Shown here: one piece after another, positions 1 to 64,000 of the stretch
How positions within the stretch are numbered: position 1 is the first letter of the stretch
Layout: each line of letters opens with the position of its first letter
DNA from: Planctomycetota bacterium
GTDB taxonomy: Bacteria > Planctomycetota > UBA1135 > UBA2386
Length of the DNA stretch: 64,000 nt
NCBI GenBank assembly: GCA_947501605.1
Contig: CANMWZ010000001.1
Location: 1 to 64,000, forward strand
Direction: 5' to 3'
The notes under the pieces: generated by a model
The model's input: the letters and a program-made list of their open reading frames with translations, nothing else
Told to the model about the DNA's origin: nothing
Databases searched by the model: none
Translations under genes and position numbers: made by a program

Positions 1-249
1 AGTGCAGGGGGCGGCCTGCGGCCTGCCGGCAGCGATAGGCGACGAAGGCCAGAACCAGGCCGGCGGAAAATCGGAATCTGGTCCGAATCGGCGGTCCTCG
101 CGGGCTGCCAACTGAGTGGACCTTCGCGATGAGGCCGGTCGGCCCATCACTGAGGGGCAGCATTTCGTCGAACCGCCAAGGAAGGCCAGTGCCCGTTCGT
201 CCTCGAATGCGCGCCTCTGCGCTTGCCCGGTAGAGCACCATCCGGTGCG

Positions 250-789
250 ATGCGGCGCGTGGGTGCAGTGCTCGCAGTCGCAGACCTTTCGTTGCACCGT
301 GCCGGCGGCGGTGGGTTCTCGGTGCCGAGCCTCTGCCTGCAACCCGGCGAGGCCGCGGTCTTGGTCGGCCCTTCTGGCTGCGGCAAGTCGACGATCCTGC
401 GCGCCTTGTTCTCGCTGCCGCCGTGCGCTGGCCTCACTGCCACGGGCACCGTTCGCTTCGAAGGGCAACACCTCGGCGCGCTCACTGCCGCAGACGTGCG
501 AACGTTGTTGCGTACCCGCGTCGCCTTCCTTCTGCAGGACGCGGCTTCGGCCCTCGACCCGGTGCGCCGGATCAGCGATCAGATGCGGGCGGCCACGCAG
601 CGCGACGCCGCAGCGTGTCGGGACGAGCTCGCGGGACTGGGCGTCGACGGCGCTGATCGAGTGCTCCGGCGGTTCCCGCATCAGATCTCCGGCGGTCAGG
701 CGCAGCGCGTCCTCGTTGCCATTGCGTGCTTGCGTCGACCAGCGCTCGTCGTCGCCGACGAACCGACCGCCAACGAGAAGACCGAGTAG
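250..789 (+). pseudogene. Truncated ABC transporter ATP-binding subunit (oligopeptide/dipeptide OppD/DppD type)
   Basis: Walker A GPSGCGKS, signature FPHQISGGQAQR and Walker B VVADEPT are present. The frame stops at TAG 787-789 six codons after DEPT, so the D-loop (ALD) and H-loop are missing. Confidence 0.7.
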
Positions 790-1040
790 CGGGAGATGTT
801 TCATGACCAAGAGGCGCAGCCGAGAACTCGGAGCAGGGACTGGAGAGCAACTGCCCAAGCTAGCCGATCTACATCACGCATCAGATGGACGCTTTGTGCC
901 GAGCTCCGGGTTGCTGGTGCCGCGGCTTGCACGTCTCGCCCTGGCATTCGACTACGCTTGATGCTTCGTTCGCTAGAGCCGCAGGCACGCTCGCCAGACC
1001 ACCCGACACCGCCACACTTTGCCGACCCTGTTCCAGCCGC

Positions 1041-1556
1041 ATGTCCTCGCTCAAGTACCTGTCCGGTTATCCGCTCGAACTGCTCGACAAGGTGCAACAG
1101 ATGATCGACGGTGGCCGCCTGCATGCGCACTTGGCACAACGCTACCCCGACGGGCATGACCTGCGCACCGACCGCGCGCTCTACGAGTATGTCGTCACTC
1201 TGAAGAGCCAGTGCCTGCGCAACGCCGAGCCACTGGCGAAGGTGCTCTACGACAACAAGCTGCACGTCGTGCAGCACGCGCTCGGAACGCACACCACGGC
1301 CATGCGGCTGCAGGGTCAGAAACTGAAGAGCAAGCGTGAGATCCGGATCGCCAGTCTGTTCAAAGAAGCCCCGGAGCCGTTCTTGCGCATGATTGTCGTG
1401 CACGAACTCGCGCACCTCAAACACCGCGAACACGACAAGAAGTTCTACTCGCTGTGCGAGTCGATGGAGCCGGCCTACCACCAACTCGAGTTCGATGCAC
1501 GACTGTGGCTGTTGGCCAAGACCCTGCCGCCGCCGTCGCCGGACGCTACTCCCTGA
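1041..1556 (+). CDS. ygjP: YgjP-like metal-dependent hydrolase (M48-like/DUF45; UTP pyrophosphatase family)
   Basis: N-terminus LKYLSGYP, KREIRIASLFK segment, zincin motif IVVHELAH and HDKKFY resemble the short proteobacterial YgjP. ATG at 1041. Confidence 0.8.
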   Translation: MSSLKYLSGYPLELLDKVQQMIDGGRLHAHLAQRYPDGHDLRTDRALYEYVVTLKSQCLRNAEPLAKVLYDNKLHVVQHALGTHTTAMRLQGQKLKSKREIRIASLFKEAPEPFLRMIVVHELAHLKHREHDKKFYSLCESMEPAYHQLEFDARLWLLAKTLPPPSPDATP

Positions 1557-2162
1557 TCGTCGCACTCGCGTGCGTGCCCTGGGTAGAAGGCGTCCTACGC
1601 TGGCGCTCCTCGATGCCCGCGAGCAAGCGGGCAGATACCAAGGCCATGCGTGGCCGTAGCCAGGAAGTCGCGAGTGTGCTCGGTTGGTAGTGACGGACGA
1701 GCGCGTGCTCGAGTTGGACCGGCGAGTGGCGTCCGACCTGTCAAGTAAGGCCCTCAGCGCCTCGCCGTTCCCAAGCCGGTGCGGACGATCACCCATGACT
1801 GCCGGCGCCACGATGGCCCACGAACATGTGGTGCGATGGAGAAGCGATCGCGTACTCCGCGGTCCAATGCCGAGCGTCAGAACGGAGGTCCTACGCACGC
1901 AGCGTCACGATGCCGAGGAACCGTGACGTGGCCGATGGCGACCCATTGCGCACCGCCCGCCAGCGCCGACGCGACAGCCACCGCATGTCGGGACGTAGAG
2001 CCGCAGAGCCACTCCTGCTACCGGCGGTCCGCGTGCCCACCACGCAGCCCGCATCGAGAAGCCAGCCCTATTACCGAGGTCAGGCCTCGGTTTCCGGTCC
2101 CGTCCGTGTCGCAGCCGCCACGATGGGCCGCCGCACCAAGGGTCCCTCGCCAAGGCCTTCGC

Positions 2163-2249
2163 CTTCACTTTGCCTTCCCACAGATGAAGCCACCGCCAAC
2201 TAACAGCGTGGATTCCGTGTCTCTTCGCTCCATGTTCATGGCTTCTTCA
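2163..2249 (+). promoter_or_regulatory. Putative PHO-box-like 11-bp-period direct repeats (OmpR/PhoB family site)
   Basis: CTTCA 2163 and CTTCC 2174; CTTCG 2223, GTTCA 2234 and CTTCA 2245. Each set has exact 11-nt spacing and lies upstream of a phosphate-porin-like gene. Confidence 0.4.
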
Positions 2250-2331
2250 TCTGGCGGCGTTGACTCCCTGCTCATCGCAGGCTGCCTCGCCTCGCGCGGG
2301 TCGCCACACTCCTCTCGCATGGAATCAACCA

Positions 2332-3684
2332 GTGTCCTGGAACTGCTCTTCACTCCTTCTCGCCGCCGCCGCGTCGGTCGCCGCCGCGCTCCCCGCCCAA
2401 GCGCCGCCGGCACCCTCGGTGTCGCCGTCAACGCCGGCGACTCAGGATCCCAAGCCAGCGCCGACGACCATCGAAGACCGCCTCCAAGCGCTCGAGGACC
2501 ACGTCAAGGCCGCCGATGCCGAATTGGCTGAGCTGCGCAAGAAGGGCGTGAAGGCCGAGAGTCCAGCCAAGTGGTACGACAAGCTGAGCATCCGCGGCTA
2601 CGGTCAGATCCGCTACACCAGCCTCCTCGGTGAGGACAACACACCCAACCTCAACGTCCCCGCCGACCGCAGCGTCAACGAACCCGAGACCCTCGTCCTG
2701 CGCCGCGGCCGCGTGATCCTCAGCGGCGATGTCAGCGAGCGCGTGTTCGTCTATGCGCAGATGGACTTCGCCGCCTCGACGGGCTCCGGCGACCAGGCGC
2801 TGCAGATGCGCGACTTCTACGCCGACCTTGCCCTCGACGACGACAAGGAGTCGCGCGTTCGCGTCGGTAACTCCAAGGTCCCGTTCGGCTGGGTCAACTT
2901 GCAGTCGAGCCAGAACCGACTCGGCATCGAACGTCCCGACGCCATCAACTCCGTCGCCGAGGGCGAACGCGACATGGGTGCCTACTACATGTGGGCGCCA
3001 AAGCACGTGCGCGACCTGTTCCGCGACCTCGTGCGCTCCGGCCGCAAGGGCTCCGGCGATTACGGCGTGTTCACCGTCGGCGCCTTCACGGGCCAAGGCC
3101 CCAACCGCGCGGACCAGAACGGCGAAGTCCACGCGGTCGCGCGCGTGTCCTACCCCTTCGAGCTCGAGAACAAGCAAGTCGTAGAACTCGGCGTGCAGGG
3201 CTACACCGGCGACTATGTCGTCACCACGGCCGCGATCGGGGCCACGACGCCGACCGTGGACACCGAAGGCGTCACCGACGAACGCATCGCCGCGACCTTC
3301 GTGCTCTACCCGCAACCCTTCGGGCTCGAAGCCGAGTGGAACTGGGGCACGAGCCCGCAGCTCAGCGATAACCTCCTCACCATCGACGATGAATACGTCC
3401 AGGGCGGCTATGTCCAGGCGAGCTACATGATGAAGGGCGACAGCGGGACGTGGACTCCGTTCACGCGGTGGAACTTCTTCGACGGCGCGCGCAAGTTCGC
3501 GCGCAACGCACCGAAGGACGAGGTCAACGAACTCGACATCGGCATCGAGTGGCAAGCGACGCCCGACATCGAGCTGACCATGATGTACACGCACGCCTTC
3601 TGGCGCACCGACACCAGCACCGCGCCGTTCGACCGCGCGACCGACGACGACCGCATCGGCCTTCAGGTGCAGTTCAACTTCTGA
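2332..3684 (+). CDS. Outer-membrane porin, phosphate-selective OprO/OprP-like
   Basis: Signal peptide after GTG 2332, N-terminal coiled coil, IRGYGQIRY, LRRGRVILSG, GNSKVPFG motifs and C-terminal LQVQFNF beta-signal. Confidence 0.8.
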   Translation: MSWNCSSLLLAAAASVAAALPAQAPPAPSVSPSTPATQDPKPAPTTIEDRLQALEDHVKAADAELAELRKKGVKAESPAKWYDKLSIRGYGQIRYTSLLGEDNTPNLNVPADRSVNEPETLVLRRGRVILSGDVSERVFVYAQMDFAASTGSGDQALQMRDFYADLALDDDKESRVRVGNSKVPFGWVNLQSSQNRLGIERPDAINSVAEGERDMGAYYMWAPKHVRDLFRDLVRSGRKGSGDYGVFTVGAFTGQGPNRADQNGEVHAVARVSYPFELENKQVVELGVQGYTGDYVVTTAAIGATTPTVDTEGVTDERIAATFVLYPQPFGLEAEWNWGTSPQLSDNLLTIDDEYVQGGYVQASYMMKGDSGTWTPFTRWNFFDGARKFARNAPKDEVNELDIGIEWQATPDIELTMMYTHAFWRTDTSTAPFDRATDDDRIGLQVQFNF

Positions 3685-3693
3685 CGCTCGCGG

Positions 3694-5295
3694 TCAGCGG
3701 AGGTACAGCCGCGCCTCGCCGCGCTGCGCCACTAGGCGCCAAGGCGGCGCCTGCAGCGACGTCAGTCGATCGCTGCATTGTGCTGTCTGGTGCTCGAACT
3801 GCATGGTCACCAAGACAGCATTGGCACCGCAAGCGTCGGCACACGCAGCAAAGGTCGGCAGCCCACTCGCGACCTGAGGGCAAAGGACCACGTCGGTTCG
3901 AGGCACCATGCGCATCAGCAGGTCCCAGAACGCCGACAACAAGCGCACTTCGCCCGGCGGCAGGTGTTCCTTCAACAGCGCGAGGCCGTCGCGGTACTGC
4001 ATCGGCAGCGCCGGACCGCGGAACGGCCCTGGGACCGCCACGAGCAGCGCCACGACGACGGCGATGGTCGATGGCGCGATGGCGGGCCGCTGCCAAAAGA
4101 CCGGTGCGAGCGAGGCCAGTCCGCGGCAGAGGATCCACGCAAGCAGCGGAATTGTAGCGAGCCCGAGTTCGGGTCTCGCCGCCACGAACAGCGGCACACC
4201 CAGCACGAGCACGCTGGTCGCCAGGTACCACGGCAGCAGACTGCGAACATCGGTCGGCGGCAGGCCAGCGACGCGTCGCCTTTGCCAAAGGCCGCCGATC
4301 GCCAACAGAGTCGCGAGGGCCAACACACGACTCGACCACGGTCGCGGCAAGAACGTCGTGCTCCACGTGTACTCCAGGGCAAACGGCAGCACCGTCAGGT
4401 TCCGCGACACCATGGCGAGGACTGGTTCTGGATTGGATTGCAGCGCGTCGAGCACCGATCGGGCCCCAGGAAAGTCGCGCTCGATCCAACGGTCCGGCAC
4501 ATCGAAGGCCGCCTGGAGCTCAAACGGAACGAACCTCGCCCGCTCCGGATCGACCTTGCCCTCAAGCCGGACCCACTCCTCGGCGAGTTCTTGCAAACAC
4601 GCCTGCTGACCGTAGCTCTGCCGGAACGCCAACCACGCCCGATCCCGGTGGTCCGGACTTGCGGCCACCATCGCGGCGACCGCGACTGCGAGCGCAAGCA
4701 TCCCCAGCGACGAGCGCCGCCGCGCGCGCATCGACGGCAGCAGGACTGCACACATGGCAAACGCGAGCAGCCACGGCAGATTCTCAGCCCGCCCCAGCGA
4801 TACGAGACAGAGCATCCCAATGGCGAGCCACACCCGACCGCGAGCCATCGCACCGAAGCTCAGGAACACGAAGATCGCGTTGAAGGCGTAGACTCCAGGA
4901 CCGGGCACCGGCCCTTCTGCAGAGGCCTGGAGGATGATGGGCGAGGCCGCATACCACGTCGCCGCGACCACGGCGAGAGGCGAGGGTGCGACAGCCCGCA
5001 GAGCCCACCAGAGTGCGAGGCTACCGAAGCCTGCCGACAGCATCAGCATCGTATCAGGCAGGTGCCCGTCGATCGGAAACAGGGCAAGGCAGCCGTAGGC
5101 AAACGAGTAGAGCGGCCCCCATGCCAGACTGGGCATCGTGCCATGGGCGAACAGATCGACCCCAGCCAAGTAATAGACAATCTCGTCGGCCGCGTGCAGG
5201 TCGACGTGTTCCGTGAAGCCGACGAAACGGGTCCACACGACGAGGACGATGACCGCGAACTCAGCCGCAGCAACGCAGCGTGCTCGGCGCATCAT
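3694..5295 (-). CDS. Polytopic membrane protein, probable GT-C fold glycosyltransferase
   Basis: Acidic ADE motif after the first TM helix, WGPLY loop and many hydrophobic helices. ATGA overlap with the stop of the upstream GGDEF gene. Confidence 0.6.
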   Translation of the reverse strand: MMRRARCVAAAEFAVIVLVVWTRFVGFTEHVDLHAADEIVYYLAGVDLFAHGTMPSLAWGPLYSFAYGCLALFPIDGHLPDTMLMLSAGFGSLALWWALRAVAPSPLAVVAATWYAASPIILQASAEGPVPGPGVYAFNAIFVFLSFGAMARGRVWLAIGMLCLVSLGRAENLPWLLAFAMCAVLLPSMRARRRSSLGMLALAVAVAAMVAASPDHRDRAWLAFRQSYGQQACLQELAEEWVRLEGKVDPERARFVPFELQAAFDVPDRWIERDFPGARSVLDALQSNPEPVLAMVSRNLTVLPFALEYTWSTTFLPRPWSSRVLALATLLAIGGLWQRRRVAGLPPTDVRSLLPWYLATSVLVLGVPLFVAARPELGLATIPLLAWILCRGLASLAPVFWQRPAIAPSTIAVVVALLVAVPGPFRGPALPMQYRDGLALLKEHLPPGEVRLLSAFWDLLMRMVPRTDVVLCPQVASGLPTFAACADACGANAVLVTMQFEHQTAQCSDRLTSLQAPPWRLVAQRGEARLYLR

Positions 5296-6215
5296 GCGCG
5301 CACGCAGTTGCGCCCCGCAGCCTTGGCGCGATAGAGCGCTTCGTCGGCGCGACGAGTCAGACTCTCGAGAGTGCGACCAGCGGCTGGGGCACAGGCGAAA
5401 CCGATCGAGATCGTCGGGTTGACGAGCAGGCTGTTGTACTCGACTGCTTCGTCGGCCACGGCGGCGCGCATGCGTTCGCCAAGAGCGCCAGCGCCGTCGG
5501 CATCGCAATCCACAACGCAGGCCGAGAACTCGTCCCCGCCGAAACGGCTGACGACGCCACCCACTGGGGCGAGCAGCGCCCCGAGTCGCGCGCCGATGAC
5601 GCCGATGGAACGGCCGCCGACAAGGTGGCCATGGGTGTCGTTGAGCTTCTTCAGACCGTCGAGGTCCATCATGAACACCGCGAGCGGCCGGCCCCCGGCG
5701 ATGCAGCCGCGGATCATCTCTTGGACGCGCTGCTGGTAGACGCGCTGCACCGGGAGCCCGGTCAGATCGTCGATGTTCATCAGCTGGTCCACCGTCTGAT
5801 GGAACTCTGCTTCGACCTCGTCATGGAAGGTGAACTTCAGCACGGTTTCCCCGAGCACGATGCGCGCGCCATCCCGCAAAGCCGCGCGCTCGATCCGGGC
5901 ACCTTCGAGAAACGTGCCGTTGGTCGACTGTAGGTCGAGGATGTCCCAACCGTCACCCGCCGCCGAGCGCTCGATACGACAGTGGACGGCCGACACCTGC
6001 TGGTCCGACACGATGAGCAACTGCGCACGTTCCGGATGTCGGCCCACGACAAGGGCATCTTCGTTCAGCAGATAGCGACGACCGACCTCGACCCCGCGTA
6101 GCACCACCAGCACCGGCATGCGAGGGACGCGTGCCGACGTCAAATCGCGCGTGCGGAACACGGTTGTGCGCTGCAGCAGCGGGTCATCGTCGGGCAATGG
6201 CATGGACGGTGCCAT
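5292..6215 (-). CDS. FHA-domain diguanylate cyclase (FHA-GGDEF)
   Basis: FHA motifs VVGR, VSAVH, DLQSTNGTF; GGDEF-domain motifs DDLTGL, DLDGLKKLNDTHGH, RFGGDEF, ADEALYRAKAAGRN. Confidence 0.92.
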   Translation of the reverse strand: MAPSMPLPDDDPLLQRTTVFRTRDLTSARVPRMPVLVVLRGVEVGRRYLLNEDALVVGRHPERAQLLIVSDQQVSAVHCRIERSAAGDGWDILDLQSTNGTFLEGARIERAALRDGARIVLGETVLKFTFHDEVEAEFHQTVDQLMNIDDLTGLPVQRVYQQRVQEMIRGCIAGGRPLAVFMMDLDGLKKLNDTHGHLVGGRSIGVIGARLGALLAPVGGVVSRFGGDEFSACVVDCDADGAGALGERMRAAVADEAVEYNSLLVNPTISIGFACAPAAGRTLESLTRRADEALYRAKAAGRNCVRA

Positions 6216-6304
6216 GCTCGCGCAGTCCGACGCTCGGCGTCAAGCTGCACGGTCGCGCAACAGTTCTGTTTCGGTCGCCCCCAGGCAATCTACGATACCT
6301 GCAC

Positions 6305-7207
6305 GTGAGCGCCCCCTACTGCACCCTGGTCTACCTCTGCCTCGGTGCGGCACTTTCAGCCCAGGGTGCGGTGCTCGACGTACTCGACGGCGAGACGCTC
6401 TACGATGGCGGCTTTCTGTTCACCGTGGGCCAAGAAATCCAGCGGCGCGAGACGCTGCGCTCGGGTTCGCGGCGCGTCGACGACCCGCGCGCGATGCACG
6501 AACAAGAGCAGTCGACGACGATGGCGCTGCAGTATGGCCTGCGTCACGACCTGCAGATCGGCATTGCCGCGCAGTGGGTCGCCAATGACCAGATCCGCAA
6601 CGACGGCGAACTCCATGCCGAAGGTGTCGGCGACGTCGAGCTGCTGGCGAAGTACCGTTTCTTGCGCCTCGACGGCCGCGGCTTCGCCACCAACTTCGCG
6701 CTGCTCTCGGGCGTGTCGCTGCCAACCGGTGATGACGACTCGATCAGCAGCGGAACGGAGCTGACGCCCGATATCCAGGTTGGTAGCGGCAGCGTTGACC
6801 CCATGCTCGGCGCGGCCGTCACGCACGAACCAGGACGCTGGCGCTTCAACGCCGCGACGTTCTACCACCTGCGCACGGACGCCGACCGCGACGGCGACCG
6901 CCCCGGCAATGAACTGACGGTCGAACTCGCAGCTGGCAACCGTTTCTGGCTCGAACCCTACCCCGGCCCGTTCATGCGCCTCGACGTCGTCGGGCGCTAC
7001 TACCACTCCGAACGCGACCAGCAGGACGGTTCGGCACAGCAAAGCACCGGCGGCGAGCGATTCACCTTGGGCCTGAACTACGCCTTCCGCCCCCGACCTG
7101 CTCTTGACTTCCAGCTCTACGTCGAAGTCCCGATCGCCCAGCGCGTGAACGACACGCAGCTCGGCGTCGACTGGCAAGCGGACTTCACGATCGGCCATCG
7201 CTTCTGA
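6305..7207 (+). CDS. Outer-membrane beta-barrel 'transporter' (MetA-pathway-of-phenol-degradation/SphA-like)
   Basis: Signal peptide ending ALSAQ after GTG 6305; family-typical GVGDVELLAKYRF, SLPTG and GSGSVD segments; amphipathic strands; C-terminal F. Confidence 0.7.
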   Translation: MSAPYCTLVYLCLGAALSAQGAVLDVLDGETLYDGGFLFTVGQEIQRRETLRSGSRRVDDPRAMHEQEQSTTMALQYGLRHDLQIGIAAQWVANDQIRNDGELHAEGVGDVELLAKYRFLRLDGRGFATNFALLSGVSLPTGDDDSISSGTELTPDIQVGSGSVDPMLGAAVTHEPGRWRFNAATFYHLRTDADRDGDRPGNELTVELAAGNRFWLEPYPGPFMRLDVVGRYYHSERDQQDGSAQQSTGGERFTLGLNYAFRPRPALDFQLYVEVPIAQRVNDTQLGVDWQADFTIGHRF

Positions 7208-7227
7208 ACCGACCGACAACCACGATC

Positions 7228-7743
7228 ATGCGCCTTCATCCCGTTCTGCTCCCATTGCTGTTGACCGCCTGTGCTACGCCAGGCGTTCAACTCGTGCCGC
7301 TCGACCGAGACTTCGCGTTCCTCGAGATCGACCTCCGCGGTTGAACTTGAAACGAGGAGCTGCTGGGCCTCCAGCGGCTCTTCGAGGACCGGTTCGGTCC
7401 TACCCCTCAGATCGACCTCGACCAGCAAATCGCACGCGCCCGCGTACCCGAGCCACTGGAGCTCGACTTTCGTGACCTGAGAGACGGCGTCATGCGCAAC
7501 AACGTTGGCGTCGACCGCATCGTCGTGGCGCTGCGCGCGGACTGCGACGACGGTTTCGCGACCGCGATGCAGACGAAGCAACGGTGGGCCCTCGACGGCG
7601 CGGTCGATGCCGCAGCGCCTGGGGCATGGCACTGGTTCGCGGTCGAAGGGCTCGAGCTCGACTCGGAGATCCGGTTGTCGTGGATCGGAGCATCTACTGG
7701 CCCAGGCGATCGCCCCGCAGCGCTCCCACTGCAGCGCCGCTAA
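7228..7743 (+). CDS. Candidate di-selenocysteine (G-U-T-U) lipoprotein with HMA-like fold pattern; in-frame TGA at 7342-7344 and 7348-7350
   Basis: Reads MRLHPVLLPLLLTAC...FLEIDLRG*T*NEELLGLQRLFEDRFG and continues in frame into the track ORF 7492-7743. Lipobox LTAC. 171 codons. SECIS-like hairpin directly downstream of the TGAs. Confidence 0.75.
7354..7383 (+). promoter_or_regulatory. Bacterial SECIS-like hairpin
   Basis: 13-bp stem GAGGAGCTGCTGG/CCAGCGGCTCTTC (2 G-U pairs) with loop GCCT. The loop G is 16 nt after the second TGA and 22 nt after the first. Confidence 0.7.
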
Positions 7744-7814
7744 CGCTAGCATTCGAACTCCCCCCGCCTCCCCCCCAGGGCGCGCTGCTCCCACAGACGC
7801 CTCGAAGAGGACAG

Positions 7815-9488
7815 ATGCTCGCTGCACGATTTCGGTCTCGCTCCACGTCCCTAGCAGCGGTCGCGAGCTTCGCCTTGCTGCTGGCGAACTGCGCCGCCCA
7901 GACCGGTGGCTCCAACTACGACCAGGCACTCGCGCGCTACAAGGAGCTGGTCGCCCGCAAGCCGTTCCGACACCACTTCGAAGGCCGCGACATGCTGGCC
8001 AGAACCGGCACGCCCGAAGCCCTGGCGATCCTCGTCGAAGACTTCAACAAGCCGCAGAACTTCCGCGATCAAGCTCGGTACCACATCGCCTCGCTGTTCG
8101 GCAGCAACTTCGATGACGACGCCTCGGCGTCGGTGTTGCAGAAGCTCCGAATCGCCAATCCCAAACCCGCGGACATCTGGTTGTGGGTCAACTCGCTCCG
8201 CGTCGAGACGGCTCGCATCGGTAGCAGCGAGACGCTGCAGATCCTCACCGACGACAAGTCGATCTACCACAAGGCCGCCGCGCTGGTCGCCCTGTCGGCC
8301 CGCGGCAAAGACGAGCTGTGGGACGGGATCTACCACATCTGCATCAACTTCCCGGCAAAGGAAGCCGACCGCTACCTCGTGCTCGGCGCGATGTCCGGTG
8401 CGGTTCTCAAGAACAAGGCGAAGGTGCGCAGCGAGCGGGCGCGCGCCGGCATGACCGCCTACATCAGCCTGCTTGCGGATGCCGTGAAGCTCGAGCACAC
8501 GGCAAAGATCCAGATGGCGCGCCACCTGCAACTGGCACTGAATGGTCCTGGCCTGCTCATCCAGCCCGAGCCGTGGCTGCTCTTGCTGCAGCAGGATGCC
8601 CCGAAGAAGCCGAGCGGCGGCGGCAACACCGTGACGCAACCGCGGTTCTTCGGCATCGAGACCGAAGGCGAGCGCTTCTGCTACGTGGTCGACATGTCCG
8701 ATTCGATGCTGCAGGAGATCTCACCCAGCGTGAAGCCCAAGGGCCCGGTCACCGGACCCAAGAAGAAGCAGAAGGGTGAGCTGCTCGAGGAAGGCGACCT
8801 GCCGTGGCACCAGATCAAGACCCGCTTCGACCTCGCACGGGAACACCTCAAGCTGTCGCTGATGCGACTGCCGGATGACAAGTACTTCAGCATCGTCTGG
8901 TTCGGCGACAAATCTGGCACGCTGCCGTCGTGCCCCGGACTGATCAAGGCGACCAAGTCGAACGTCACCAAGGTCTGCAAAGACCTCGACGCCGTCGAGA
9001 TCGGTGAGAAGAGCCTGCCGGCGAAGCCGTTCGGCGTGCTGCGCGGCGATACCAACTTGCAGTCTGGCCTCCGCCGCGCGTTCGCGCTGTCGGGCAAAGG
9101 CTTCGTCGAGACCGACGCGTTCATCGATCCAGGTCCTCTGACGGAAGGCTGCGACACGATCTTTCTGCTGTCCGACGGCGCGCCCTCGACGGACGACTTC
9201 GTCACCCTGGACAAGGACTACGGCGAGGACCAGGTCGTGCTGGACCGCGAGTCCGGCGCCGCAGCTGCGCGCACGCCGGAACTTTGGTACAGCGGCCCCT
9301 ATGTGGATCCGCAAAACCTGGTGCCGGAGGTCGAGCGCATGAACACCTTCCGCCGCGTGCGCATCCACGGGATCGGCATCGGCGAGGCCGACGAGAACCT
9401 GCTGCGGCGCCTGGCCGACATTGGCAACGGTCAGGTCTACATGGTCGGCAAGGAACAAAAGCAGGAGCCGGCGCGCGTGCCCAAGTGA
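7815..9488 (+). CDS. Secreted helical-repeat (HEAT-like) plus von Willebrand factor A domain protein
   Basis: Signal peptide; FFGI...YVVDMSDSM (DxSxS MIDAS), GDTN, IFLLSDGAP and IHGIGIG motifs; AGAGGA RBS upstream of ATG 7815. Confidence 0.8.
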   Translation: MLAARFRSRSTSLAAVASFALLLANCAAQTGGSNYDQALARYKELVARKPFRHHFEGRDMLARTGTPEALAILVEDFNKPQNFRDQARYHIASLFGSNFDDDASASVLQKLRIANPKPADIWLWVNSLRVETARIGSSETLQILTDDKSIYHKAAALVALSARGKDELWDGIYHICINFPAKEADRYLVLGAMSGAVLKNKAKVRSERARAGMTAYISLLADAVKLEHTAKIQMARHLQLALNGPGLLIQPEPWLLLLQQDAPKKPSGGGNTVTQPRFFGIETEGERFCYVVDMSDSMLQEISPSVKPKGPVTGPKKKQKGELLEEGDLPWHQIKTRFDLAREHLKLSLMRLPDDKYFSIVWFGDKSGTLPSCPGLIKATKSNVTKVCKDLDAVEIGEKSLPAKPFGVLRGDTNLQSGLRRAFALSGKGFVETDAFIDPGPLTEGCDTIFLLSDGAPSTDDFVTLDKDYGEDQVVLDRESGAAAARTPELWYSGPYVDPQNLVPEVERMNTFRRVRIHGIGIGEADENLLRRLADIGNGQVYMVGKEQKQEPARVPK

Positions 9489-9735
9489 ACGCGACGCGCA
9501 GCGGCGGCGCGCGCCCCGGCGAGCTGCCAGCGATTCGCCGCCGGGTCCCAGCGCGCCAGCGTGGTTCCAGCACGGGTCTTCGACCGAAGCCGCCCCACCG
9601 CGACTGAGGGTTGGGAGCCGACTCGTCGCGGCGTCCGGAGCCTGCTCGACGACTCCGGCAAGCAGCGATCGATCGTCGCGGCCGGCCGCTGCCGCTGGTG
9701 CTTTCGGCAGCCGCTTCTACAGTCTTCGCCCCACG

Positions 9736-11124
9736 ATGAGCCGCTCTGACCTCCCAGCTCCGGTGCAGCGCGGTGACCGCCTGCGCCTTGAGATCGAGAC
9801 CCTCGCCGATGGCCCGGATGCCCTGACTCACGTCGATGGCTACGTCGTGCTGGTTCCTGGGGTGCTGCCCGGTGAGGTGGTGCGCGCGGAAATCACCAGC
9901 GCCGCCAAGAAGTTCGGCCGGGCCCGCGTTGCCTTCGTCGATCAGCCCTCGGCCGAGCGCATCGCGCCGGCGTGTCGCCACTTTCTCGAGTGCGGTGGCT
10001 GCCACTGGCAGCACATCGATTACCCCGCCCAACTTCGCTTCAAGCAGCAGCGCCTGCAGAAGGACCTCAATTGGGCCTTGGGCGAGCATGCGCCGCTCGT
10101 CGCGCTGACGCTTGGCAACAAGGCGCCTTACGGGCAGCGCTACAAGGTGGCGCTCCAGGTCCTGCCGGACCGGCGCCGCGGCATGGTTCCGGCGATGCAC
10201 GCACTGCGCGAACTCGACCTGGTGCCAGTGTCCGAGTGCCCCGCATCGGCCGACAAGCCCCTGCATCTCGCGCGCTCGACGATCGCCGCATTGGCCGAGC
10301 GCGGCGTCGAGGCTTGGGACCCGGTGTCCGACCGCGGCAACCTCCGCAGCGTGCTGGTGCGCACGTCCTTGGCCTCGGGCCGCAGCCACTTGATCGTCGT
10401 CGCGCGCGACGACCTGCCGGAACTCGACCACGTCGCGCCCGATCTCGCGGCGATGGGCGCCACGACAGTGAGCCTCAACCTGAATGACGGCCCTGAAAGT
10501 CGACTGCTCGGCACCAAGACGATCGCGATCACTGGCAACGACCGCATCGAAGAAGTCATCGACGGCGTGCACTACTGCATCTCGCCAACGGCGTTCTTCC
10601 AGACGTCCCCCTACGCCGCGAGCGTGCTCGTCCGCACGGTGCTCGAGGCCTTGCAACCCAAGGCCACCGACGTCGTCGCCGATCTCTACTGCGGCGGCGG
10701 CCTGTTCGCGCTGCCGCTCTGCGGCCGTTCGCGCGAAGTGATCGGCATCGAAGAATCGCCGCTCGGCATCGCGGACGCGGAGGCCAGCCAACGCCGCAAT
10801 CGGATCCGCAATGCGCGCTTCGTGCGCGGCGCTGTCGAGGGCGTGATCGATCGACTGGGCCAGGACCTACCGCGACCCGATCTCGTGGTGCTCGACCCAC
10901 CGCGCGAGGGCTGCTTGCCCTCTGTGCTCGAGCGCCTGGCCAAGCTGAAGCCGCGCAAGATCGCCTACGTCGCTTGCGACCCGTCGGCGCTAGCGCGCGA
11001 CCTTCGCTTCCTCCATACGCTCGGCTATGCGGCAAGCTCGGTGACGCCGATCGACATGTTCCCGCAGACCTGGCACATCGAGTCGGTGGCGCTGCTCCAG
11101 CCGTTCGCGAAGGGAATCGAATGA
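9736..11124 (+). CDS. rlmD: 23S rRNA (uracil-5)-methyltransferase RlmD/TrmA family
   Basis: TRAM-like N-terminus, CRHFLECGGC Fe-S motif, AFFQ, DLYCGGG, LDPPREG, YVAC, DMFPQTWHIE. Confidence 0.92.
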   Translation: MSRSDLPAPVQRGDRLRLEIETLADGPDALTHVDGYVVLVPGVLPGEVVRAEITSAAKKFGRARVAFVDQPSAERIAPACRHFLECGGCHWQHIDYPAQLRFKQQRLQKDLNWALGEHAPLVALTLGNKAPYGQRYKVALQVLPDRRRGMVPAMHALRELDLVPVSECPASADKPLHLARSTIAALAERGVEAWDPVSDRGNLRSVLVRTSLASGRSHLIVVARDDLPELDHVAPDLAAMGATTVSLNLNDGPESRLLGTKTIAITGNDRIEEVIDGVHYCISPTAFFQTSPYAASVLVRTVLEALQPKATDVVADLYCGGGLFALPLCGRSREVIGIEESPLGIADAEASQRRNRIRNARFVRGAVEGVIDRLGQDLPRPDLVVLDPPREGCLPSVLERLAKLKPRKIAYVACDPSALARDLRFLHTLGYAASSVTPIDMFPQTWHIESVALLQPFAKGIE

Positions 11125-11227
11125 GCTGCCAGGAGTGACGCCCACCGTGGCGACCCCTGGCTGACGTCGCTGCCTCGCCCCGAGGAACCGCTCGCGCAGA
11201 GGACGGTGATGGGTAGCCTCCCCACCC

Positions 11228-12355
11228 ATGACTTCTAGGACCTGGCACTTGCTCGCCGTGCTGTTCGCGTTGCCGGCGTGCTCTCTGTTCTCGCCTTCGA
11301 CTCCCGTGAAAACCCGCTCCTTCGGCCTCCGCAGCGACGGCGCTCCTGCAACTCTCTGGACCTTGCGCTCGGGTGACGTCGAGGCAACGGTTACGGACCA
11401 CGGCGCCACGCTGGTCTCCTTGTCGTTCCCAGATCGCATCGGCCAAAGCAGTGACGTCCTGCTCGGCTTCGACAACGTCAGCGGCTACGAATCGGACCAG
11501 AACCAGTACTTTGGCTGCACCACCGGGCGAGTGTGCAATCGCATCGCGCGTGGTCGATTCTTGCTCGATGGCTTCGATCACCAACTGGCGATCAACAACG
11601 CCCCGAACCACTTGCACGGCGGCGGGCCGCGCAGCCTCGACAAAGTCTTCTGGCAAGGGCGCGCGAGCAATGAGCACGGCGTGCCAACGGTCGTGTTCAC
11701 CTACCACTCGCCGGATGGAGAAGAGGGTTACCCCGGCGTGCTCGACGTCAAGGTCACGTATTCGATGCCGCAAGCCGGCGAGCTGCGCATCGACTACGAG
11801 GCAACCTCGGATCGCAACACTCCGGTCAACCTGACCAACCATTCCTACTTCAACCTCGGTGGCCAGGGACGTGCGACGATCCTCGACCACGAACTGCAGA
11901 TCTTCGCCGATCGCTACACGCCGACCGACGACACCCTGATCCCAACGGGCAAGCTTGCGAACGTCGCCAAGACGCCGCTCGACTTCCGGCAACCGACCGG
12001 CATCGGCCTGCGCATCGACACCCTCACCGGAACCGCCACCAAGGGCTACGACCACAACTACGTGCTCGCCGAGCCAAGCAGCGACGGCATGCGCAAGGCA
12101 GCAGTGCTCTACCATCCGGCGACGGGCCGCGAACTCGCGATCCGGACGACGGAACCGGGACTTCAGTTCTACACCGGCAACTTTCTGTTCGGCCAGAACG
12201 GCAAGAGCGGCTCCAGCTACGCGCATCGAAGCGGCCTGTGTCTTGAGACGCAGCACTTCCCCGACGCCGTCAATCAGGAGACCTTTCCTTCCATCGTGCT
12301 GCAGAAGGGGGACCGCTTCCGGTCAACCACCGTGCTGTCCGTTCGCGCGCACTGA
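11228..12355 (+). CDS. galM: Aldose 1-epimerase (mutarotase) with lipoprotein-like signal
   Basis: GRVCNRI, NHLHGG, GEEGYPG, NLTNHSYFNL, YDHNY, QFYTGNFL, CLETQHFPD; N-terminal LPAC lipobox. Confidence 0.93.
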   Translation: MTSRTWHLLAVLFALPACSLFSPSTPVKTRSFGLRSDGAPATLWTLRSGDVEATVTDHGATLVSLSFPDRIGQSSDVLLGFDNVSGYESDQNQYFGCTTGRVCNRIARGRFLLDGFDHQLAINNAPNHLHGGGPRSLDKVFWQGRASNEHGVPTVVFTYHSPDGEEGYPGVLDVKVTYSMPQAGELRIDYEATSDRNTPVNLTNHSYFNLGGQGRATILDHELQIFADRYTPTDDTLIPTGKLANVAKTPLDFRQPTGIGLRIDTLTGTATKGYDHNYVLAEPSSDGMRKAAVLYHPATGRELAIRTTEPGLQFYTGNFLFGQNGKSGSSYAHRSGLCLETQHFPDAVNQETFPSIVLQKGDRFRSTTVLSVRAH

Positions 12356-12635
12356 CCCGCAGGTGCACGAACACGCTTTGATCTGAGCTGGCTCCTGATC
12401 CGGGCAGCCTTCGGTCCCTGCAACCGAGCGCAAGACCTCGCAGCCTCCGAGCGCCCGGCAAGTGGGATGAGCGCGAGCCGTAGCAACGACATTCCATTCC
12501 GGGTTCGGCGCCGTTCGCACGAGGCCAAGATCGGACCGGGCGCCCGGCGCGCAGGCGGCAGAGGATCCACGCGCAGCCAGACGTAGATACAGGACTGCAG
12601 CGGACGAGCTCAGCAGCGCCCGCTGGCAGCCCGTC

Positions 12636-13253
12636 TCATTCGTCGTCATCGTCGCTGAAGCGACGACCGCCGCGACGCCCATGGCCATCGTCGGGCTCCT
12701 CATGCCGGCGACGAGGAGTCTTCTTGTTCTCGTACTTCTTGGGCTCGGCCGGCGGATCCGACCACCCAGGCTTGGGTCGCGAGAAGCCGCCGCCGCCAGA
12801 CGGCCCCCCGCCCGAGGAGCCACCGCCGCTGGATCCACCGCCGCTGGAGCCACCGCCACTGGATCCACCGCCGCTGGATCCACCGCCACTCGGGGCACCG
12901 CCGACCGCGCCACCAGTGCGCGGCGGGCCACTTCGCGGCGGCCCGTCACTGCGCGGTCCGCTGAAACCGCCGCCGCCAGGACGAGGCCCCGGGGCAGGAC
13001 CTCGACGGTCCTCAGCCTCGCTGACGCGCAGGTTGCGACCAGCAAACTCAGCTCCGTCCATCGCCGCGAGCGCCTTCTGGGCGTCGGCATCGGTCGCCAT
13101 CTCGACGAAGGCGAAGCCGCGTGGACGACCGGTTTCCCGATCCATGACGACGTGGACATTGGCGACCGCCCGCCCATCTTGTCCGAACGCCTCCTTTAAC
13201 ATCGCCTCGTCCGCGTTGTACGGGAGGTTGCCGACGTAGAGTCTCTTGCCCAT
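12636..13253 (-). CDS. RRM (RNP-1) RNA-binding protein with long Gly/Ser/Pro/Arg low-complexity tail
   Basis: RNP2 LYVGNL, RNP1 RGFAFVEM, DRETGRP and GRNLRVSEA motifs. Confidence 0.93.
   Translation of the reverse strand: MGKRLYVGNLPYNADEAMLKEAFGQDGRAVANVHVVMDRETGRPRGFAFVEMATDADAQKALAAMDGAEFAGRNLRVSEAEDRRGPAPGPRPGGGGFSGPRSDGPPRSGPPRTGGAVGGAPSGGGSSGGGSSGGGSSGGGSSGGGSSGGGPSGGGGFSRPKPGWSDPPAEPKKYENKKTPRRRHEEPDDGHGRRGGRRFSDDDDE
12813..12887 (-). repeat. Coding 15-bp tandem repeat x5 (GGGSS)
   Basis: Five consecutive GGGSS units with synonymous variation inside the RRM gene tail. Confidence 0.9.
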
Positions 13254-13499
13254 TCCTGACGGACCTTCTCACTTCAGTAGGACATGGCCGAACCGTCGAG
13301 AAAGTCGCTCCACCACTGAGCATTTCACGGCCCGGACACGGGATCGGAAAGTAGCCGCAAGGCGACCGAGCCCGACGCGGATGATAAGGTCCGCCTGCAA
13401 TCTGGGAAGGACCCGCGAGCGAATCCAGGCGTAGCAGCCCCGGCGAACCGCGGGTCGACGATCGACCGCACGCTCCTTCTGTCCGTCGCTCCGACTGCC

Positions 13500-14249
13500 A
13501 TGCATCGAACCAGCTGCCACCGTCCCTTGTCGAAGCTCGCCCGTCTCTGCTGCCTCTCGCTGCTCGCCGTGGCGAGCAGTTGCAGTGGCAACGAGCCGAA
13601 TGCGCAACGCCCCACTACCACCGCGCCTACGACCCCGAGCACCGGCTTGCAGCCCACAGGCCAAACCGCTTCTTCAACAACTCCGCCTACGCCTGCCATG
13701 ACCACTCCGAAGACCACGACCACAGGCCTCGAGACCGCGACCCTCGGAGCCGGCTGTTTCTGGTGCATCGAAGCAGTGCTCGAACGCATCGATGGCGTGC
13801 TCGAAGTCGACAGCGGTTACATGGGCGGCAGCGTCGACGAGCCGACCTACAAGGCGGTGTGCGATGGGGACACCGGCCATGCCGAAGTCGTGCGCGTCAC
13901 CTTTGACCCAAACAAGCTCAGCTACCGCCAACTGCTCGACTGGTTCTTCCAGGCTCATGACCCGACAAGCCTGAACCGCCAGGGCAACGACTACGGCACC
14001 CAATACCGCTCGGCGATTTTCTACTACGACGAAGCCCAGAAGCTCGTGGCGGAAGCAGCGAAGGCGGCTGCGAACGAGCACTACGGCAATCGCGTGGTGA
14101 CCGAGATCACGATGGCCGCCAAGTTCTGGATGGCCGAGGACTACCACCAGGACTTCTTCGCCAACAACCCAAGGCAGCCCTACTGCAACGCGCTGATCCC
14201 ACCCAAGCTGAAGAAGCTCGGTCTCGACGGCAAAGGCACGACCAAGTAG
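13500..14249 (+). CDS. msrA: Peptide-methionine (S)-S-oxide reductase with lipoprotein signal and Thr/Pro linker
   Basis: GAGCFWC, SGYMGG, TGHAEVV, HDPTSLNRQGND, QYRSAIF, AEDYHQ, YC. Confidence 0.95.
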   Translation: MHRTSCHRPLSKLARLCCLSLLAVASSCSGNEPNAQRPTTTAPTTPSTGLQPTGQTASSTTPPTPAMTTPKTTTTGLETATLGAGCFWCIEAVLERIDGVLEVDSGYMGGSVDEPTYKAVCDGDTGHAEVVRVTFDPNKLSYRQLLDWFFQAHDPTSLNRQGNDYGTQYRSAIFYYDEAQKLVAEAAKAAANEHYGNRVVTEITMAAKFWMAEDYHQDFFANNPRQPYCNALIPPKLKKLGLDGKGTTK

Positions 14250-14270
14250 CGCGCCAGCCCCGCCGCGCGC

Positions 14271-14990
14271 TCACTTGTCGCGCGGCTGCGCGTCGCTCGC
14301 CGGGACCTCGGGCTTGCGCACGAAGCGCTGGCGCACGACCTCCATCTGCTTGTCCTGGACGCGGTCCTCGACCGCGAGGTCAAAGCCACTGGCGGTGAAC
14401 TGTAGCGCGAGTTGGAAGGGCCGCCCCGTCGGCGACGCCGCGTCGATCATCGTGCCCTGCATCGGCACTCGACCGTCTTCCTTCTCCGGCAATGGCCCAG
14501 TGCAGTCGACGGCCCACGTGCTCATCGAGTCGCGCCAGCTCGCGGTGTATAGGCCACGCAGATTGTCGAAGCCGAAGATGTAGAGCCCTTCGAGCACGAC
14601 GCCGGCGAGGCGCACCTTCATGTTCACCAGCAGATAGCGATTGGACAACACGGCGAGGGCGCGCGCTTCGCCAGCGAACTGTTGCGGCTCGATGCCGGGC
14701 GGTGTCAACGTCATCTGCACGTCGTAGACGCCTTGCAACGCTACGAGCCGTTCGTGATGCGGGCCCGGCGTCGACAACTGCATTGTGGCGGTCATCGCGC
14801 GCGCGAGCTGCATCGCGTCAAGACCGGCAGCACCTTCGGGGACCAGCGCGGGTCTGCCGTCGCTTGGGGCGGCCGGTGGCGCGGTTACTGGCTTCGGCAC
14901 GTCGGGCTTCGGCACGTCGGGCTTCGGATCTGGGTCCTGGGCGACGACGAACGCAGCAAACAGCAATACGGCGACAGCGCGACGAAGCAT
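14271..14990 (-). CDS. Secreted DUF1579-like protein
   Basis: Signal peptide, short KPDVP repeats, TPGPHHERL, GFDN...YTASWRDSMST motifs. Confidence 0.7.
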   Translation of the reverse strand: MLRRAVAVLLFAAFVVAQDPDPKPDVPKPDVPKPVTAPPAAPSDGRPALVPEGAAGLDAMQLARAMTATMQLSTPGPHHERLVALQGVYDVQMTLTPPGIEPQQFAGEARALAVLSNRYLLVNMKVRLAGVVLEGLYIFGFDNLRGLYTASWRDSMSTWAVDCTGPLPEKEDGRVPMQGTMIDAASPTGRPFQLALQFTASGFDLAVEDRVQDKQMEVVRQRFVRKPEVPASDAQPRDK

Positions 14991-15066
14991 GGACCGAGCA
15001 TCCCCGCGCAGCACCCAGACTGCAACCAGTGCGCATGACGCGCTGGCGCGCTACAACGCCGCGCCC

Positions 15067-16470
15067 ATGGCCACGGATCCGTTCGACCCCGCCGCGTTCC
15101 GCGCCCTCGGCCACCAAATCATCGACCTCCTGACCGACCACCTCGCCGCAACGGCAACGGGCCTTGGCAAAGTCCTCGACCTACCGCCGCCCGATCAGCG
15201 CCTGGCTTCGGTAGCCGAACTCGACGGCCGCGGCGGGAACGACCCCGTCCACTGGGTGAAGCGCCTGCTGGCCGAGAGCAATCACTTGCACGACCCGCGC
15301 TACATGGGGCACCAAGTGTCCGCGCCGCTGCCGATGTTGGCCCTGTTCGAAGCGGTCGGTGCTCTGCTCAACAACGGCATGGCCGTCTACGAGATGGGCC
15401 CCGTGCAGACGGCCATGGAACTCCGCGCGCTGCAGTGGATGGCACGCGTGCTCGGCATGCCCGCAGCCAGCGATGGCGTGATGACGTCCGGTGGGTCGCT
15501 CGGCAACCTCACGGCCTTGCTCGCGGCGCGACAGCGCCACGGCGACGCTTGGCAGAAGGGCGGTCACGACTTCTGCGTACTCGCGAGCGAACAGGCGCAC
15601 TATTGCGTCGACCGCGCCTGCCGCATCCTCGGACTTTCGGACCAAGGCCTCGTGACGATTCCCGTCGACGCGCAGTTCCGCATGCGTCACGAACTGTTGC
15701 CGGCAGCCATCGAGCAAGCCCGGCGCAATGGCCGCACACCGATCGCCGTCGTCGCCAGCGCCTGTTCGACCGCAACCGGCTCGTTCGACCCCATCAACGC
15801 GATCGCCGACGTCTGCCAGCAACACGATCTATGGCTGCACGTCGACGGCGCCCACGGAGCTGCCTACGCCCTGTCGCCGTCGCTGCGCCCGTTGCTCGCC
15901 GGCATCGAGCGCGCGGACTCCGTGGTGTTCGACGCCCACAAGATGCTGCAGACACCGGCCCTGGTCACGGGCGTGCTGTTCCGCAGTGCGGCGAGCTGCG
16001 CTGCGGTGTTCACCCAACAGGCGAGCTACCTGTTTGCCAAGAAGGCCGAGGTCGAATGGTGGAACCGCGGACACCGCACGATCGAGTGCACGAAGCGGGC
16101 GATGGGTGTGCTGCTTTACGTCGCAGTCGCCGTGCTCGGCGAAGACCGACTGCGACAGGACCTCGAGCGCGGCGTCGCGCTCGCACGGGCCTTGGCCGCA
16201 CGCGTGCGCGGCGACGCTGCGTTCGAACTCGCAGTGGAGCCGCAGTGCAACATCGTCTGCTTCCGCCATCGACCCAGAGACATTGCCGGCAGCGCCCTCG
16301 ATGCCCACAACGCCAGCATTCGCGTCCGCCTGTTGGCAGAGGGCACTTTCTACATCGTGCAGACCACCTTGCCGCAGGGGGTGTTTCTGCGCACGACGCT
16401 GATGAATCCGCGCACGACCGAAGCGGACCTCGACGCCATGCTGGCGGCTGTGCGCAGTGCCGCCAGCTGA
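15067..16470 (+). CDS. Group II PLP-dependent decarboxylase (aromatic amino acid/2,4-diaminobutyrate decarboxylase-like)
   Basis: PRYMGHQ, TSGGSLGN, AHYCV, WLHVDGAHG, DAHKM (Schiff-base Lys), NIVCFR. Confidence 0.9.
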   Translation: MATDPFDPAAFRALGHQIIDLLTDHLAATATGLGKVLDLPPPDQRLASVAELDGRGGNDPVHWVKRLLAESNHLHDPRYMGHQVSAPLPMLALFEAVGALLNNGMAVYEMGPVQTAMELRALQWMARVLGMPAASDGVMTSGGSLGNLTALLAARQRHGDAWQKGGHDFCVLASEQAHYCVDRACRILGLSDQGLVTIPVDAQFRMRHELLPAAIEQARRNGRTPIAVVASACSTATGSFDPINAIADVCQQHDLWLHVDGAHGAAYALSPSLRPLLAGIERADSVVFDAHKMLQTPALVTGVLFRSAASCAAVFTQQASYLFAKKAEVEWWNRGHRTIECTKRAMGVLLYVAVAVLGEDRLRQDLERGVALARALAARVRGDAAFELAVEPQCNIVCFRHRPRDIAGSALDAHNASIRVRLLAEGTFYIVQTTLPQGVFLRTTLMNPRTTEADLDAMLAAVRSAAS

Positions 16471-16481
16471 CGTTGCCTGCG

Positions 16482-16969
16482 TCACCGCGCCGTCTGCAGG
16501 TCGCGCAGCGCGTCCTTGCCAACCCACCGCGCCGCGGGCACGGCACTCGCCGCGAGCCGGCTTGCGACTCCTAGAGCCGCGGCCCGGCGCTCCACTCCGC
16601 GCGCTTTTGCAACTCCTCCGTTCGCTTCGACCACGGCAACAGGCGTCCCCACGCCAGTGGCGAACGATCGAACACGGGAACGCACGCGCTGTCGCACACG
16701 GCCCGAGTGTCGAAGGTCCGGCACCACGCATCCATCTGCCGCACCGTGACCCTCGCGGGTTCCCCGACCAAGCACGCCAGCAGGCGAGCCTCGTAGATGC
16801 CCGTAGCCCACAACTCGAGCGCCAGTTCGTGGTCGCGACCGAGGGCCTTGGCGATCGCGTGGATGTCTGGCAGCGCCACGCCGTCGCGCACGCGGCTCTG
16901 CGCGCGCTTCGTGAGCCGCGCCAGAGCGTCGTCGACGCCGCAGGAACTCGCAGACTTCTTGGCGGCCAT
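16482..16969 (-). pseudogene. Eroded DNA alkylation repair protein (AlkD-like)
   Basis: The N-terminal part (RDHELALELWATGIYEARLLA...QMDAWCRTFD..VCD) is in one frame. The family C-terminus (RLAAS..AARWVGKDALRDL) is in another, with the intervening region apparently deleted. Confidence 0.7.
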
Positions 16970-17021
16970 GCTGCGAACACGTAGCACATGCACCCGCGCA
17001 GCGCCTCTGCGCACCGCCACT

Positions 17022-17579
17022 ATGCGCATCGCCGTCCCCGACAAGCACGTCCACCGTCTGCTCAACCACGGCCCCACCACGATGATCACGACCGCACACG
17101 GCACCCGCCGCAACGTGATGGCAGCGGCTTGGGTCATGCCGCTCGATTTCACGCCGCCGAAGTTCGCCGCCGTGGTCGCCGCGGACACGTGGACGCGCGA
17201 ACTGCTGGTCGCCTCGGGCGAGTGCGTACTGCACGCACCGACCACGCTTCAGGCTGACCTGTGCTTCGAAGTCGGCACGCACTCCGGGCGCGACGGCGAC
17301 AAGTTCGAGCGCTTCTCGATCGCGACCGAACCGGCAACCACGGTCGCGGCGCCATTGATCCTGGGGTGCGCCGCCTGGCTCGAGTGCCGCGTCCTCGTCG
17401 AGCCGGTGATGGCCGAGCGCTACGACCTGTTCGTGCTCGAGTGCACGGCCGCGTTCGCCGACGAGGCGCTCTGGTACGACGGTTCATGGCACTTTGCGCC
17501 AAACGGGCCGCGCACGATCCACCACGAGAAGGGTGGGCGGTTCTTCGCCACGGGGGAACTCGTGATGGCCCGGCGATGA
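17022..17579 (+). CDS. Flavin reductase family protein
   Basis: RLLNHGPT, NVMAAAW, SGRDGDKF, CAAWLECRV, YDLF, TIHH. Confidence 0.88.
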   Translation: MRIAVPDKHVHRLLNHGPTTMITTAHGTRRNVMAAAWVMPLDFTPPKFAAVVAADTWTRELLVASGECVLHAPTTLQADLCFEVGTHSGRDGDKFERFSIATEPATTVAAPLILGCAAWLECRVLVEPVMAERYDLFVLECTAAFADEALWYDGSWHFAPNGPRTIHHEKGGRFFATGELVMARR

Positions 17580-18571
17580 CGGCATCCCAGGCCAAACCAA
17601 GTCCGCGCCTCACGCCACTGCGCGCCGACCTGCTGTTGCTGGTGTGCGCCTGCGTCTGGGGCATCAGCTTCCTGTGGCAGAAGCAGGCCAACAACTCGGT
17701 CGGCGCCCTGACCTATGTCGGCGCACGCTGCCTGCTCGGCGGGCTCGTCGTGCTGCCGCTGGCTATGCGTCAGCGACGTCGCAGCGCACCGCTCACGTCC
17801 GCCGGCCGCCGAGCGCTGCTCGTGGGTGGACTCGCTGCGGGACTGTGCATGGCGACCGCCAGCGTGTTCCAGCAGACCGGTCTGCAGTCGACGACGATCA
17901 CCAACGCCGGCTTCATCACGGGTCTCTATGTCGTGTTCGTTCCCTTCCTTGGCAGCTTCGCTGGCCAGCGCGTGCGCGTGCACGCTTGGTTCGGAGTGCT
18001 GCTCGCGATTGCCGGGATGTTCCTGCTGTCGTTCAGCCACGTGACCAGTGTGCGCGACTTCAGCGGCTTCGTCGAAGGCCTCAGCACCGGCGACCTCTGG
18101 GTGCTCGCCTGCGCCGCTACCTGGGCCGTGCACGTGCAGGTCGTCGGCTGGGCCGCGAAGCGCACGGATCCTGTAGCACTCAGCGTGCTGCAGTTCTTCG
18201 TCGGCGGTGCCGCGGCGACAGCGATGGCACTTGCCTTCGAAGGCCCGACGATTGCGGGGCTGCAAGCAGCGGCGACCCCCATCGTCCTCAGCGCCGTCTT
18301 CGCTGTCGGCCTCGCGTTCACACTGCAGGCGATCGCACAAGACGTCGCGCCGCCAACGCACACGGCGATCCTGCTGAGCTTGGAGAGCGTGTTTGGTGCT
18401 CTGACCGGCGTGATCTGGCTCGGCGAGGAAATGGGCGCGCGGCAGTTCGCCGGCGCGGGCCTGATGTTGGGGGCTGCGCTCGTCGCTCAGTGGCCGACCA
18501 AGGCGCGGTATGCAAACGCAGCGACGAGTGCCACCAGCGGGGCGACCACGGCAAGCACCAGCAGCCGATAG
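17576..18571 (+). CDS. DMT/EamA family transporter
   Basis: About 10 TM helices; VWGISF, AGFITGLYVVFVP, GDLWVL, ILLSLESVFG; ATGA overlap with the upstream gene. Confidence 0.9.
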   Translation: MTASQAKPSPRLTPLRADLLLLVCACVWGISFLWQKQANNSVGALTYVGARCLLGGLVVLPLAMRQRRRSAPLTSAGRRALLVGGLAAGLCMATASVFQQTGLQSTTITNAGFITGLYVVFVPFLGSFAGQRVRVHAWFGVLLAIAGMFLLSFSHVTSVRDFSGFVEGLSTGDLWVLACAATWAVHVQVVGWAAKRTDPVALSVLQFFVGGAAATAMALAFEGPTIAGLQAAATPIVLSAVFAVGLAFTLQAIAQDVAPPTHTAILLSLESVFGALTGVIWLGEEMGARQFAGAGLMLGAALVAQWPTKARYANAATSATSGATTASTSSR

Positions 18572-19890
18572 AACGCGCGGTCCATCATTCGCTCGCTGCT
18601 GGCTTCCATTTCCCCCACCACAGCCTGCATGGTGCTGGCAGGCTGGCTCCACGCCGGCGAGCTCAGTAACCGCTCGATGTGGGCGGTGAGTTGCGTCAGC
18701 CCCTCCGCGGTCAATGCGGTCTGCACGGCGGCCGCCTGATAGGCCGCGATCGGATCGGGCTCGGCTTCCGTCGCGGCGGCTTGCGCATCGGACGGGGCGA
18801 CCACGCGGTCGGCCAGCGCCTGAGCCGCCTTCAGCGTCGTGGTCACCGACACCGCCAGGCGGTCGCTGGCTTCGATCGTCGCATGCAGGTCCTTGAGCGT
18901 GCTTCGTAGACTGGTCTGGCTCTCGCCGAGTTCCCGACTCAGGCTCTCACGCTGCGCCGTCAGTCCGCCGAAGAACTCCGCCATCGCGGCCTGTCGCTGT
19001 GTGCCGATGTTGTCCGGCAACTCCTCTACGGCAACGGAAACGCGATGTGCCGCGACGGAAATGTTGGTCATCGACTCGATCGACTGCTGGATGGCAGGAT
19101 CGCGCACCATGTTCTGGACCGCCAGTTCGCACTCCCAACGAAGCAGCGTCGGCGCCCGACTCGCATAGAAGAACACGCGTTCCGCCAGCAATCGCGACTG
19201 CTGCATCTCCTGCGCAGCGGGATCGAGAGAGGCCAGGGGATCGAGCCCAAGGCTCGTGAACAAATTGCTGGCGCGCTTGCCAGTCTCCGACTGCTGCCTT
19301 TGACCCGCGGAGTTCTTGAGCCGAATCGTCGCCACGTAGCGTTGGCCCGGATTGCTCTCGAACCAGTCGGAGATGCACCCGTCCAAGTCCGCGATCTGGT
19401 CTTCGGTCAGCGCCCGCCGGGCGATGCCGCGGAGTTGCTGCTCCTGGGCGCCATAGACCCGGATCAACTCCTGCGTGGCGGCGGCGCCAAAGGTCGCAGC
19501 GCCACCGGTCAGCAAACTCGCCACCAACCCACGGCGCTCGAGGTTGACCATGGTGATCAAGTCCGCGAGTCCGACCAACGGGTTGGGGCTCGACGCAATC
19601 GTCAAGGCCGAGGAGACAGTCGCAAGCCGACGCACCTGCGACAGGCGCCGCGCCGTGGCGTACGCGGTCTTCGCTTCTGGACGGTCGCCCGCGACCGGAG
19701 CCTTGGGCACCGCGCGGTTCCAGGCCTCGTTCATTACCGCCATGTAGGTGTCCACGAAGGACATGACTTCGGACTGGACCTCGACGGCCGTCACGCCTCC
19801 AGGCCCGTGCCGGACCACAGTCCCTCTCCCGGTTCCGCAACTGCAAAGGCAGGCGCACAAGAACAGCAACAGACTGGGCGAGGCTCTCAT
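18487..19890 (-). CDS. Hypothetical lipoprotein, helical/coiled-coil, with C-terminal TM helix
   Basis: Cys-containing signal peptide (LCACLCSC), long helical body, C-terminal hydrophobic LLVLAVVAPLVALVAAFAYR. Confidence 0.7.
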   Translation of the reverse strand: MRASPSLLLFLCACLCSCGTGRGTVVRHGPGGVTAVEVQSEVMSFVDTYMAVMNEAWNRAVPKAPVAGDRPEAKTAYATARRLSQVRRLATVSSALTIASSPNPLVGLADLITMVNLERRGLVASLLTGGAATFGAAATQELIRVYGAQEQQLRGIARRALTEDQIADLDGCISDWFESNPGQRYVATIRLKNSAGQRQQSETGKRASNLFTSLGLDPLASLDPAAQEMQQSRLLAERVFFYASRAPTLLRWECELAVQNMVRDPAIQQSIESMTNISVAAHRVSVAVEELPDNIGTQRQAAMAEFFGGLTAQRESLSRELGESQTSLRSTLKDLHATIEASDRLAVSVTTTLKAAQALADRVVAPSDAQAAATEAEPDPIAAYQAAAVQTALTAEGLTQLTAHIERLLSSPAWSQPASTMQAVVGEMEASSERMMDRAFYRLLVLAVVAPLVALVAAFAYRALVGH

Positions 19891-20411
19891 GGCGCAGATT
19901 GGCACGACAAACGAGAAGGTGATCGGGAGGCCCGGCGAAGCCCGGTCACTCCATGCAGTTCCGCACCAGTCACCCAGCGAGCGTGATCGATGTCGCGCTC
20001 GCCCGCCTCGCGGTAGGGCGCAGGCTGCACGGAACACGCGCGATTTCGCCCATGGTGACACATCGGCCGACGAAGTTGGACAGTGGCGCGGGCGGGCATT
20101 GTGGTTGGCAGTCGCGCCCAGGCAAGCAGGTCGCGGGGCGATCGGCAGTGCGGGACATCCGATCACTCCCAGGCGATGCTCCCGCTGACGAAAACACGCG
20201 TCAAGGGGACGATGGTGGTGCGCAGCGTTCCGTGGTCACTGGTCGGTGTCGAGGTTGGCAAAGCAGCGCGAGGCAGCGCCAGGTTCCGCAAATCGCTCCA
20301 CCTAGAATGTCCTTGCCGCGGCCGCGGGCCAGCAAGACCCTCCCGCCACCCTGGCGCGCAGTCTTCGAGGGGATTCGACGGGACCTGCGCGACCGCCGAG
20401 ACCTCTGTCGC

Positions 20412-21143
20412 ATGTCGACCCTGCAGCAAACCACGGACGGCAGCGAATCCGACCCACTTGGCCTCGGCGCCTATCGCACCGGACCGCTGTTCCATGCCGC
20501 GTAGGCGGTCCTGGTCATCGGGCTCCTGTTCTTCGATTGGGATCCCAGTTACGTGTTCTTGGGTCTCACCATCGAGTTGGGGATCGCCATCCTGGGCAAC
20601 ATCGTTCGCACCTATCTCAGCCCGTCGGGGCTCCCTGCGGTACTGGCAACAGCGATCCACGTCCCCGCTCTTGTGCTCGCCGCGTTTGCGTTCAGCGTCT
20701 CGCTGACGATCACAGTCGCCGTGAGCAGCACCGAATCGGGATGGTCCACCTGGGTCCTCCTGCTGCTCTTCCTCGCCCTCTCGGCGTGCGGTGCCGTGCA
20801 ACAGTTCCTGGCGACGTCGGTGAAGCAGGCGCAGATTTTCGAGCGACGGAACGCCAAGTATCGCTTCGAGAACGGGCGCCCCCTGCTCGGCAGTGGGTCC
20901 CTTGCCCTCGGCCCGATCGTCGAGACCTGGCTGTCCCTGGGAGCCTTCGCACTCTCGCTCGGCCTCGCTGCGGTCCTCGGCGCCGCCTGCACCTCGCCGA
21001 CGGCTGCCGCCGCGACCATGGTCCTACTGTGCCAAGTGCGCCAGCCGATCGAGAGTGGGCGCTGCGCGCCAGCGCACCCGGTCCTGCGCAAGCCGCCACT
21101 CTCCGCCATCTCCCCTGTGGCCCGCGCCCGCAAAGATCGCTAG
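20412..21143 (+). pseudogene. Membrane protein gene interrupted by in-frame TAG (20502-20504); DUF6498-like N-terminus
   Basis: MSTLQQ...LFHAA*AVLVIGLLFFDWDPSYVFLGLTIE reads in one frame into ORF 20553-21143, which has several TM helices. Confidence 0.5.
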
Positions 21144-21212
21144 CCTCTTTGGCCCAACATAGGTTCGCGACCAGCCTGCGAGCCGCAACGTACAGAAGTA
21201 GGCCCAAGAGCC

Positions 21213-22793
<1,581 letters not shown>

Positions 22794-22926
22794 GGCCGAC
22801 ATCGCAAGGCGCGATCCCAATCCGGGTCGCGCCGCGCGCCGTTCGCAGCGCACGGTCAGAGCATGCGGCCACAGCGCGCCGCGGTGTGCTGCCCACCCGA
22901 CGGTCTCCGAGCTACCCTTTGCTATC

Positions 22927-23271
22927 GTGCCCGACCCCAAAGCACCCGTAGTCCTCTACCAGGGCAGCTTCGCCATCGCACGCGACCTCGAGAAGGTCCT
23001 CATTCGCGGTGAAGTGAAGGCCATTGTCGTTCCGCTCCCCGGCGGTTGAGGCGGTCCCAAGGGATGGCTCGCGGTCGCGAGCCAAGACCGGGAACGCGCC
23101 GAAGCGTTGATCTCGGCCTACGAGGCCTCGTTGCTCGGGCGAGCGGCGCCCACCGCCGCATGCACCGCCGACTTCTCGCAGGCCGTCACCACGTGCCCGG
23201 GCTGCGGCACAGAGTTCGAGACTGCGGGGCGCACTCGTTGCCCCGACTGCGGTCTCAACTTTGGCGGCTGA
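22927..23271 (+). CDS. Candidate selenoprotein: DUF2007-like domain with GG-U-GG loop plus CxxC...CxxC zinc ribbon; in-frame TGA 23047-23049
   Basis: MPDPKAPVVLYQGSFAIARDLEKVLIRGEVKAIVVPLPGG*GGPKGWLAVASQDRERAEALI...CPGCGTEFETAGRTRCPDCGLNFGG, 114 codons. Fills the gap between pckA and the ABC permease. SECIS-like hairpin follows the TGA. Confidence 0.8.
23052..23090 (+). promoter_or_regulatory. Bacterial SECIS-like hairpin
   Basis: Perfect 8-bp stem TGGCTCGC/GCGAGCCA (23065-23084) with loop GGTC starting 23 nt after the TGA; lower stem CGGTC/GACCG. Confidence 0.78.
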
Positions 23272-23304
23272 ACGCGGCTTTGTGCTGGCCGCCAGCACGC
23301 ACGC

Positions 23305-24279
23305 TCAGCGCCGTCGTCGCAACAGCCGGCGCACGCCTTCGTCAGCAGCCGCGCCCAACAGAATCACCGCGCCGACGATCGCGAACTCGAGCTGGTTGCC
23401 GCTGCCGACGATGACGATCGCCATGGCCAGGACCTGCATGAGCGACGAGCCGAGCACGACGCCGAGAATCGTGCCCTCGCCGCCGCGCAGCGCGACCCCG
23501 CCGAGCACCGCTCCAGCGATCGCATACAGCTCGTAGAAGTTGCCAAAACTCGACGCTCCCGCGGAGTTCACGTAGAGCACGAACAGGCAGCCCGCGAGTC
23601 CCGCGAGCAGCGAGCAGACGACGTAGGCGAGGATCGTCAACCGACCCGTCGCCACGCCCGAGAAGCGAGCAGCCTCCTCGTTGCGACCGAGCGCGAACAA
23701 GTGACGGCCCCACACCGTGCGTTGGAAGAACACCGCCGCGAGCACCGCGACGACCAAGAGGATCAGCGCCGACACGGGGAAGCCGAAGCTCGCGGTGATC
23801 GGGATGCGGCCGTTTGCGAGCCACCGCAGGCCCTCGACATCACTGCCGAGCCCCATGGTCTGGTCGTTGGTGAACCAGCGCATGAGGCCGCGGTAGAGCA
23901 ACAGGCCGCACAGCGTCACGACGAACGGCTGCAGCCGTAAGCCGACGATCAAGATGCCGTGCCACAGCCCGATGCCAGCGCACAGCAGCAGAACGAGCGG
24001 CAGCGCCAGCCACGGCGGCAGCGCGCAGTCCTTCAGCAGCCACGGCAGCATGCAGCCTGCGGTGCACACGACGGCTCCAATCGACAAGTCGATGCCGCCA
24101 GTGACGATGACGAATGCGGCCGCGATGCTCAGGATGCCGAACATGCCGACGCGCTGCAGCAGGTTCTGCAGGTTGTAGGCAGTCAAGAACGAGTTGCTGC
24201 CGTCCGCTTGCTGTGCGAGCAGCGTCGTCACGACGAACACCGCAAGCAGGAGACCGGTGATGCCGAGGAGCTTCTTCAT
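23305..24279 (-). CDS. Sugar ABC transporter permease (RbsC family)
   Basis: VIVTGGIDLS, LQPFVVTL, GRNEEAARFSG, YELYAIAGAVLGG. Confidence 0.93.
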   Translation of the reverse strand: MKKLLGITGLLLAVFVVTTLLAQQADGSNSFLTAYNLQNLLQRVGMFGILSIAAAFVIVTGGIDLSIGAVVCTAGCMLPWLLKDCALPPWLALPLVLLLCAGIGLWHGILIVGLRLQPFVVTLCGLLLYRGLMRWFTNDQTMGLGSDVEGLRWLANGRIPITASFGFPVSALILLVVAVLAAVFFQRTVWGRHLFALGRNEEAARFSGVATGRLTILAYVVCSLLAGLAGCLFVLYVNSAGASSFGNFYELYAIAGAVLGGVALRGGEGTILGVVLGSSLMQVLAMAIVIVGSGNQLEFAIVGAVILLGAAADEGVRRLLRRRR

Positions 24280-25784
24280 GCGACGCCCTTGCCGGTAGCG
24301 AGCGTTAGAATCGCGGCTTCGCTCATGCGCTGTCGCGGCAACTCGCCTTCCACGCGGCCTTGGTGCATGACCAGACAACGATCCGCCAACGCCAGGACCT
24401 CGGGCAACTCCGAACTGACGAACAGGACAGCGACCCCGCGGCCGGCAAGCTCGTGCAATCGCGCGTAGATCTCGGCGCGTGCCGCAACGTCGACGCCCCG
24501 CGTCGGCTCGTCGAGCAGGAGCACCCTTGGTTCGGCGGCGAGCCACTTGCCGAGCACGACCTTTTGTTGGTTGCCGCCGGAGAGCACCGCGACCCGCTGT
24601 TCACCGTGCGGCGTTGCGATCGCGAGGTCCGCGATGGCTCGGACACAGAGGTCGCGCTCGTAGGCGCCGTCGACAAAGGTGCCGCGCGCCCGCAACGTCG
24701 CCAGCGACAGGTTCTCGCGCACACTCATCCCGAGCACCAGCCCCTGGAGCTTGCGATCCTCCGGCACCAGCACGAGGCCCGCGCGCACGGCGTCCGCGGG
24801 ATCGTGCCCACCGAGCTGGACGCCACAGCACGTGATCTGACCAGCCACGGCGCGATCGACGCCGAACAAAGCCCGCAGCAATTCCGAGCGCCCCGAACCG
24901 AGCAGGCCGGCGATGCCGACCACTTCGCCGCAACGCAGTTCGAAATCGACGCTGGCGCGCGGGAACGCCCTGGTGCACAGGCCGCGGACGACCAGGGCCA
25001 CTTCGCCCGGAGGGTGCGCCGGGCGTAGCTGCGAGCGCAGTTGGCGCCCAACCATCATCGCAACCATGCGCTCGTGCGTGGCGTCGGCGCCAGCGATCTC
25101 GCCCGTGTGCTCGCCGTCGCGGAGCGCCACGACGCGATCGGCGAGTTCGAGCACTTCGGCCATCCGGTGCGTGATCCAGACGATCGCCGTGCCCTGCGCC
25201 TTCAACTCGCGCACCACCGCGTAGAGGCGCTGCGTCTCGGTGTCGGTGAGGCACGACGTTGGCTCATCCATGATGAGCACCCGGGCGCGACCGTGCAGCG
25301 CCCGCGCAATCTCGAGCAACTGCTGCTGGCCCGGCGCCAGGGAGGACACGAGGCGATGCGGCGAGACCTCGAGGCCAGTCCGAGCCAGAGCCGCAACTGC
25401 TTGCCGGTCCATCGCGCGCTTCCGCAAGAAGGGTCCTCGTCGCAACTCGCGGCCCAGAAACAACGCGCCAGCAACCGTCAGGTTGTCGCAGAGATTGAGT
25501 TCCTGATGGATCAGGGCGATGCCAGCTGCGAGTGCCGCCTTCGGGTCGGCGAAACGCACTTCGCGGCCGAGCAATCGCAGGGATCCTTCGTCGGGTTGGT
25601 GCACGCCTGCCAGCACCTTCATCAGCGTGCTCTTGCCAGCGCCATTCTCGCCGATCAGGGCCACCACCTCGCCAGCGTGCAGTTGCAGCGAGACCGATCG
25701 GAGTGCCTGCACACCGTCGAAGCGCTTGCCGATCGCCACCACCTCTAGCACCGGCGGGGCACCATCCTGTGCGCGACTCGTCAT
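24276..25784 (-). CDS. Sugar ABC transporter ATP-binding protein (RbsA family, two NBDs)
   Basis: GENGAGKSTL, IHQELNL, MDEPT, VPEDRK, LSGGNQQKV, LDEPTRGVDV. Confidence 0.95.
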   Translation of the reverse strand: MTSRAQDGAPPVLEVVAIGKRFDGVQALRSVSLQLHAGEVVALIGENGAGKSTLMKVLAGVHQPDEGSLRLLGREVRFADPKAALAAGIALIHQELNLCDNLTVAGALFLGRELRRGPFLRKRAMDRQAVAALARTGLEVSPHRLVSSLAPGQQQLLEIARALHGRARVLIMDEPTSCLTDTETQRLYAVVRELKAQGTAIVWITHRMAEVLELADRVVALRDGEHTGEIAGADATHERMVAMMVGRQLRSQLRPAHPPGEVALVVRGLCTRAFPRASVDFELRCGEVVGIAGLLGSGRSELLRALFGVDRAVAGQITCCGVQLGGHDPADAVRAGLVLVPEDRKLQGLVLGMSVRENLSLATLRARGTFVDGAYERDLCVRAIADLAIATPHGEQRVAVLSGGNQQKVVLGKWLAAEPRVLLLDEPTRGVDVAARAEIYARLHELAGRGVAVLFVSSELPEVLALADRCLVMHQGRVEGELPRQRMSEAAILTLATGKGVA

Positions 25785-25794
25785 CGGGTGGCGG

Positions 25795-26820
25795 TCACTT
25801 CTTGCCCGTCTTCTGCTTCAGGTCTTGCCAGAACGCAGCGACGTTGTCTTTGGTGATCTTGCGCGCCGGCACGTTCAAGAAGCCCCCTGGCGGCAGCAGA
25901 GCCGCGCGCTTGTGCGCATCGGGCTCGTTCAGCAGTTTGCCCAACAACTCGACCGACGCGCGACCGTACTCATAGGGGTTCTGCACCACGGTGCCATGCA
26001 CGTGTCCGTCGACGATGCCTTGCAACGTCTCACTGTTCTCGTCAAAGGCAACGACCTTGACCGTGCCGAGCTTCGCTGCCGACCGAACCGACTCGAGCAA
26101 CAACGGCGGCTCGTACTCGAACAGTCCGACGAGGCAGGCGATATCGCTCCACTTGCCGAGCGCATCCTGCGCGATCGCCTTGCACTTCTGCCGATCGAAC
26201 TGATCGGTGTAGCTGGCGCGAATCTCGTACTTGCTGCCCTTCAGCACCGCGTCCTGCGGATCGAAGCGCGTGCTGTCCATCGAGCGATCGAGCAGTTCGT
26301 CGATCAGGCCTTGGCGACGTCGCCGCGCGTTGTCCTGATCCAACGTGCCGACCACGACCACGATCGCACCGCCGTTCTGCAGCGCCTCCTTGACCAACTG
26401 CCCGCACATGCGCCCGGCCTCGTAGTTGTCGACTCCGACGTAGCACAGACGCTTGCTCTTCGGGGCATCGGAGTCGTGCGTGATGAGGATCGCCTTGTCG
26501 GCAATGCGATCGAGCAACTCCGTCATGTTCTCGGGGTCCTTGGGGCTGACGGCGATCCCGACGGCGCCGCGACCGAGGGCGTCCTCTAGGATACGCGTCT
26601 GCTCCTCAGCCGTCCCGTTCGGCGGCATGTGCACGGACACCTCGACGCCGGCTGGACCCTTGGCCGCCTCGACACCGAAGTTCGCGATGGTCCAGAACTC
26701 GGCGACGCAGTTGGTGATGAACGCGATCTTGGGCGCGCCCTTTGTCGACGACGCCTGCTCGCGGCCGCAAGCAGGCAGCCCTGCGAATGCGAACGTGAAC
26801 GCGATGAGAATCGTGCGCAT
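25795..26820 (-). CDS. Sugar ABC transporter substrate-binding lipoprotein
   Basis: Lipobox LPAC; THDSDAP, YVGVDNYEAG, VVQNPYEYG (periplasmic binding protein type I). Confidence 0.9.
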   Translation of the reverse strand: MRTILIAFTFAFAGLPACGREQASSTKGAPKIAFITNCVAEFWTIANFGVEAAKGPAGVEVSVHMPPNGTAEEQTRILEDALGRGAVGIAVSPKDPENMTELLDRIADKAILITHDSDAPKSKRLCYVGVDNYEAGRMCGQLVKEALQNGGAIVVVVGTLDQDNARRRRQGLIDELLDRSMDSTRFDPQDAVLKGSKYEIRASYTDQFDRQKCKAIAQDALGKWSDIACLVGLFEYEPPLLLESVRSAAKLGTVKVVAFDENSETLQGIVDGHVHGTVVQNPYEYGRASVELLGKLLNEPDAHKRAALLPPGGFLNVPARKITKDNVAAFWQDLKQKTGKK

Positions 26821-26825
26821 GGGAT

Positions 26826-27617
26826 TCAGGTGACGGTCATGCCGCCATTGACGGGAATGTCTTGGCCAGTCAGGAACGCAGCCGCATCGCTGCACAAGAA
26901 GGCGACGAGGCCGCCAACGTCCGCGGGTACGCCCCAGCGCCGCAGTGGAATCATGGCCTTGTAGGCGTCCTTGTCCGCTTGCGCGTCATGCTCGTGGCGC
27001 TCGACCGGGATCCAACCCGGCGACACCATGTTGACCGTGATGCTCCACTGCGCGAGCTCCATCGCCATGCTGCGCGTCCACCCGGTCTGGGCGCCCTTCG
27101 CCGCCACGTAGGCACTGAAGTTGGGGACGCCGCGACGGAAGACTTCACTGCCAATGTTGACGATGCGGCCAAAGCGCTGCTGCTTCATGCGCGGCAACAG
27201 CGCCCGCGTCAGCAGGAAGGGGCTCTTGACGAAGAAGTCGAGCATCGACTGATAGAACGCCCAGTCGTACTGCTCGATCGGCTTCAACGGCTGCGCCGGT
27301 GTTGCATTGACGATCAGCAGATCGATCGGTCCGAGCGACTTGGCGACGCGCGCACAGAGATCACCGACCTCGCCCTCGTCGGTGACGTCGCCGCAGAACA
27401 GATCGCACTCGATGCCGGCGGCCCGCAGCTCCTTCCAGGTAGCTTCGGCCTTCTCCTTGCCGTGCTTGTAGTTGAGCGCGACACGGGCACCCTGGGCGCC
27501 GAGCGTGCGCGCCATCGCCTTGCCGAGGCCCTTGCTGGAGCCGGTGACGAGCGCGGTGTGGCCATCGAGGCGCAGTGACGGAAGCTCCGACGTAGAACCA
27601 GATTGGGGATGAGCCAT
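26826..27617 (-). CDS. SDR family NAD(P)-dependent oxidoreductase
   Basis: TGSSKGLG, GRIVNIGS, YVAAK (YxxxK), VNMVSPG, TGQDIPVNGG. Confidence 0.93.
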   Translation of the reverse strand: MAHPQSGSTSELPSLRLDGHTALVTGSSKGLGKAMARTLGAQGARVALNYKHGKEKAEATWKELRAAGIECDLFCGDVTDEGEVGDLCARVAKSLGPIDLLIVNATPAQPLKPIEQYDWAFYQSMLDFFVKSPFLLTRALLPRMKQQRFGRIVNIGSEVFRRGVPNFSAYVAAKGAQTGWTRSMAMELAQWSITVNMVSPGWIPVERHEHDAQADKDAYKAMIPLRRWGVPADVGGLVAFLCSDAAAFLTGQDIPVNGGMTVT

Positions 27618-27766
27618 GGCGAGACCCTCGATCATGGAGTTGTGCCTGGAAGGAGCAAGAGCCCGACCGCCATCCGCGCCGCGACAGGTTCCACTCGCAC
27701 TTTCTTTCATCGCCTGGCGACGCTCCTGCGTAGGATGCCGCCCCTTTCCCCGAACCCCTGTTAGGA

Positions 27767-28321
27767 ATGCACTCCATGAAGATCCTCCTCGTCACTGCCG
27801 TCGCAGCCCTCTTGGCCTGCACCGCCTCCGCCCAGATCTCGGGCAGCATCAACCGCAACGCTCCGACGATCGCCCAGAGCATCTCGATGGGCGAGAACAA
27901 GCTCGAAGTCACCTACACGGCCATCCGCTTCGGCCAGGGCTCGTGGCAGAAGATCCTCGAGAACACGGCGATGCACGAGAAGTTCAACGCCTCGGCCGAG
28001 AAGAAGCCGATCGGCACCGTCAAGACGAGCTGCGTCGTGACCGCCGCAGGCAAGGAGATCCCGGCTGGTGAGTACGCGATGTTCTTCACCGTCCACGAGA
28101 AGGCGGGTTGGATCCTCAACCTCAAGCCGGCGAATGGCGAGGCGATCATGTGGCGCATGATGCTGCAGCCGAGCACCGAGAAGACGGACTGCATGAGCAT
28201 CTGTCTCGAACCGTCGGCCAAGGACGCGGTCTGCGCGCTGACGATCAGCTTTGGCGAGTCGCACGTGAAGGTCCCGGTCACTGCCGGCGCCGCGCCGAAG
28301 ACCGAGAAGAAGGAAGGCTGA
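27767..28321 (+). CDS. Secreted DUF2911-like protein
   Basis: Signal peptide (ASA-Q), LEVTY, GKEIPAGEYAMF...WILNL segments; strong host-like codon bias. Confidence 0.6.
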   Translation: MHSMKILLVTAVAALLACTASAQISGSINRNAPTIAQSISMGENKLEVTYTAIRFGQGSWQKILENTAMHEKFNASAEKKPIGTVKTSCVVTAAGKEIPAGEYAMFFTVHEKAGWILNLKPANGEAIMWRMMLQPSTEKTDCMSICLEPSAKDAVCALTISFGESHVKVPVTAGAAPKTEKKEG

Positions 28322-28358
28322 GCCGCTGCGGCCCGCGGGCCGCAACGCAGCGAACGAT

Positions 28359-28384
28359 CCAACGGGCGGGCAACCGCCCGTTGG
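28359..28384 (+). terminator. Perfect 11-bp hairpin with GCAA tetraloop (terminator or stabiliser, no U-tract)
   Basis: CCAACGGGCGG-GCAA-CCGCCCGTTGG, 38 nt after the stop at 28321. Confidence 0.5.
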
Positions 28385-28556
28385 CATTCACGGCGAGGTT
28401 GGTCGCCAACCCCAGTAGGGCGCCAACTCCAACAAGGGCAGCCCGAGCCCTACAGCCCAGCCACGACCGCCAACCAGAAATGGTCTGGCCCGCAGCGCAC
28501 AGACCGAGCCCTGGCATTGGGCGAGCCGCCATGGAGTGGTAGCGTCGGCGGTCGCC

Positions 28557-31088
28557 ATGCGCATGCTCCCCACCTGGCCACCAGTTCGCGCGGCGCTCCT
28601 GGCCCTTTTGCTGGTCACCTCGGCAAGAGGTCAGATGGACGCGACCTTCGATCAGCGTCTCCAGCACTGGGCATGGCAACCGCTGCGCGATCCAGCGACG
28701 CCGCAGATCGAGAACCACAGTTGGATCCGCGATCCGATCGACGCCTTTGTGCTTGCGGGGCTGGAAGCGAGCGGGCTTTTGCCCGCTCCCGAGGCGCCAC
28801 CCGAGGTCTGGCTACGCCGCGTGCACTTCGACTTGACTGGCCTGCCGCCGGGCGCGCACGACGTGGCGCAGTTTGCCGCGGAGGCTTCGCCAGCGGCGCG
28901 CGAGCGCATCGTCGATGCACTGCTGGCCTCGCCGCACTTCGGCGAACGCTGGGCGCGGCATTGGCTCGACCTCGTGCGTTACGCCGAGTCGCTGGGGCAT
29001 GAGTTCGACTTCCGCATCCCGAACGCTTGGCGCTATCGCGACTACGTGATCCGCGCGCTCAATGACGACGTGCCCTTCGACCAGTTCGGCAAGGAGCACC
29101 TCGCTGGCGACCTGCTGCCGGCGCCGCGAATCGACGCCGCGTCGCAACGCAACGAATCCGTGCTCGGCACCGGGTTCTTCTGGTTCTGTGAGCAGACGCA
29201 CTCGCCGGTCGATGCCATGCAGCACCAAGCCGATCGCATCGACAACCAGATCGACGTGCTGACCAAGTCCTTCCTCGGCCTGACCGTGGCGTGCGCGCGC
29301 TGCCACGACCACAAGTTCGACGCCATCGGCAACCAGGACTACTACGCCCTCTACGGGTTCTTGAAGAGTTCTCGCTACGTGCAGCAGCCGGTTCATCACA
29401 CCGATCCGGCGGCGTTTCGACGCGCACTCGAGGCCCGACGAGCTCTGGTCGGCTCCGGAGAGGCTCGCGGCGACGCGTTGGACCACAGCCTCGCGGGCTA
29501 CACCGCGGTCGGTGACTCGACGCGAGTGGAAGCGCTGCGCGGCGCCTTCATCGAGGACGTGAACGACCACGATGTGCGGCTGCGAGAACTGCCCGGGTCG
29601 TGGCTGTGCACCGCCGACGTCGCCCGCGAGCGCGACTGCGTCTTGCTGTCACCGACGTTCGTACCAACTGCCAGGTACCTCCATCTGGAGGTCGCGGGTG
29701 AGGGCTCCCGCCTCCAACTGGTGGTCGATGGCTTCCACCTCGTTCGCGACCCGATCTACGGCCGACTACGAGCGGGCATCGACAACCCCGAGCCGCACTG
29801 GATCACCATCGAGTTGGGCCAGTTCCGCGGTCGCTCCGCGCACCTCCAATTCCTCGACCAACGCGCCCACGACCTTGCCGACCCTGCCCATGATCGCGCG
29901 GCCTATGCGGACGCCGCTTGGTGCGCGGTCCGCCGCGTCGTGCAGAGTGATGAGTCGCGACCGCCAACGAGCATCGGCCCCGCCACGCTGCGGACGCTCG
30001 CTCGCAGCGAACGCGCGGTCGCCGATGCGCTGCGGATCTGGCAACGTGCGAGCGCTGCCTTGCCGCAGAGCGCCACGGCTCCTGGCATGGCAGACGGCAC
30101 CGGCGAGGACGAGCACATCTTCTTGCGCGGCAGTCACAAGACGCCCGGCGCGCTGGCCAAGCGGCGCTTCCTGCGCGCGATTGCCGGCGATGGTCCGATG
30201 CCCTTGCCCGCTGGGAGCGGTCGCCTAGAACTCGCCGAACGCATGTTCGGCGTCGACAACCCGCTGCCATCGCGCGTGCTGGTGAACCGCGTGTGGCACC
30301 ACCTGTTCGGTCGCGGGCTCGCACGCACCGTCGACAATCTCGGTCACCTGGGTGACACGCCGCAACACCAAGATCTGCTCGATCACTTGGCGCAGTCCAT
30401 GATCCGCGGTGGCTGGTCGCAAAAGCAACTGATCCGCCGCCTCGTGCTGTCCAGCACCTACGCGATGGACAGTCGCTGCGACCAAGCGAACGAGGACCGC
30501 GATCCAGACAATGTGCTCTGGCATCGTCAGAATCTCCGACGCGTCGAGGGCGAAGTCGTGCGCGACGCCATGCTGGCGATCGCGGATCGGCTCGACCATC
30601 GCCTCTACGGCCCGCCGGTTCTGGTGCGCCTCCCTGCGGCGGAACGCGCGCGCGGTCGCCCCGAGGTCTCGGGGCCGGTCGACGGCGACGGCCGCCGCAG
30701 CATCTACCTCGCCGTGCATCGCAACTTCCTGCCCGACCTGCTGGTCGCATTCGATCTGCCGCGACCATTCAGCACGATGGGTGCGCGTAGCAACGCCAAC
30801 GTGCCAGCACAGGCCTTGACGCTGCAGAACGACCCGCTGGTGCACAGCATGGCGCGCCTCGCCGCCGATCACCTGCTGCAAGATGGCATGGCGAGCGAGG
30901 ACGACGGCATCCAGCGCTGGTTCGTCCTGCGGTTTGCGCGCCGTGCGGACGGCAACGAAGTCGCAGCGTGCCAAGCGTTCCTCGAGCAAGCGCGCACGCA
31001 GCTCGGCGTCGACGCGAACGACCCGCGCCCGTGGGCTGACCTCGCGCACGTGCTGTGGAACAAGAAGGAGTTCCTCTACCTACGATGA
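28557..31088 (+). CDS. Planctomycete DUF1549/DUF1553 (PSCyt2/PSD1) domain protein
   Basis: HWAWQP, PIDAFV, FGERWARHWLDLVRYAES, AWRYRDYVI, CARCHDHKFD, VNRVWHHLFGRG, RRSIY, QALTLQN. Confidence 0.93.
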   Translation: MRMLPTWPPVRAALLALLLVTSARGQMDATFDQRLQHWAWQPLRDPATPQIENHSWIRDPIDAFVLAGLEASGLLPAPEAPPEVWLRRVHFDLTGLPPGAHDVAQFAAEASPAARERIVDALLASPHFGERWARHWLDLVRYAESLGHEFDFRIPNAWRYRDYVIRALNDDVPFDQFGKEHLAGDLLPAPRIDAASQRNESVLGTGFFWFCEQTHSPVDAMQHQADRIDNQIDVLTKSFLGLTVACARCHDHKFDAIGNQDYYALYGFLKSSRYVQQPVHHTDPAAFRRALEARRALVGSGEARGDALDHSLAGYTAVGDSTRVEALRGAFIEDVNDHDVRLRELPGSWLCTADVARERDCVLLSPTFVPTARYLHLEVAGEGSRLQLVVDGFHLVRDPIYGRLRAGIDNPEPHWITIELGQFRGRSAHLQFLDQRAHDLADPAHDRAAYADAAWCAVRRVVQSDESRPPTSIGPATLRTLARSERAVADALRIWQRASAALPQSATAPGMADGTGEDEHIFLRGSHKTPGALAKRRFLRAIAGDGPMPLPAGSGRLELAERMFGVDNPLPSRVLVNRVWHHLFGRGLARTVDNLGHLGDTPQHQDLLDHLAQSMIRGGWSQKQLIRRLVLSSTYAMDSRCDQANEDRDPDNVLWHRQNLRRVEGEVVRDAMLAIADRLDHRLYGPPVLVRLPAAERARGRPEVSGPVDGDGRRSIYLAVHRNFLPDLLVAFDLPRPFSTMGARSNANVPAQALTLQNDPLVHSMARLAADHLLQDGMASEDDGIQRWFVLRFARRADGNEVAACQAFLEQARTQLGVDANDPRPWADLAHVLWNKKEFLYLR

Positions 31089-32488
31089 CCCCCCACGCCT
31101 GTTCACGCCGCGAGTTCCTGCGCCGCTCGGCGAACGGTTTCGCCATGCTGCCGGTGTTCGACGCGTTCGCGCGCAAACGGCCATTGCCTCGTTCGGTACG
31201 CGGCGGCGGCGCCTGCCGACCGCATCACGCACCACGAGCCAAGGCAGTGATCTTCCTCTACATGGACGGCGGGCCAAGCCACGTCGACACCTTCGACTAC
31301 AAGCCGCAGTTGCAGAAGGACGACGGCAAACCGTGGACGCGACCGAGGGCGCCAACACAGTTCCAGGACGACGGCAACACCCTCGGCTCGCCGTGGCGAT
31401 TCCACCGCTACGGCGAGTCAGGGCTGTGGGTCAGCGAGTTGCTGCCCCATCTCGCCCAGTCCGCCGATCGCCTCTGCGTCGTGAAGTCGATGGTCGCCGA
31501 CTTCAGCGAGCACACCAACGCCAACTACTACTTGCACACCGGTCTTGGCCTGCAGGGCCGGCCCAGCGCCGGCGCATGGGCCAGCTATGGGCTTGGTTGC
31601 GACAGCGAGAACCTGCCCGCGTTCGTCGTGCTCAACGGCGGCCTGATCCCGCCTGGCGGCATCGACTGCTTTGGCAACGGCTTCTTGCCCGCGCATTCCC
31701 AGGGCTCGCTGTTTCGCATGCGTGGTGAGCCGCTCGCGAACGTCACGCCGCGCGAGGAACGCGGACGTCAGCAGCACAAGCTCGACCTCTTGTCCGCCCT
31801 CGACGCCATGACGCTGCGCGACAGCGGCGGCGCCGATGCGATCGCGGCGGCGATCCACAACCAAGAACTGGCGTTCCGCATGCAGAGCGCCGTGCCGGAG
31901 CTGTTCGACCTGTCGAGCGAGCCTCTAGCGGTGCGGCAGCGCTACGGCGTGGACGCGCCCTACGAGCCAACGCGCATCTACGCGCAACAGTGCCTCCTCG
32001 CGCGGCGACTGGTGGAGCGCGGCGTGCGCTTCGTCGAAGTCCTCTGCCCCGATACCGGCCACGATCGCTGGGATCAGCACAGCAATCTGAGAAACGGCCT
32101 GGCCGACAACTGCCGCATGGTGGACCAACCGATCGCAGCCCTGCTCGAAGACCTCGCCGCGCGCGGTCTGCTCGACGAGACGCTGGTCGTCTACTGCGGC
32201 GAGTTCGGCCGCACGCCGTTCGCCCAGGGCCACAATGGCCGCGACCACAACCCATTTGGCTTCACGACCTGGATGGCTGGTGGCGGCACACGAGCGGGTG
32301 CGAGCTACGGCGCCACGGACGACTACGGCTACGCGGCGGTCGAGAACCCATTCACGGTGCACGACCTGCATGCCACCATGCTCCACTTGCTCGGCATCGA
32401 CCACGAGCGCTTCACCTTCCGCTTCGGTGGCCGCGACATCCGGCTGACGGACGTCTACGGCAACGTGCCGCACGCGCTGCTGGCGTAA
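31085..32488 (+). CDS. DUF1501 family protein (sulfatase-like fold) with Tat signal
   Basis: SRREFL, FLYMDGGPSHVDTFDYKP, ARRLVERGVRFV, WDQH, GEFGRTP, GRDHNP, RLTDVYG; ATGA overlap with the upstream gene. Confidence 0.93.
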   Translation: MTPHACSRREFLRRSANGFAMLPVFDAFARKRPLPRSVRGGGACRPHHAPRAKAVIFLYMDGGPSHVDTFDYKPQLQKDDGKPWTRPRAPTQFQDDGNTLGSPWRFHRYGESGLWVSELLPHLAQSADRLCVVKSMVADFSEHTNANYYLHTGLGLQGRPSAGAWASYGLGCDSENLPAFVVLNGGLIPPGGIDCFGNGFLPAHSQGSLFRMRGEPLANVTPREERGRQQHKLDLLSALDAMTLRDSGGADAIAAAIHNQELAFRMQSAVPELFDLSSEPLAVRQRYGVDAPYEPTRIYAQQCLLARRLVERGVRFVEVLCPDTGHDRWDQHSNLRNGLADNCRMVDQPIAALLEDLAARGLLDETLVVYCGEFGRTPFAQGHNGRDHNPFGFTTWMAGGGTRAGASYGATDDYGYAAVENPFTVHDLHATMLHLLGIDHERFTFRFGGRDIRLTDVYGNVPHALLA

Positions 32489-32578
32489 CGCCCTTTGCAG
32501 CCCCGGTGTTTCTAGCTCCGGTGGAAGGAAGTCGCCGGCTGAAGGCAGGACGAGCCCGCACCAAGCGCGGGTGCGGCA

Positions 32579-32642
32579 CCCAAACCACGAGGGGCCCAAA
32601 CCATGAGGGGCCCAAACCATGAGGGGCCCAAACCATGAGGGG
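32579..32642 (+). repeat. Intergenic 16-bp tandem repeat x4
   Basis: CCCAAACCA(C/T)GAGGGG at 32579, 32595, 32611 and 32627, with no spacers. Confidence 0.95.
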
Positions 32643-32804
32643 CTGGGCACCTAGCGGCCACCCACCGAGCAGGCAGGACGGACTCGACTTGCTGACGGCG
32701 GCGGTAGCGTCTGCGTCCGTCAGCGTCCAGGTGAAGAGGTAGTGCCCTCGCCAGCCGACTGTTGGCGCCCGTGCCGACCCGCTGCGCTGCCCCGCACCAA
32801 CGCC

Positions 32805-33512
32805 TCACTCGTCGTTGCTACGTCCGAACAAGCCGAGCCGGGACGCCCAATACAGCAGCACGAGCAGCGAGCTGATGAAACCGGCGACATAGGTAAGGGC
32901 CGCGGCGTTCAACACCGTACGCGCCCCCGGCAGTTCCTCCGCCGTGAGCACCGCGCTGTGCTCAAGGGTCAGCATGGCGCGCCGACTGGCGTCGAACTCG
33001 ACCGGCAGCGTGACCAGCGTGAAGAGGGTTGACGTCGCGAACAGCCCAAGGCCGAGCCAAGTCATCAGCGGCGAGCCGCTGACCCCGCCCATGAAGGCTG
33101 CCGCCATGATCACATAGATGCCAATGTTGGTACCGATGTTTGCGACCGGCACCCAAGCCGAGCGGAATCTCAGTGGGATGTAGCCCTGAGCGTGCTGGAT
33201 CGCATGGCCAACTTCGTGCGCAGCGATGCCGACCGCGGTGATGCTCCGCTCGCCGTAGACGATCTCGGACAACCGCAGGGTCTTGCTGCTCGGGTCGTAG
33301 TGGTCGGTCAACTTCCCGGGGACCGATTCGACCTGTACGTCGCGGATGCCGTTGGCCTGCAGGATCGCGCGCGCGACCTGCGCGCCAGTGAAACCAGAGC
33401 GCGTAGCGATCTGACTGTAGTGAGCCGTCGCCGCCTTGACCCTGGCCGAAGCGAGGAGGCCGAGGAGCAGGCCGATACCGATAACGAACCAGTAGAACGG
33501 ATCGAACAACAT
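32805..33512 (-). CDS. Membrane zinc metallopeptidase (Zn_peptidase_2/YugP-like)
   Basis: LTDHYDP, AAHEVGHAIQH, TLPVEFDASRRA, AAALTYVA. Confidence 0.93.
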   Translation of the reverse strand: MLFDPFYWFVIGIGLLLGLLASARVKAATAHYSQIATRSGFTGAQVARAILQANGIRDVQVESVPGKLTDHYDPSSKTLRLSEIVYGERSITAVGIAAHEVGHAIQHAQGYIPLRFRSAWVPVANIGTNIGIYVIMAAAFMGGVSGSPLMTWLGLGLFATSTLFTLVTLPVEFDASRRAMLTLEHSAVLTAEELPGARTVLNAAALTYVAGFISSLLVLLYWASRLGLFGRSNDE

Positions 33513-33650
33513 CGCGATGGAGTCTCTCTCTGGGGACCGGCCACGTGGTAGCCCACGGTGAGACCCGAATCCAGGCCGGACCCGTGGCCATCGACCCAAC
33601 ACCCAACTACCTGTGGTCACAATGATCGTTGTCTCCTAGGCTGCAGCGCC

Positions 33651-34112
33651 ATGCAGAATCTGCGCGCCGAGATCCAGCAGACGAAGCCGTTCTCCTCGCC
33701 CGCGGAAGAGGCGTTCTTGAACTTGCAGCGCACCGCAGACCAGTTGCTGGCTGTCGAGGCTGGCTTTCTCGCCGGCTACGAGCTGACGCCAGCGCAATAC
33801 AACGTCCTCCGCATCCTGCGGGGCGCTGGCGAGCCAGGGCACCCCTGCCAAGAGGTCGGCGCACGCATGATTTCGCGGGTCCCCGACGTAACTCGGCTGC
33901 TTGACCGCCTGGAGAAGGCCGGACTCGTCGAGCGCCGCCGGTGCACCAAGGACCGCCGCATTGTCTACGCCATGATCCTGCCGAAGGGGCTCACCCTGCT
34001 GGCCCAGCTCGACACTCCGATGGCGGCCCTGCCGCCGCAGATGTTCGCGGCGCTCACCAAGACGGAGATCCGGCAACTCAACGACCTGCTCGTCCGCGCC
34101 CGCGGCAGTTGA
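33651..34112 (+). CDS. MarR family transcriptional regulator
   Basis: QYNVLRILRGA, PDVTRLLDRLE, DRR wing motif. Confidence 0.93.
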   Translation: MQNLRAEIQQTKPFSSPAEEAFLNLQRTADQLLAVEAGFLAGYELTPAQYNVLRILRGAGEPGHPCQEVGARMISRVPDVTRLLDRLEKAGLVERRRCTKDRRIVYAMILPKGLTLLAQLDTPMAALPPQMFAALTKTEIRQLNDLLVRARGS

Positions 34113-34129
34113 GCCGACGTTCTCCTGCA

Positions 34130-34291
34130 GGCGCCATTTCTCGTTGTCACGAGCTCCCTCCCGACAAGCACCTGACTCCGAATGGCGGCAACGACTACGC
34201 GCTGACTCTCGCGATCCTGGTCGCGGGACTCTTCGGCACCGGCCCCGACCGTGTTGCCCTTGTCCGCGAAGCCGCGGACGCAACGGCCTAG
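34130..34291 (+). pseudogene. C-terminal remnant of a DoxX family membrane protein
   Basis: ...NGGNDYALTLAILVAGLFGTGPDRVAL...* resembles the DoxX C-terminus (G-x-E-Y...GPG-x-S-L-D). No credible start. Lies between marR and pirin. Confidence 0.55.
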
Positions 34292-34413
34292 AAGTGCTCG
34301 AGCAACTGGCCTGCACCGGAGGCCGAACCGCCGAGTCCAAGTCCGCGACACCGCGATCGACCGTCGCCGCCGGCCGCAGCCACCATCCAACTGCAGAACC
34401 ACTACGAACCATC

Positions 34414-35109
34414 ATGATCACCCATCGCATGAGCAGCGCCCGCGGCTACGCCGACCACGGCTGGCTCCAGAGTTGGCACACGTTTTCGTTCGCCGACTAC
34501 CACGACCCCCTACACACGGGCTTTCGCTCACTCCGAGTCCTCAACGAGGACATCATCGCGGCCGGGACCGGCTTTGGAACCCATCCGCATCGCGACATGG
34601 AGATCCTGACGTGGGTTCTCGAAGGCGCTCTCACCCACGCGGACAGCATCGGCAACGGCGCGCCGATTCGGCCCGGCGAGGTGCAGGTCATGTCGGCTGG
34701 CACCGGGATCCTGCATAGCGAACACAACCACAGTGACGCGCGGACCCACTTGCTGCAGATCTGGATCCGGCCCGACCGCCACGGCTTGGCGCCGCGCTAC
34801 GACCACCGCACGATCGATCGCGCGGCCATGCACAACCAACTCGCCGAGATCGCCGGTGCCAAAGGCGGCACGGGCCTTGTGAGCCTCCACCAGGACGTCC
34901 GCATTCTGGCCGCCGACTTGGAGCCAGAAACCGCAATCGAGCACACGCTCCGCCCTGGCCGCGGGCTCTGGATTCAGGTCACCAAGGGCGCCGTCCGCCT
35001 TGGCAACCTCGTGCTGCAGCAGGGCGACGGTGCTGCGGTCGAGGGCGAACCCGCAGTGCGGCTCACGGCAATGCACCCAGCGCAGGTGCTACTGTTCGAT
35101 CTCCATTGA
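34414..35109 (+). CDS. Pirin family protein (YhhW-like)
   Basis: HGWLQSWHTFSFADY, GFGTHPHRDMEI, MSAGTGILHSEHN, LLQIWI, LLFDL. Confidence 0.95.
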   Translation: MITHRMSSARGYADHGWLQSWHTFSFADYHDPLHTGFRSLRVLNEDIIAAGTGFGTHPHRDMEILTWVLEGALTHADSIGNGAPIRPGEVQVMSAGTGILHSEHNHSDARTHLLQIWIRPDRHGLAPRYDHRTIDRAAMHNQLAEIAGAKGGTGLVSLHQDVRILAADLEPETAIEHTLRPGRGLWIQVTKGAVRLGNLVLQQGDGAAVEGEPAVRLTAMHPAQVLLFDLH

Positions 35110-35198
35110 CGGCAGCTTGCAGGCAGGACCCTTCCCTCGCCGGGAGCGCTGCCTATCCTGTGAGCCTCGCCCGCCGAACCCCCGGCCGGAGGATCCTG

Positions 35199-36155
35199 AT
35201 GCGAAGTCTGCCGATGCTGTTGCTGTTCGCGCTTGCAACAGCCTGTTCCTCGACCGCAAGCGACGAAGAGCGCCAACTCGCCTCCTTCCAACGCAACGCT
35301 GGTCTCTACTTCGAAAGCGGCAAGTACGACCAAGCCATGGGCCTGATCGAACGCGGCCTCGAACTCGAACCCGACGACTACAAACTGCTGTCGCTGCGCG
35401 CCTGCATCCATCTACGCCAGAGCGGCGCCGCTGGCGGTTCTGAGCAGCGCCAACTCGATATGTCGCTGAAGGGCTTTGCCGAGGTCTATGACCAGCGCGC
35501 GCCCTCGCGCCACGACCGCTACCTGCTGTTCTACTACGCCCTGGCACGACAGAAGCAGGGTCTCCGCCTGATGGCCGAGGCCGCGCGCGTCGACCCGCAG
35601 CAAGAAGACAGCAAGGAGATCACTGCCGAGAAGAACGCAGCCGCAGACACGGAGCTCGCCGCGGCCCGCGACATGCTGATGGTACTGCTCGATCGCGGCG
35701 AGATCCCACGACTGTGCCATTACCACATGGTGCAGATCGCAGCGGTCACTGGCGAAGAAGTGGCGCTGCTCGAACATGGCGAGAAGTACCTCGTCGCGGT
35801 TCAAAAGGACCAGGATCTGACCCAGGCCGAGATTGACCGGACCACGGTCTATGGCTGGGAGCAGTTCCAAAAGAGCGGGCTCAAGCAACTTCGGGGCGAC
35901 GAGATCGGCGTTCGCGAACTGCTGGCCCAACACCTGTACCAGCGCGGCGAGTACGAGCCTGCGCTCGCTCACGTCGACGCGGTTCTCGCGATCGATCCGA
36001 CCCGCAGCGACGACCACTACAACCGCGGCATCATCCTGCGCAAACTCGGCCGGACCGAGGAGGCAAAGGACGACATGCGCACATTCCTCGCCACCACCTC
36101 GCTGCCGCCTGACAGCCCCAAGGTCCAGGACGCGGTTCAGGCACTGGTGCAGTGA
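35199..36155 (+). CDS. Tetratricopeptide-repeat lipoprotein
   Basis: Lipobox ATAC; TPR-like helices near both termini (GKYDQAMGLIERGLELEP; HYNRGIILRKLGRTEEA); GGAGGA RBS. Confidence 0.8.
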   Translation: MRSLPMLLLFALATACSSTASDEERQLASFQRNAGLYFESGKYDQAMGLIERGLELEPDDYKLLSLRACIHLRQSGAAGGSEQRQLDMSLKGFAEVYDQRAPSRHDRYLLFYYALARQKQGLRLMAEAARVDPQQEDSKEITAEKNAAADTELAAARDMLMVLLDRGEIPRLCHYHMVQIAAVTGEEVALLEHGEKYLVAVQKDQDLTQAEIDRTTVYGWEQFQKSGLKQLRGDEIGVRELLAQHLYQRGEYEPALAHVDAVLAIDPTRSDDHYNRGIILRKLGRTEEAKDDMRTFLATTSLPPDSPKVQDAVQALVQ

Positions 36156-36649
36156 GCGACGGTTCGCCGGAGCCACTGCCGACGCCGCGTCCAACCGCGA
36201 TGCACGGCCTCTCCACGCGAGCGCGCCTGCACCAGACCCGCGAATTCCAACGCGTGTACCAACGCGGCACGCGCGCCGCCGGCGAGTGGATCACAGTCGT
36301 CCTCATGCGTCAGGCGACCCCGCGCGGAACGCGACTCGGCGTCTCCGTCAGCAAGGACAACGGCTCCGCGGTGTGTCGCAACAAGATCAAGCGCTTGCTC
36401 CGCGAGGCCTTCCGACTCGAACGCAACAGCCTGCCGGCGGACCTCGACATCGTGCTGATTCCGCGTCCGCGCGAGGAGGCCGTGCCGCTGGCGGCACTGC
36501 GGCAAGAGCTACAACACCTCTGCGCGCGAGCGCTGGACTCGAAGCGGCGCCCCGATCACCGCCGCAGCGATCGCAGCAAGCCCGAAGCTCGCGGAGGCAA
36601 GTCGAAGCCCGAAGTTCGGCGCACCAAAGCCCCACGGGATCAGCGATGA
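36152..36649 (+). CDS. rnpA: Ribonuclease P protein component
   Basis: RL...EFQRVY, RLGVSVSK, AVCRNKIKRLLREAFR (RNR motif), DIVLI; basic C-terminal extension. Confidence 0.92.
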   Translation: MSDGSPEPLPTPRPTAMHGLSTRARLHQTREFQRVYQRGTRAAGEWITVVLMRQATPRGTRLGVSVSKDNGSAVCRNKIKRLLREAFRLERNSLPADLDIVLIPRPREEAVPLAALRQELQHLCARALDSKRRPDHRRSDRSKPEARGGKSKPEVRRTKAPRDQR

Positions 36650-36864
36650 GGTGGCTCCTGATCGCCCCGGTCTGGCTCTACCGCGTGCTCATTTCGCCGT
36701 GGAAGCCGCGTTGCTGTCGGTTTGAGCCGTCGTGCTCAGGCTACGCCCTCGAGGCCTTGCGCACCCACGGAGCACTGCGCGGCACGCTGCTGACCACACG
36801 ACGCATCGTGCGCTGCCACCCGTTCACCGATCCGGCCTTCGACCCGGTCCCGCCTAGGGAGTGA
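36646..36864 (+). CDS. yidD: Membrane protein insertion efficiency factor
   Basis: YRVLISP, CRFEPSCSGYA, RIVRCHPF, DPVP; ATGA overlap with rnpA. Confidence 0.93.
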   Translation: MRWLLIAPVWLYRVLISPWKPRCCRFEPSCSGYALEALRTHGALRGTLLTTRRIVRCHPFTDPAFDPVPPRE

Positions 36865-36917
36865 ACGGTCCCGCCTAGGGGTTAACGGGTCCCGCCTAGG
36901 GAGAGACCCGTCCCGCC
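36846..36917 (+). repeat. 21-bp-period tandem repeat (3 full copies + 1 partial) spanning the yidD stop
   Basis: Core GGTCCCGCCTAGGG at 36846, 36867 and 36888; partial CGTCCCGCC at 36909. Confidence 0.9.
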
Positions 36918-36941
36918 GCAGCAGCCGCACGCAGCGCGAAC

Positions 36942-38537
36942 TCAGCGTGCACGCCAGATGTAGATCGACTCGTCCTTCGGGCCGATCCACAAGGGCAGCA
37001 CCAGGAGCAGTTCACAGTGCAACAGCAGGGCGGCCCGCAACGTGCCATCCGCGTCCTTCTCGGCCAGCTCCGGAAGGGCCGCAAGGAAGAACGGCACCCG
37101 CTGTTCGCGCCGCGCGCGCTCGATGATGCTCCGCACGTAGCGACCGCCAGCGTCGCTCGCACCGTTGGCAGTCGCGGCGATGTCGTGGGTCTCAATGCTG
37201 CGCAGATCGAAGACATCGGGGGCAACCGCACTCGCCTCACTGCGGTAGCGATCCGGCTGCAGGTAGTAGGCCAATACGGGTTCGTGCGTCGTGTGCACGA
37301 CGCATGGAGCGCCGCCCGCCGCCTGTTGCACATACTCGCTCGCGTCCCGCCAACGACCGCGATCGCCACACTGCACTGTCAGGTACAGGTAGTCACAACT
37401 CGCGAAGTCCCCGCACAAGAGCACCGGCAGCAACAGGCTGAAGGCAAGGCGCCGTGTACGGTCCGCGCTCGCCGCCAGCTCGAATAGCCGCATGGATGCC
37501 ACGCCAGCCAACAGCATCACTGCGGGCAACGCGATCAAGGCATAGCGGGCGGTCACCTTGACCATGCCCGCGCCGACCACGCCGAATAGCACGATCGGCA
37601 CCGCTGCCCAGCACAGCAAATGCAGGGCTGGCCCTTCGAGTCGCTTGCGAACCACCATGCACGCTCCGCACGCAGCCGCACAAAGCAGTGGCAGGCGGAA
37701 ATAGAACACTGTGGTCTGCAGCCAGTGCATGAGGGACGGCGCCACGTCCTGCTTTGCATCCTGGAAGCCGCGGAATGGCGGCAGCAACAGTAGCAGTGGT
37801 TCGAGCACCAGAAGGAGGCCGACGATCAGCAGCAGCATCGCCACCAAGCGGCGGCCGTCGCAGCGTCTGGAATCGAGCACCAATACCAATACGAACGACG
37901 GCAGCAGCACGAGGCTTGTCGGGTGGCACGTCGCCGCCAACGCAAGCCAACCGAAGGCAAACGCAGTGCGACGGCGCGATCGCTGCTGCCGACCGAGCCA
38001 GAACTCGCCTGCAGCGACCATGCCGAACAACACGACCAAGGCGTAGGCGCGCGCGTTCTGGCTCCAGTAGAGATGCCATGGATCGAGCGCGAGATACAGC
38101 GCTGCGAGCAACGCCGCGCCAGTACCGACCAGGTGCCGACCGTAGAGCGCTAGCAGCGGAATCGTCGCGATGCCACACAGCGCGAACGGCAATCGCAACA
38201 GCCCCTCACTGGCGTGCGGAAGCACACCGAGTTCGAGCAGGCCCCGCAGCATGAGATACGAGGTTGGATACCAGCGCCGTGCTTGCTCGAAGAACTGATC
38301 GAGCGGCACCGAGACATCGCGCCATGTGTGCCCCTCGTCAACCCAGATCGACCAGTCGTCGAGGCCCCATAGTCGCAGCCCTGAGGCCAGCGCCGTAATG
38401 GCGAACAGGATGCCCCACTGCAACAGAGAGAGCGACGCCGCTACTCCAGCACTCTGCTCCACGTTCGCCTCGGCCTCGACCACAGCGCGGGTGCGCGGCG
38501 GCGATAGGTGGAGGGCGAAAGGGAGTTCGACAGTCAT
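36942..38537 (-). CDS. GT-C glycosyltransferase (family 39/ArnT-PMT-like)
   Basis: LRLWGL..SIWVDE, LRLPFAL, WSQNARAY, TARY and many TM helices. Confidence 0.85.
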   Translation of the reverse strand: MTVELPFALHLSPPRTRAVVEAEANVEQSAGVAASLSLLQWGILFAITALASGLRLWGLDDWSIWVDEGHTWRDVSVPLDQFFEQARRWYPTSYLMLRGLLELGVLPHASEGLLRLPFALCGIATIPLLALYGRHLVGTGAALLAALYLALDPWHLYWSQNARAYALVVLFGMVAAGEFWLGRQQRSRRRTAFAFGWLALAATCHPTSLVLLPSFVLVLVLDSRRCDGRRLVAMLLLIVGLLLVLEPLLLLLPPFRGFQDAKQDVAPSLMHWLQTTVFYFRLPLLCAAACGACMVVRKRLEGPALHLLCWAAVPIVLFGVVGAGMVKVTARYALIALPAVMLLAGVASMRLFELAASADRTRRLAFSLLLPVLLCGDFASCDYLYLTVQCGDRGRWRDASEYVQQAAGGAPCVVHTTHEPVLAYYLQPDRYRSEASAVAPDVFDLRSIETHDIAATANGASDAGGRYVRSIIERARREQRVPFFLAALPELAEKDADGTLRAALLLHCELLLVLPLWIGPKDESIYIWRAR

Positions 38538-39547
38538 GTCTGCAGTACGGTCCAGCAGGCTGCATCGGCCGGATCGGGGGGCACGACGAGAACCCGGATC
38601 GAGGTGCCCGATGGCAAGGGTCGCAGCCAACCGCGCAACTGCACGCTGGCCGCCTCGTCGAACACCGCACGGTGCTGGTCGTCGAAGGTTGCTTCGATCG
38701 CACCGCACGGCGTGATCACGATTGCATGCGCCCCAAGCCCGGAGCCGGTCCAGCGCACCGACAGCGACTGCAGCGCACCGTCCATCGTGCGCACGAACGC
38801 GGCCTCGATGTCATAGCGGCGTTCGAGCCTCCCCGTCAGCGCCGGCAGCGGCAGACACGTGTCGCCACGGAGTTGCAGCAGCGGCAGGTCGAGCCGTCGC
38901 AGCAGCGGCGCCGCCGCAGAGTTGGCCCGCACCGCGAGAATCGCAACTTCCCCGTCGGCCCACGGCGCGCGCAATCGCAACGGCAGCGCCCGCGCGTCGT
39001 GCTCCGCGACTTCGTCGGCGAACACCACTCCAACCACCGGGACCTTGGCGGAGCCCACACTCTTGGCGACGGCCGCCAGGGGCGAGGCCAACCGTGCAGA
39101 TGTATGCGCAGCACGCAGCGCGACGATCGCTGGCAGGGCAAGGACCACGCCGAGAAGCGCGAGGCTCACCAGTCCGCGTTCGCGCAGACTGGGCGCCAAT
39201 GCGACTGCGACCACGGCACCAGCCGCGGCGAACGCATGCGAGGTCCACTCCGGCAAGGCCAGCGGCAGCGCCAACAACGGCAGGGTCCCCGTCAGAGTCA
39301 CGGCGACAAAGGCGCCAAAGGAGCCGGCGCGGACGCCACGCGCCGAGAAGCGCAGCCAGAGCATCACCAGCGACGCTGCCGCGATGGCCGCAATCGGGCC
39401 GCTCGCCCAGCGCCGAACCACGGCGAAATCGCCGGCCAGGACTTCGCCCGCATTCGGCTCGAACGGCGACCGCAGCCCGGCCACGGTCGCGATGGTCGCC
39501 GCGGTGCAACCGAGACTGAGCAACAAGGGGATCCAGGACGGGCGCAT
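38534..39547 (-). CDS. Hypothetical membrane protein
   Basis: About 5 hydrophobic helices then a soluble C-terminal part. Its stop overlaps (ATGA) the start of the GT-C gene. Start uncertain. Confidence 0.55.
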   Translation of the reverse strand: MRPSWIPLLLSLGCTAATIATVAGLRSPFEPNAGEVLAGDFAVVRRWASGPIAAIAAASLVMLWLRFSARGVRAGSFGAFVAVTLTGTLPLLALPLALPEWTSHAFAAAGAVVAVALAPSLRERGLVSLALLGVVLALPAIVALRAAHTSARLASPLAAVAKSVGSAKVPVVGVVFADEVAEHDARALPLRLRAPWADGEVAILAVRANSAAAPLLRRLDLPLLQLRGDTCLPLPALTGRLERRYDIEAAFVRTMDGALQSLSVRWTGSGLGAHAIVITPCGAIEATFDDQHRAVFDEAASVQLRGWLRPLPSGTSIRVLVVPPDPADAACWTVLQT

Positions 39548-39630
39548 CGAGCGCGGCAGACTACCGACGCCAGTGCGTGCGCGCCGCATGCCGATTGAGT
39601 TCGCGTGCCGCTTGCTGCATCGTCCAACGC

Positions 39631-42342
39631 GTGAGCGACGCCCACAACGCATCGACCGGGGCTCCGTGTCCGGACCACGCGATCGCGCCCGCACCGCGGC
39701 TCCGCCGCTGGCTCGCGCTGGTGCTGATCTGGCCGCTGCTGCTGTTGCTACCGTGCCTCTCCGGGGCGCGCGTGTTCCTGCCGTACGACCTAGCGCAGTA
39801 CCCGCCAGCAAGCCTGCTGGCGACCGACGAGGAAGTCTCGGCGATGCGGGCCGAGAGCAACTACGACGTGACGGAGACGCCAATCTGGTTCGTTCCCGAA
39901 CTGCAGCGGGCGCGCCACACCCTGCTCGCCGAGGGCACGCTGCCCAACTGGAACCCGACGGCGCGCACCGGGACGGCGCTGTTGCCCCACGGCCACGACG
40001 CGATCTGGTACCCGTTCACGTGGCCGTGCCTGCTGTTCTCGGACCCCTCGCGCTGGCTGGCGTGGCTCGCGCTGTGCAACCTCGCCACCGCCGGGATCGG
40101 CATGCTCGGGTTCCTCTTGGCACTCCGCCTGCACCCCGCTGCCGCCGCCTTCGGAGCCATCGCGCTGGCGATGTCGACGACGCTGAGCGCCAACGCGCAC
40201 AACTACCCGCGCCTGTCGAGTCTGGTTTGGCTGCCGAGCATGCTGTGGGCACTGCGGGTTGCGGCCGACGGCCAAGGTCGTCGCCGGGCGCGCGCGCTCT
40301 GCGGCTTTGCCGCGGCCTTTGCCCTCACCTGGCTCGGTGGCTTCCCGCCGTACGCGTTGCCGTGCTCGGCAGTAGCAATGGTCTACGGCCTCGCGCTCGC
40401 CGCAGAGGACGCCAAGACGAAGGGCCTCCACAACGGCCTGCGGCGGGCGTTGCCGCTCGCCGGAGCCGCGCTGCTCGGGGTCCTGCTGTGTGCGCACTAC
40501 CTGCTGCCGGCGTTCGCGTTCTTTGGCGAGAGCGCTCGATCCCTGGCTCCGAACCTCGATCGAATCTCGCAAACGAAGTTCGATCGTTACGGCCTCCTCG
40601 GCTGGCTGCTGCCCGATTTGTTCGGCCGGCCGGACCTGTCGACGACGCTGCCCTACGGCAATGCGCCACTGCCACTCTTGCTCGGGAATCGCACGAGTGC
40701 CAACGGCACGGTCCTGCTCCCCAACTTCAACGCCACGGAGTACGCGCTGTTCTCGGGGACGATCGTCGCCTGGCTCGCGTTGCTCGGCCTGATGGCTCGC
40801 GACGCAGCGCACCGCTGGCTGCCGCTGCTGTTGCTCGCGAGTTGCCTCGGGATGGCCTTGTTCGTGCCTGGCTTCGCCCAACTGTTTCTGTTGCCAGGCC
40901 TCCGCGTCGTGCCGCCGCTGCGCTGGCTCGGTCCGTGCGCGTTCCTCTTGGCCTGGCTCGCAGCCCAAGGCCTGCAGACGGCGCTGCGCGGTGACGCTCG
41001 CCTGCGCCTGCCGCTGGCAGCTCTGCTAGCGCTTGGAACTGCGGCCGTTGCCCTCTGGTTCTCGTTTCAGTTCGACGATGGCGATGTGTTTCGACACTGG
41101 CGCATTGCCGAGCAGCTCGCCGCTCACTTCGGTTCCACGGCACCCGATCCGGCGAGCATCACACCGGAGCGCATCGAACAACTGGTACTGCGCGGTCCTG
41201 GCGGCGACTACGCCGCGAACGGCGCCGCCCTGGCGGCAGTCGCGACGCAGCGGGCTGCCGCACTTCACTTCCTGGCGGGCCTCGCGCTGCTGTGGCTGTG
41301 GCGAACGCGAAGCCATGACCGCCGAGCGCGATGGTTGCCGTTTGCCCTGGCCGCTGTGATCACGTTGACCGGCGTCGATCTGTGGCTTGCCGACCGCACC
41401 TTCGACCGCGGCATCGCCAGGCCGCACCACGAGCGCACCGAGGTGCACGACTTCCTCGTTGCCGAGCGCGCGGCGACCGCGACTACCGGCGGCTTCATGA
41501 TCGCGCGCGCAGCACCGACCACGCTGGCGACCGAGTTGCCCGAGCCAAGCCAATTGCCACCGGGCACGCTGGGCCCTGAGGGCATTCGGGACCTGCAGGC
41601 CTACACCTACTTCGACAGTCGCTCGATCCAACCGTGGACCGCGCTGCTGAGCAAATCGCTCGGCGACGACGCCGGCCTCGGCATCACCGGCAAGGGCTAC
41701 TTGACCGCGTGTCTGCCCGACGACCCCCTAGTGCTGGCCAGTCCACTTCTCGACCTTTTTGGCATCCGCTACGTGCTGAGCACGTCGCCGCTGCAGCACG
41801 GCGGGCAGCGCACCGGACCGCAGTTGCGCAGCGCCCGCGGTGAGTTCTTCCTCTACCAACGGGCAACCGCACTCCCACGCGCCTTTGTCGTCGGTTCGCT
41901 GCAGCAGTTCGATCGCGACGCCGACGTGATCGCGGCCATGGTGGAAGAGGGCTTCACTCCACGGCTGACGGCACTGGCGCAGCGCGCGGACACCAGCACC
42001 ATCGATGCGGCGACCCTCGACGCGGCAGCTTCGCAGCGCAGCGTGCGTTTCGTCCGCGACCATGCCGTCGACATCGAGATCGCGATCGGGGACGGGCCGG
42101 CTGGACTGCTCGTGCTGTGCGATACGTTCTTCCCCGGTTGGACCGCCAGCGTCGATGGCACCGATGTGCCGGTCGCACGAGTGGACCACAGCATGCGCGG
42201 CGTGATGGTGCCTGCCGGGGCACACACCGTTCGATTCCGCTACACGGCCGCGCGCCAGCAACTGGGTCTCGCCCTGTTCGGGATCGGCCTTGCGGTCCTC
42301 GTTATCACGCTGCGGCGATCGCGAAGCTCAAGACTGGCCTGA
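39631..42342 (+). CDS. YfhO family membrane protein (GT-C-like)
   Basis: GTLPNWNP..GTAL, WYP, many TM helices, FGIRYVL, ALPRAF, DTFFPGWTASVDG, MRGVMVPAGAHTVRFRY. Confidence 0.85.
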   Translation: MSDAHNASTGAPCPDHAIAPAPRLRRWLALVLIWPLLLLLPCLSGARVFLPYDLAQYPPASLLATDEEVSAMRAESNYDVTETPIWFVPELQRARHTLLAEGTLPNWNPTARTGTALLPHGHDAIWYPFTWPCLLFSDPSRWLAWLALCNLATAGIGMLGFLLALRLHPAAAAFGAIALAMSTTLSANAHNYPRLSSLVWLPSMLWALRVAADGQGRRRARALCGFAAAFALTWLGGFPPYALPCSAVAMVYGLALAAEDAKTKGLHNGLRRALPLAGAALLGVLLCAHYLLPAFAFFGESARSLAPNLDRISQTKFDRYGLLGWLLPDLFGRPDLSTTLPYGNAPLPLLLGNRTSANGTVLLPNFNATEYALFSGTIVAWLALLGLMARDAAHRWLPLLLLASCLGMALFVPGFAQLFLLPGLRVVPPLRWLGPCAFLLAWLAAQGLQTALRGDARLRLPLAALLALGTAAVALWFSFQFDDGDVFRHWRIAEQLAAHFGSTAPDPASITPERIEQLVLRGPGGDYAANGAALAAVATQRAAALHFLAGLALLWLWRTRSHDRRARWLPFALAAVITLTGVDLWLADRTFDRGIARPHHERTEVHDFLVAERAATATTGGFMIARAAPTTLATELPEPSQLPPGTLGPEGIRDLQAYTYFDSRSIQPWTALLSKSLGDDAGLGITGKGYLTACLPDDPLVLASPLLDLFGIRYVLSTSPLQHGGQRTGPQLRSARGEFFLYQRATALPRAFVVGSLQQFDRDADVIAAMVEEGFTPRLTALAQRADTSTIDAATLDAAASQRSVRFVRDHAVDIEIAIGDGPAGLLVLCDTFFPGWTASVDGTDVPVARVDHSMRGVMVPAGAHTVRFRYTAARQQLGLALFGIGLAVLVITLRRSRSSRLA

Positions 42343-42451
42343 GCTTCCGTCGACACTTCGACGTGATCTCACGTGCTCGCGCGGATTCGACCCGTGGTTG
42401 CCGCGCGCAGCCGGGACGCGCTCGTCAACGGACTGACGGGGGCCGCCGCTC

Positions 42452-44377
42452 GTGAGCATGTTCGGCAGCGGCCGCCGCGAAGGGGTCATCACCGTACTCG
42501 GCCTTTGCGTCGCGGCGTTGACCGTCCATGCCGTCGGCACGTTGACGGGCCTGAGCGATGGCTTTGAAGGCGACCAGGTGCTGGCGCGCGGCATGGAGGC
42601 GGCGCATCGGGTCGCGGCAGACGGCAACGTGCCGCTCTGGGACCCCGCAGGCGCCGGTGCCCCGCTGTGGGCCGGCGGTGCGGAGATGCTCTACCCGCCA
42701 TGGTGGCTGCTCGGCCGCGGCCACGACGAATTCTGGCTGCCGGTCCTGGTTGCACTGCACGCGATGCTCGCCTGTGCCTTCGGGTTCCGTTTCCTCCGTG
42801 CCCAGGGTCGCAGTCGCTACTCCTCGTTCGTCTGTGGTGCCGCCTATGGGCTCGGGGCGCACACCGGTCACCTGTCGGCCAACCTCCCCGAACTGGCGGC
42901 ACTGGCGTTCGCACCATTGGCACTCGAGATCTTGCAGCGCATCGTGCGGGGCGAGCGGCAGCGTCATGTTGCACCGTTGCTCGGGCCGGCGTTGACCATC
43001 CCTTTCTGGACTGGCGGCGTCGCGACCGCGGCGTGCACATCGGCGCTGGTCGGCGTCTGGCTGTTTGCTTACGCGATCCACGAACGCCACCGACGCGGCC
43101 GGCTGCTGCTCATCGGCGCCAGCACGACGGCGGTCGTCGCGCTGCTGACGGCCCCAATGTGGCTCGGAGCGATCGAGATGCCAAGCCACTCGATCACGCA
43201 ACCTCACAACCCGGAGTTGCTGCAGACGGTCCGGCGCGTGGTCGGGCCGCTGCTGCTGTTCTTCGCGATCCTGGGCGCGCTGCGCCGCCAACGCAGTGCC
43301 TCGACGTTCCGCTGGCTCGCGTTTGCCGGCATCGGCGCCGCCATCGCGTTGCTGCTGCCGCTCGTACCAACGAAGTTCGTGGCTGCGACCCTGTGGCAGC
43401 GCGAGCCCGACGCGTTCTGGTGGCCGGTGCACTTCGCGCTCGTCCTGCTCGCCAGCAACGGCCTTGACGACTTCCTCGATCTGCCGCTCCGCCGCCGCGC
43501 AGCCACGGCCTGGACCATGGTGTTCGCGACCGGCATCGCACCACTCGGCTTCGTGCTCGGCGAACGTGCGGCTTCGTTCCAGGTCGAGGCCGCGGTCTTG
43601 TTCGCGCTGGCGATGCTGTTCGCCATGTGGCGCTACCTTGGCATACTTCGCTTCAAGACCGTGGTCGCAAGCGCGGCGCTCATGTGGCTCGCCGCGGCGA
43701 CGCTCCACGAACAGGCGCGCGCCGTCCGCGCGCCGCTGCCGATGTCGGCGCTGCCGATGTTCGGCTCGCACGAAGATCGTCCCGGCGCCCCCGCGGTCGA
43801 GACCGACCCACTGTCGCCGCTGGAACAACCGCGCGCACGAATCGCCTTCGACCTGTTTGCCGCCGACGACGAAGCCCGCAGCGCAGCAAAAGCACGCCCG
43901 ACTCTCGGCACAGGTCTGCGGGGCTTGCCCGCCGACTTCGTGTCTTTGGCCGTCGTTGACGCGCGGGTCGAGCAGGTCTTCGAAGGCAATGCGGTCAGTG
44001 AGTACCGCGTGACAATGCGGCGGGGACGGGGAGCACTGATCGTGAACGACACCTGGACGCCAGGTTGGCGCGCGACAGTCGATGGCGTCCCGACTCCGCT
44101 ACTGGCGACCTCGCTGGGGGCTCGAGCGGTGCTGTTGGACGGCGGCACGCACACGGTCCACTTCGACTACCAACCGCGAGCTCTCTACATCGGCGTGCCA
44201 CTCGGCATCGTCGGCGGCTCCTTTGCACTGCTCTGGTTCTTGGTCGCATTCACGCGGCGCGTGGTCTCATCGCGCAAGAACGTCGAGAAGGGGCGCCTCA
44301 AGCAGAAGGTCAGAAGGCCACCGACCGCAGCCAAGCCCGCCATGGCAACAAAGGCCATCGACGGATCGATCTCGTAG
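42452..44377 (+). CDS. YfhO family membrane protein (second, shorter paralog)
   Basis: GNVPLWDP..GAPL, LYPP, DTWTPGWRATVDG, GGTHTVHFDYQP. Confidence 0.8.
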   Translation: MSMFGSGRREGVITVLGLCVAALTVHAVGTLTGLSDGFEGDQVLARGMEAAHRVAADGNVPLWDPAGAGAPLWAGGAEMLYPPWWLLGRGHDEFWLPVLVALHAMLACAFGFRFLRAQGRSRYSSFVCGAAYGLGAHTGHLSANLPELAALAFAPLALEILQRIVRGERQRHVAPLLGPALTIPFWTGGVATAACTSALVGVWLFAYAIHERHRRGRLLLIGASTTAVVALLTAPMWLGAIEMPSHSITQPHNPELLQTVRRVVGPLLLFFAILGALRRQRSASTFRWLAFAGIGAAIALLLPLVPTKFVAATLWQREPDAFWWPVHFALVLLASNGLDDFLDLPLRRRAATAWTMVFATGIAPLGFVLGERAASFQVEAAVLFALAMLFAMWRYLGILRFKTVVASAALMWLAAATLHEQARAVRAPLPMSALPMFGSHEDRPGAPAVETDPLSPLEQPRARIAFDLFAADDEARSAAKARPTLGTGLRGLPADFVSLAVVDARVEQVFEGNAVSEYRVTMRRGRGALIVNDTWTPGWRATVDGVPTPLLATSLGARAVLLDGGTHTVHFDYQPRALYIGVPLGIVGGSFALLWFLVAFTRRVVSSRKNVEKGRLKQKVRRPPTAAKPAMATKAIDGSIS

Positions 44378-45459
44378 ACCTCGCCAGCGATCAGGGTCCC
44401 GGCGGCCATGCCGATGCCGCTGCTGAAAGCACCGAGCAGACCTTGGGCCGTCGCTTGCAACTCCGGCTGCACCCGGCGGCGCAAGAACTGCAGTGCGCCC
44501 AGATAGGTGACGCCGAAGCTGATCGCGTGCAGCCAGTTGATCGAGGCGATCGCCCACGGCGACACCATGACGGCGAGCAGCAGCCAACGCACCACCGCGC
44601 CGCACATGCCGATCAACAACAGGGTCGTCGGTCGCAACCGCTCCGCCAGGTCGCGAACAAAGAAGAACAGTACGATCTCGGCGACGACGCCTTCGGCCCA
44701 CAGCAGACCGGCCGTGCCCTCGTCGATGCCAAAGGTCCGCCAGTGCAGAGTCGACAGCGCGTAGTAGCCACCGTGGCTGCCTTGCAGCAAGCCGTTGGCG
44801 AGAAAGAACAGCACGAACGACTTGTCCGACAGCATCTGCGCCACCGGCGCGCGCTGGTTTACATTCGGCTGGCGGACAACGCGAGGCAGTCGCAGCGCGA
44901 ACACCCACGAGACGGCGAGCAGGACCAAAATGACCGCGTGGATCGCGGAGCTCGGCCACCAGCGCAGCAACCAACCCCCGGTAACGATCACGCAAAGGAA
45001 CGAGATCGAGCCCCAGACCCGGACCCGCGTGTAGCGAAACCCGTGCTCGCGCGCCGTCTCGATCGCCAGGTTGTCGAGCACAGAGTGCAGCGGTGGGTAG
45101 GTGCTGCCGTAGAGCACGCAGCACAAGAACAGCGGCCACAGCCCGCGCGCGAAATCGAAGCACGCGAACGCGACCACACTGAGGAAGGACAGCAGCACGA
45201 CCATCGCCGTCGGCCGACCGTTGCGGTCGACTCGCTGGCTGAGCAGTGGCCCCGCGACCGTGCGAGCAAAAATCTGACCCGACTGCGCCTGGGTGACCTC
45301 GCGGTGCGACAGCCCCCCCACGTCGTGCAACCAGACGGGAAAGAACTGCATGTAGATCCCCAGCGCCGCGTAGGTCGCGGCATAGAACGCCGCGAGTCGC
45401 GAGAACGGGCTCTTGGTCGGGGGAACGGGTGCGGGCGTGTCGATCCGCGCATCGGACAT
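44185..45459 (-). CDS. MFS transporter (HcaT/MFS_1-like)
   Basis: About 12 TM helices; YTRVRVWGSISF, SHGGYY, LWAEGVVAEI, LHAISFG, ATAQGL. Confidence 0.9.
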   Translation of the reverse strand: MSDARIDTPAPVPPTKSPFSRLAAFYAATYAALGIYMQFFPVWLHDVGGLSHREVTQAQSGQIFARTVAGPLLSQRVDRNGRPTAMVVLLSFLSVVAFACFDFARGLWPLFLCCVLYGSTYPPLHSVLDNLAIETAREHGFRYTRVRVWGSISFLCVIVTGGWLLRWWPSSAIHAVILVLLAVSWVFALRLPRVVRQPNVNQRAPVAQMLSDKSFVLFFLANGLLQGSHGGYYALSTLHWRTFGIDEGTAGLLWAEGVVAEIVLFFFVRDLAERLRPTTLLLIGMCGAVVRWLLLAVMVSPWAIASINWLHAISFGVTYLGALQFLRRRVQPELQATAQGLLGAFSSGIGMAAGTLIAGEVYEIDPSMAFVAMAGLAAVGGLLTFCLRRPFSTFLRDETTRRVNATKNQSSAKEPPTMPSGTPM

Positions 45460-45523
45460 CAGCACGACAGTCGGCGCCACGTTGTTGTCGCCAGCGCTCC
45501 CGCTCGTGATGATGCGCGCCGCC

Positions 45524-45611
45524 GCGGGGGTGGCGGAACGGCAGACGCAGCGGACTTAAAATCCGCAGGCCGGCAACGGCCGTGAGGGTTCGACTCCCTC
45601 TCCCCGCACCA
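45524..45611 (+). tRNA. tRNA-Leu, anticodon TAA (45557-45559)
   Basis: Acceptor GCGGGGG/TCCCCGC, anticodon arm GCGGA-CTTAAAA-TCCGC, long variable arm GGCCG-GCAA-CGGCC, T-arm GAGGG-TTCGACT-CCCTC, discriminator A and encoded CCA. Confidence 0.97.
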
Positions 45612-45638
45612 CTTGGCGCATCGCAGAATCGTCGCGAG

Positions 45639-46055
45639 TCAGGCGTCGTGGAAGCCGAGGGCCACCAGAACGCAACTGCCGTCATCGATCACGTGCAAGC
45701 CCGCCGCCCTCGCCGTCGCCGATGCGTCCGCCGCTTCCGCTCCCGGCTGGAACCACAAGTACTGGATGCCGCGGGCGATCGCGTCACTGACGATCGCCGC
45801 GGCGGCCGCTGGGGGTGCGACGACCGACGCGGCGTTCACGGTTGTCGGCACCAAGCGCAGCGAAGCAAAGACCTGCTGACCTTCGACCTCGATGCCCTTC
45901 TGATTGACGGCTACGACCGGCTGCGCGTGCTGCAGATAACAGCGCAGCACCTTGTTGCCGTACTTCTCGCGATCGGTCGAGGCGCCGACGACGGCGAAGG
46001 AACCCTGGGCGAGAAACGCTGCGATGTCGACCCGATGCCGCTTCATGGCGACCAT
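45639..46055 (-). CDS. CoA-binding protein (YccU-like)
   Basis: FAVVGAS.DREKYGNKV, LWFQPGAE, CVLVAL. Start 46055 or 46046. Confidence 0.88.
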   Translation of the reverse strand: MVAMKRHRVDIAAFLAQGSFAVVGASTDREKYGNKVLRCYLQHAQPVVAVNQKGIEVEGQQVFASLRLVPTTVNAASVVAPPAAAAAIVSDAIARGIQYLWFQPGAEAADASATARAAGLHVIDDGSCVLVALGFHDA

Positions 46056-46114
46056 CAAACCAACGCGAGCGCCAAATGCGAGCAGCCGATAGCCATCGCT
46101 ATGCTGCGCTGACC

Positions 46115-47788
46115 ATGGCTGTCGATGCGAAGATCCCCCGCGGTTCGCGCCGCGCGTTCCTCCTCGGCGCCGGCGCCTTGACCGCGCCGGCAATGCTCCC
46201 CAGCAGCACCGATAGGCCAAACGGCGAACCCGAAGACATGCAGGCCGTGGCCCGCCTCGCCAATCTGCAATTCAGCGACGCCGAGTGTCAGCTCGCGAGC
46301 GGCCGACTGAAGGACCAGCGCCAGGAGATCACGGCGCTGCGCCGCACCCCCATCCCGTTCGAGCTGTCGCCGTGCGCGTCGTTTGAGCCCGTGCCTCTTG
46401 GACAACCGCTGCCGCGTGCGGGCAAGGGCATGACGTGGACGCCGGCCGCAGACCTTGAACCGCCGGTCGACGACGACGAAATCGCATTCGCCGAGGTGCC
46501 ACAGCTTGCGGCCTGGTTGCGGACCGGCGACGTCACTTCGCGCCGCCTGACCGAACTGTCTCTCGCGCGGCTTCAGCAACACGATCCGCGACTGCACTGC
46601 GTGATCACACTGCTGCGCGAGGAAGCCCTGCGTACCGCAGACGAACGCGACGAGGAGCTGCGCCTCGGCAAGGCGCGATCGCCGTTGCACGGGATCCCTT
46701 ACGGCGCCAAGGACCTGTTCGCCTGGCCGGGGGCGCCGACGACCTTCGGTGCTGGCCCCTACCGCAACCACGTCTGGGACCTGCGCGCGACCGCGCTGCA
46801 CAAGCTGCACGAGGCCGGCGCCGTGCTGGTCGCCAAGCTGTCGCTCGGCGCGCTGGCGATGGGCGATCTCTGGCATGGCGGCCGAACCCGCAACCCGTGG
46901 AACCCGGACGAAGGCTCGAGCGGGTCCTCGGCCGGTTCGGCGAGCGCCGTCGCCGCCGGCCTCGTGCCCTTCGCCCTCGGCACCGAGACGTTGGGATCGA
47001 TCGTATCGCCCTGTCGACAGTGCGGCGTCGGCGGTCTGCGCCCGACGTTCGGCGCAATCTCGCGGCACGGCGCGATGCCGTTGTCGTGGACGATGGACAA
47101 GGTCGGCCCGATCGCACGTTCGGCGTTGAGCCTCGGCCTCGTCTTCGACGCGATCCGCGGCCGCGACGACAAGGACCCGTCGGCGCGCGATGCGACGTTT
47201 GCGTTCGACCCGGAGCGCAGCCTCGCGGGCCTGAAGGTCGGCGTGGTGACCGATGGCGGCAGATGGCGCGACGAAGACCGAGCCTTCGTGAAGTGGCTCG
47301 AAGGCCACTGCGGCGCGGCCAAGCCCGTCACCCTGCCGCGCGCGCCCTACGGTTCAATGCTGTTGATGCTGCACGCAGAATCGGCGGCGGCCTTCGACGA
47401 GTTGCTGCGGGCGGGCAAGCTCGGCGAGTTGCCGGGCCAAGACGAAGGCGACTGGCCCAACCAGTTTCGCGCCGCCCGCTGCATCCCGGCGGCGGACTAC
47501 CTGCAGGCGAGCCGGCTGCGCACCCAGTTGATCCACGACATGGCGGCGGTCATGGCGGGCATCGATGTCCTGGTGGCACCGACGCACGGCGGCGCGACGA
47601 TGACGTGCACCAACTTGACCGGCCATCCAACCCTGGTGCTGCCCGTCGGCAGCAGCGACCTGGAGAAGGGCCGACCGACGGTTCTGGGCCTCACCGGTGG
47701 GCTGTACGGCGAGGCGGCGCTCCTTCACGTCGCCGCCTCCTGGCAGCGCGAGACGGACTGGCACAGGCGGCGGCCGACGCTGCAGTAA
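46115..47788 (+). CDS. Amidase signature family protein with Tat-like signal
   Basis: SRRAFL; PLHGIPYGAKD, GSSGSSAGS, GTETLGSI, GLRPTFG, WTMDKVGP. Confidence 0.92.
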   Translation: MAVDAKIPRGSRRAFLLGAGALTAPAMLPSSTDRPNGEPEDMQAVARLANLQFSDAECQLASGRLKDQRQEITALRRTPIPFELSPCASFEPVPLGQPLPRAGKGMTWTPAADLEPPVDDDEIAFAEVPQLAAWLRTGDVTSRRLTELSLARLQQHDPRLHCVITLLREEALRTADERDEELRLGKARSPLHGIPYGAKDLFAWPGAPTTFGAGPYRNHVWDLRATALHKLHEAGAVLVAKLSLGALAMGDLWHGGRTRNPWNPDEGSSGSSAGSASAVAAGLVPFALGTETLGSIVSPCRQCGVGGLRPTFGAISRHGAMPLSWTMDKVGPIARSALSLGLVFDAIRGRDDKDPSARDATFAFDPERSLAGLKVGVVTDGGRWRDEDRAFVKWLEGHCGAAKPVTLPRAPYGSMLLMLHAESAAAFDELLRAGKLGELPGQDEGDWPNQFRAARCIPAADYLQASRLRTQLIHDMAAVMAGIDVLVAPTHGGATMTCTNLTGHPTLVLPVGSSDLEKGRPTVLGLTGGLYGEAALLHVAASWQRETDWHRRRPTLQ

Positions 47789-47875
47789 GCGCCTTCGAAC
47801 CGGCCGCCAAAAGCACTCCGTGCTCACGTTCCTTGCAGCTGGCGGCGTAGCGTGCTGCGCTCCGTGACCCCAGCG

Positions 47876-48901
47876 ATGCAACCCGACGCGCCCTTGCCCC
47901 CCATCGCGATGTCGACGCCAGTCGTCGCCGCCGATCCTTCACCCGCGCAGAGCCGCCACCGTCGTCTCGCCGCGTTCGGCATCGCCGCAGCCTCGCTGCT
48001 CATGGTCCGCTGTGCAACCGCGCCGCCGGTGCGCGAGTTCGATGAGATCACCGCCGCCGGCCAGAGCTTCCACACCGGCACGCCGATCGTGCGGTGGGAC
48101 GACCAAGGCGGCTACGACGCCTACCAGACGCAGAAGCGCTTCCAGACCGACGAACCGCCCGACGGCAAGATGCGCTACCGCAAGGTGCGCGCCAACCTGC
48201 CCGCCGCCCTCGAAGCGAGCGTGATGGCGCGCGGCTTCACGCTCGACGAACTGCGCTCGGTCGTGCACGTGTTCGTGCTGCACTTCGATGTCGCCGGCAC
48301 CTCACGCCAGTGTTTCAAGATCCTGCAAGATGTGCGCAACCTGTCGGTGCACTTCATGCTCGACACCGACGGCACGATCTACCAAACCCTCGACCTGCAG
48401 GAACAGGCGCACCACGCGACCTATGCCAACTGCTACTCGATCGGCATCGAGATCGCGCACCCAGGCTGTTGGCCGCGTGAACGGCACCCCGACATGCTGC
48501 GGTGGTACGACAAAGACGAGCAGGGCTGGTTCATGAAGTTCCCAGCGTTCCTCGGCGAGACCGGGATTCGCACGAATGGCTTCGTGCCGCGCCCCGATCG
48601 CCCCGACGTGATCGCCGGTGTGATTCACGGCAAGACCTACTACCAGCTCGACTTCACCAACCAGCAATACGGCGCGCTCGCTCGGCTGTGCGCGACACTG
48701 CACCGTTTGTTTCCGCGTATCCAGCTCGACGCGCCGCGCGACCCCAACGGCGCGATCCTGACCACCAACCTCGCACCGGAGCAAATGGCGACCTTTGAGG
48801 GCATCGTCGGCCACTTCCATGTGCAGGCGAACAAGCAGGACCCGGGCCCTGCGTTCCAGTGGGAACGCCTGCTGCGCGAAGCGCGCGCGCTCGCGGAGTG
48901 A
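47876..48901 (+). CDS. N-acetylmuramoyl-L-alanine amidase (Amidase_2/AmpD-like)
   Basis: FVLHFD, SVHFMLD.DGTIYQ, HA...N..SIGIEI, GIVGH.H...KQDPGPAF. N-terminal hydrophobic segment ending in Cys. Start uncertain. Confidence 0.9.
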   Translation: MQPDAPLPPIAMSTPVVAADPSPAQSRHRRLAAFGIAAASLLMVRCATAPPVREFDEITAAGQSFHTGTPIVRWDDQGGYDAYQTQKRFQTDEPPDGKMRYRKVRANLPAALEASVMARGFTLDELRSVVHVFVLHFDVAGTSRQCFKILQDVRNLSVHFMLDTDGTIYQTLDLQEQAHHATYANCYSIGIEIAHPGCWPRERHPDMLRWYDKDEQGWFMKFPAFLGETGIRTNGFVPRPDRPDVIAGVIHGKTYYQLDFTNQQYGALARLCATLHRLFPRIQLDAPRDPNGAILTTNLAPEQMATFEGIVGHFHVQANKQDPGPAFQWERLLREARALAE

Positions 48902-48908
48902 GGCTGGC

Positions 48909-49409
48909 TTGGCCCTTGATGCAGCGTTGGCCTGCCGCAGCATCAGCGCGCGCGACGACCACGCCATCGCGGCGGTCATCCGCGACGTGATGACCGAACA
49001 CGGCTGTTCGGGCCCGGGCTTTTCGATCCACGACCCCGAAGTAGCGGCAATGAGCGCGGCCTACCAGAGTCACGAGAGCCGCTACGTCGTCGTCGAGCAC
49101 CTCGGCGAAGTGGTCGGCGGCGGCGGCTTTGCGAGGCTTCCGGGGTCGGCGCTCGCGGAGGCGACGTGCGAGTTGCGCACGATGTACTTCCGCTCCGTCG
49201 CGCGCGGCCGCGGTCTTGGCGCCGAACTGCTGCAGCACTTGCGGAGAGCGATGCGCGAGGCGGGCTATCGCCGTTGCTACCTCGAAACGACGACGCCAAT
49301 GCACGCTGCCCAAAAACTCTACCGGCGCGCCGACTTCGCCGAACGCTGCGGCTCGATGAGCAACACCGGCCACCACGGCTGCGATCGGTTCTTCCACCGA
49401 GAACTGTGA
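48909..49409 (+). CDS. GNAT family N-acetyltransferase (YjgM-like)
   Basis: CELRTMYF, ARGRGLG, CYLET, AQKLY, TGHHGCD; probable TTG start. Confidence 0.88.
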   Translation: MALDAALACRSISARDDHAIAAVIRDVMTEHGCSGPGFSIHDPEVAAMSAAYQSHESRYVVVEHLGEVVGGGGFARLPGSALAEATCELRTMYFRSVARGRGLGAELLQHLRRAMREAGYRRCYLETTTPMHAAQKLYRRADFAERCGSMSNTGHHGCDRFFHREL

Positions 49410-49564
49410 GGCTGTGACGGCTAGGTTCGACTAGGCCTTGCGCCGCTGGCAATGGACCTTTGGGTAGCCCTTCTGGCGGTGCGGACTAGATCGGGTGAAG
49501 ACGCTCGCAAGACGGAGTCGGCTGCTGGCCGAAGAACCGTCGAGAACGAGTTGCTGCACCGCTG

Positions 49565-52048
49565 ATGGACTGGATCACTTCAACCTATGGGGCGCTGTCT
49601 GCGGCGCCATCTTGGATCTCCTGGCCGGTCGCCGCAGCCCTGCTGCTGGCGCCGCTTCACCTCGGTGCACGGCTGTGGCTCTTCACCACGCTGACGGCCG
49701 CCACCCTGTGGCTTTGCGGTGCGCCCGTGTGGTTGTTCGCCGTGGTCATGGCGCCGCTCGTGTTCTTCTTGGCCCCGCCACTGCGCACGATGCTCAGTGC
49801 CCGCGTGCTGAAGCTGATGCGGGATGGTGGCTTCTTGCCGCAGATCAGCGAGACCGAGCGCACCGCGATCGCGGCCGGAACCGTGTGGCTCGACGGCGAG
49901 CTGTTCAGCGGCAAGCCGAACCTCGAACGCCTCGCGTCGGCGGACTACCCCGATGTCTCGGCGGAGGAGCGCGCGTTCCTCGACGGTCCCGTCGCTCGCG
50001 TTTGCGAGATGACCGACGACTGGGAAGTCACGCAGGCGCGCGACCTGCCACCCGCGGTCTGGGACTACCTGAAGCGCGAACGCTTCTTCGGCATGATCAT
50101 CCCCAAGGAGTACGACGGCCTCGGTCTGTCGGCGTCGTGCAATAGCGCCGTCGTCACCAAGCTGACATCGCGATCCCTGCCGCTGGCAATCACGGTGATG
50201 GTCCCCAACTCGCTCGGACCGGCCGAGCTGTTGATTCACTACGGCACCGAAGCGCAAAAGGACCGCTGGCTGCCAGCGCTCGCTCGCGGTGAAGAGATCC
50301 CGTGCTTTGCGTTGACCGAGCCGGGTGCGGGTTCGGACGCCGGCGCAATCAACGCCAGCGGCGTGGTCTTCCGCGGCGACGACGGTCGCCTGATGGTCCG
50401 CCTGACCTGGAACAAGCGTTACATCACGCTGGCAGCGGTCTCGACCGTGCTCGGCCTCGCGTTCCAGTTGCACGACCCGGAGAACCTGCTCGGCAAGGGC
50501 CCATTCCTCGGCATCACCTGCGCGCTGATTCCGACTTCGGCGCAAGGCGTCGTCCTTGGCAAGCGCCACGACCCGCTCGGCGTGCCGTTCTACAACTGCC
50601 CGACCAGCGGCAAGGACGTCGTCGTCCCGCTCGAAGAAGCTGTGATCGGCGGCGCCCAGGGCGCGGGCCACGGCTGGCGCATGCTGATGGAGTGCCTCGC
50701 GGCTGGCCGTGGCATCTCGCTGCCCGCCTGCAGCACGGGCGGTTCGCAATTGACGGCGCGCGCCGTCGGCGCCTACGCGGCGGTTCGCACGCAGTTCGGC
50801 ATGCCGATCGGCAAGTTCGAAGGCATCGAGGAGCCGCTCGCGCGCATCGCCGGCTTCAACTACATCCTCGAAGCCGCGCGGCGCTACACCTGCGGTGCTC
50901 TCGACGCCGGCGCCAAGCCCGCGGTCGTCACCGCGATGATGAAGTACAACACCACCGAGATGTGGCGTCAGGTCGTCAACGACGGCATGGACGTCATGGC
51001 CGGTGCCGCCATCTCGCGCGGTCCGCGCAACCTGATGGCCAATGCCTACACCGGCACGCCGATCTGCATCACCGTCGAGGGTGCCAACATCCTCACGCGC
51101 ACGCTGATGATCTTCGGCCAGGGTGCCATCCGCTGCCACCCGTACGCCTTCCACGAGATCGAGGCGCTGGCGCAGAACGACATCAAGCGCTTCGACAAGA
51201 ACCTGTGGGGCCACATGGGCCACGTCGTGCGCAACGGCGTGCGTTCGGTGCTCTTGGCGCTGTCGCGCGGTCGCCTCGCGGCCTCGCCGGTCAGCGGCCC
51301 GGCTGCGCCGTACTGGCGCAAGCTGAGCTGGGGCTCGGCGAAGTTCGCCTTCTGGGCGGACGTCGCGATGGGCACGCTCGGCGGCAACTTGAAGCGCAAG
51401 GAGAAGATCACCGGCCGGTTCGCCGATGCGTTCTCCTGGCTCTACCTCGGCGCCGCCGTGCTGCGCCGCTTCGAAGCCGAAGGGCGCAAGCAGGAAGACC
51501 TGCCGCTGCTGCGCTGGAGCATGGACTACGCGTTCTCGCGCATGCAGGTCGCGTTCGACGGGCTGTTCCAGAACCTCGAAGTGAAGGGGCTGACGTGGGC
51601 GATTCGCGGCCCGCTCACGTGGTGCTCGCGCCTCAATGGACTCGGCAGCGGCCCGAGCGATCGCATGGGCGGCAAGGCAGCACGAACGCTGCTGCAGCCG
51701 TCCGCGCAACGCGATCGCCTGACGCCGGCGATGCACATCCCGCAGAGCCCGACCTCGGCACTGGGCCGACTCGAGCACGCACTGCAGCTCAGCCTCGAGG
51801 TGGAGCCGATCCACAAGAAGCTGAAGGACGGCATCAAGACCGGCCGTCTGCCGAAGGCGCGCCCGGACCAGTTGCTCGATCGCGCGTTGGAGATCGGGCT
51901 GTTGACCGAAGCGGAGCGCACGCTCGCACGCGATGCCGAGGCAGCGCGCGCGGAAGCGATCGCGGTCGATAGCTTCACGCTCGAGGAGTACAAGCGCACG
52001 GCGCTGTCGAGCGGCACGACGGAACGGCCCGTCGGCGCCCGCGGGTAA
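49565..52048 (+). CDS. fadE: Acyl-CoA dehydrogenase, long membrane-anchored FadE type
   Basis: N-terminal TM helices, PQISETE, MVPNSLGPAELL, CFALTEP.AGSDA, GRGISLP, ITVEGANILTR, C-terminal DUF1974-like region. Confidence 0.93.
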   Translation: MDWITSTYGALSAAPSWISWPVAAALLLAPLHLGARLWLFTTLTAATLWLCGAPVWLFAVVMAPLVFFLAPPLRTMLSARVLKLMRDGGFLPQISETERTAIAAGTVWLDGELFSGKPNLERLASADYPDVSAEERAFLDGPVARVCEMTDDWEVTQARDLPPAVWDYLKRERFFGMIIPKEYDGLGLSASCNSAVVTKLTSRSLPLAITVMVPNSLGPAELLIHYGTEAQKDRWLPALARGEEIPCFALTEPGAGSDAGAINASGVVFRGDDGRLMVRLTWNKRYITLAAVSTVLGLAFQLHDPENLLGKGPFLGITCALIPTSAQGVVLGKRHDPLGVPFYNCPTSGKDVVVPLEEAVIGGAQGAGHGWRMLMECLAAGRGISLPACSTGGSQLTARAVGAYAAVRTQFGMPIGKFEGIEEPLARIAGFNYILEAARRYTCGALDAGAKPAVVTAMMKYNTTEMWRQVVNDGMDVMAGAAISRGPRNLMANAYTGTPICITVEGANILTRTLMIFGQGAIRCHPYAFHEIEALAQNDIKRFDKNLWGHMGHVVRNGVRSVLLALSRGRLAASPVSGPAAPYWRKLSWGSAKFAFWADVAMGTLGGNLKRKEKITGRFADAFSWLYLGAAVLRRFEAEGRKQEDLPLLRWSMDYAFSRMQVAFDGLFQNLEVKGLTWAIRGPLTWCSRLNGLGSGPSDRMGGKAARTLLQPSAQRDRLTPAMHIPQSPTSALGRLEHALQLSLEVEPIHKKLKDGIKTGRLPKARPDQLLDRALEIGLLTEAERTLARDAEAARAEAIAVDSFTLEEYKRTALSSGTTERPVGARG

Positions 52049-52218
52049 GCCGCGGCGGCCTCGGTCCCAGACCCGAGCCGGGGCGTCAACGGACGCGCCG
52101 GCTCGCGGCGTTTAAAGGGGGCCATCCGTCCCGCAAACCCCGAATCCGCCCAGGTCGGTAGGGCTTCGCCGCCCGGCCCTGCTACCCTCTTCCCCCGCCC
52201 GCCTCCGGGCACCCCTCC

Positions 52219-53481
52219 ATGCTCCTGTTCGTCCTTTCCGTCGCGTTCGCGCTGATCGTCTCGTTCATCTCGTCGTTGCTCGAAGCTGCGTTCCTGAGCA
52301 TCACCCCATCGCGGGTCGAGAACTTGGCCAGGAAAGGCAAACGCGCGGGCCTTCTGCTGCGGGAGTTCAAGGGCAAGCCTGAGCAGCCGATCGCCGCCAT
52401 CCTGGTGATGAACACCATCGCCAACACTGCTGGTGCCGCGGTTGCGGCAGCGAGCTTTGTCGTTGCCTTCCCGGATGCACCAGACTGGTGGTTCGTGGTT
52501 GCGTTCACGGTCGTAGTGCTGCTGTTCACCGAGATCACGCCGAAGACGATCGGCGTCGTGCACGCCAACTCCTTGGCGGTGCCGGTCGCCCACACGGTGG
52601 ACCTGCTCGTTCGGATACTGCGCCCCCTGTTGGTGGTGACGCGCTTGGTCTCCCACCTGGTGGGACAGCGAGACGGCGAACATCACCAATCCCTGGAGGA
52701 AATCCGGCTGCTGGCGACCGCCGGCCATGCCCAAGGCGCCTTCGGTTCGTTGACCGCCGACATCATCGCCAACGCCACGCGCCTGCGCGATCGGCGCGTG
52801 CGCGACGTAATGGTGCCCAGGCATCGCGTGGCCTTCTTGTCCGGCAAGAACAGCATTGGCGAGACGCTCGAAATGCTGCATCGCACGGGCCACAGCCGGT
52901 TCCCCTACTCGCCCACGGGTGAGCTCGATGACACCAAAGGTGTGATTCTGACCAAGGAGTTGCTGTTCCACCTGCGCGAGCATCCGGCCCCGGATTGGAC
53001 CGAGCTGATGGTGCCGCTGCTGATCGTGCCGGAGACCGCGAAGCTCAACCACCTGCTGCGGAGCATGCAGAAGGAGCAGCGCCACATGGCGATGGTCGTC
53101 GACGAGTACGGGGCCATGAAGGGCCTCGTGACCCTGGAAGACGTGCTCGAAGAGATCGTCGGCGAAATCCAGGATGAACTCGACGACGACGCGACCGAGC
53201 TCGTGTCCAAGCCGGACGGGCAGATGCTGTGCCGCGGCCAGACCGAGGCGCGCAAGGTGTTTGCCAAGCTCGATCTCCACGACGTCGAGACCGAGAGCCA
53301 GACGATCAGCGGGTTCCTTGCCGAACAACTCGGCGATGTCCCGTGGGCCGGCGCCGAGATCGACTTCCGCGGCTACCGCTTCGTCGTGACCAAGGCCAAC
53401 AACCGCCGCGCCGATCGCGTACGCATTCTGCCGCTGCCCGAGCAGCTCGAGGCCGACGCCGACGGCAACGATGCGAGCTAG
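52219..53481 (+). CDS. Hemolysin/CNNM family protein (DUF21-CBS-CBS-CorC)
   Basis: EAAFLS, FTEITPK, VMVPR, HSRFP, VVDEYG..GLVTLEDVLEEIVGEIQDE. Confidence 0.93.
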   Translation: MLLFVLSVAFALIVSFISSLLEAAFLSITPSRVENLARKGKRAGLLLREFKGKPEQPIAAILVMNTIANTAGAAVAAASFVVAFPDAPDWWFVVAFTVVVLLFTEITPKTIGVVHANSLAVPVAHTVDLLVRILRPLLVVTRLVSHLVGQRDGEHHQSLEEIRLLATAGHAQGAFGSLTADIIANATRLRDRRVRDVMVPRHRVAFLSGKNSIGETLEMLHRTGHSRFPYSPTGELDDTKGVILTKELLFHLREHPAPDWTELMVPLLIVPETAKLNHLLRSMQKEQRHMAMVVDEYGAMKGLVTLEDVLEEIVGEIQDELDDDATELVSKPDGQMLCRGQTEARKVFAKLDLHDVETESQTISGFLAEQLGDVPWAGAEIDFRGYRFVVTKANNRRADRVRILPLPEQLEADADGNDAS

Positions 53482-53613
53482 TGACTGCTGGATGACAAAC
53501 GCACAGGCCGCTCGCCTGCTGGGATGCACCGACCTCGAAACCGCGAGTGGCGTCGAAATCCCCGCATCGATGCAGCTGGGAAGGCGACAGCAGGGATGGG
53601 TAGCATGCCTCGC

Positions 53614-54057
53614 ATGAACCTGCGCAGTCAGATCGCGCCGTTCGCGTTCGCTGTAGTCCTGCTGCTGCTACTGCCGTTTGTCGTCAACGCCCAGTCAGGT
53701 CGCACCACGTGGCCAAGGCGTGAGATCCTCGATGCAATCCGGTTCGTCGAGAGCAGCAACCTGGACAACGTGCAGGACGGCGATGGCGGTCGCGCCATTG
53801 GTCCGTACCAGATCCACGAGGTCTACTGGGACGATGCGCGCAAGCGCGAACCAGGCATCGGTGGCAGCTATCAGGATTGCCGACAGCGAGCCTATGCGGA
53901 ACGGGTGATCGCCGCCTACATGCGCCGCCATGTCGAATCGGCGTGGGCCGAGGGCAACGCCGAGATCATCGCCCGCACCCACAACGGTGGGCCGCGCGGC
54001 GCGCAGAACCCTGCGACGCGCGACTATTGGCGTCGCGTGCGCGCCCGCTTGCCCTGA
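53614..54057 (+). CDS. Secreted lysozyme-superfamily protein resembling invertebrate (i-type/destabilase) lysozyme
   Basis: Signal peptide; AIRFVES (catalytic Glu position), GPYQI..YW.DA, AYMRR, ARTHNGGPRG, YWRRV. Confidence 0.7.
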   Translation: MNLRSQIAPFAFAVVLLLLLPFVVNAQSGRTTWPRREILDAIRFVESSNLDNVQDGDGGRAIGPYQIHEVYWDDARKREPGIGGSYQDCRQRAYAERVIAAYMRRHVESAWAEGNAEIIARTHNGGPRGAQNPATRDYWRRVRARLP

Positions 54058-54082
54058 AGCAAGGGGCGCGCGTCCCGTCGCA

Positions 54083-55972
54083 TCAGAACTGGAACACGTT
54101 GCGCCAACTCGCCCACGCTGGCGCTGGCCAGACGATGCCGTTGTGCAGGTCCGCCGACTGAAGGTCGACGCCAGTCAGGCCCGGCGGCAGCGCGAACCAT
54201 GTGTTCAGCCCCGAGGCCGGGACCGCCTGGCTTCCCAGGGTCAGCAGCAGCGCGTCCGTCGGCAGGCACAGGAAGCCACGATCGCCGACGCCGAAGTTGA
54301 AGCCTGCCGTCAGTCCGCTGAAGTTGGCGAAGACCCAGGTCTCGTCCCCTTCCTTGGCGCGCGACATCACGGTGAGGCCGTCGGCGGCAAGATGCAGCGG
54401 CGGGATGACTGAAGTGCTCATCGCGGCGCTGTAGTCGAAGCGATCCCAGGTGAAGACCGTGCTCGTGCCGCGGGGCAACTCGCCGGCCTGAGGCTGCAGC
54501 AACCCGCAGCGCGTGTTGGTGGCGAGTTCGCCATCCGGGCCGAGCAGGCCAAAGTAGAAGTCACTACCGCGGACCTGGACGCTCGACGGCGAGCAGTTGT
54601 CGACCAGGTAGGTGTTGACGTCACCGAAGCCGGCGATCGAGGTCGTGAGCGTTCCCAGCGCCGCCGTGCCGTTCGGTGAGTACGCACCGACGGTGCCCGA
54701 CAGGGTGAAGTCGCCGACCGCACCAACGTACGGCGTGACCGCCGCCCAGTAGACGCCCGCCGGCAAGCTCATCGCCACGCGGCTGTAGTACTGGTGCGGA
54801 CCGAAGGGATCGTCATCTTCGACGTCGAGCAGGTAGTCGAGGTCGCGATCGAGCAGCGCGAGGTTGGTGTCGAACACCGGACTCACCGGACCGTCGTCGG
54901 TCTGCATGTCGAGGTGCGCCTCGCTCGAGAGGTCGATCCGCACGAGCCGCATCGACTCCGCTCCGACGAGATCCCCCACGGCGCTGCCAGCCGACGCCAG
55001 ATCGGCGAAGACCACCGGCACAGCCGAGAAGTTGACCGTGAAGGAACTGCCACTGCCGCCCGCCGGTTCCGAGACGTAGGCGAAGTACTGGCCCGCAGGC
55101 AAGTCGATGTCCGCCGCGGCGTCGAGTCCACCGACCGAGCTGTCATCGTTCGAGAACACGACAACGCCGTCAGCGCGCTGGATCACCAGTGCGGTGTCGA
55201 CGCTGGACGAAACCTGCAGGTCGATCCTGCTGTCCGGGACCGTGAACGAGAACACGTCGTGCAGTACCGCACTGGCCGGAATCTGCGTCGTGCCCGAGCC
55301 AGCACCGCTCAAGGCCGCAACTGCAACATCATCGCGTCGCGCGACCAGGTCGTAGGTACCGCCGCCGGTGCCGTTGTAGCCCGAGACCTCGAGGTAGTAC
55401 GTGCCCGCCGGGAGATAGACGCTGACGCTCGACATCGCCGGGAACGAGTTGTCGTTGACCGCGATCGGGTCGCCCTTGTAGTTGCGCACAGTCAGCCACG
55501 AGTCGGCAACCGGATGGGCGCCAGCGGCGTTGACATCAAACGTGTAGAAGCCGTCCGCCGCGGCGACGTAGCGCCAGCAATCGACGTCGTCGAGATCCGT
55601 GCAGTCACCGCTTGCGGTCTGGCCGGCCATGTCGTCCGCCCATTGCCAGCCGTCGTTGGTCTCGTGCTCGAACGCGTTGTCGACCGAGATCGCCTGCACG
55701 CTGCCGCTGGTCGGGGCCTCGATGTTCTGACGCCACGCGGGCAACGCCGTTCGGCCTTTGCCCTGCATCGAGCGATGGGCGCTCTTCAGTTGCAGCTGCT
55801 GCTCCGGCGTCTGCGCGACACCCGCGAGTGAGGCTTGCTCGAGCACTCGCTTCATTGTCGCATTGCGCAACTGTGGGTACTGAGTCTGGAGCCAATCGCT
55901 CATAGGCCGCGACTGTGCATTGGCGAGTCCGGCGATAAGGCCGGCAGCTAGGAAGAAACGACCAAACGACAT
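54083..55972 (-). CDS. Secreted protein with tandem PPC-like (pre-peptidase C-terminal/DVUA0089-like) beta-sandwich domains
   Basis: Signal peptide (ANA-Q); EHETND and DVDCW motifs; three repeats of D(S/T)xL...(N/D)D...LPAGxY; GGAGA RBS. Confidence 0.7.
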   Translation of the reverse strand: MSFGRFFLAAGLIAGLANAQSRPMSDWLQTQYPQLRNATMKRVLEQASLAGVAQTPEQQLQLKSAHRSMQGKGRTALPAWRQNIEAPTSGSVQAISVDNAFEHETNDGWQWADDMAGQTASGDCTDLDDVDCWRYVAAADGFYTFDVNAAGAHPVADSWLTVRNYKGDPIAVNDNSFPAMSSVSVYLPAGTYYLEVSGYNGTGGGTYDLVARRDDVAVAALSGAGSGTTQIPASAVLHDVFSFTVPDSRIDLQVSSSVDTALVIQRADGVVVFSNDDSSVGGLDAAADIDLPAGQYFAYVSEPAGGSGSSFTVNFSAVPVVFADLASAGSAVGDLVGAESMRLVRIDLSSEAHLDMQTDDGPVSPVFDTNLALLDRDLDYLLDVEDDDPFGPHQYYSRVAMSLPAGVYWAAVTPYVGAVGDFTLSGTVGAYSPNGTAALGTLTTSIAGFGDVNTYLVDNCSPSSVQVRGSDFYFGLLGPDGELATNTRCGLLQPQAGELPRGTSTVFTWDRFDYSAAMSTSVIPPLHLAADGLTVMSRAKEGDETWVFANFSGLTAGFNFGVGDRGFLCLPTDALLLTLGSQAVPASGLNTWFALPPGLTGVDLQSADLHNGIVWPAPAWASWRNVFQF

Positions 55973-56447
55973 GATGAGTCTCCGAGGGAGTGCAAACGCC
56001 GCTGGAGTAACGACTCCCGGCATGGATAGGGAAAGGCAACGCAGCGAGTCCGTCCTGCGAAACCTCCGGAGATTCTTACCACGAATCCGAGTCTTGGGGA
56101 TGGGCTCCTCAGCGGTGGCGAACAGACCGACGGGAATCCACGCACGCGGCTGTTTGGACCATGCATCGCGGGCCATCCGCACTCCATGTGGCAGGACCGA
56201 TGCCATCGCAACCTCACACACGCGCTCGCTTCGCTTCAGGGAGCGCTCGGCGCTGGCAGCACGGCCAACCGCACGCTGGCTACGAATCTGTCCCCACCGC
56301 CAAAAATCGCGGGAGCGAGCTGCCGTGAACCTCCTCGCTGGGCCAGCCCCTGTCGCCGAGCGCCAATCGGGAGTGCGACGAGAACGCCGACGGATCGGCC
56401 GTTAGCAGGCAGTTCTCGCGCAGCCGAGAAGAGAGCCCTGGTGCCGC

Positions 56448-57317
56448 TCAGCCCTCGCGACCTGCGATCAGGCCGAGCAGCGCCGCGACCGACAGCACGT
56501 CGAGGCGATTGTGCTCCAAGACGCGGTCGATCTGCCCCGTCCGATCGCGCAGCCATTGGAGAAATGCCACCGGCGCTTCGCTGCCAGGCAAGTCGTCCGC
56601 ACGGTGCAGAGAGAGCCGCTGTTCTTCGACCGTGCGCAGCTTGCAGTCGGGGAGCTGCTTGCCGAACGCGCGGCGCGCGGCGTAGTAGAGATCGAGATGC
56701 TGAGCCGTCAAGATCGGTGCCTGCAACCGATGCACCGCAAGGCGGGCGGCGATGCGATGGCGATCGAAGCTCTTGCCGACGTAGCTGACCAACACGGGCC
56801 GTTGCTGCAAGCGCTCGGCCACGGCCATCAACATCGCCGGCTCCTCGCCGAAGTCGCGCAAGAACAGCTGTTCCAACACGAAGAACCCATCCTCGAACCA
56901 ACCGAGACCGACGTTGAACACCACGGTGCCTGCGCCGCCCGAAAGGCCCGTCGTCTCGGTGTCGAAGAACAAGCACTGGCGCGGGTCCAGCGTCGCAAAC
57001 GCCGGGTCCTTCGCCAACACCGCGAGGCGGTCCCCGTCCAAAAGCAGCGCGCGGCCAAGCGCCATCGCGCCATGACGGTGTGCGAGCGGGTAGCGAAGCT
57101 GACGTCGCCAGTAGACCCCGTGGGCATTCTGCGCGACTTCCCCTGGAGGCAACTCGACGGGGCTCAGCTTGGCGCGTCGCTCCTGCAGCCGCCGCTGCAG
57201 CAGGGCGCGCAGCTCGTCGCCCGTCTCGACCGGTAACGCGCCTGGCAGTTCGGTGCTCGTCCGTTCGCCGCCGCGTCGAAACGCCGCGCGCAGCTTCTCT
57301 CGATCGGGAGCAACCAT
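56448..57317 (-). CDS. RNase H-like DEDDh exonuclease (YprB/MrfB-like)
   Basis: FFDTETTGLSGGAGT, GKSFD, HLDL, HNRLDVLS; TGATG overlap with the helicase stop. Confidence 0.88.
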   Translation of the reverse strand: MVAPDREKLRAAFRRGGERTSTELPGALPVETGDELRALLQRRLQERRAKLSPVELPPGEVAQNAHGVYWRRQLRYPLAHRHGAMALGRALLLDGDRLAVLAKDPAFATLDPRQCLFFDTETTGLSGGAGTVVFNVGLGWFEDGFFVLEQLFLRDFGEEPAMLMAVAERLQQRPVLVSYVGKSFDRHRIAARLAVHRLQAPILTAQHLDLYYAARRAFGKQLPDCKLRTVEEQRLSLHRADDLPGSEAPVAFLQWLRDRTGQIDRVLEHNRLDVLSVAALLGLIAGREG

Positions 57318-59638
57318 CAGTTGCTGGCCTCGCCAGTCGTGGCCTTGTCGCACGGCACTGCCTCGTCGAGCAGCCCCTCGAGAATGGCGACGGCGACCTG
57401 CTTGGTGCGGGCGCCAAGGCTGGGGTGGGGCCCGACGCACGCCGGACATCCGGAGGCGCACGGGCACCTCGTCGCCACGCCGAGTGCCGCGCGCAGTATC
57501 TCACGATGCGTGCGGAACACGCGCTCGGCAAGACCGACGCCCCCTGGCACGCGGTCGTAGAGGATCAACGCCGGCGCGCAGAAGTGCGGGTGCCGCACTT
57601 CGGCCAGCACTCGAATGTCGCCAGGGTCGACGCGCAAGAACAGCGGCACGAGTCCTTGCAGCAACTCGCCGATGCCCTGCAGGCACCCGGCCTCGCCACC
57701 GCGCAAGAAGCCAAGGCGCAGAACCAGTTCGGGTCGCAAGACCAACGCACAGGCCTCGGTCTCGAACTCCTCGGGCGGCAGGTGGATCTCGCCGATGCCG
57801 ACGTTCTCACGGGTGTAGAACTTGATCTTCTTGAACGCCTTGGCGAGCGTGCTCACGTGAACCTCGCCACGGTGCGCGTGGTAGCCGGCATACTCGAGCG
57901 TTTCATCGACGCGCAGCAGCTTGACGTCGGTCTCGGTATCCGCCTCCGTGTAGTAGTCGGCATCGACCTTGCGGACGAACGCCCGTCGGTCCTGGTACTC
58001 GAAGCGCTCGACGATCCAGGTGTCGCCTTGATGGCCGTAGATCGCGCCTTGGTAGACCTCGGTGATTGCCGAGGGCCGATCGATCTCGGCCAGGATCGTC
58101 CGCGTCTCCACGTCCTGGATCGTGACGTTGTCCATGTCGGCAGCGGTGAGGCTGACACCCTCGGCCGGATAGGTGAGATCGGCGTAGTGGTAGCGTCCGC
58201 CCTGCTTCACCAGGACCTGCATGTCGTGTTCGAGGAACTCGAGCACCTGGTCGATACCCTGCGCTTGCCCGAACCCGTCGTTCGCGTCGATCGGCAACTC
58301 GAACGCCGCGCAGCGAACGTGGTTGGTCAGGATGATCGGGTTGTCGGGATCGATCGCGACCGCGTCGCGCCGCCCGTCGAACAGGTACCCCGGCTGGTGC
58401 ACCAAGAACTGGTCCATCGCGGAGCTGCGCGCCACGAACACGACCGCGCTCTCCTGCGTGCGGCGTCCGACCCGGCCGGCGCGTTGAAACGTGCTCGACA
58501 CCGTCCCTGGGTAACCGACCAGCACGCAGACATCGAGACTGCCGATGTCGATGCCGAGTTCGAGAGCACTCGTCGACACCACGGTCTTGATCGAACCACT
58601 CTTGAGTCCGCGCTCGATACTGCGCCGCAACTCGGGAAGGTAGCCGCCGCGATACCCCGCGACCGACTCCTGCGCGACGTGCTTCTTGGCGGCGTCGTCG
58701 CGCAGGTACTTCAGCAGCACCTCGGTACCGTTGCGCGAGCGCGTGAAGAAGATCGACTGCAGGTCTTGGCCGATCAGCTCGCTTCCGAGCTGTCGCGCCG
58801 CCTCGCTCGCCGGCACGCGCAGGCCCTGCGCCGGGCTCAAGAGTTGGGGGTTCAAGAACAGGAAGTGCTTGCGTCCCCGTGGGCTACCGTCGTCGTCGAC
58901 GACTTCGACTTTGCGCTCGAACAGCCGCTTGCCGTGTTCGCCGGCATTGGCGACGGTCGCCGACGCACCACAGAACACCGGGTCGCTGCCGTAGTGCCGA
59001 CAGACGCGCTGCAGTCGCCGCAGCACGTTGGCGACGTGGCTGCCGTAGATGCCCGACAACGTGTGCAATTCGTCGACGACCACGAAGCGCAACGCCGAGA
59101 ACAGCCCTTGCCACTTGGTGTGATTCGGCAGGATGCCGGTGTGCAGCATGTGCGGATTGGTCAGCACGAGATGCCCCTTCTCGCGCAGCGCCTGCCGCAC
59201 CGACGGCGGCGTGTCGCCGTCGTACACGGCTACCGTGAGATCCTCGCGACCGACGGCAGTGAGCAGCCCTTCCAGGTCGCGCATCTGGTCGCGCGCGAGG
59301 GCCTTGGTCGGAAACAAGTAGAGCGCCCGCGCCTGCAAGCCATCGCGCAACAACGCGTCGAGCACAGGCAGGTGGTAGCACAGCGACTTGCCCGACGCCG
59401 TCGCCGTGGCGACGACGACGTGCTTGCCCTCGTGCAAGAGGTCCGCTGCCAGTCGCTGGTGGCAATACAGCTCGATGGCCCCGCGACCCTCGACGGCGCG
59501 CCGCAGTTCGGGCAGCAACCACTCGGGATACGGCGCCATGCGCGCAGGCCTCGGCTCTTGGCAGTGCCAGGCTTCGACCTTGCCAGGCGCATCCCGCTCG
59601 TTGCGCCGCAGTTTCTGCACGAAGCTGCTCAGGTCCAT
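57317..59638 (-). CDS. DEAD/DEAH-box helicase with DUF1998 (YprA/MrfA/Hrq1-like)
   Basis: LYCHQ, TASGKS, PTKALARDQ, DELH, SAT, ALELGIDIG, QRAGRVGRR, YDRVPGGVG, CPCASGCPAC. Confidence 0.93.
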   Translation of the reverse strand: MDLSSFVQKLRRNERDAPGKVEAWHCQEPRPARMAPYPEWLLPELRRAVEGRGAIELYCHQRLAADLLHEGKHVVVATATASGKSLCYHLPVLDALLRDGLQARALYLFPTKALARDQMRDLEGLLTAVGREDLTVAVYDGDTPPSVRQALREKGHLVLTNPHMLHTGILPNHTKWQGLFSALRFVVVDELHTLSGIYGSHVANVLRRLQRVCRHYGSDPVFCGASATVANAGEHGKRLFERKVEVVDDDGSPRGRKHFLFLNPQLLSPAQGLRVPASEAARQLGSELIGQDLQSIFFTRSRNGTEVLLKYLRDDAAKKHVAQESVAGYRGGYLPELRRSIERGLKSGSIKTVVSTSALELGIDIGSLDVCVLVGYPGTVSSTFQRAGRVGRRTQESAVVFVARSSAMDQFLVHQPGYLFDGRRDAVAIDPDNPIILTNHVRCAAFELPIDANDGFGQAQGIDQVLEFLEHDMQVLVKQGGRYHYADLTYPAEGVSLTAADMDNVTIQDVETRTILAEIDRPSAITEVYQGAIYGHQGDTWIVERFEYQDRRAFVRKVDADYYTEADTETDVKLLRVDETLEYAGYHAHRGEVHVSTLAKAFKKIKFYTRENVGIGEIHLPPEEFETEACALVLRPELVLRLGFLRGGEAGCLQGIGELLQGLVPLFLRVDPGDIRVLAEVRHPHFCAPALILYDRVPGGVGLAERVFRTHREILRAALGVATRCPCASGCPACVGPHPSLGARTKQVAVAILEGLLDEAVPCDKATTGEASN

Positions 59639-59707
59639 CCCAGCACCTGCGATCGATCGCTACCGCCCATCCCAGGATGCTAGCGGCGGCGCTCGCGAAG
59701 ACGATGG

Positions 59708-60703
59708 TCAGCGCCCGACGGTCACTCGCGCAGGCTGAGGCAGCAGGAAGACGCGTTCGAACTCGCGCATGACCGGCTCTGGTCCGAAGCGCTCGCTGTA
59801 GGCGTCAAAGCTCCCGCCGAGCGGGCGGAACGCCGCCAGAATGCGGCGCAGATCGTCCGGGTCCTGGTAATAGATGCCCTTGTCGCCCAAGACCTCGATG
59901 TGGTAGCGGTCCGGGCTGCCGAGCCAGGTGATCACCGGCTTGTGCCGGATCGAGAACTCGGCGCACGCGAGCCCGAACGTCTCGCCCTCGTGCCGCGCGT
60001 GCAGCATCGCATCGCAGGTCTGGACGAACTTCGTCTTGCGAACGAGATCGAAGGTCGCCGGTAGATGGACGATCCGCGGGTGCGGTTCGCAGAACGCCGC
60101 GGTGTTGAGGAACACGAACCAGAGGTCTTGGCGCGCGAGGACCGCGGCGCGCACTTCGGCATGCACGAACGGCAGATCGAAGGTCGACGCCCCGCCGTGG
60201 CGGCCGAGCACCGTTGCCTGGGCCGGAATGCCGAGTTCGCGGCGCAGATCGCCCTCGACCTGAGGCAGCCAGACCATGTACGGCACGACCGGGCAAGGCT
60301 GCCCGCCATCGAGCCCGCGATGCAACGCCACCCACGACGAGATCGCCGCATAGACGTCCCCATGCGGCTCCTTGCACTCGAAAACGCAGTGAACGACCGT
60401 ACGCCCGTGGGGCGGACTCGGCACCTCCCATGGCGGACGCTTGCCATGGTCCTGCACGTAATAGACGTCCATCGGTTCGAGCCACAGCCGCAGGTCGTCG
60501 CGATCGCGATAGAGCAACACGGTGAACCTGCTGCGAAACTTGTCGAGCGCCGACACCGTGGCACGCGCCGGGCACAGGATGAAGCTGCGGTTGCCGAGCA
60601 GTTCCTCGTTGCCGAGTGCGTAGTCGAACAGGGCGACGTCAGTACCGCGTTCGAGGAGATGGCCGGCGTCGAAGGCCACGTTGAGGCGCTGGGGACGGTT
60701 CAT
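59708..60703 (-). CDS. GT-B-like glycosyltransferase of an uncharacterised family
   Basis: RGTDVALFDYA, GRHGG..TFD, CDAMLHAR..GETFGLACAE (E-x7-E), KPVIT. Confidence 0.75.
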   Translation of the reverse strand: MNRPQRLNVAFDAGHLLERGTDVALFDYALGNEELLGNRSFILCPARATVSALDKFRSRFTVLLYRDRDDLRLWLEPMDVYYVQDHGKRPPWEVPSPPHGRTVVHCVFECKEPHGDVYAAISSWVALHRGLDGGQPCPVVPYMVWLPQVEGDLRRELGIPAQATVLGRHGGASTFDLPFVHAEVRAAVLARQDLWFVFLNTAAFCEPHPRIVHLPATFDLVRKTKFVQTCDAMLHARHEGETFGLACAEFSIRHKPVITWLGSPDRYHIEVLGDKGIYYQDPDDLRRILAAFRPLGGSFDAYSERFGPEPVMREFERVFLLPQPARVTVGR

Positions 60704-61096
60704 GGTTCGCACCTGACTGCCCGCGGTTGATCGGCACATTCAAGGCCCCTTCCCAAGGACCGATCGCGGATCGCGGCGGCGCGGCGCGCCCTGGCTGCCG
60801 CTCGACCCAACCCGCAGATAGGATTTCTTGGTCGTCTGCATGCCGGTGCACCAGCCGGCCGACCATGCACCGGTCGGCAGTCTCAGCCACTGGCTCGACC
60901 CCGAGGCGATCCGCAGCGATACCTTGAAGAACTCTCCCCGGTGGGCCCGCGAACGAAGCCGATCAACGAAGTGGCAAGAAAGGACTGGTGGCGAAAGCCC
61001 TAGATTCCGCGGAAAGTTCGCGACGCCGCCATCGACCGACGTGCCGGCCGCAGCCGCTGGCGCCTCCTGCGACCACAGCTACCCAAAGAGCACCAC

Positions 61097-61792
61097 GTGC
61101 CTGAGATTCCACCACCCCTTGGCTACCAACCGGCGGCTCTGCCCGCCGACGAGCCCGAGCGACTGCGAACGCTGCGGCTCCACCAGATCCTCGATACGGC
61201 CGCCGAACAGGCGTTCGACGACCTGGTGAACCTCGCGGCCCTGATCTGCGACGCGCCCATCGCTGCGATCTCCCTCGTCGACACCTCCCGGCAGTGGTTC
61301 AAAGCCAAGGTCGGCCTGTCGGTCGCTTCGACCCCGCGCGACATGGCGTTCTGCGCGCATGCAATTCTCGGCACCGACCTGATGGTCGTCGACGACGCCA
61401 CCGTGGACCCTCGCTTCGCCGAGAACCCGCTGGTCACGGGCGATCCGAGGATCCGATTCTATGTCGGGGCGCCGCTCGTCATGGCAAACGGGACAGCGCT
61501 CGGCACCGTCTGCGTCATCGACCGCAAGCCGCGCACCTTGTCGGCCACACAGCTACGCGCCATGCAACTGCTGCAACGGACCGCCGTGCACTTGGTCGAG
61601 GTCCGCCGCGCGCGGCTGGATCTGGAGGCGATGGCGAAGTTGTTGCCACTGTGCAGTTGGTGCCGCAACGTCCGCAACGACAAGGGTGAGTGGGTCGAGT
61701 TGCACCGCTACGTGCAGGACTCCATGCCGGTCACCCACGGCATTTGTCCGGCTTGCATGGTGCAGCAGCTCGCGCAACTGGAACGGCGGTAA
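61097..61792 (+). CDS. GAF domain protein with C-terminal Cys/His metal-binding module
   Basis: DEPERL..L..ILDT, RQWFK, FCAHAI, DPRFAENPLV, IRFYVGAPL; LPLCSWC...THGICPAC. Confidence 0.88.
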   Translation: MPEIPPPLGYQPAALPADEPERLRTLRLHQILDTAAEQAFDDLVNLAALICDAPIAAISLVDTSRQWFKAKVGLSVASTPRDMAFCAHAILGTDLMVVDDATVDPRFAENPLVTGDPRIRFYVGAPLVMANGTALGTVCVIDRKPRTLSATQLRAMQLLQRTAVHLVEVRRARLDLEAMAKLLPLCSWCRNVRNDKGEWVELHRYVQDSMPVTHGICPACMVQQLAQLERR

Positions 61793-61802
61793 GCCTCGCC
61801 GC

Positions 61803-62549
61803 CTACGCAGTGGCGCCAGCTCCTTTTGCCGGCGCACTCACTGCGGCGGCACCTTTGACGACTAGGTAGTGCGCCGAAGTCCAGTGCTCGCCGGCCCAGG
61901 TGTCGGGCTCCGCCAGCACGACGCGCCCACCATGCGCCCGCACGGCAGCATCGATGTTTGGCCGCGGCAGGCAGTGCATCTCCATGCGCGCTTCGTCGAC
62001 CAACTCGTCGTCACCAGCATTCTGGAACGCTCCTTCGCGGATCACCGCCACCGGCGCCTGGAAGAAGAGCAGGCCACCTGGTTGCAGCACACGAACGAAC
62101 TCACGCACGTAGGCCTGCTGGTACGCCGTGCGCATGTGCTGCAGCACGATCGCCGACAGCACAAAGGCGAGGCTACCGGTCTCGATCGCACGAAGGTCTG
62201 GGTGCTGGTTGTGCAGGTAGCGGACCTTGTCGCCAAAGCGGTTGTGCTGCATCGCACCGCGCACCATCGACGCGCTGATGTCGACGCCCGTGACGTGATC
62301 GAAGTGCGGCGCCAGCGCCTGCGTCAGGCGACCAAGTCCGCAGCCAAAATCGAGCGCCCTGCCGCGCGGCACCAGAAACCGATGCAGCGAGAGCCAGGAC
62401 CCGAGCCACGCGATCGTCTCGCGGCCGGTCAAGAAGAACGCCTCGTGGTCCCAGGCCCCCCCCTTCTTGGTGTCATCCGTCAGGATCGCCCACATCGGGT
62501 CCTGCTTGGCGAGGTTCTCCCAGTTACGGGCAAGACGGTCGAAGTGCAT
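61803..62549 (-). CDS. Class I SAM-dependent methyltransferase
   Basis: DPMWAIL, ALDFGCGLGRL, GVDIS, IVLQH, RVLQPGG. Confidence 0.9.
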   Translation of the reverse strand: MHFDRLARNWENLAKQDPMWAILTDDTKKGGAWDHEAFFLTGRETIAWLGSWLSLHRFLVPRGRALDFGCGLGRLTQALAPHFDHVTGVDISASMVRGAMQHNRFGDKVRYLHNQHPDLRAIETGSLAFVLSAIVLQHMRTAYQQAYVREFVRVLQPGGLLFFQAPVAVIREGAFQNAGDDELVDEARMEMHCLPRPNIDAAVRAHGGRVVLAEPDTWAGEHWTSAHYLVVKGAAAVSAPAKGAGATA

Positions 62550-62587
62550 GGCGTGAGATCTGCCACAGGCTAGCCGACGAAGGCGCC

Positions 62588-62968
62588 GTGGAAACCCCGC
62601 CTCGCGCGGCTCGATCGCACCGGGCCGACGGTTCCGCTAGGCTCGATCCCCGCATGCGCGCCGGCAACGCCGCCATGGACCGGGATCGCCAACGCACTTG
62701 TCGTGCTCGCCGGCGAACTCGACGACAAGCAGCGCCGGTCCAAAGAGCCACTGGCCGACCTGCGCGACTTGCTCCCAGCGCTGTGCCTCGACCTCTCGAC
62801 GACCAAGGCCGGCAAGGCCACTCTCGAAGTCCACAGCGACCTCATCGACGTTGCCTGCAGGTGCTCGGGCAGCAGGCGCAGAGCGACTCGTTTGGGGGGC
62901 CGGTCGAGACCAGCTTCGCCGTGCTGTTCTTGAAGAATGCCGCACTCCCGGCGATCACCGGCAGGTGA
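62588..62968 (+). pseudogene. Fragmented remnant of a helical-barrel (prenyltransferase/squalene-cyclase-repeat-like) planctomycete gene
   Basis: Protein-like segments alternate between frames. Ends QQAQSDSFGGPVETSFAVLFLKNAALPAITGR*, a recognisable C-terminal pattern without the gene body. Confidence 0.35.
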
Positions 62969-62993
62969 TTCGCTACGTTGCCGCGCCACGTCG

Positions 62994-64000
62994 ATGAACC
63001 GCCGCCTCCGCAAGTTCCTGCTGCCAGCGCTGGCGGCGACGTTCGGCCTCGCACTGGCGTGCCTCGCGACCGAACTCCTGCTGCGCGTCGTCGACCCAAT
63101 CGGGCTGAACTACGACCGTGAGTTCCAGCGCTACCGCAACGAGGCGCTGACCTTCGACTGGGATGGCAAGGACCTCGCGACCTTTGATTTCGAAGGTCGC
63201 CTGTTTCGGCACAAGCCAAACCTCGACCTACAGCTCGGCAGCTTTCGCCTGCGCACGAACAGCCTGGGATTCCGCGGGAATGCCGTGTCAGAGCAGAAGC
63301 CCGAGGGGGCGTTCCGCGTGCTCGTGCTCGGCGACTCGGTCGCGTTCGGCTGGGGCGTCGACGAAGCCGCGACGTTCCTTCGCCGCTTCGAGGCCGAGTG
63401 GAACACGACGAATGCGCGCCAGATCGAGGTCGTGAACGCCGGTCACCTGGTCTACGACTCGGTGCAAGAATGGGCGTTGCTTCGCGACCAGGGTTTGGCG
63501 TTGCAGCCCGATCTCGTGCTACTCGTCTACGTCGTCAACGACATCGAACCGTCACGCGACATTGTCGAGGAAGGGCTCGGCCGCCGGCTGCCCGACCCAA
63601 AAGAGGCAGTGCCCGACGCAGGCGACTTCTACACCCGCGTTGCACCGTGGCTCCGCAGCGTCGGCATGCACGCGACCGCCGAGCTGGTCTTGCTGCAGAG
63701 TGACCCCAAAGCCCGCTTTCTCGCAGCGACGCCGAGCGGCACAACCTACGAGCCAGAGCAGTTCGGCCACGGTCCGCGCGGTTGGCCGCGCAGTCAGGCG
63801 GCGCTGCTGGCGATGCGCGACGCCTGCCGCGAGCGCAGCATCCCGTTCGTAGTGCTCGACCACACCTTGCCAGTGCTGCGACCGCTGCCGACGTTTTGTG
63901 CGCAGTCGGCGATCCCCTGCGAGGACTTCCACTTCACCGCCGAAGAGTTGCATCAGCCGATCTACAACTCGGCCAAGGACACGCATGCGAACGCGCGCGG
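62994..64000 (+). CDS. Membrane-anchored SGNH/GDSL hydrolase (3' end outside window; absent from ORF track)
   Basis: MNRRLRKFLL + TM helix + ELLLR, RTNSLGFRG, VLVLGDSVAFGWGV, EVVNAG, YVVND, DTHAN; no stop seen before 64000. Confidence 0.88.
   Translation, partial: MNRRLRKFLLPALAATFGLALACLATELLLRVVDPIGLNYDREFQRYRNEALTFDWDGKDLATFDFEGRLFRHKPNLDLQLGSFRLRTNSLGFRGNAVSEQKPEGAFRVLVLGDSVAFGWGVDEAATFLRRFEAEWNTTNARQIEVVNAGHLVYDSVQEWALLRDQGLALQPDLVLLVYVVNDIEPSRDIVEEGLGRRLPDPKEAVPDAGDFYTRVAPWLRSVGMHATAELVLLQSDPKARFLAATPSGTTYEPEQFGHGPRGWPRSQAALLAMRDACRERSIPFVVLDHTLPVLRPLPTFCAQSAIPCEDFHFTAEELHQPIYNSAKDTHANAR

Follow-up and report, generated by a model that had tools for sequence, protein, structure and literature searches.

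The window analysed here is a 64,000-nucleotide stretch of DNA from a Planctomycetota bacterium (assembly GCA_947501605.1, contig CANMWZ010000001.1, positions 1 to 64,000). Between positions 6305 and 7743 it carries two genes, the first coding for an outer-membrane beta-barrel protein and the second for a lipoprotein whose reading frame contains two TGA codons. The first gene and the gap behind it show the following features:

6305–7207, forward strand: outer-membrane beta-barrel gene, COG4313 / Phenol_MetA_deg family, GTG start, 300 codons, TGA stop at 7205–7207
6305–6367, forward strand: barrel signal peptide, residues 1–21, ending ...ALSAQG/A (translation, and alignment with nine orthologues read by eye)
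6368–6412, forward strand: conserved mature N-terminus AVLDVLDGETLYDGG, a candidate lumen plug or docking segment
6722–6730, forward strand: P-T-G motif, residues 140–142, with P140, T141 and G142 invariant in 10 of 10 aligned barrels
6950–6970, forward strand: turn L-E-P-Y-P-G-P, residues 216–222, conservation 1.00 in 10 of 10 barrels
7208–7227, no strand: intergenic gap of exactly 20 nt (2–117 nt in nine related loci, with both genes on the same strand)

A sequence-only reading of this stretch had described a same-strand gene pair with a 20-nt gap and two exported products. Translation of the window confirmed this layout (barrel at 6305–7207, gap at 7208–7227, lipoprotein at 7228–7743, both genes on the plus strand), and export signals were recognized by inspection in both proteins. 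The barrel protein begins with MSAPYCTLVYLCLGAALSAQG, followed by AVLDVLDGETLY, which together read as a signal peptide, and the second protein opens with a lipoprotein-type signal. In 9/9 related Planctomycetota loci, a barrel orthologue lies directly upstream of the lipoprotein gene, on the same strand, and the lipoprotein orthologue is full-length. The order barrel then lipoprotein thus holds in 10/10 cases (the window and the nine loci). VWA-like, RumA-like and GGDEF neighbours are common only to the two to three closest loci, and the other neighbours vary. Because the barrel gene stays upstream in all nine loci while the other neighbours change, the two genes can be considered as a conserved unit; the earlier reading would have been abandoned had such linkage been absent. 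The VWA-like lipoprotein encoded downstream (7815–9488) was rejected as a member of the module, given its presence in only 2/9 loci. Positions 5900–8100 were scanned for promoters and terminators; nothing promoter-like was detected, and the single terminator-like site, which falls within the barrel gene but on the opposite strand, is within chance expectation. We propose, as the best explanation, that the pair is a self-contained two-gene envelope operon widespread in Planctomycetota.

The barrel protein matches the Pfam family PF13557 (Phenol_MetA_deg) with an E-value of 8.8e-16 and 59.1 bits, against a cut-off of 22. The same domain is carried by most barrel homologues among the 120 matches listed. 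The sole NCBIfam match was the FilC model, far below its cut-off (E 0.0082, 15.5 bits against 630), and a sequence search of the PDB with the barrel profile gave no match. The AlphaFold2 (AF2) model of the protein (pLDDT 78.4, with values below 50 for residues 1–27 in the N-terminal segment) displays about 12 long strands, an approximate DSSP count, for a mature length of about 279 residues. These values agree with those of COG4313 channels, described as 12-stranded barrels of 270–320 mature residues in the available text of PMC4493636. By Foldseek, the best match by E-value was the polypeptide transporter FapF (5o67, 7.2e-12), and the best by TM-score was the COG4313 channel 4rl8 (E 1.3e-11, TMt 0.76, rmsd 4.0 Å). 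The predicted product of the first gene resembles the COG4313 / Phenol_MetA_deg channels (Pput2725, TcpY, SphA) in its domain match above cut-off, its strand number and its length, and its model also resembles the related transporter FapF.

In the nine orthologues the signal region always ends with ...A-Q-G/x just before LDVLDGETLY, a decapeptide invariant in 10/10 barrels, and the mean column conservation of the N-terminal segment is 0.89. COG4313 channels share such a conserved segment before strand 1, and in Pput2725 some 14 N-terminal residues occlude the barrel, whose lumen without this plug is 10–12 Å wide (PMC4493636, in part). Conservation reaches 0.90 in turn T3 and 1.00 in turn T4, versus 0.44–0.46 in L4 and L5, which are putative outer loops. 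By the usual topology rule for outer-membrane barrels, and from the order of strands in the AF2 model, the LEPYPGP turn would lie on the periplasmic side. LDVLDGETLY, EPGRWRFN and GNRFWLEPYPGPFMR are invariant motifs peculiar to this barrel subfamily. The P-T-G motif, in contrast, is common to FapF and Pput2725, where it was proposed to form a lateral gate (PMC5557850, in part).

These likenesses raise the possibility that the barrel is a dedicated translocator which, as FapF does for amyloid subunits, carries the lipoprotein to the cell surface, where its two selenocysteines would meet their ligand on the outside. Such a role would be compatible with either of the chemistries discussed below. 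The E-value of FapF, the invariance of the PTG motif, the resemblance of Pput2725 to autotransporter translocator domains (PMC4493636, in part) and the strict barrel-then-cargo order in 10/10 cases are all in line with it. However, Pfam assigns the protein to PF13557 (COG4313), the 4rl8 channel is the better match by TM-score, and NCBIfam returned nothing beyond the subthreshold FilC model. In addition, conservation is highest on the inferred periplasmic side and lowest in the putative outer loops, which fits a periplasmic partner better, and a folded two-domain lipoprotein would fit poorly in a lumen of the width given above. We consider this translocator role improbable.

The second gene has the following features:

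7228–7743, forward strand: lipoprotein gene, ATG at 7228, TAA at 7741–7743, 171 residues with two selenocysteine (Sec) codons when TGA is translated as U
7228–7272, forward strand: lipoprotein signal peptide opening with MRLHPVLLPLLLTAC, lipobox L-T-A-C with Cys15, read by inspection
7315–7533, forward strand: predicted HMA-like beta-alpha-beta-beta-alpha-beta domain, residues 30–102, with U-T-U in the beta1-alpha1 loop (AF2 model)
7342–7344, forward strand: first in-frame TGA, probable Sec39, kept in 10 of 10 orthologues and aligned with Cys in eight relatives
7348–7350, forward strand: second in-frame TGA, probable Sec41, kept in 10 of 10 orthologues and aligned with Cys in one relative and Ser in seven
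7353–7384, forward strand: SECIS-like hairpin whose start lies 2 nt after the second TGA, with a 14-bp stem in the window and the loop GCCU
7385–7401, forward strand: second conserved hairpin, 6 bp, directly 3′ of the first (RNAalifold columns 50–66)
7537–7695, forward strand: predicted C-terminal all-beta domain, residues 104–156 (strands in the model), with a conserved T-G-Q

Cys15, which closes a sequence matching the usual lipobox consensus, does not vary among the 10 Sec forms or across all 16 rows of a wider alignment, and the same pattern was recognized by inspection in all 33 N-terminal fragments found in databases (see below). With TGA read as U, the local sequence is G-U-T-U-N-E-E, in which Glu43 and Glu44 are invariant; T116 and Q118 are likewise invariant in the 10 Sec forms. 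The arrangement TGA-ACN-TGA occurs in frame in 10/10 genes (the window and the nine loci), with all four Thr codons in use, and the TGA positions are identical even though the orthologues have diverged to 37–67% identity. Third codon positions vary most on both sides of the TGAs, in one and the same frame. A global reassignment of TGA (genetic code 4 or 25) was rejected because TGA serves as an ordinary stop in the same genomes, where the barrel genes of the window and of 7/9 loci end with it. When the window was screened for further genes with a read-through TGA, a single candidate appeared, at 62931; it was discarded, its translation revealing a normal gene that starts after the TGA (this screen is blind to paired TGAs).

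The region around the two TGAs, positions 7330–7420, folds with an MFE of −46.5 kcal/mol (z −4.47). The first hairpin has a conserved consensus stem of 13 bp, with compensatory changes at two pairs, and a G-N-C-U loop whose first base, G, is invariant; the second shows changes on both sides in 3/6 of its pairs. For both hairpins together, 95.3% of the cells pair, versus 39–54% when the partners are slid, and five pairs have changed on both sides. A bacterial SECIS is described as a stem-loop directly 3′ of the UGA whose apical loop is small and includes a G (PMC1088965, in part), and the hairpin of 13–14 bp with its invariant loop G has this form. No SECIS family was found in Rfam: three sRNA matches, all at chance level, were the whole outcome for positions 7000–8000 at E ≤ 10.

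Database relatives of the lipoprotein, 115 cluster representatives from 50% identity clusters, are mostly incomplete. One group of 33 consists of N-terminal fragments of 29–63 amino acids, 32 of which have as their last residue the one that immediately precedes the first TGA, the other stopping two positions sooner. A further 73 are C-terminal fragments with scattered starts (profile positions 43–89). The remaining nine span the TGA site and read W-T-W (one JGI protein), C-T-S (four), C-S-C (one) or lack Cys (three). Three further C-T-S forms were found, bringing these to seven; the first position is accordingly Cys in eight relatives (seven C-T-S, one C-S-C) and neither position is Cys in three. 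The C-S-C form (P0066) is the sole relative with Cys at the second position.

The same fragments could be taken at face value: the TGAs would then be real stops, giving a 38-residue lipopeptide with an independent protein encoded downstream, or else the gene would be decayed. Gene callers do split the family in this way, and the NCBI record of one member (P0005) annotates only a 101-amino-acid C-terminal piece. Moreover, no Sec machinery was detected in the 64-kb window or in the pieces of the related loci: no tRNA-Sec in the window or in the nine loci (pieces of at most 16.5 kb), and no SelA, SelB or SelD domain among those window ORFs that were scanned. The complete selA, selB, selC and selD set is present in some Planctomycetes (PMC4807772, in part). 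Against real stops, however, both TGAs are retained at 37–67% identity with synonymous change between them, the sequences on either side evolve as coding sequence in a single frame, Cys aligns with TGA in eight relatives, and a conserved hairpin lies at SECIS distance. There is no conserved start codon 3′ of the TGAs, the starts of the fragments being variable, and in the predicted structure the strand encoded upstream is needed to complete the sheet. The idea of real stops is scarcely credible in this light. The TGAs are very probably selenocysteine codons and the lipoprotein a real U-x-U selenoprotein, judging from sequence comparison and the structural model, because the TGA pair is kept, the hairpin is compensated, the fragments stop at the TGA, Cys and Ser relatives exist and a single predicted domain spans the TGAs. 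The presence of a UxU lipoprotein, put forward in the sequence-only reading, is thereby upheld at this strength by the 10/10 conservation of TGA-ACN-TGA, the hairpin and the Cys relatives. Its remark that the system appears undescribed also stands: no Pfam or NCBIfam family matched the lipoprotein (NCBIfam, zero families for all 10 members at E ≤ 10), and no U-x-U family of this kind was found in the available part of a 2026 review of prokaryotic selenoproteins. A PDB sequence search with the lipoprotein profile gave nothing meaningful (best E 0.11).

The AF2 model of the lipoprotein was obtained with good scores (pLDDT 87.6, pTM 0.82). The strand encoded before the TGAs (residues 30–37) sits in the same predicted sheet as the rest, with a pLDDT of about 90, and is followed by a helix at residues 42–56, with U-T-U between the two. 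When this model was compared to the PDB with Foldseek, the top matches were almost all HMA domains (CopZ, Atx1, CCS, ATP7A/B and MerP), with TMt 0.66–0.80 and rmsd 2.0–2.6 Å over 66–69 columns; CopZ 6ff2 gave TMt 0.80 and rmsd 2.0 Å. The E-values of the HMA matches are weak (0.017–0.37), and there was no Foldseek match at E ≤ 0.001. HMA was also absent from the Pfam matches of the 16 members tested (E ≤ 10; E ≤ 1 for the window protein), among them three further Sec forms and seven database relatives. For one Cys-form relative (P0010), the ESM Atlas gave a weak sub-threshold lead to HMA (cluster score 0.80, 55% of members with HMA). HMA domains carry a C-x-x-C consensus in the beta1-alpha1 loop; in the model this loop holds U-x-U instead. 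The resemblance to HMA thus holds weakly and at the level of the predicted fold only (E ≥ 0.017). Of the putative HMA-like lipoprotein proposed from the sequence, the predicted fold with U-T-U in the beta1-alpha1 loop was recovered, whereas profile matches and a Foldseek hit at E ≤ 0.001 were not.

Our leading, though tentative, suggestion is that the barrel's periplasmic face is where the pair captures its ligand, a soft metal or some other thiophilic species. The first gene would provide a COG4313 / Phenol_MetA_deg barrel of about 12 strands. In the mRNA of the second, the two UGAs, six bases apart, would both be read as Sec with the help of one hairpin located two bases after the second UGA. 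Sec-Thr-Sec would thereby come to lie in the beta1-alpha1 loop of a domain resembling HMA, at the site occupied by CxxC in copper and mercury chaperones. Held on a short tether, the selenoprotein may sit at the periplasmic face of the barrel, on which the turns EPGRW and LEPYPGP and the N-terminal decapeptide, the parts of the barrel that are conserved best, would be found. At this place the two selenolates, aided by Glu43 and Glu44, might seize a soft thiophilic species crossing through or along the barrel, for uptake or sequestration. Cu(I), Hg(II), Ag(I) and Cd(II) would be candidate ligands, as would their neutral or organic complexes, which would suit a channel family with ties to hydrophobic substrates. 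In a bolder version, which we regard as unlikely, the lipid-tethered HMA-like protein would dock on the conserved periplasmic side of the COG4313 channel; with a bis-selenolate Sec-Thr-Sec clamp it would pull soft metals, or neutral or organometallic species (mercury compounds, for example), out of the material passing the outer membrane, the whole forming an unannotated phylum-wide family.

Part of the evidence does not fit a metal role. No copper, mercury, cadmium, selenium, metal-resistance or metal-uptake gene was found near the pair (among 5 + 41 ORFs of the window and 32 of the 59 candidate ORFs of the related loci), the nearest items being MgtE in locus L005 and an ArsR/MarR-type HTH gene about 3.3 kb away in locus L004. 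Characterized COG4313 channels have been linked to hydrophobic organics (trichlorophenol, sphingosine), not to metal ions (PMC4493636, in part). The relatives with a single Cys (seven) or none (three) also speak against a metal site. The selenium-dependent outer-membrane metal capture that had been proposed from the sequence has therefore gained a conserved unit, a probable selenoprotein and an HMA-like predicted fold, whereas a search of the neighbourhood, which the same reading had suggested, yielded no metal-resistance gene (41 window ORFs, 32/59 locus ORFs), and both the affinities of the barrel family and the one-Cys and no-Cys variants weigh on the other side.

A redox function is a serious rival to the metal role, about as hard to exclude. 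The lipoprotein would then be an enzyme with Sec39 as nucleophile and Sec41 as resolving residue, forming a diselenide across U-T-U, and could work in the envelope as a peroxidase, oxidize or isomerize thiols, or reduce an electrophilic hydrophobic compound that the barrel lets in. Two adjacent selenols in an oxidizing envelope would tend to form a diselenide, and redox families typically pair a single nucleophile with Ser. The seven C-T-S variants, which keep the first position and have Ser at the second, follow this monothiol pattern, and the neighbourhood without metal genes (41 window ORFs, 32/59 locus ORFs) is also what such an enzyme would allow. Most prokaryotic selenoproteins are redox proteins, with UxxC, UxxS, CxxU and TxxU dominating the lists in the accessible parts of PMC1976440 and PMC13188914; UxU itself arose in a rhodanese-type sulfurtransferase (PMC1976440, in part), and the barrel family handles hydrophobic organics (PMC4493636, in part). 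On the other hand, the predicted fold is not thioredoxin-like and its best structural matches are HMA metal-binding domains. All seven C-T-S variants gain an Asp before the Cys and a His six residues after it, which looks like an exchanged ligand set at the sequence level, whereas a simple redox site needs neither residue. Furthermore, no gene for a reductase or an electron donor was found in linkage with the pair (32/59 locus ORFs). Taken together, a redox enzyme appears possible but doubtful.

The Sec pair might also carry a chalcogen, as a Se-X-Se bridge with selenium or sulfur, for the scavenging of selenium or the handling of hydrophobic S/Se species entering via the barrel. SELENOP, a known selenium carrier, has UXU-type motifs (PMC11818150, in part), COG4313 channels favour hydrophobic, uncharged substrates (PMC4493636, in part), and the UxU-bearing sulfurtransferase of PMC1976440 (in part) is of the rhodanese type. 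However, neither selD nor a gene for a cysteine desulfurase, a rhodanese or sulfur oxidation was found in linkage with the pair (41 window ORFs, 32/59 locus ORFs), the predicted fold is HMA-like, and none of the data are specific to this idea, which we hold to be very improbable.

For the metal role that we prefer, several known systems provide partial precedents. The HMA (PF00403) proteins CopZ, Atx1, MerP and the N-terminal domains of CopA/ATP7 share with the predicted domain its topology and a pair of chalcogens in the beta1-alpha1 loop and at the start of helix 1. MerP is moreover an exported envelope protein, as the lipoprotein would be. The latter differs from HMA proteins in having no sequence or HMM similarity to them, probable U-x-U selenocysteines instead of CxxC cysteines, a lipid anchor and an extra C-terminal beta domain, and in lying beside an outer-membrane barrel gene rather than in a P-type ATPase or mer operon context. 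Metal-binding selenoproteins with two Sec are already catalogued, namely the UxxU 'metal-binding protein' NF041115 and MbdU, NF045648 (PMC13188914, in part). They resemble the lipoprotein by their two close Sec residues, a presumed role as metal ligands and presumably a single SECIS for both UGAs; in contrast, neither these models nor NF041114 match any of our 10 members at E ≤ 10, and the present family combines UxU spacing, a lipoprotein signal, linkage to a barrel and occurrence in Planctomycetota. SaoX and SaoC of the SAO system are also exported and lipid-anchored, with Sec and Cys as the proposed contacts to a substrate that is a heavy metal or an organometal, and they too are truncated at the TGA in databases, but their folds are those of an ABC substrate-binding protein and a CC-COOH protein, with no barrel partner in the available text (Haft and Gwadz, bioRxiv 10.1101/2022.07.06.499078). 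The UxU motif is shared with the rhodanese-type sulfurtransferase of an Olavius symbiont, a cytoplasmic protein of unrelated fold (PMC1976440, in part), and with the Sec-rich tail of SELENOP, whose UXU motifs are described as Cd-binding, in a eukaryotic plasma protein of unrelated fold that depends on a 3′-UTR SECIS (PMC11818150, in part). As for the barrel, characterized COG4313 and FapF members handle trichlorophenol, sphingosine or amyloid subunits, and the available portions of PMC4493636 and PMC5557850 report no lipoprotein or selenoprotein partner for them.

If these interpretations are correct, a whole family, at least 115 clusters at 50% identity, has been annotated as two fragments or missed, and the use of Sec would extend to planctomycete lineages known only from MAGs; the barrels carrying a source name are labelled Planctomycetota. 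The short list of extracytoplasmic selenoproteins would gain an exported, lipid-anchored protein with two Sec residues. COG4313 barrels, whose substrates are mostly unknown, would acquire a fixed protein partner and their function would therefore become testable. The natural series U-T-U, C-S-C and C-T-S, in one fold, may help to explain why selenium rather than sulfur is used at what is probably a site for metal or redox chemistry. Should the bolder version of the metal role hold, the bacterial outer envelope would have its first selenium-dependent device for trafficking metals, exploiting a selenolate affinity beyond the reach of thiols.

Two adjacent genes on the same strand make up the unit analysed here. 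The sequence-only reading had called them a two-gene envelope module, an outer-membrane barrel followed by a U-x-U lipoprotein (U, selenocysteine), and its description proved correct in every particular when coordinates, strand, gap, signals and U-x-U motif were re-read.

Barrel and lipoprotein genes
6305-7207, + strand: barrel gene, GTG start at 6305, 300-codon frame, TGA stop at 7205-7207
7208-7227: intergenic gap of 20 bases
7228-7743, + strand: lipoprotein gene, ATG start at 7228, TAA stop at 7741-7743
7342-7344 and 7348-7350, + strand: in-frame TGA codons of the lipoprotein gene, the sole interruptions of its frame

The barrel protein starts with a hydrophobic signal-like segment whose last residues are ALSAQG, and it matches the Pfam family PF13557 (Phenol_MetA_deg; E 8.8e-16, 59.1 bits, cut-off 22). 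With TGA read as U, the lipoprotein has 171 residues and carries G-U-T-U-N-E-E at residues 38-44. By inspection its N-terminus, MRLHPVLLPLLLTAC, is a lipoprotein-type signal; the protein has no match in Pfam or NCBIfam.

Scanning one genome per species for relatives of the lipoprotein gave nine loci (L001-L009), eight titled as Planctomycetota or Singulisphaera MAGs and one as 'bacterium' only. A lipobox and an in-frame TGA-ACN-TGA at the same position occur in 9/9, and the Thr codon between the TGAs varies across the sequences (ACT, ACA, ACC, ACG). Upstream of the TGAs, pairwise differences at codon positions 1, 2 and 3 are 0.26, 0.05 and 0.49; downstream, in one and the same frame, they are 0.20, 0.20 and 0.36, and therefore indicate coding selection on both sides. 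That the TGAs are true stops is, in our judgement, highly improbable. General reassignment of the codon was rejected: TGA closes the barrel gene of the window and of 7/9 loci, and is therefore an ordinary stop in these genomes.

The TGAs are followed by two hairpins.

7353-7384, + strand: SECIS-like hairpin of 14 bp with loop GCCU, beginning two bases after the second TGA
7385-7401: second hairpin of 6 bp, directly 3' of the SECIS-like hairpin, conserved in 10 sequences (the nine loci and the window)

The 91-nt stretch around the first hairpin has a fold energy of -46.5 kcal/mol (z -4.47). When the 10 sequences are aligned, the consensus of this hairpin comprises 13 pairs, two of which show exchanges (GC to UA in two sequences, GC to CG in three), and its loop opens with G in every sequence, in line with the small G-containing apical loop described for bacterial SECIS elements (PMC1088965). 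Three of the six pairs of the second hairpin covary, changing on both sides; this hairpin may either extend the SECIS or be an element in its own right. Taken over both hairpins, pairing holds in 95.3% of cells, as against 39-54% when partners are slid by 1-3 columns. The covariation score was reached by 0/500 shuffles, a result to be read with the caveat that kinship alone may let sequences beat shuffles without structure and that the stretch is also coding. The hairpin region matched no Rfam family.

We then built a profile from the 10 proteins; among 1.84 billion cluster representatives it matched 115 relatives at E <= 0.001. N-terminal fragments of 29-63 residues account for 33 of them; 32 end in ...L-x-G, directly ahead of the first TGA, and one ends two positions earlier. 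Another 73 are C-terminal fragments, 20 of which start no more than 8 positions past the second TGA. The remaining nine span the site: one has W-T-W, its TGAs having been translated as Trp by the gene caller, four have D-C-T-S-N, one has G-C-S-C and three lack Cys. An additional search supplied three extra C-T-S forms, giving seven. In all seven an Asp precedes the Cys and a His stands six residues beyond it, at positions that in the Sec forms hold Gly and Leu or Met, respectively. The Asp and His thus placed read like a swapped ligand set. Cys homologues opposite the TGA are a standard requirement for selenoproteins (PMC1088965, PMC1976440). Such relatives support the residue encoded by the first TGA, Sec39 (eight with Cys), and thinly that encoded by the second, Sec41 (one Cys, seven Ser). 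No tRNA-Sec was found in the 64-kb window or in the nine loci, nor any Sel domain among the window ORFs scanned; a full selenocysteine machinery set is carried by some Planctomycetes (PMC4807772). Both TGAs are very probably selenocysteine codons, with the lipoprotein gene encoding a selenoprotein.

A read-through screen of the window also returned an in-frame TGA at 62931 (+), flanked by open frames and followed by a hairpin of -19.8 kcal/mol; it was discarded as a selenoprotein candidate because an ordinary gene, beginning MNRRLRKF, starts after the TGA. Some bacteria have methionine sulfoxide reductase A (MsrA) as a selenoprotein (PMC13188914); the window copy is a single ORF without TGA.

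13500-14249, + strand: MsrA gene (PMSR, E 5.8e-64)

Using the window barrel in tblastn, an orthologue (44-68% identity) was found upstream of the lipoprotein gene on the same strand in 9/9 loci, with 2-117 nt from barrel end to lipoprotein start. The surroundings of the pair are variable.

Other genes of the window
2260-3684, + strand: phosphate-selective porin O/P gene (PF07396), about 2.6 kb upstream of the pair
5292-6215, - strand: FHA + GGDEF diguanylate-cyclase gene, divergent, ending about 90 nt before the barrel start
7815-9488, + strand: VWA-like gene, 557 residues, lipoprotein-like N-terminus, weak VWA_2 match (E 0.017)
28536-32488, + strand: PSCyt2/PSD1 gene, then DUF1501 gene

The VWA-like gene is found in 2/9 loci, the two closest ones, L001 and L002 (72-73% identity), and was for that reason ruled out as a module member. 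The FHA-GGDEF gene is likewise limited to these two, and a RumA-like methyltransferase neighbour occurs in 3/9. L002 also has a porin O/P gene (PF07396, 4420-5958) at a similar distance from the pair as in the window. Flanking Pfam scans covered 32 of 59 candidate ORFs (those closest to the pair in L003-L009, and three from L001 and L002) and revealed unrelated genes: PSD1/DUF1501, beta-lactamase-fold, MgtE, TPR, aldehyde dehydrogenase, LysR, MlaD, aminotransferase and carboxypeptidase. Since the barrel is upstream in 9/9 loci while other neighbours vary, the pair itself is the conserved unit. The proposed linkage therefore stands; no linked metal genes were found among the flanking ORFs scanned. 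Identity ranks of barrel and lipoprotein run roughly parallel across loci, as would be expected for joint inheritance. P0008, a C-terminal fragment of the lipoprotein family, and P0212, a barrel homologue, are each reported from a 69,906-bp ENA contig; they probably lie on the same one, which would add one linked pair. A PSCyt2/PSD1 gene followed by a DUF1501 gene is a planctomycete hallmark; in L003 such a pair (601-5348) stands directly upstream of the barrel. With its own copy of this hallmark and a G+C of 64-70%, the entire window has the look of planctomycete chromosomal DNA.

The barrel subfamily comprises 260 proteins at E <= 1e-20; among the matches listed, all taxon-labelled relatives are from Planctomycetota or Planctomycetes, usually named 'transporter'. 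A model built from the 10-row alignment (pLDDT 78.4) had as its closest structures in Foldseek the polypeptide transporter FapF (5o67, E 7.2e-12) and Pput2725 (4rl8, E 1.3e-11, TMt 0.76, rmsd 4.0 A), a channel of COG4313, the literature name of PF13557. In COG4313 the mature protein, of 270-320 residues, is a 12-stranded barrel, with the lumen occluded by the N-terminal ~14 residues and an implicated role in hydrophobic-molecule uptake (PMC4493636). Pput2725 is the closest structure to FapF, and both have a PTG motif (PMC5557850), which is also present, and invariant, in this subfamily (residues 140-142). Other invariant parts are the mature N-terminus LDVLDGETLY, the segment EPGRWRFN and the block GNRFWLEPYPGPFMR. 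Along the model's strand order, conservation is 0.89 for the N-terminal segment, 0.90 and 1.00 for two presumed periplasm-facing turns and 0.44-0.46 for the putative outer loops L4 and L5; we infer these sides, since they follow from the topology usual for barrels and from strands counted only approximately. The barrel might instead export the lipoprotein, as FapF does its own substrate, an unlikely alternative as to location.

The AlphaFold2 model of the lipoprotein, built from the 10-row alignment with U entered as C, has a mean pLDDT of 87.6 and a pTM of 0.82. A 14-residue tether precedes the folded part of the mature protein.

Residues 30-102: beta-alpha-beta-beta-alpha-beta domain
Residues 104-156: all-beta domain

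In the model, residues 30-37, which are encoded upstream of the TGAs, form a strand (pLDDT about 90) within the one sheet that also holds the rest, and U-T-U is placed between strand 1 and helix 1. The best Foldseek matches in the PDB are nearly all copper or mercury chaperones and domains of the heavy-metal-associated (HMA) type, among them CopZ (6ff2, TMt 0.80, rmsd 2.0 A), Atx1, CCS, ATP7A/B, PacS and MerP, with E-values of only 0.017-0.37 and no match at E 0.001. The HMA profile matched none of the 16 family members tested. The lipoprotein, described from sequence as HMA-like, is therefore so in fold and site position only; its sequence does not place it in the HMA family, and its motif is spaced differently.

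Beyond gene structure, conservation and fold, statements on function are what we infer. We tentatively prefer a reading in which the selenolate pair binds soft thiophilic species at the periplasmic face of the barrel. Both UGAs would be decoded by way of one SECIS, the mature lipoprotein on its short tether would adjoin the conserved periplasmic face, and the two selenolates, with Glu43 and Glu44 nearby, would bind such species coming through or along the barrel. Given the association of COG4313 channels with hydrophobic cargo, a metal could just as plausibly arrive in neutral or organic form as in that of free ions. Chief among the rivals, though less probable, is that the U-x-U pair has a redox function. 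The C-T-S variants speak for it, as do the redox bias common among selenoproteins and the absence of linked metal genes from the ORFs scanned. A chalcogen-carrier role appears quite improbable.

Several related forms have been described: two-Sec metal-binding selenoproteins (UxxU; PMC13188914), the Sec-bearing lipoproteins SaoX and SaoC (bioRxiv 10.1101/2022.07.06.499078) and a UxU form of a rhodanese (PMC1976440) are already in print. The portions of text searched in the 2026 review (PMC13188914) do not mention UxU, lipoproteins or planctomycetes, nor do those of the BSepDB paper, which are also silent on metal-binding. Full-text literature searches returned no description of the lipoprotein family or of a barrel-selenoprotein pair, and NCBIfam, which models catalogued families, matches 0/10 members. 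Being absent from the literature searched and from NCBIfam, the lipoprotein is classed here as a selenoprotein family that is new, as are its combination of motif and fold and its fixed partner; the chemistry proposed for it is putative.

Follow-up and report, generated by a model that had tools for sequence, protein, structure and literature searches.

The closest described relative of the gene reported here is protein DG, a selenoprotein predicted by deep-Sep in 2025 (PMC12013277, available text); a 2026 review gives its motif as GUxG (PMC13188914, available text). The same portion of that review models the bacterial SECIS element as a stem-loop lying 16-37 nt after the UGA codon, with a G at the start of its loop. 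Three further systems bear on what follows. In engineered E. coli, the native tRNA-Sec was shown to wobble onto UGG and to insert selenocysteine (Sec) there in a SECIS-dependent manner; the UGG construct yielded a mixture of Sec and Trp products without truncation, and good yields needed overexpressed sel genes (PMC3834832, in the part of the text that is accessible). Sense codons recoded to Sec in nature have been described where tRNA-Sec carries a variant anticodon (Mukai et al. 2016, by way of the accessible portions of PMC8124441 and PMC10778597). Finally, DUF3343 proteins have been proposed to traffic selenium or sulfur (PMC5322559, available text).

Here we describe a planctomycete gene that can be compared with each of these systems. 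The window, a stretch of 64,000 nt from contig CANMWZ010000001.1 of a Planctomycetota bacterium, contains at 22927..23271 on the forward strand a gene for a 114-residue protein whose codon 41 is an in-frame UGA. Our overall reading, to which we give a probability of about 0.62, is that the gene encodes a shortened version of protein DG, a selenoprotein of two domains that resides in the cytoplasm and has presumed selenol chemistry, and that genes of a large sister clade flip between UGA and UGG at the Sec codon, most likely because UGG too is read there by the Sec-tRNA through wobble.

A first-pass annotation, made from the letters of the DNA, had pointed to a 114-codon frame interrupted by TGA at codon 41 in the context PLPGG*GGPKGW, followed by a perfect 8-bp stem with a GGTC loop and ending in CPGC-x11-CPDC. 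Checking against the sequence found all of these features where they had been placed, and the interval is confirmed as a genuine gene with a GTG start and a TGA stop (23269-23271, +) by its coding score and its match to a family profile. Among the frames of 22927-23271 only this one has a positive coding score, which is weak in the 3′ half of the gene (0.07), and the same frame upstream of the GTG scores negative. The UGA at codon 41 (23047..23049, +) lies in the motif G-U-G-G-P. It is spanned without a difference by RNA-library contigs from two runs (X11, X13), from which strand, start and level are not readable; thus the TGA is not an assembly error. The runs that contain the stretch come from lake water and freshwater sediment. 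Synthesis of the full-length protein would require Sec insertion at UGA41, failing which a 40-residue peptide would be released.

The best NCBIfam match of the translated protein is NF049953, 'zinc ribbon-containing (seleno)protein DG', with 54 bits and an E-value of 1.8e-14 over profile positions 60-172; the cut-off of that family is 130 bits, so that the window protein falls below it (54 bits, and 46.6 bits in the genome search). Homology extends over the entire 114 residues with a profile probability of 99.9 %. The published DG sequence has G-U-G-G-P in the same register (PMC12013277, available text), both proteins end in a four-Cys ribbon, DG being itself a predicted protein, and Sec41 aligns with a Cys that is invariant in 21 rows of full-length DG proteins. 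The first-pass annotation had placed a Cys at this loop position in deltaproteobacterial relatives, and those 21 rows bear this out. Unlike full-length DG, the window protein has neither the N-terminal four-Cys ribbon (profile positions 1-59) nor the loop Cys four residues before Sec. The DG homology rules out a new selenoprotein family; as judged by sequence comparison, the window gene is a new, shorter variant of the recently predicted DG family that stays below the family cut-off.

Matches to the window protein were found in 35 of 61 related genomes. With a 41-row alignment as query, 74 of the 91 genomes of the window's taxonomic family were matched, 54 of them with one in-frame TGA, and phylum-wide the alignment matched 45 of 401 genomes. 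Filtering 202 profile-matched loci by score and coverage left 166, which comprised 127 distinct genes; eight of these, all with Cys in the loop, were dropped for want of the L-A/V-V anchor, leaving 119. Among these 119 distinct genes the codon at the Sec site is TGA in 92, TGG in 25, TGC in one and CAT in one. Such TGG alleles set the planctomycete family apart from DG as published, since the available deep-Sep text on DG makes no mention of TGG (PMC12013277). The first-pass annotation had counted non-Cys residues at this position in homologues as evidence against Sec. They do occur (25 Trp and 1 His among 119) and leave Sec unrefuted, because the Trp genes keep the SECIS. When DG genes with a TGA were sought across the phylum to which genome G127 belongs, 19 of 301 genomes matched, none with an internal stop. 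A word-based protein search with the read-through protein returned 18 candidates, none significant, and a metagenome scan with a Trp-allele protein gave 151 pattern matches, none of which was confirmed. Loci L363-L376, from a planctomycete family (f41), have a Cys-rich loop C-x-x-G-K-C-G-C and no TGA.

The UGA codon is followed by a predicted hairpin that spans about 23050-23100. Its apical stem-loop (23065..23084, +) is made of eight pairs between the arms 23065-23072 and 23077-23084, and its loop, GGTC at 23073-23076, begins 23 nt past the UGA. As noticed at first pass, GGUC is the loop of the E. coli type of SECIS (PMC3834832, available text), and both the distance and the G in the loop fit the 16-37 nt model. 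Spacing between UGA and loop is 20 nt in most genes and 23 nt in 7 of 92 TGA genes, the window's included. In isolation the hairpin stands modestly above chance (z -2.54; 2 of 200 shuffles are equally good). The genome holds 32 sites at which a TGA is followed by a GGTC-loop stem of at least 6 pairs; three of them have 8-pair stems, and of those three only the window's has long open frames on both sides. We accept the hairpin as a SECIS because of its conservation, visible as frozen codons, and not for its fold score alone.

This conservation is seen both in the codons and in the pairing. The hairpin encodes the peptide L-A-V-A, and the codons CTC, GCG, GTC and GCG are used in 92, 89, 92 and 91 of the 92 TGA genes, the background use of those L/A/V codons elsewhere in the genes being 0.42-0.52; in the window's own genome, 10 of 174 LAVA peptides use the hairpin's codon string. 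Distant TGA genes have double-sided substitutions that preserve the pairing. Pairing was scored in 40 rows picked for diversity from 134, with two distant compensatory TGA genes included, and was kept in 97.9 % of cells. Conversely, the Cys homologues L331 and L332 encode the identical peptide in other codons and form no hairpin, and inside the family the stem is broken in the one TGC gene (L063) and in the one CAT (His) gene. A stem of this kind is also an inverted repeat, and a near-palindrome could serve as an operator at the level of DNA. That reading is extremely improbable: all 40 of the aligned rows have the identical 4-base loop, one stem pair alternates between U-A and U-G, three pairs are altered on both sides, and the genome holds just 3 copies of the 14-base core, of which the two outside this gene lie in LAVA-coding frames.

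The genome is equipped to use such an RNA element. Genes for SelA, SelB, tRNA-Sec (selC) and SelD each score above cut-off, selD itself carrying an in-frame TGA, and this complete set together with the SECIS upholds the selenoprotein status proposed at first pass. The anticodons are TCA for tRNA-Sec and CCA for tRNA-Trp. TGA terminates 1846 of 2350 confidently coding ORFs; UGA is thus the main stop, and its read-through must be site-specific. Genomes with the TGG allele have the machinery as well: selA and selB were found in 5 of 5 tested, selD in 9 of 9 (with TGA in 8, the ninth match being without its N-terminus), and tRNA-Sec in 7 of 9, with the anticodon TCA in the 6 that were read. A survey of tRNA-Sec over 35 genomes gave 31 matches, four genomes being without one, and 30 anticodons were read (G061 left out). 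All 30 are TCA, the 6 from TGG genomes among them, which rules out a variant tRNA-Sec anticodon in the TGG genomes. Two side observations concern SelD. At locus L121 (G025:C14) SelD has Cys (TGT) at the Sec site, while the DG-family gene of the same genome keeps TGA. The SelD SECIS of this lineage (loci L018 and L122-L150) has a different frozen loop, 5 nt long and starting C-G-G, so that the same SelB reads at least two types of SECIS loop.

The interchange of TGA and TGG within one alignment column is the usual signature of a code in which UGA means Trp. UGA41 might accordingly be read as Trp, either through such a code or through hairpin-stimulated read-through by tRNA-Trp, and the two codons would then be synonyms. 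This is very improbable here. UGA ends most genes, including pckA and the window's gene itself, and tRNA-Trp has the anticodon CCA. SelD keeps TGA at its Sec/Cys site in the TGG genomes tested, and so does a lipoprotein gene with two UGAs. DG proteins and L063 have Cys at the position aligned with codon 41. In TGG genes, moreover, an enhancer of read-through would be pointless, yet the hairpin is frozen there. Sec insertion at codon 41 is, on these grounds of sequence conservation and gene content, very likely.

The protein is predicted to have two domains. Residues 1-71 (22927..23139, +) form a beta-alpha-beta-beta-alpha domain resembling DUF2007 and DUF3343, as indicated by an AlphaFold2 model, fold searches and profile comparison. 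In the model, in which U is read as C, this domain is predicted with confidence and the Sec loop lies between strands 2 and 3; a flexible linker leads to the ribbon. The pLDDT is 83 (53 in the linker) and the pTM 0.55, and the orientation of the domains is uncertain. The C-terminal ribbon CPGC-x11-CPDC (23194..23250, +) is recognized by Cys conservation and weak Pfam zinc-ribbon matches; its cysteines C90, C93, C105 and C108, as first annotated, are invariant in 41 rows, and its metal is presumably zinc, possibly iron. A sequence search of solved structures gave just ribbon-level matches (E at least 0.1), and Foldseek against the PDB gave no match at E ≤0.001. The best fold matches are ring-building domains of PrgK/EscJ (Z about 9), followed by 2hfv (Z 6.5, rmsd 3.3, 67 residues aligned), which we take to be a DUF2007 protein; the PII-like proteins PstA and GlnK are weak Foldseek matches (E 0.06-0.3). 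A role in a secretion ring was considered from the PrgK/EscJ match and rejected, as the match reflects a shared small fold and nothing else points there.

The first-pass annotation had likened the N-terminus to DUF2007 (PF09413). The topology fits, and the full-length relative P0040 passes the Pfam cut-off (27.8 against 25.7 bits), but the window protein itself has no PF09413 match. DUF3343 (PF11823) is likewise a small alpha/beta domain, and its invariant loop Cys may correspond to Sec41: the family profile compared with PF11823 members aligned the two with a probability of 86.6 % (E 4.5e-6), a moderate match whose register is favoured by reading U as C. The differences are that the window protein has no Pfam match to DUF3343 and only 2 of 41 family members reach E <0.01, that DUF3343 has no ribbon, and that DUF3343 genes often lie near Sec lyase or YedF genes, none of which was seen beside this gene.

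The chemistry that we propose centres on the Sec loop. Relatives have one to three Cys at the Sec-loop position, and among the 92 TGA genes a second Cys is found in the loop in 21, in the linker in 40, in both in none and in neither in 31. That it sits in loop or linker and never in both suggests an Se-S pair with Sec, for which Cys79 in the linker (23161..23163, +) is the candidate resolving partner here. Exposed on a Gly/Pro loop, Sec41 would be a reactive selenol, either accepting sulfur, selenium or a soft metal and passing it on or responding to oxidation, and it would probably close to an Se-S bond with the second Cys, Cys79 in the window protein. The ribbon would serve as a structural or partner-binding module. 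Taken together, these features suggest that the protein may be a small carrier or sensor that uses its selenol to handle sulfur, selenium or a soft metal. In many distant relatives (for example P0008, P0012, P0013 and P0019-P0021) the loop is devoid of Cys, so the fold also works without Sec or thiol chemistry.

The gene probably has its own promoter. A -10-like hexamer TAnnnT (22913..22918, +) lies 8 nt before the start codon, and in 76 of 116 genes the same hexamer precedes an in-frame start by 5-10 nt, compared with 3 of 313 control positions. This spacing points to an mRNA that is probably leaderless or nearly so, and it supports the GTG start; a consensus promoter scan found nothing. The first-pass annotation had placed the gene downstream of pckA (PF01293), which indeed ends at 22793. 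Adjacency is thus real at this locus, but pckA stands beside the gene in just 8 of 119 loci (flanks 1.5-3 kb), which rules out an operon with pckA as a general rule. A sugar-type ABC transporter (binding protein, ATPase and permease; 23305-26895, -) is convergent with the gene, and such a transporter is beside it in 10 of 119 loci. Neighbours at about 25 loci were varied (ECF sigma factors, M20 peptidases, sulfatases and unannotated large proteins), and no conserved neighbourhood suggests a link with pathways of sulfur, selenium or metals.

The unexpected result in this family is the codon switch. Within the window's taxonomic family the site is TGG in 18 of 74 matched genomes, and the hairpin is kept in 25 of 25 distinct TGG genes, with a stem of 6-8 pairs and a spacing of 20 nt. 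In a tree from which the Sec codon and the codons of the hairpin had been left out, the 25 TGG genes sit interleaved with 39 TGA genes in a clade of 64 tips. Monophyly of TGG is rejected (p-AU 0.0017), and at least five switches between TGA and TGG are needed; the history is either one gain with four returns to TGA or 11 separate gains. Transfer between lineages may have contributed to this pattern. The switch does not extend to the other selenoproteins checked. A second candidate in the window, a lipoprotein gene at 7228-7743 (+) with two TGAs one codon apart, keeps both in 6 of the 6 TGG genomes that have it. Its matches were found in 29 of 91 family genomes, and the matched region always contains 2 or 3 TGAs. 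A lineage-wide change to UGG is ruled out for the two others checked, SelD and this lipoprotein, which keep TGA in TGG genomes; the switch is therefore gene-specific among the three families checked.

Some further features of the site were noted. The base before the Sec codon is T in 52 of 92 TGA genes, and TGG genes have C before and G after the codon in 25 of 25; the residue that follows the Sec site in TGG genes is Glu in 19 of 25, a codon-context effect. Protein P0006 belongs to another branch of the family; its Sec site is occupied by Trp, the same peptide, WLAVAS, comes next, and the protein is possibly, by its sequence, the product of a further independent UGG allele. In the window's own genome, the combination of a TGG codon and a GGTC hairpin is not enriched (7 of 12453) and occurs as with control codons.

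A hairpin behind a Trp codon could be a neutral leftover of very recent and repeated mutation from TGA to TGG, or of gene conversion or transfer with TGA alleles as the source, codon bias adding to the effect. The tree gives this some footing: the maximal all-TGG groups number 11, of which 7 are single tips, several inner branches are supported at only 45-80, and genera g53 and g58 each have both TGG and TGA alleles. The hairpin codons, however, have not drifted. On a TGG-only tree the four hairpin codons show 0 synonymous changes, compared with a mean of 4.9 at 15 L/A/V control columns, none of which is fixed. The same holds within all-TGG clades of more than one tip, of which there are four (18 genes with 2.11 substitutions per site); there the hairpin codons again show 0 changes and the controls 2.7 each, with 1 of 15 fixed (Poisson 2e-5; empirical bound 2e-4). 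For such comparisons the L/A/V columns make the appropriate control, since some Gly codons are fixed in TGG genes too (fixed columns make up 3 of 18 P/T/G controls). The median nucleotide identity among TGG genes is 72 %, which likewise speaks against a recent origin. We regard a neutral leftover as quite improbable.

A frozen SECIS behind UGG, by contrast, invites comparison with the E. coli wobble system. Both have UGG upstream of a GGUC-loop SECIS and a normal UCA tRNA-Sec (PMC3834832, available text). The difference is that a recombinant construct was used there, whereas the alleles here are natural, are spread over nearly a quarter of the matched genomes of the taxonomic family and appear to be under selection, as judged from evidence at the level of the gene. 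Mukai-type recoding (Mukai et al. 2016, by way of PMC8124441 and PMC10778597, available text) likewise lets a sense codon, together with a SECIS, encode Sec in natural genes, but there the anticodon matches the new codon, while here TCA stays and the other selenoproteins keep TGA. No natural UGG-plus-SECIS gene was found in the open-access literature searched, and the BSepDB main text, in its available part, makes no mention of UGG-plus-SECIS terms.

We consider it somewhat better than an even bet that these natural alleles use UGG as a Sec codon, with SelB acting on the frozen SECIS, ordinary UCA tRNA-Sec reading by wobble, and selection maintaining partial insertion. Action of SelB at UGG is deduced from the SECIS, which otherwise has no known use behind a Trp codon. 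In the TGG clade, Sec-tRNA(UCA) bound to SelB would also read UGG by wobble, and the UGG allele would give a selenium-dependent mixture of Sec and Trp proteins, always full length and never truncated. Lineages would move to and fro between this allele and an all-or-none UGA allele.

The distribution of the partner Cys counts against UGG wobble and for another reading, in which the window's gene is an ordinary Sec protein while the TGG relatives make the Trp protein only and keep the hairpin for a SelB pause or decoy, for selenium-dependent control of translation or for mRNA stability. A second Cys in loop or linker is present in 4 of 25 TGG genes and in 26 of 39 TGA genes of the same clade, kin that are not independent, and its scarcity suggests that the Trp form relies less on Sec chemistry. 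Many distant relatives lack any loop thiol, which shows that the protein can dispense with the Sec site. EF-Tu with Trp-tRNA competes for UGG, a further point for a Trp-only product, and the dependence of good UGG yields in E. coli on overexpressed sel genes also weighs against wobble. Two observations stand on the other side. Four TGA groups are nested among the TGG genes, and a return from TGG to TGA implies a Sec-competent SECIS, as the change would otherwise be a nonsense mutation. The stem is lost in the Cys and His versions, both in the two genes inside the family and in L331 and L332, although a general mRNA element should be of equal benefit to them. A Trp-only product is on balance unlikely, though far less so than the other alternatives weighed here, and insertion of Sec at UGG is the reading that we prefer.

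Other genes of these bacteria may be selenoproteins as well. In genome G000, in-frame TGA sites at C32 (-) 8515, C1 (-) 343603, C5 (+) 35864, C19 (-) 54980 and C7 (-) 58886 have coding sequence on both sides, a hairpin behind, and U-x-x-C or C-x-x-U motifs, which we take to be thioredoxin-like and SelW-like, respectively. By these sequence features the five are further selenoprotein candidates. The genome-wide scan for Sec candidates missed the window's gene at its threshold, and this listing of the selenoproteome is incomplete.

With the present analysis the DG selenoprotein family reaches into Planctomycetota, where its members are shorter and are split in two by gene callers. If the UGG alleles do insert Sec, a form of wobble between codon and anticodon so far known just from engineered E. 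coli would operate in nature, and selenoproteomes would be undercounted, as UGG selenoproteins are invisible to searches based on stop codons or on variant tRNA-Sec. Lineages would then also be able to gain or lose Sec in evolution without passing through a nonsense stage. The idea that UGG can be read as Sec is testable, since close kin offer matched natural alleles with TGA, TGG and TGC.
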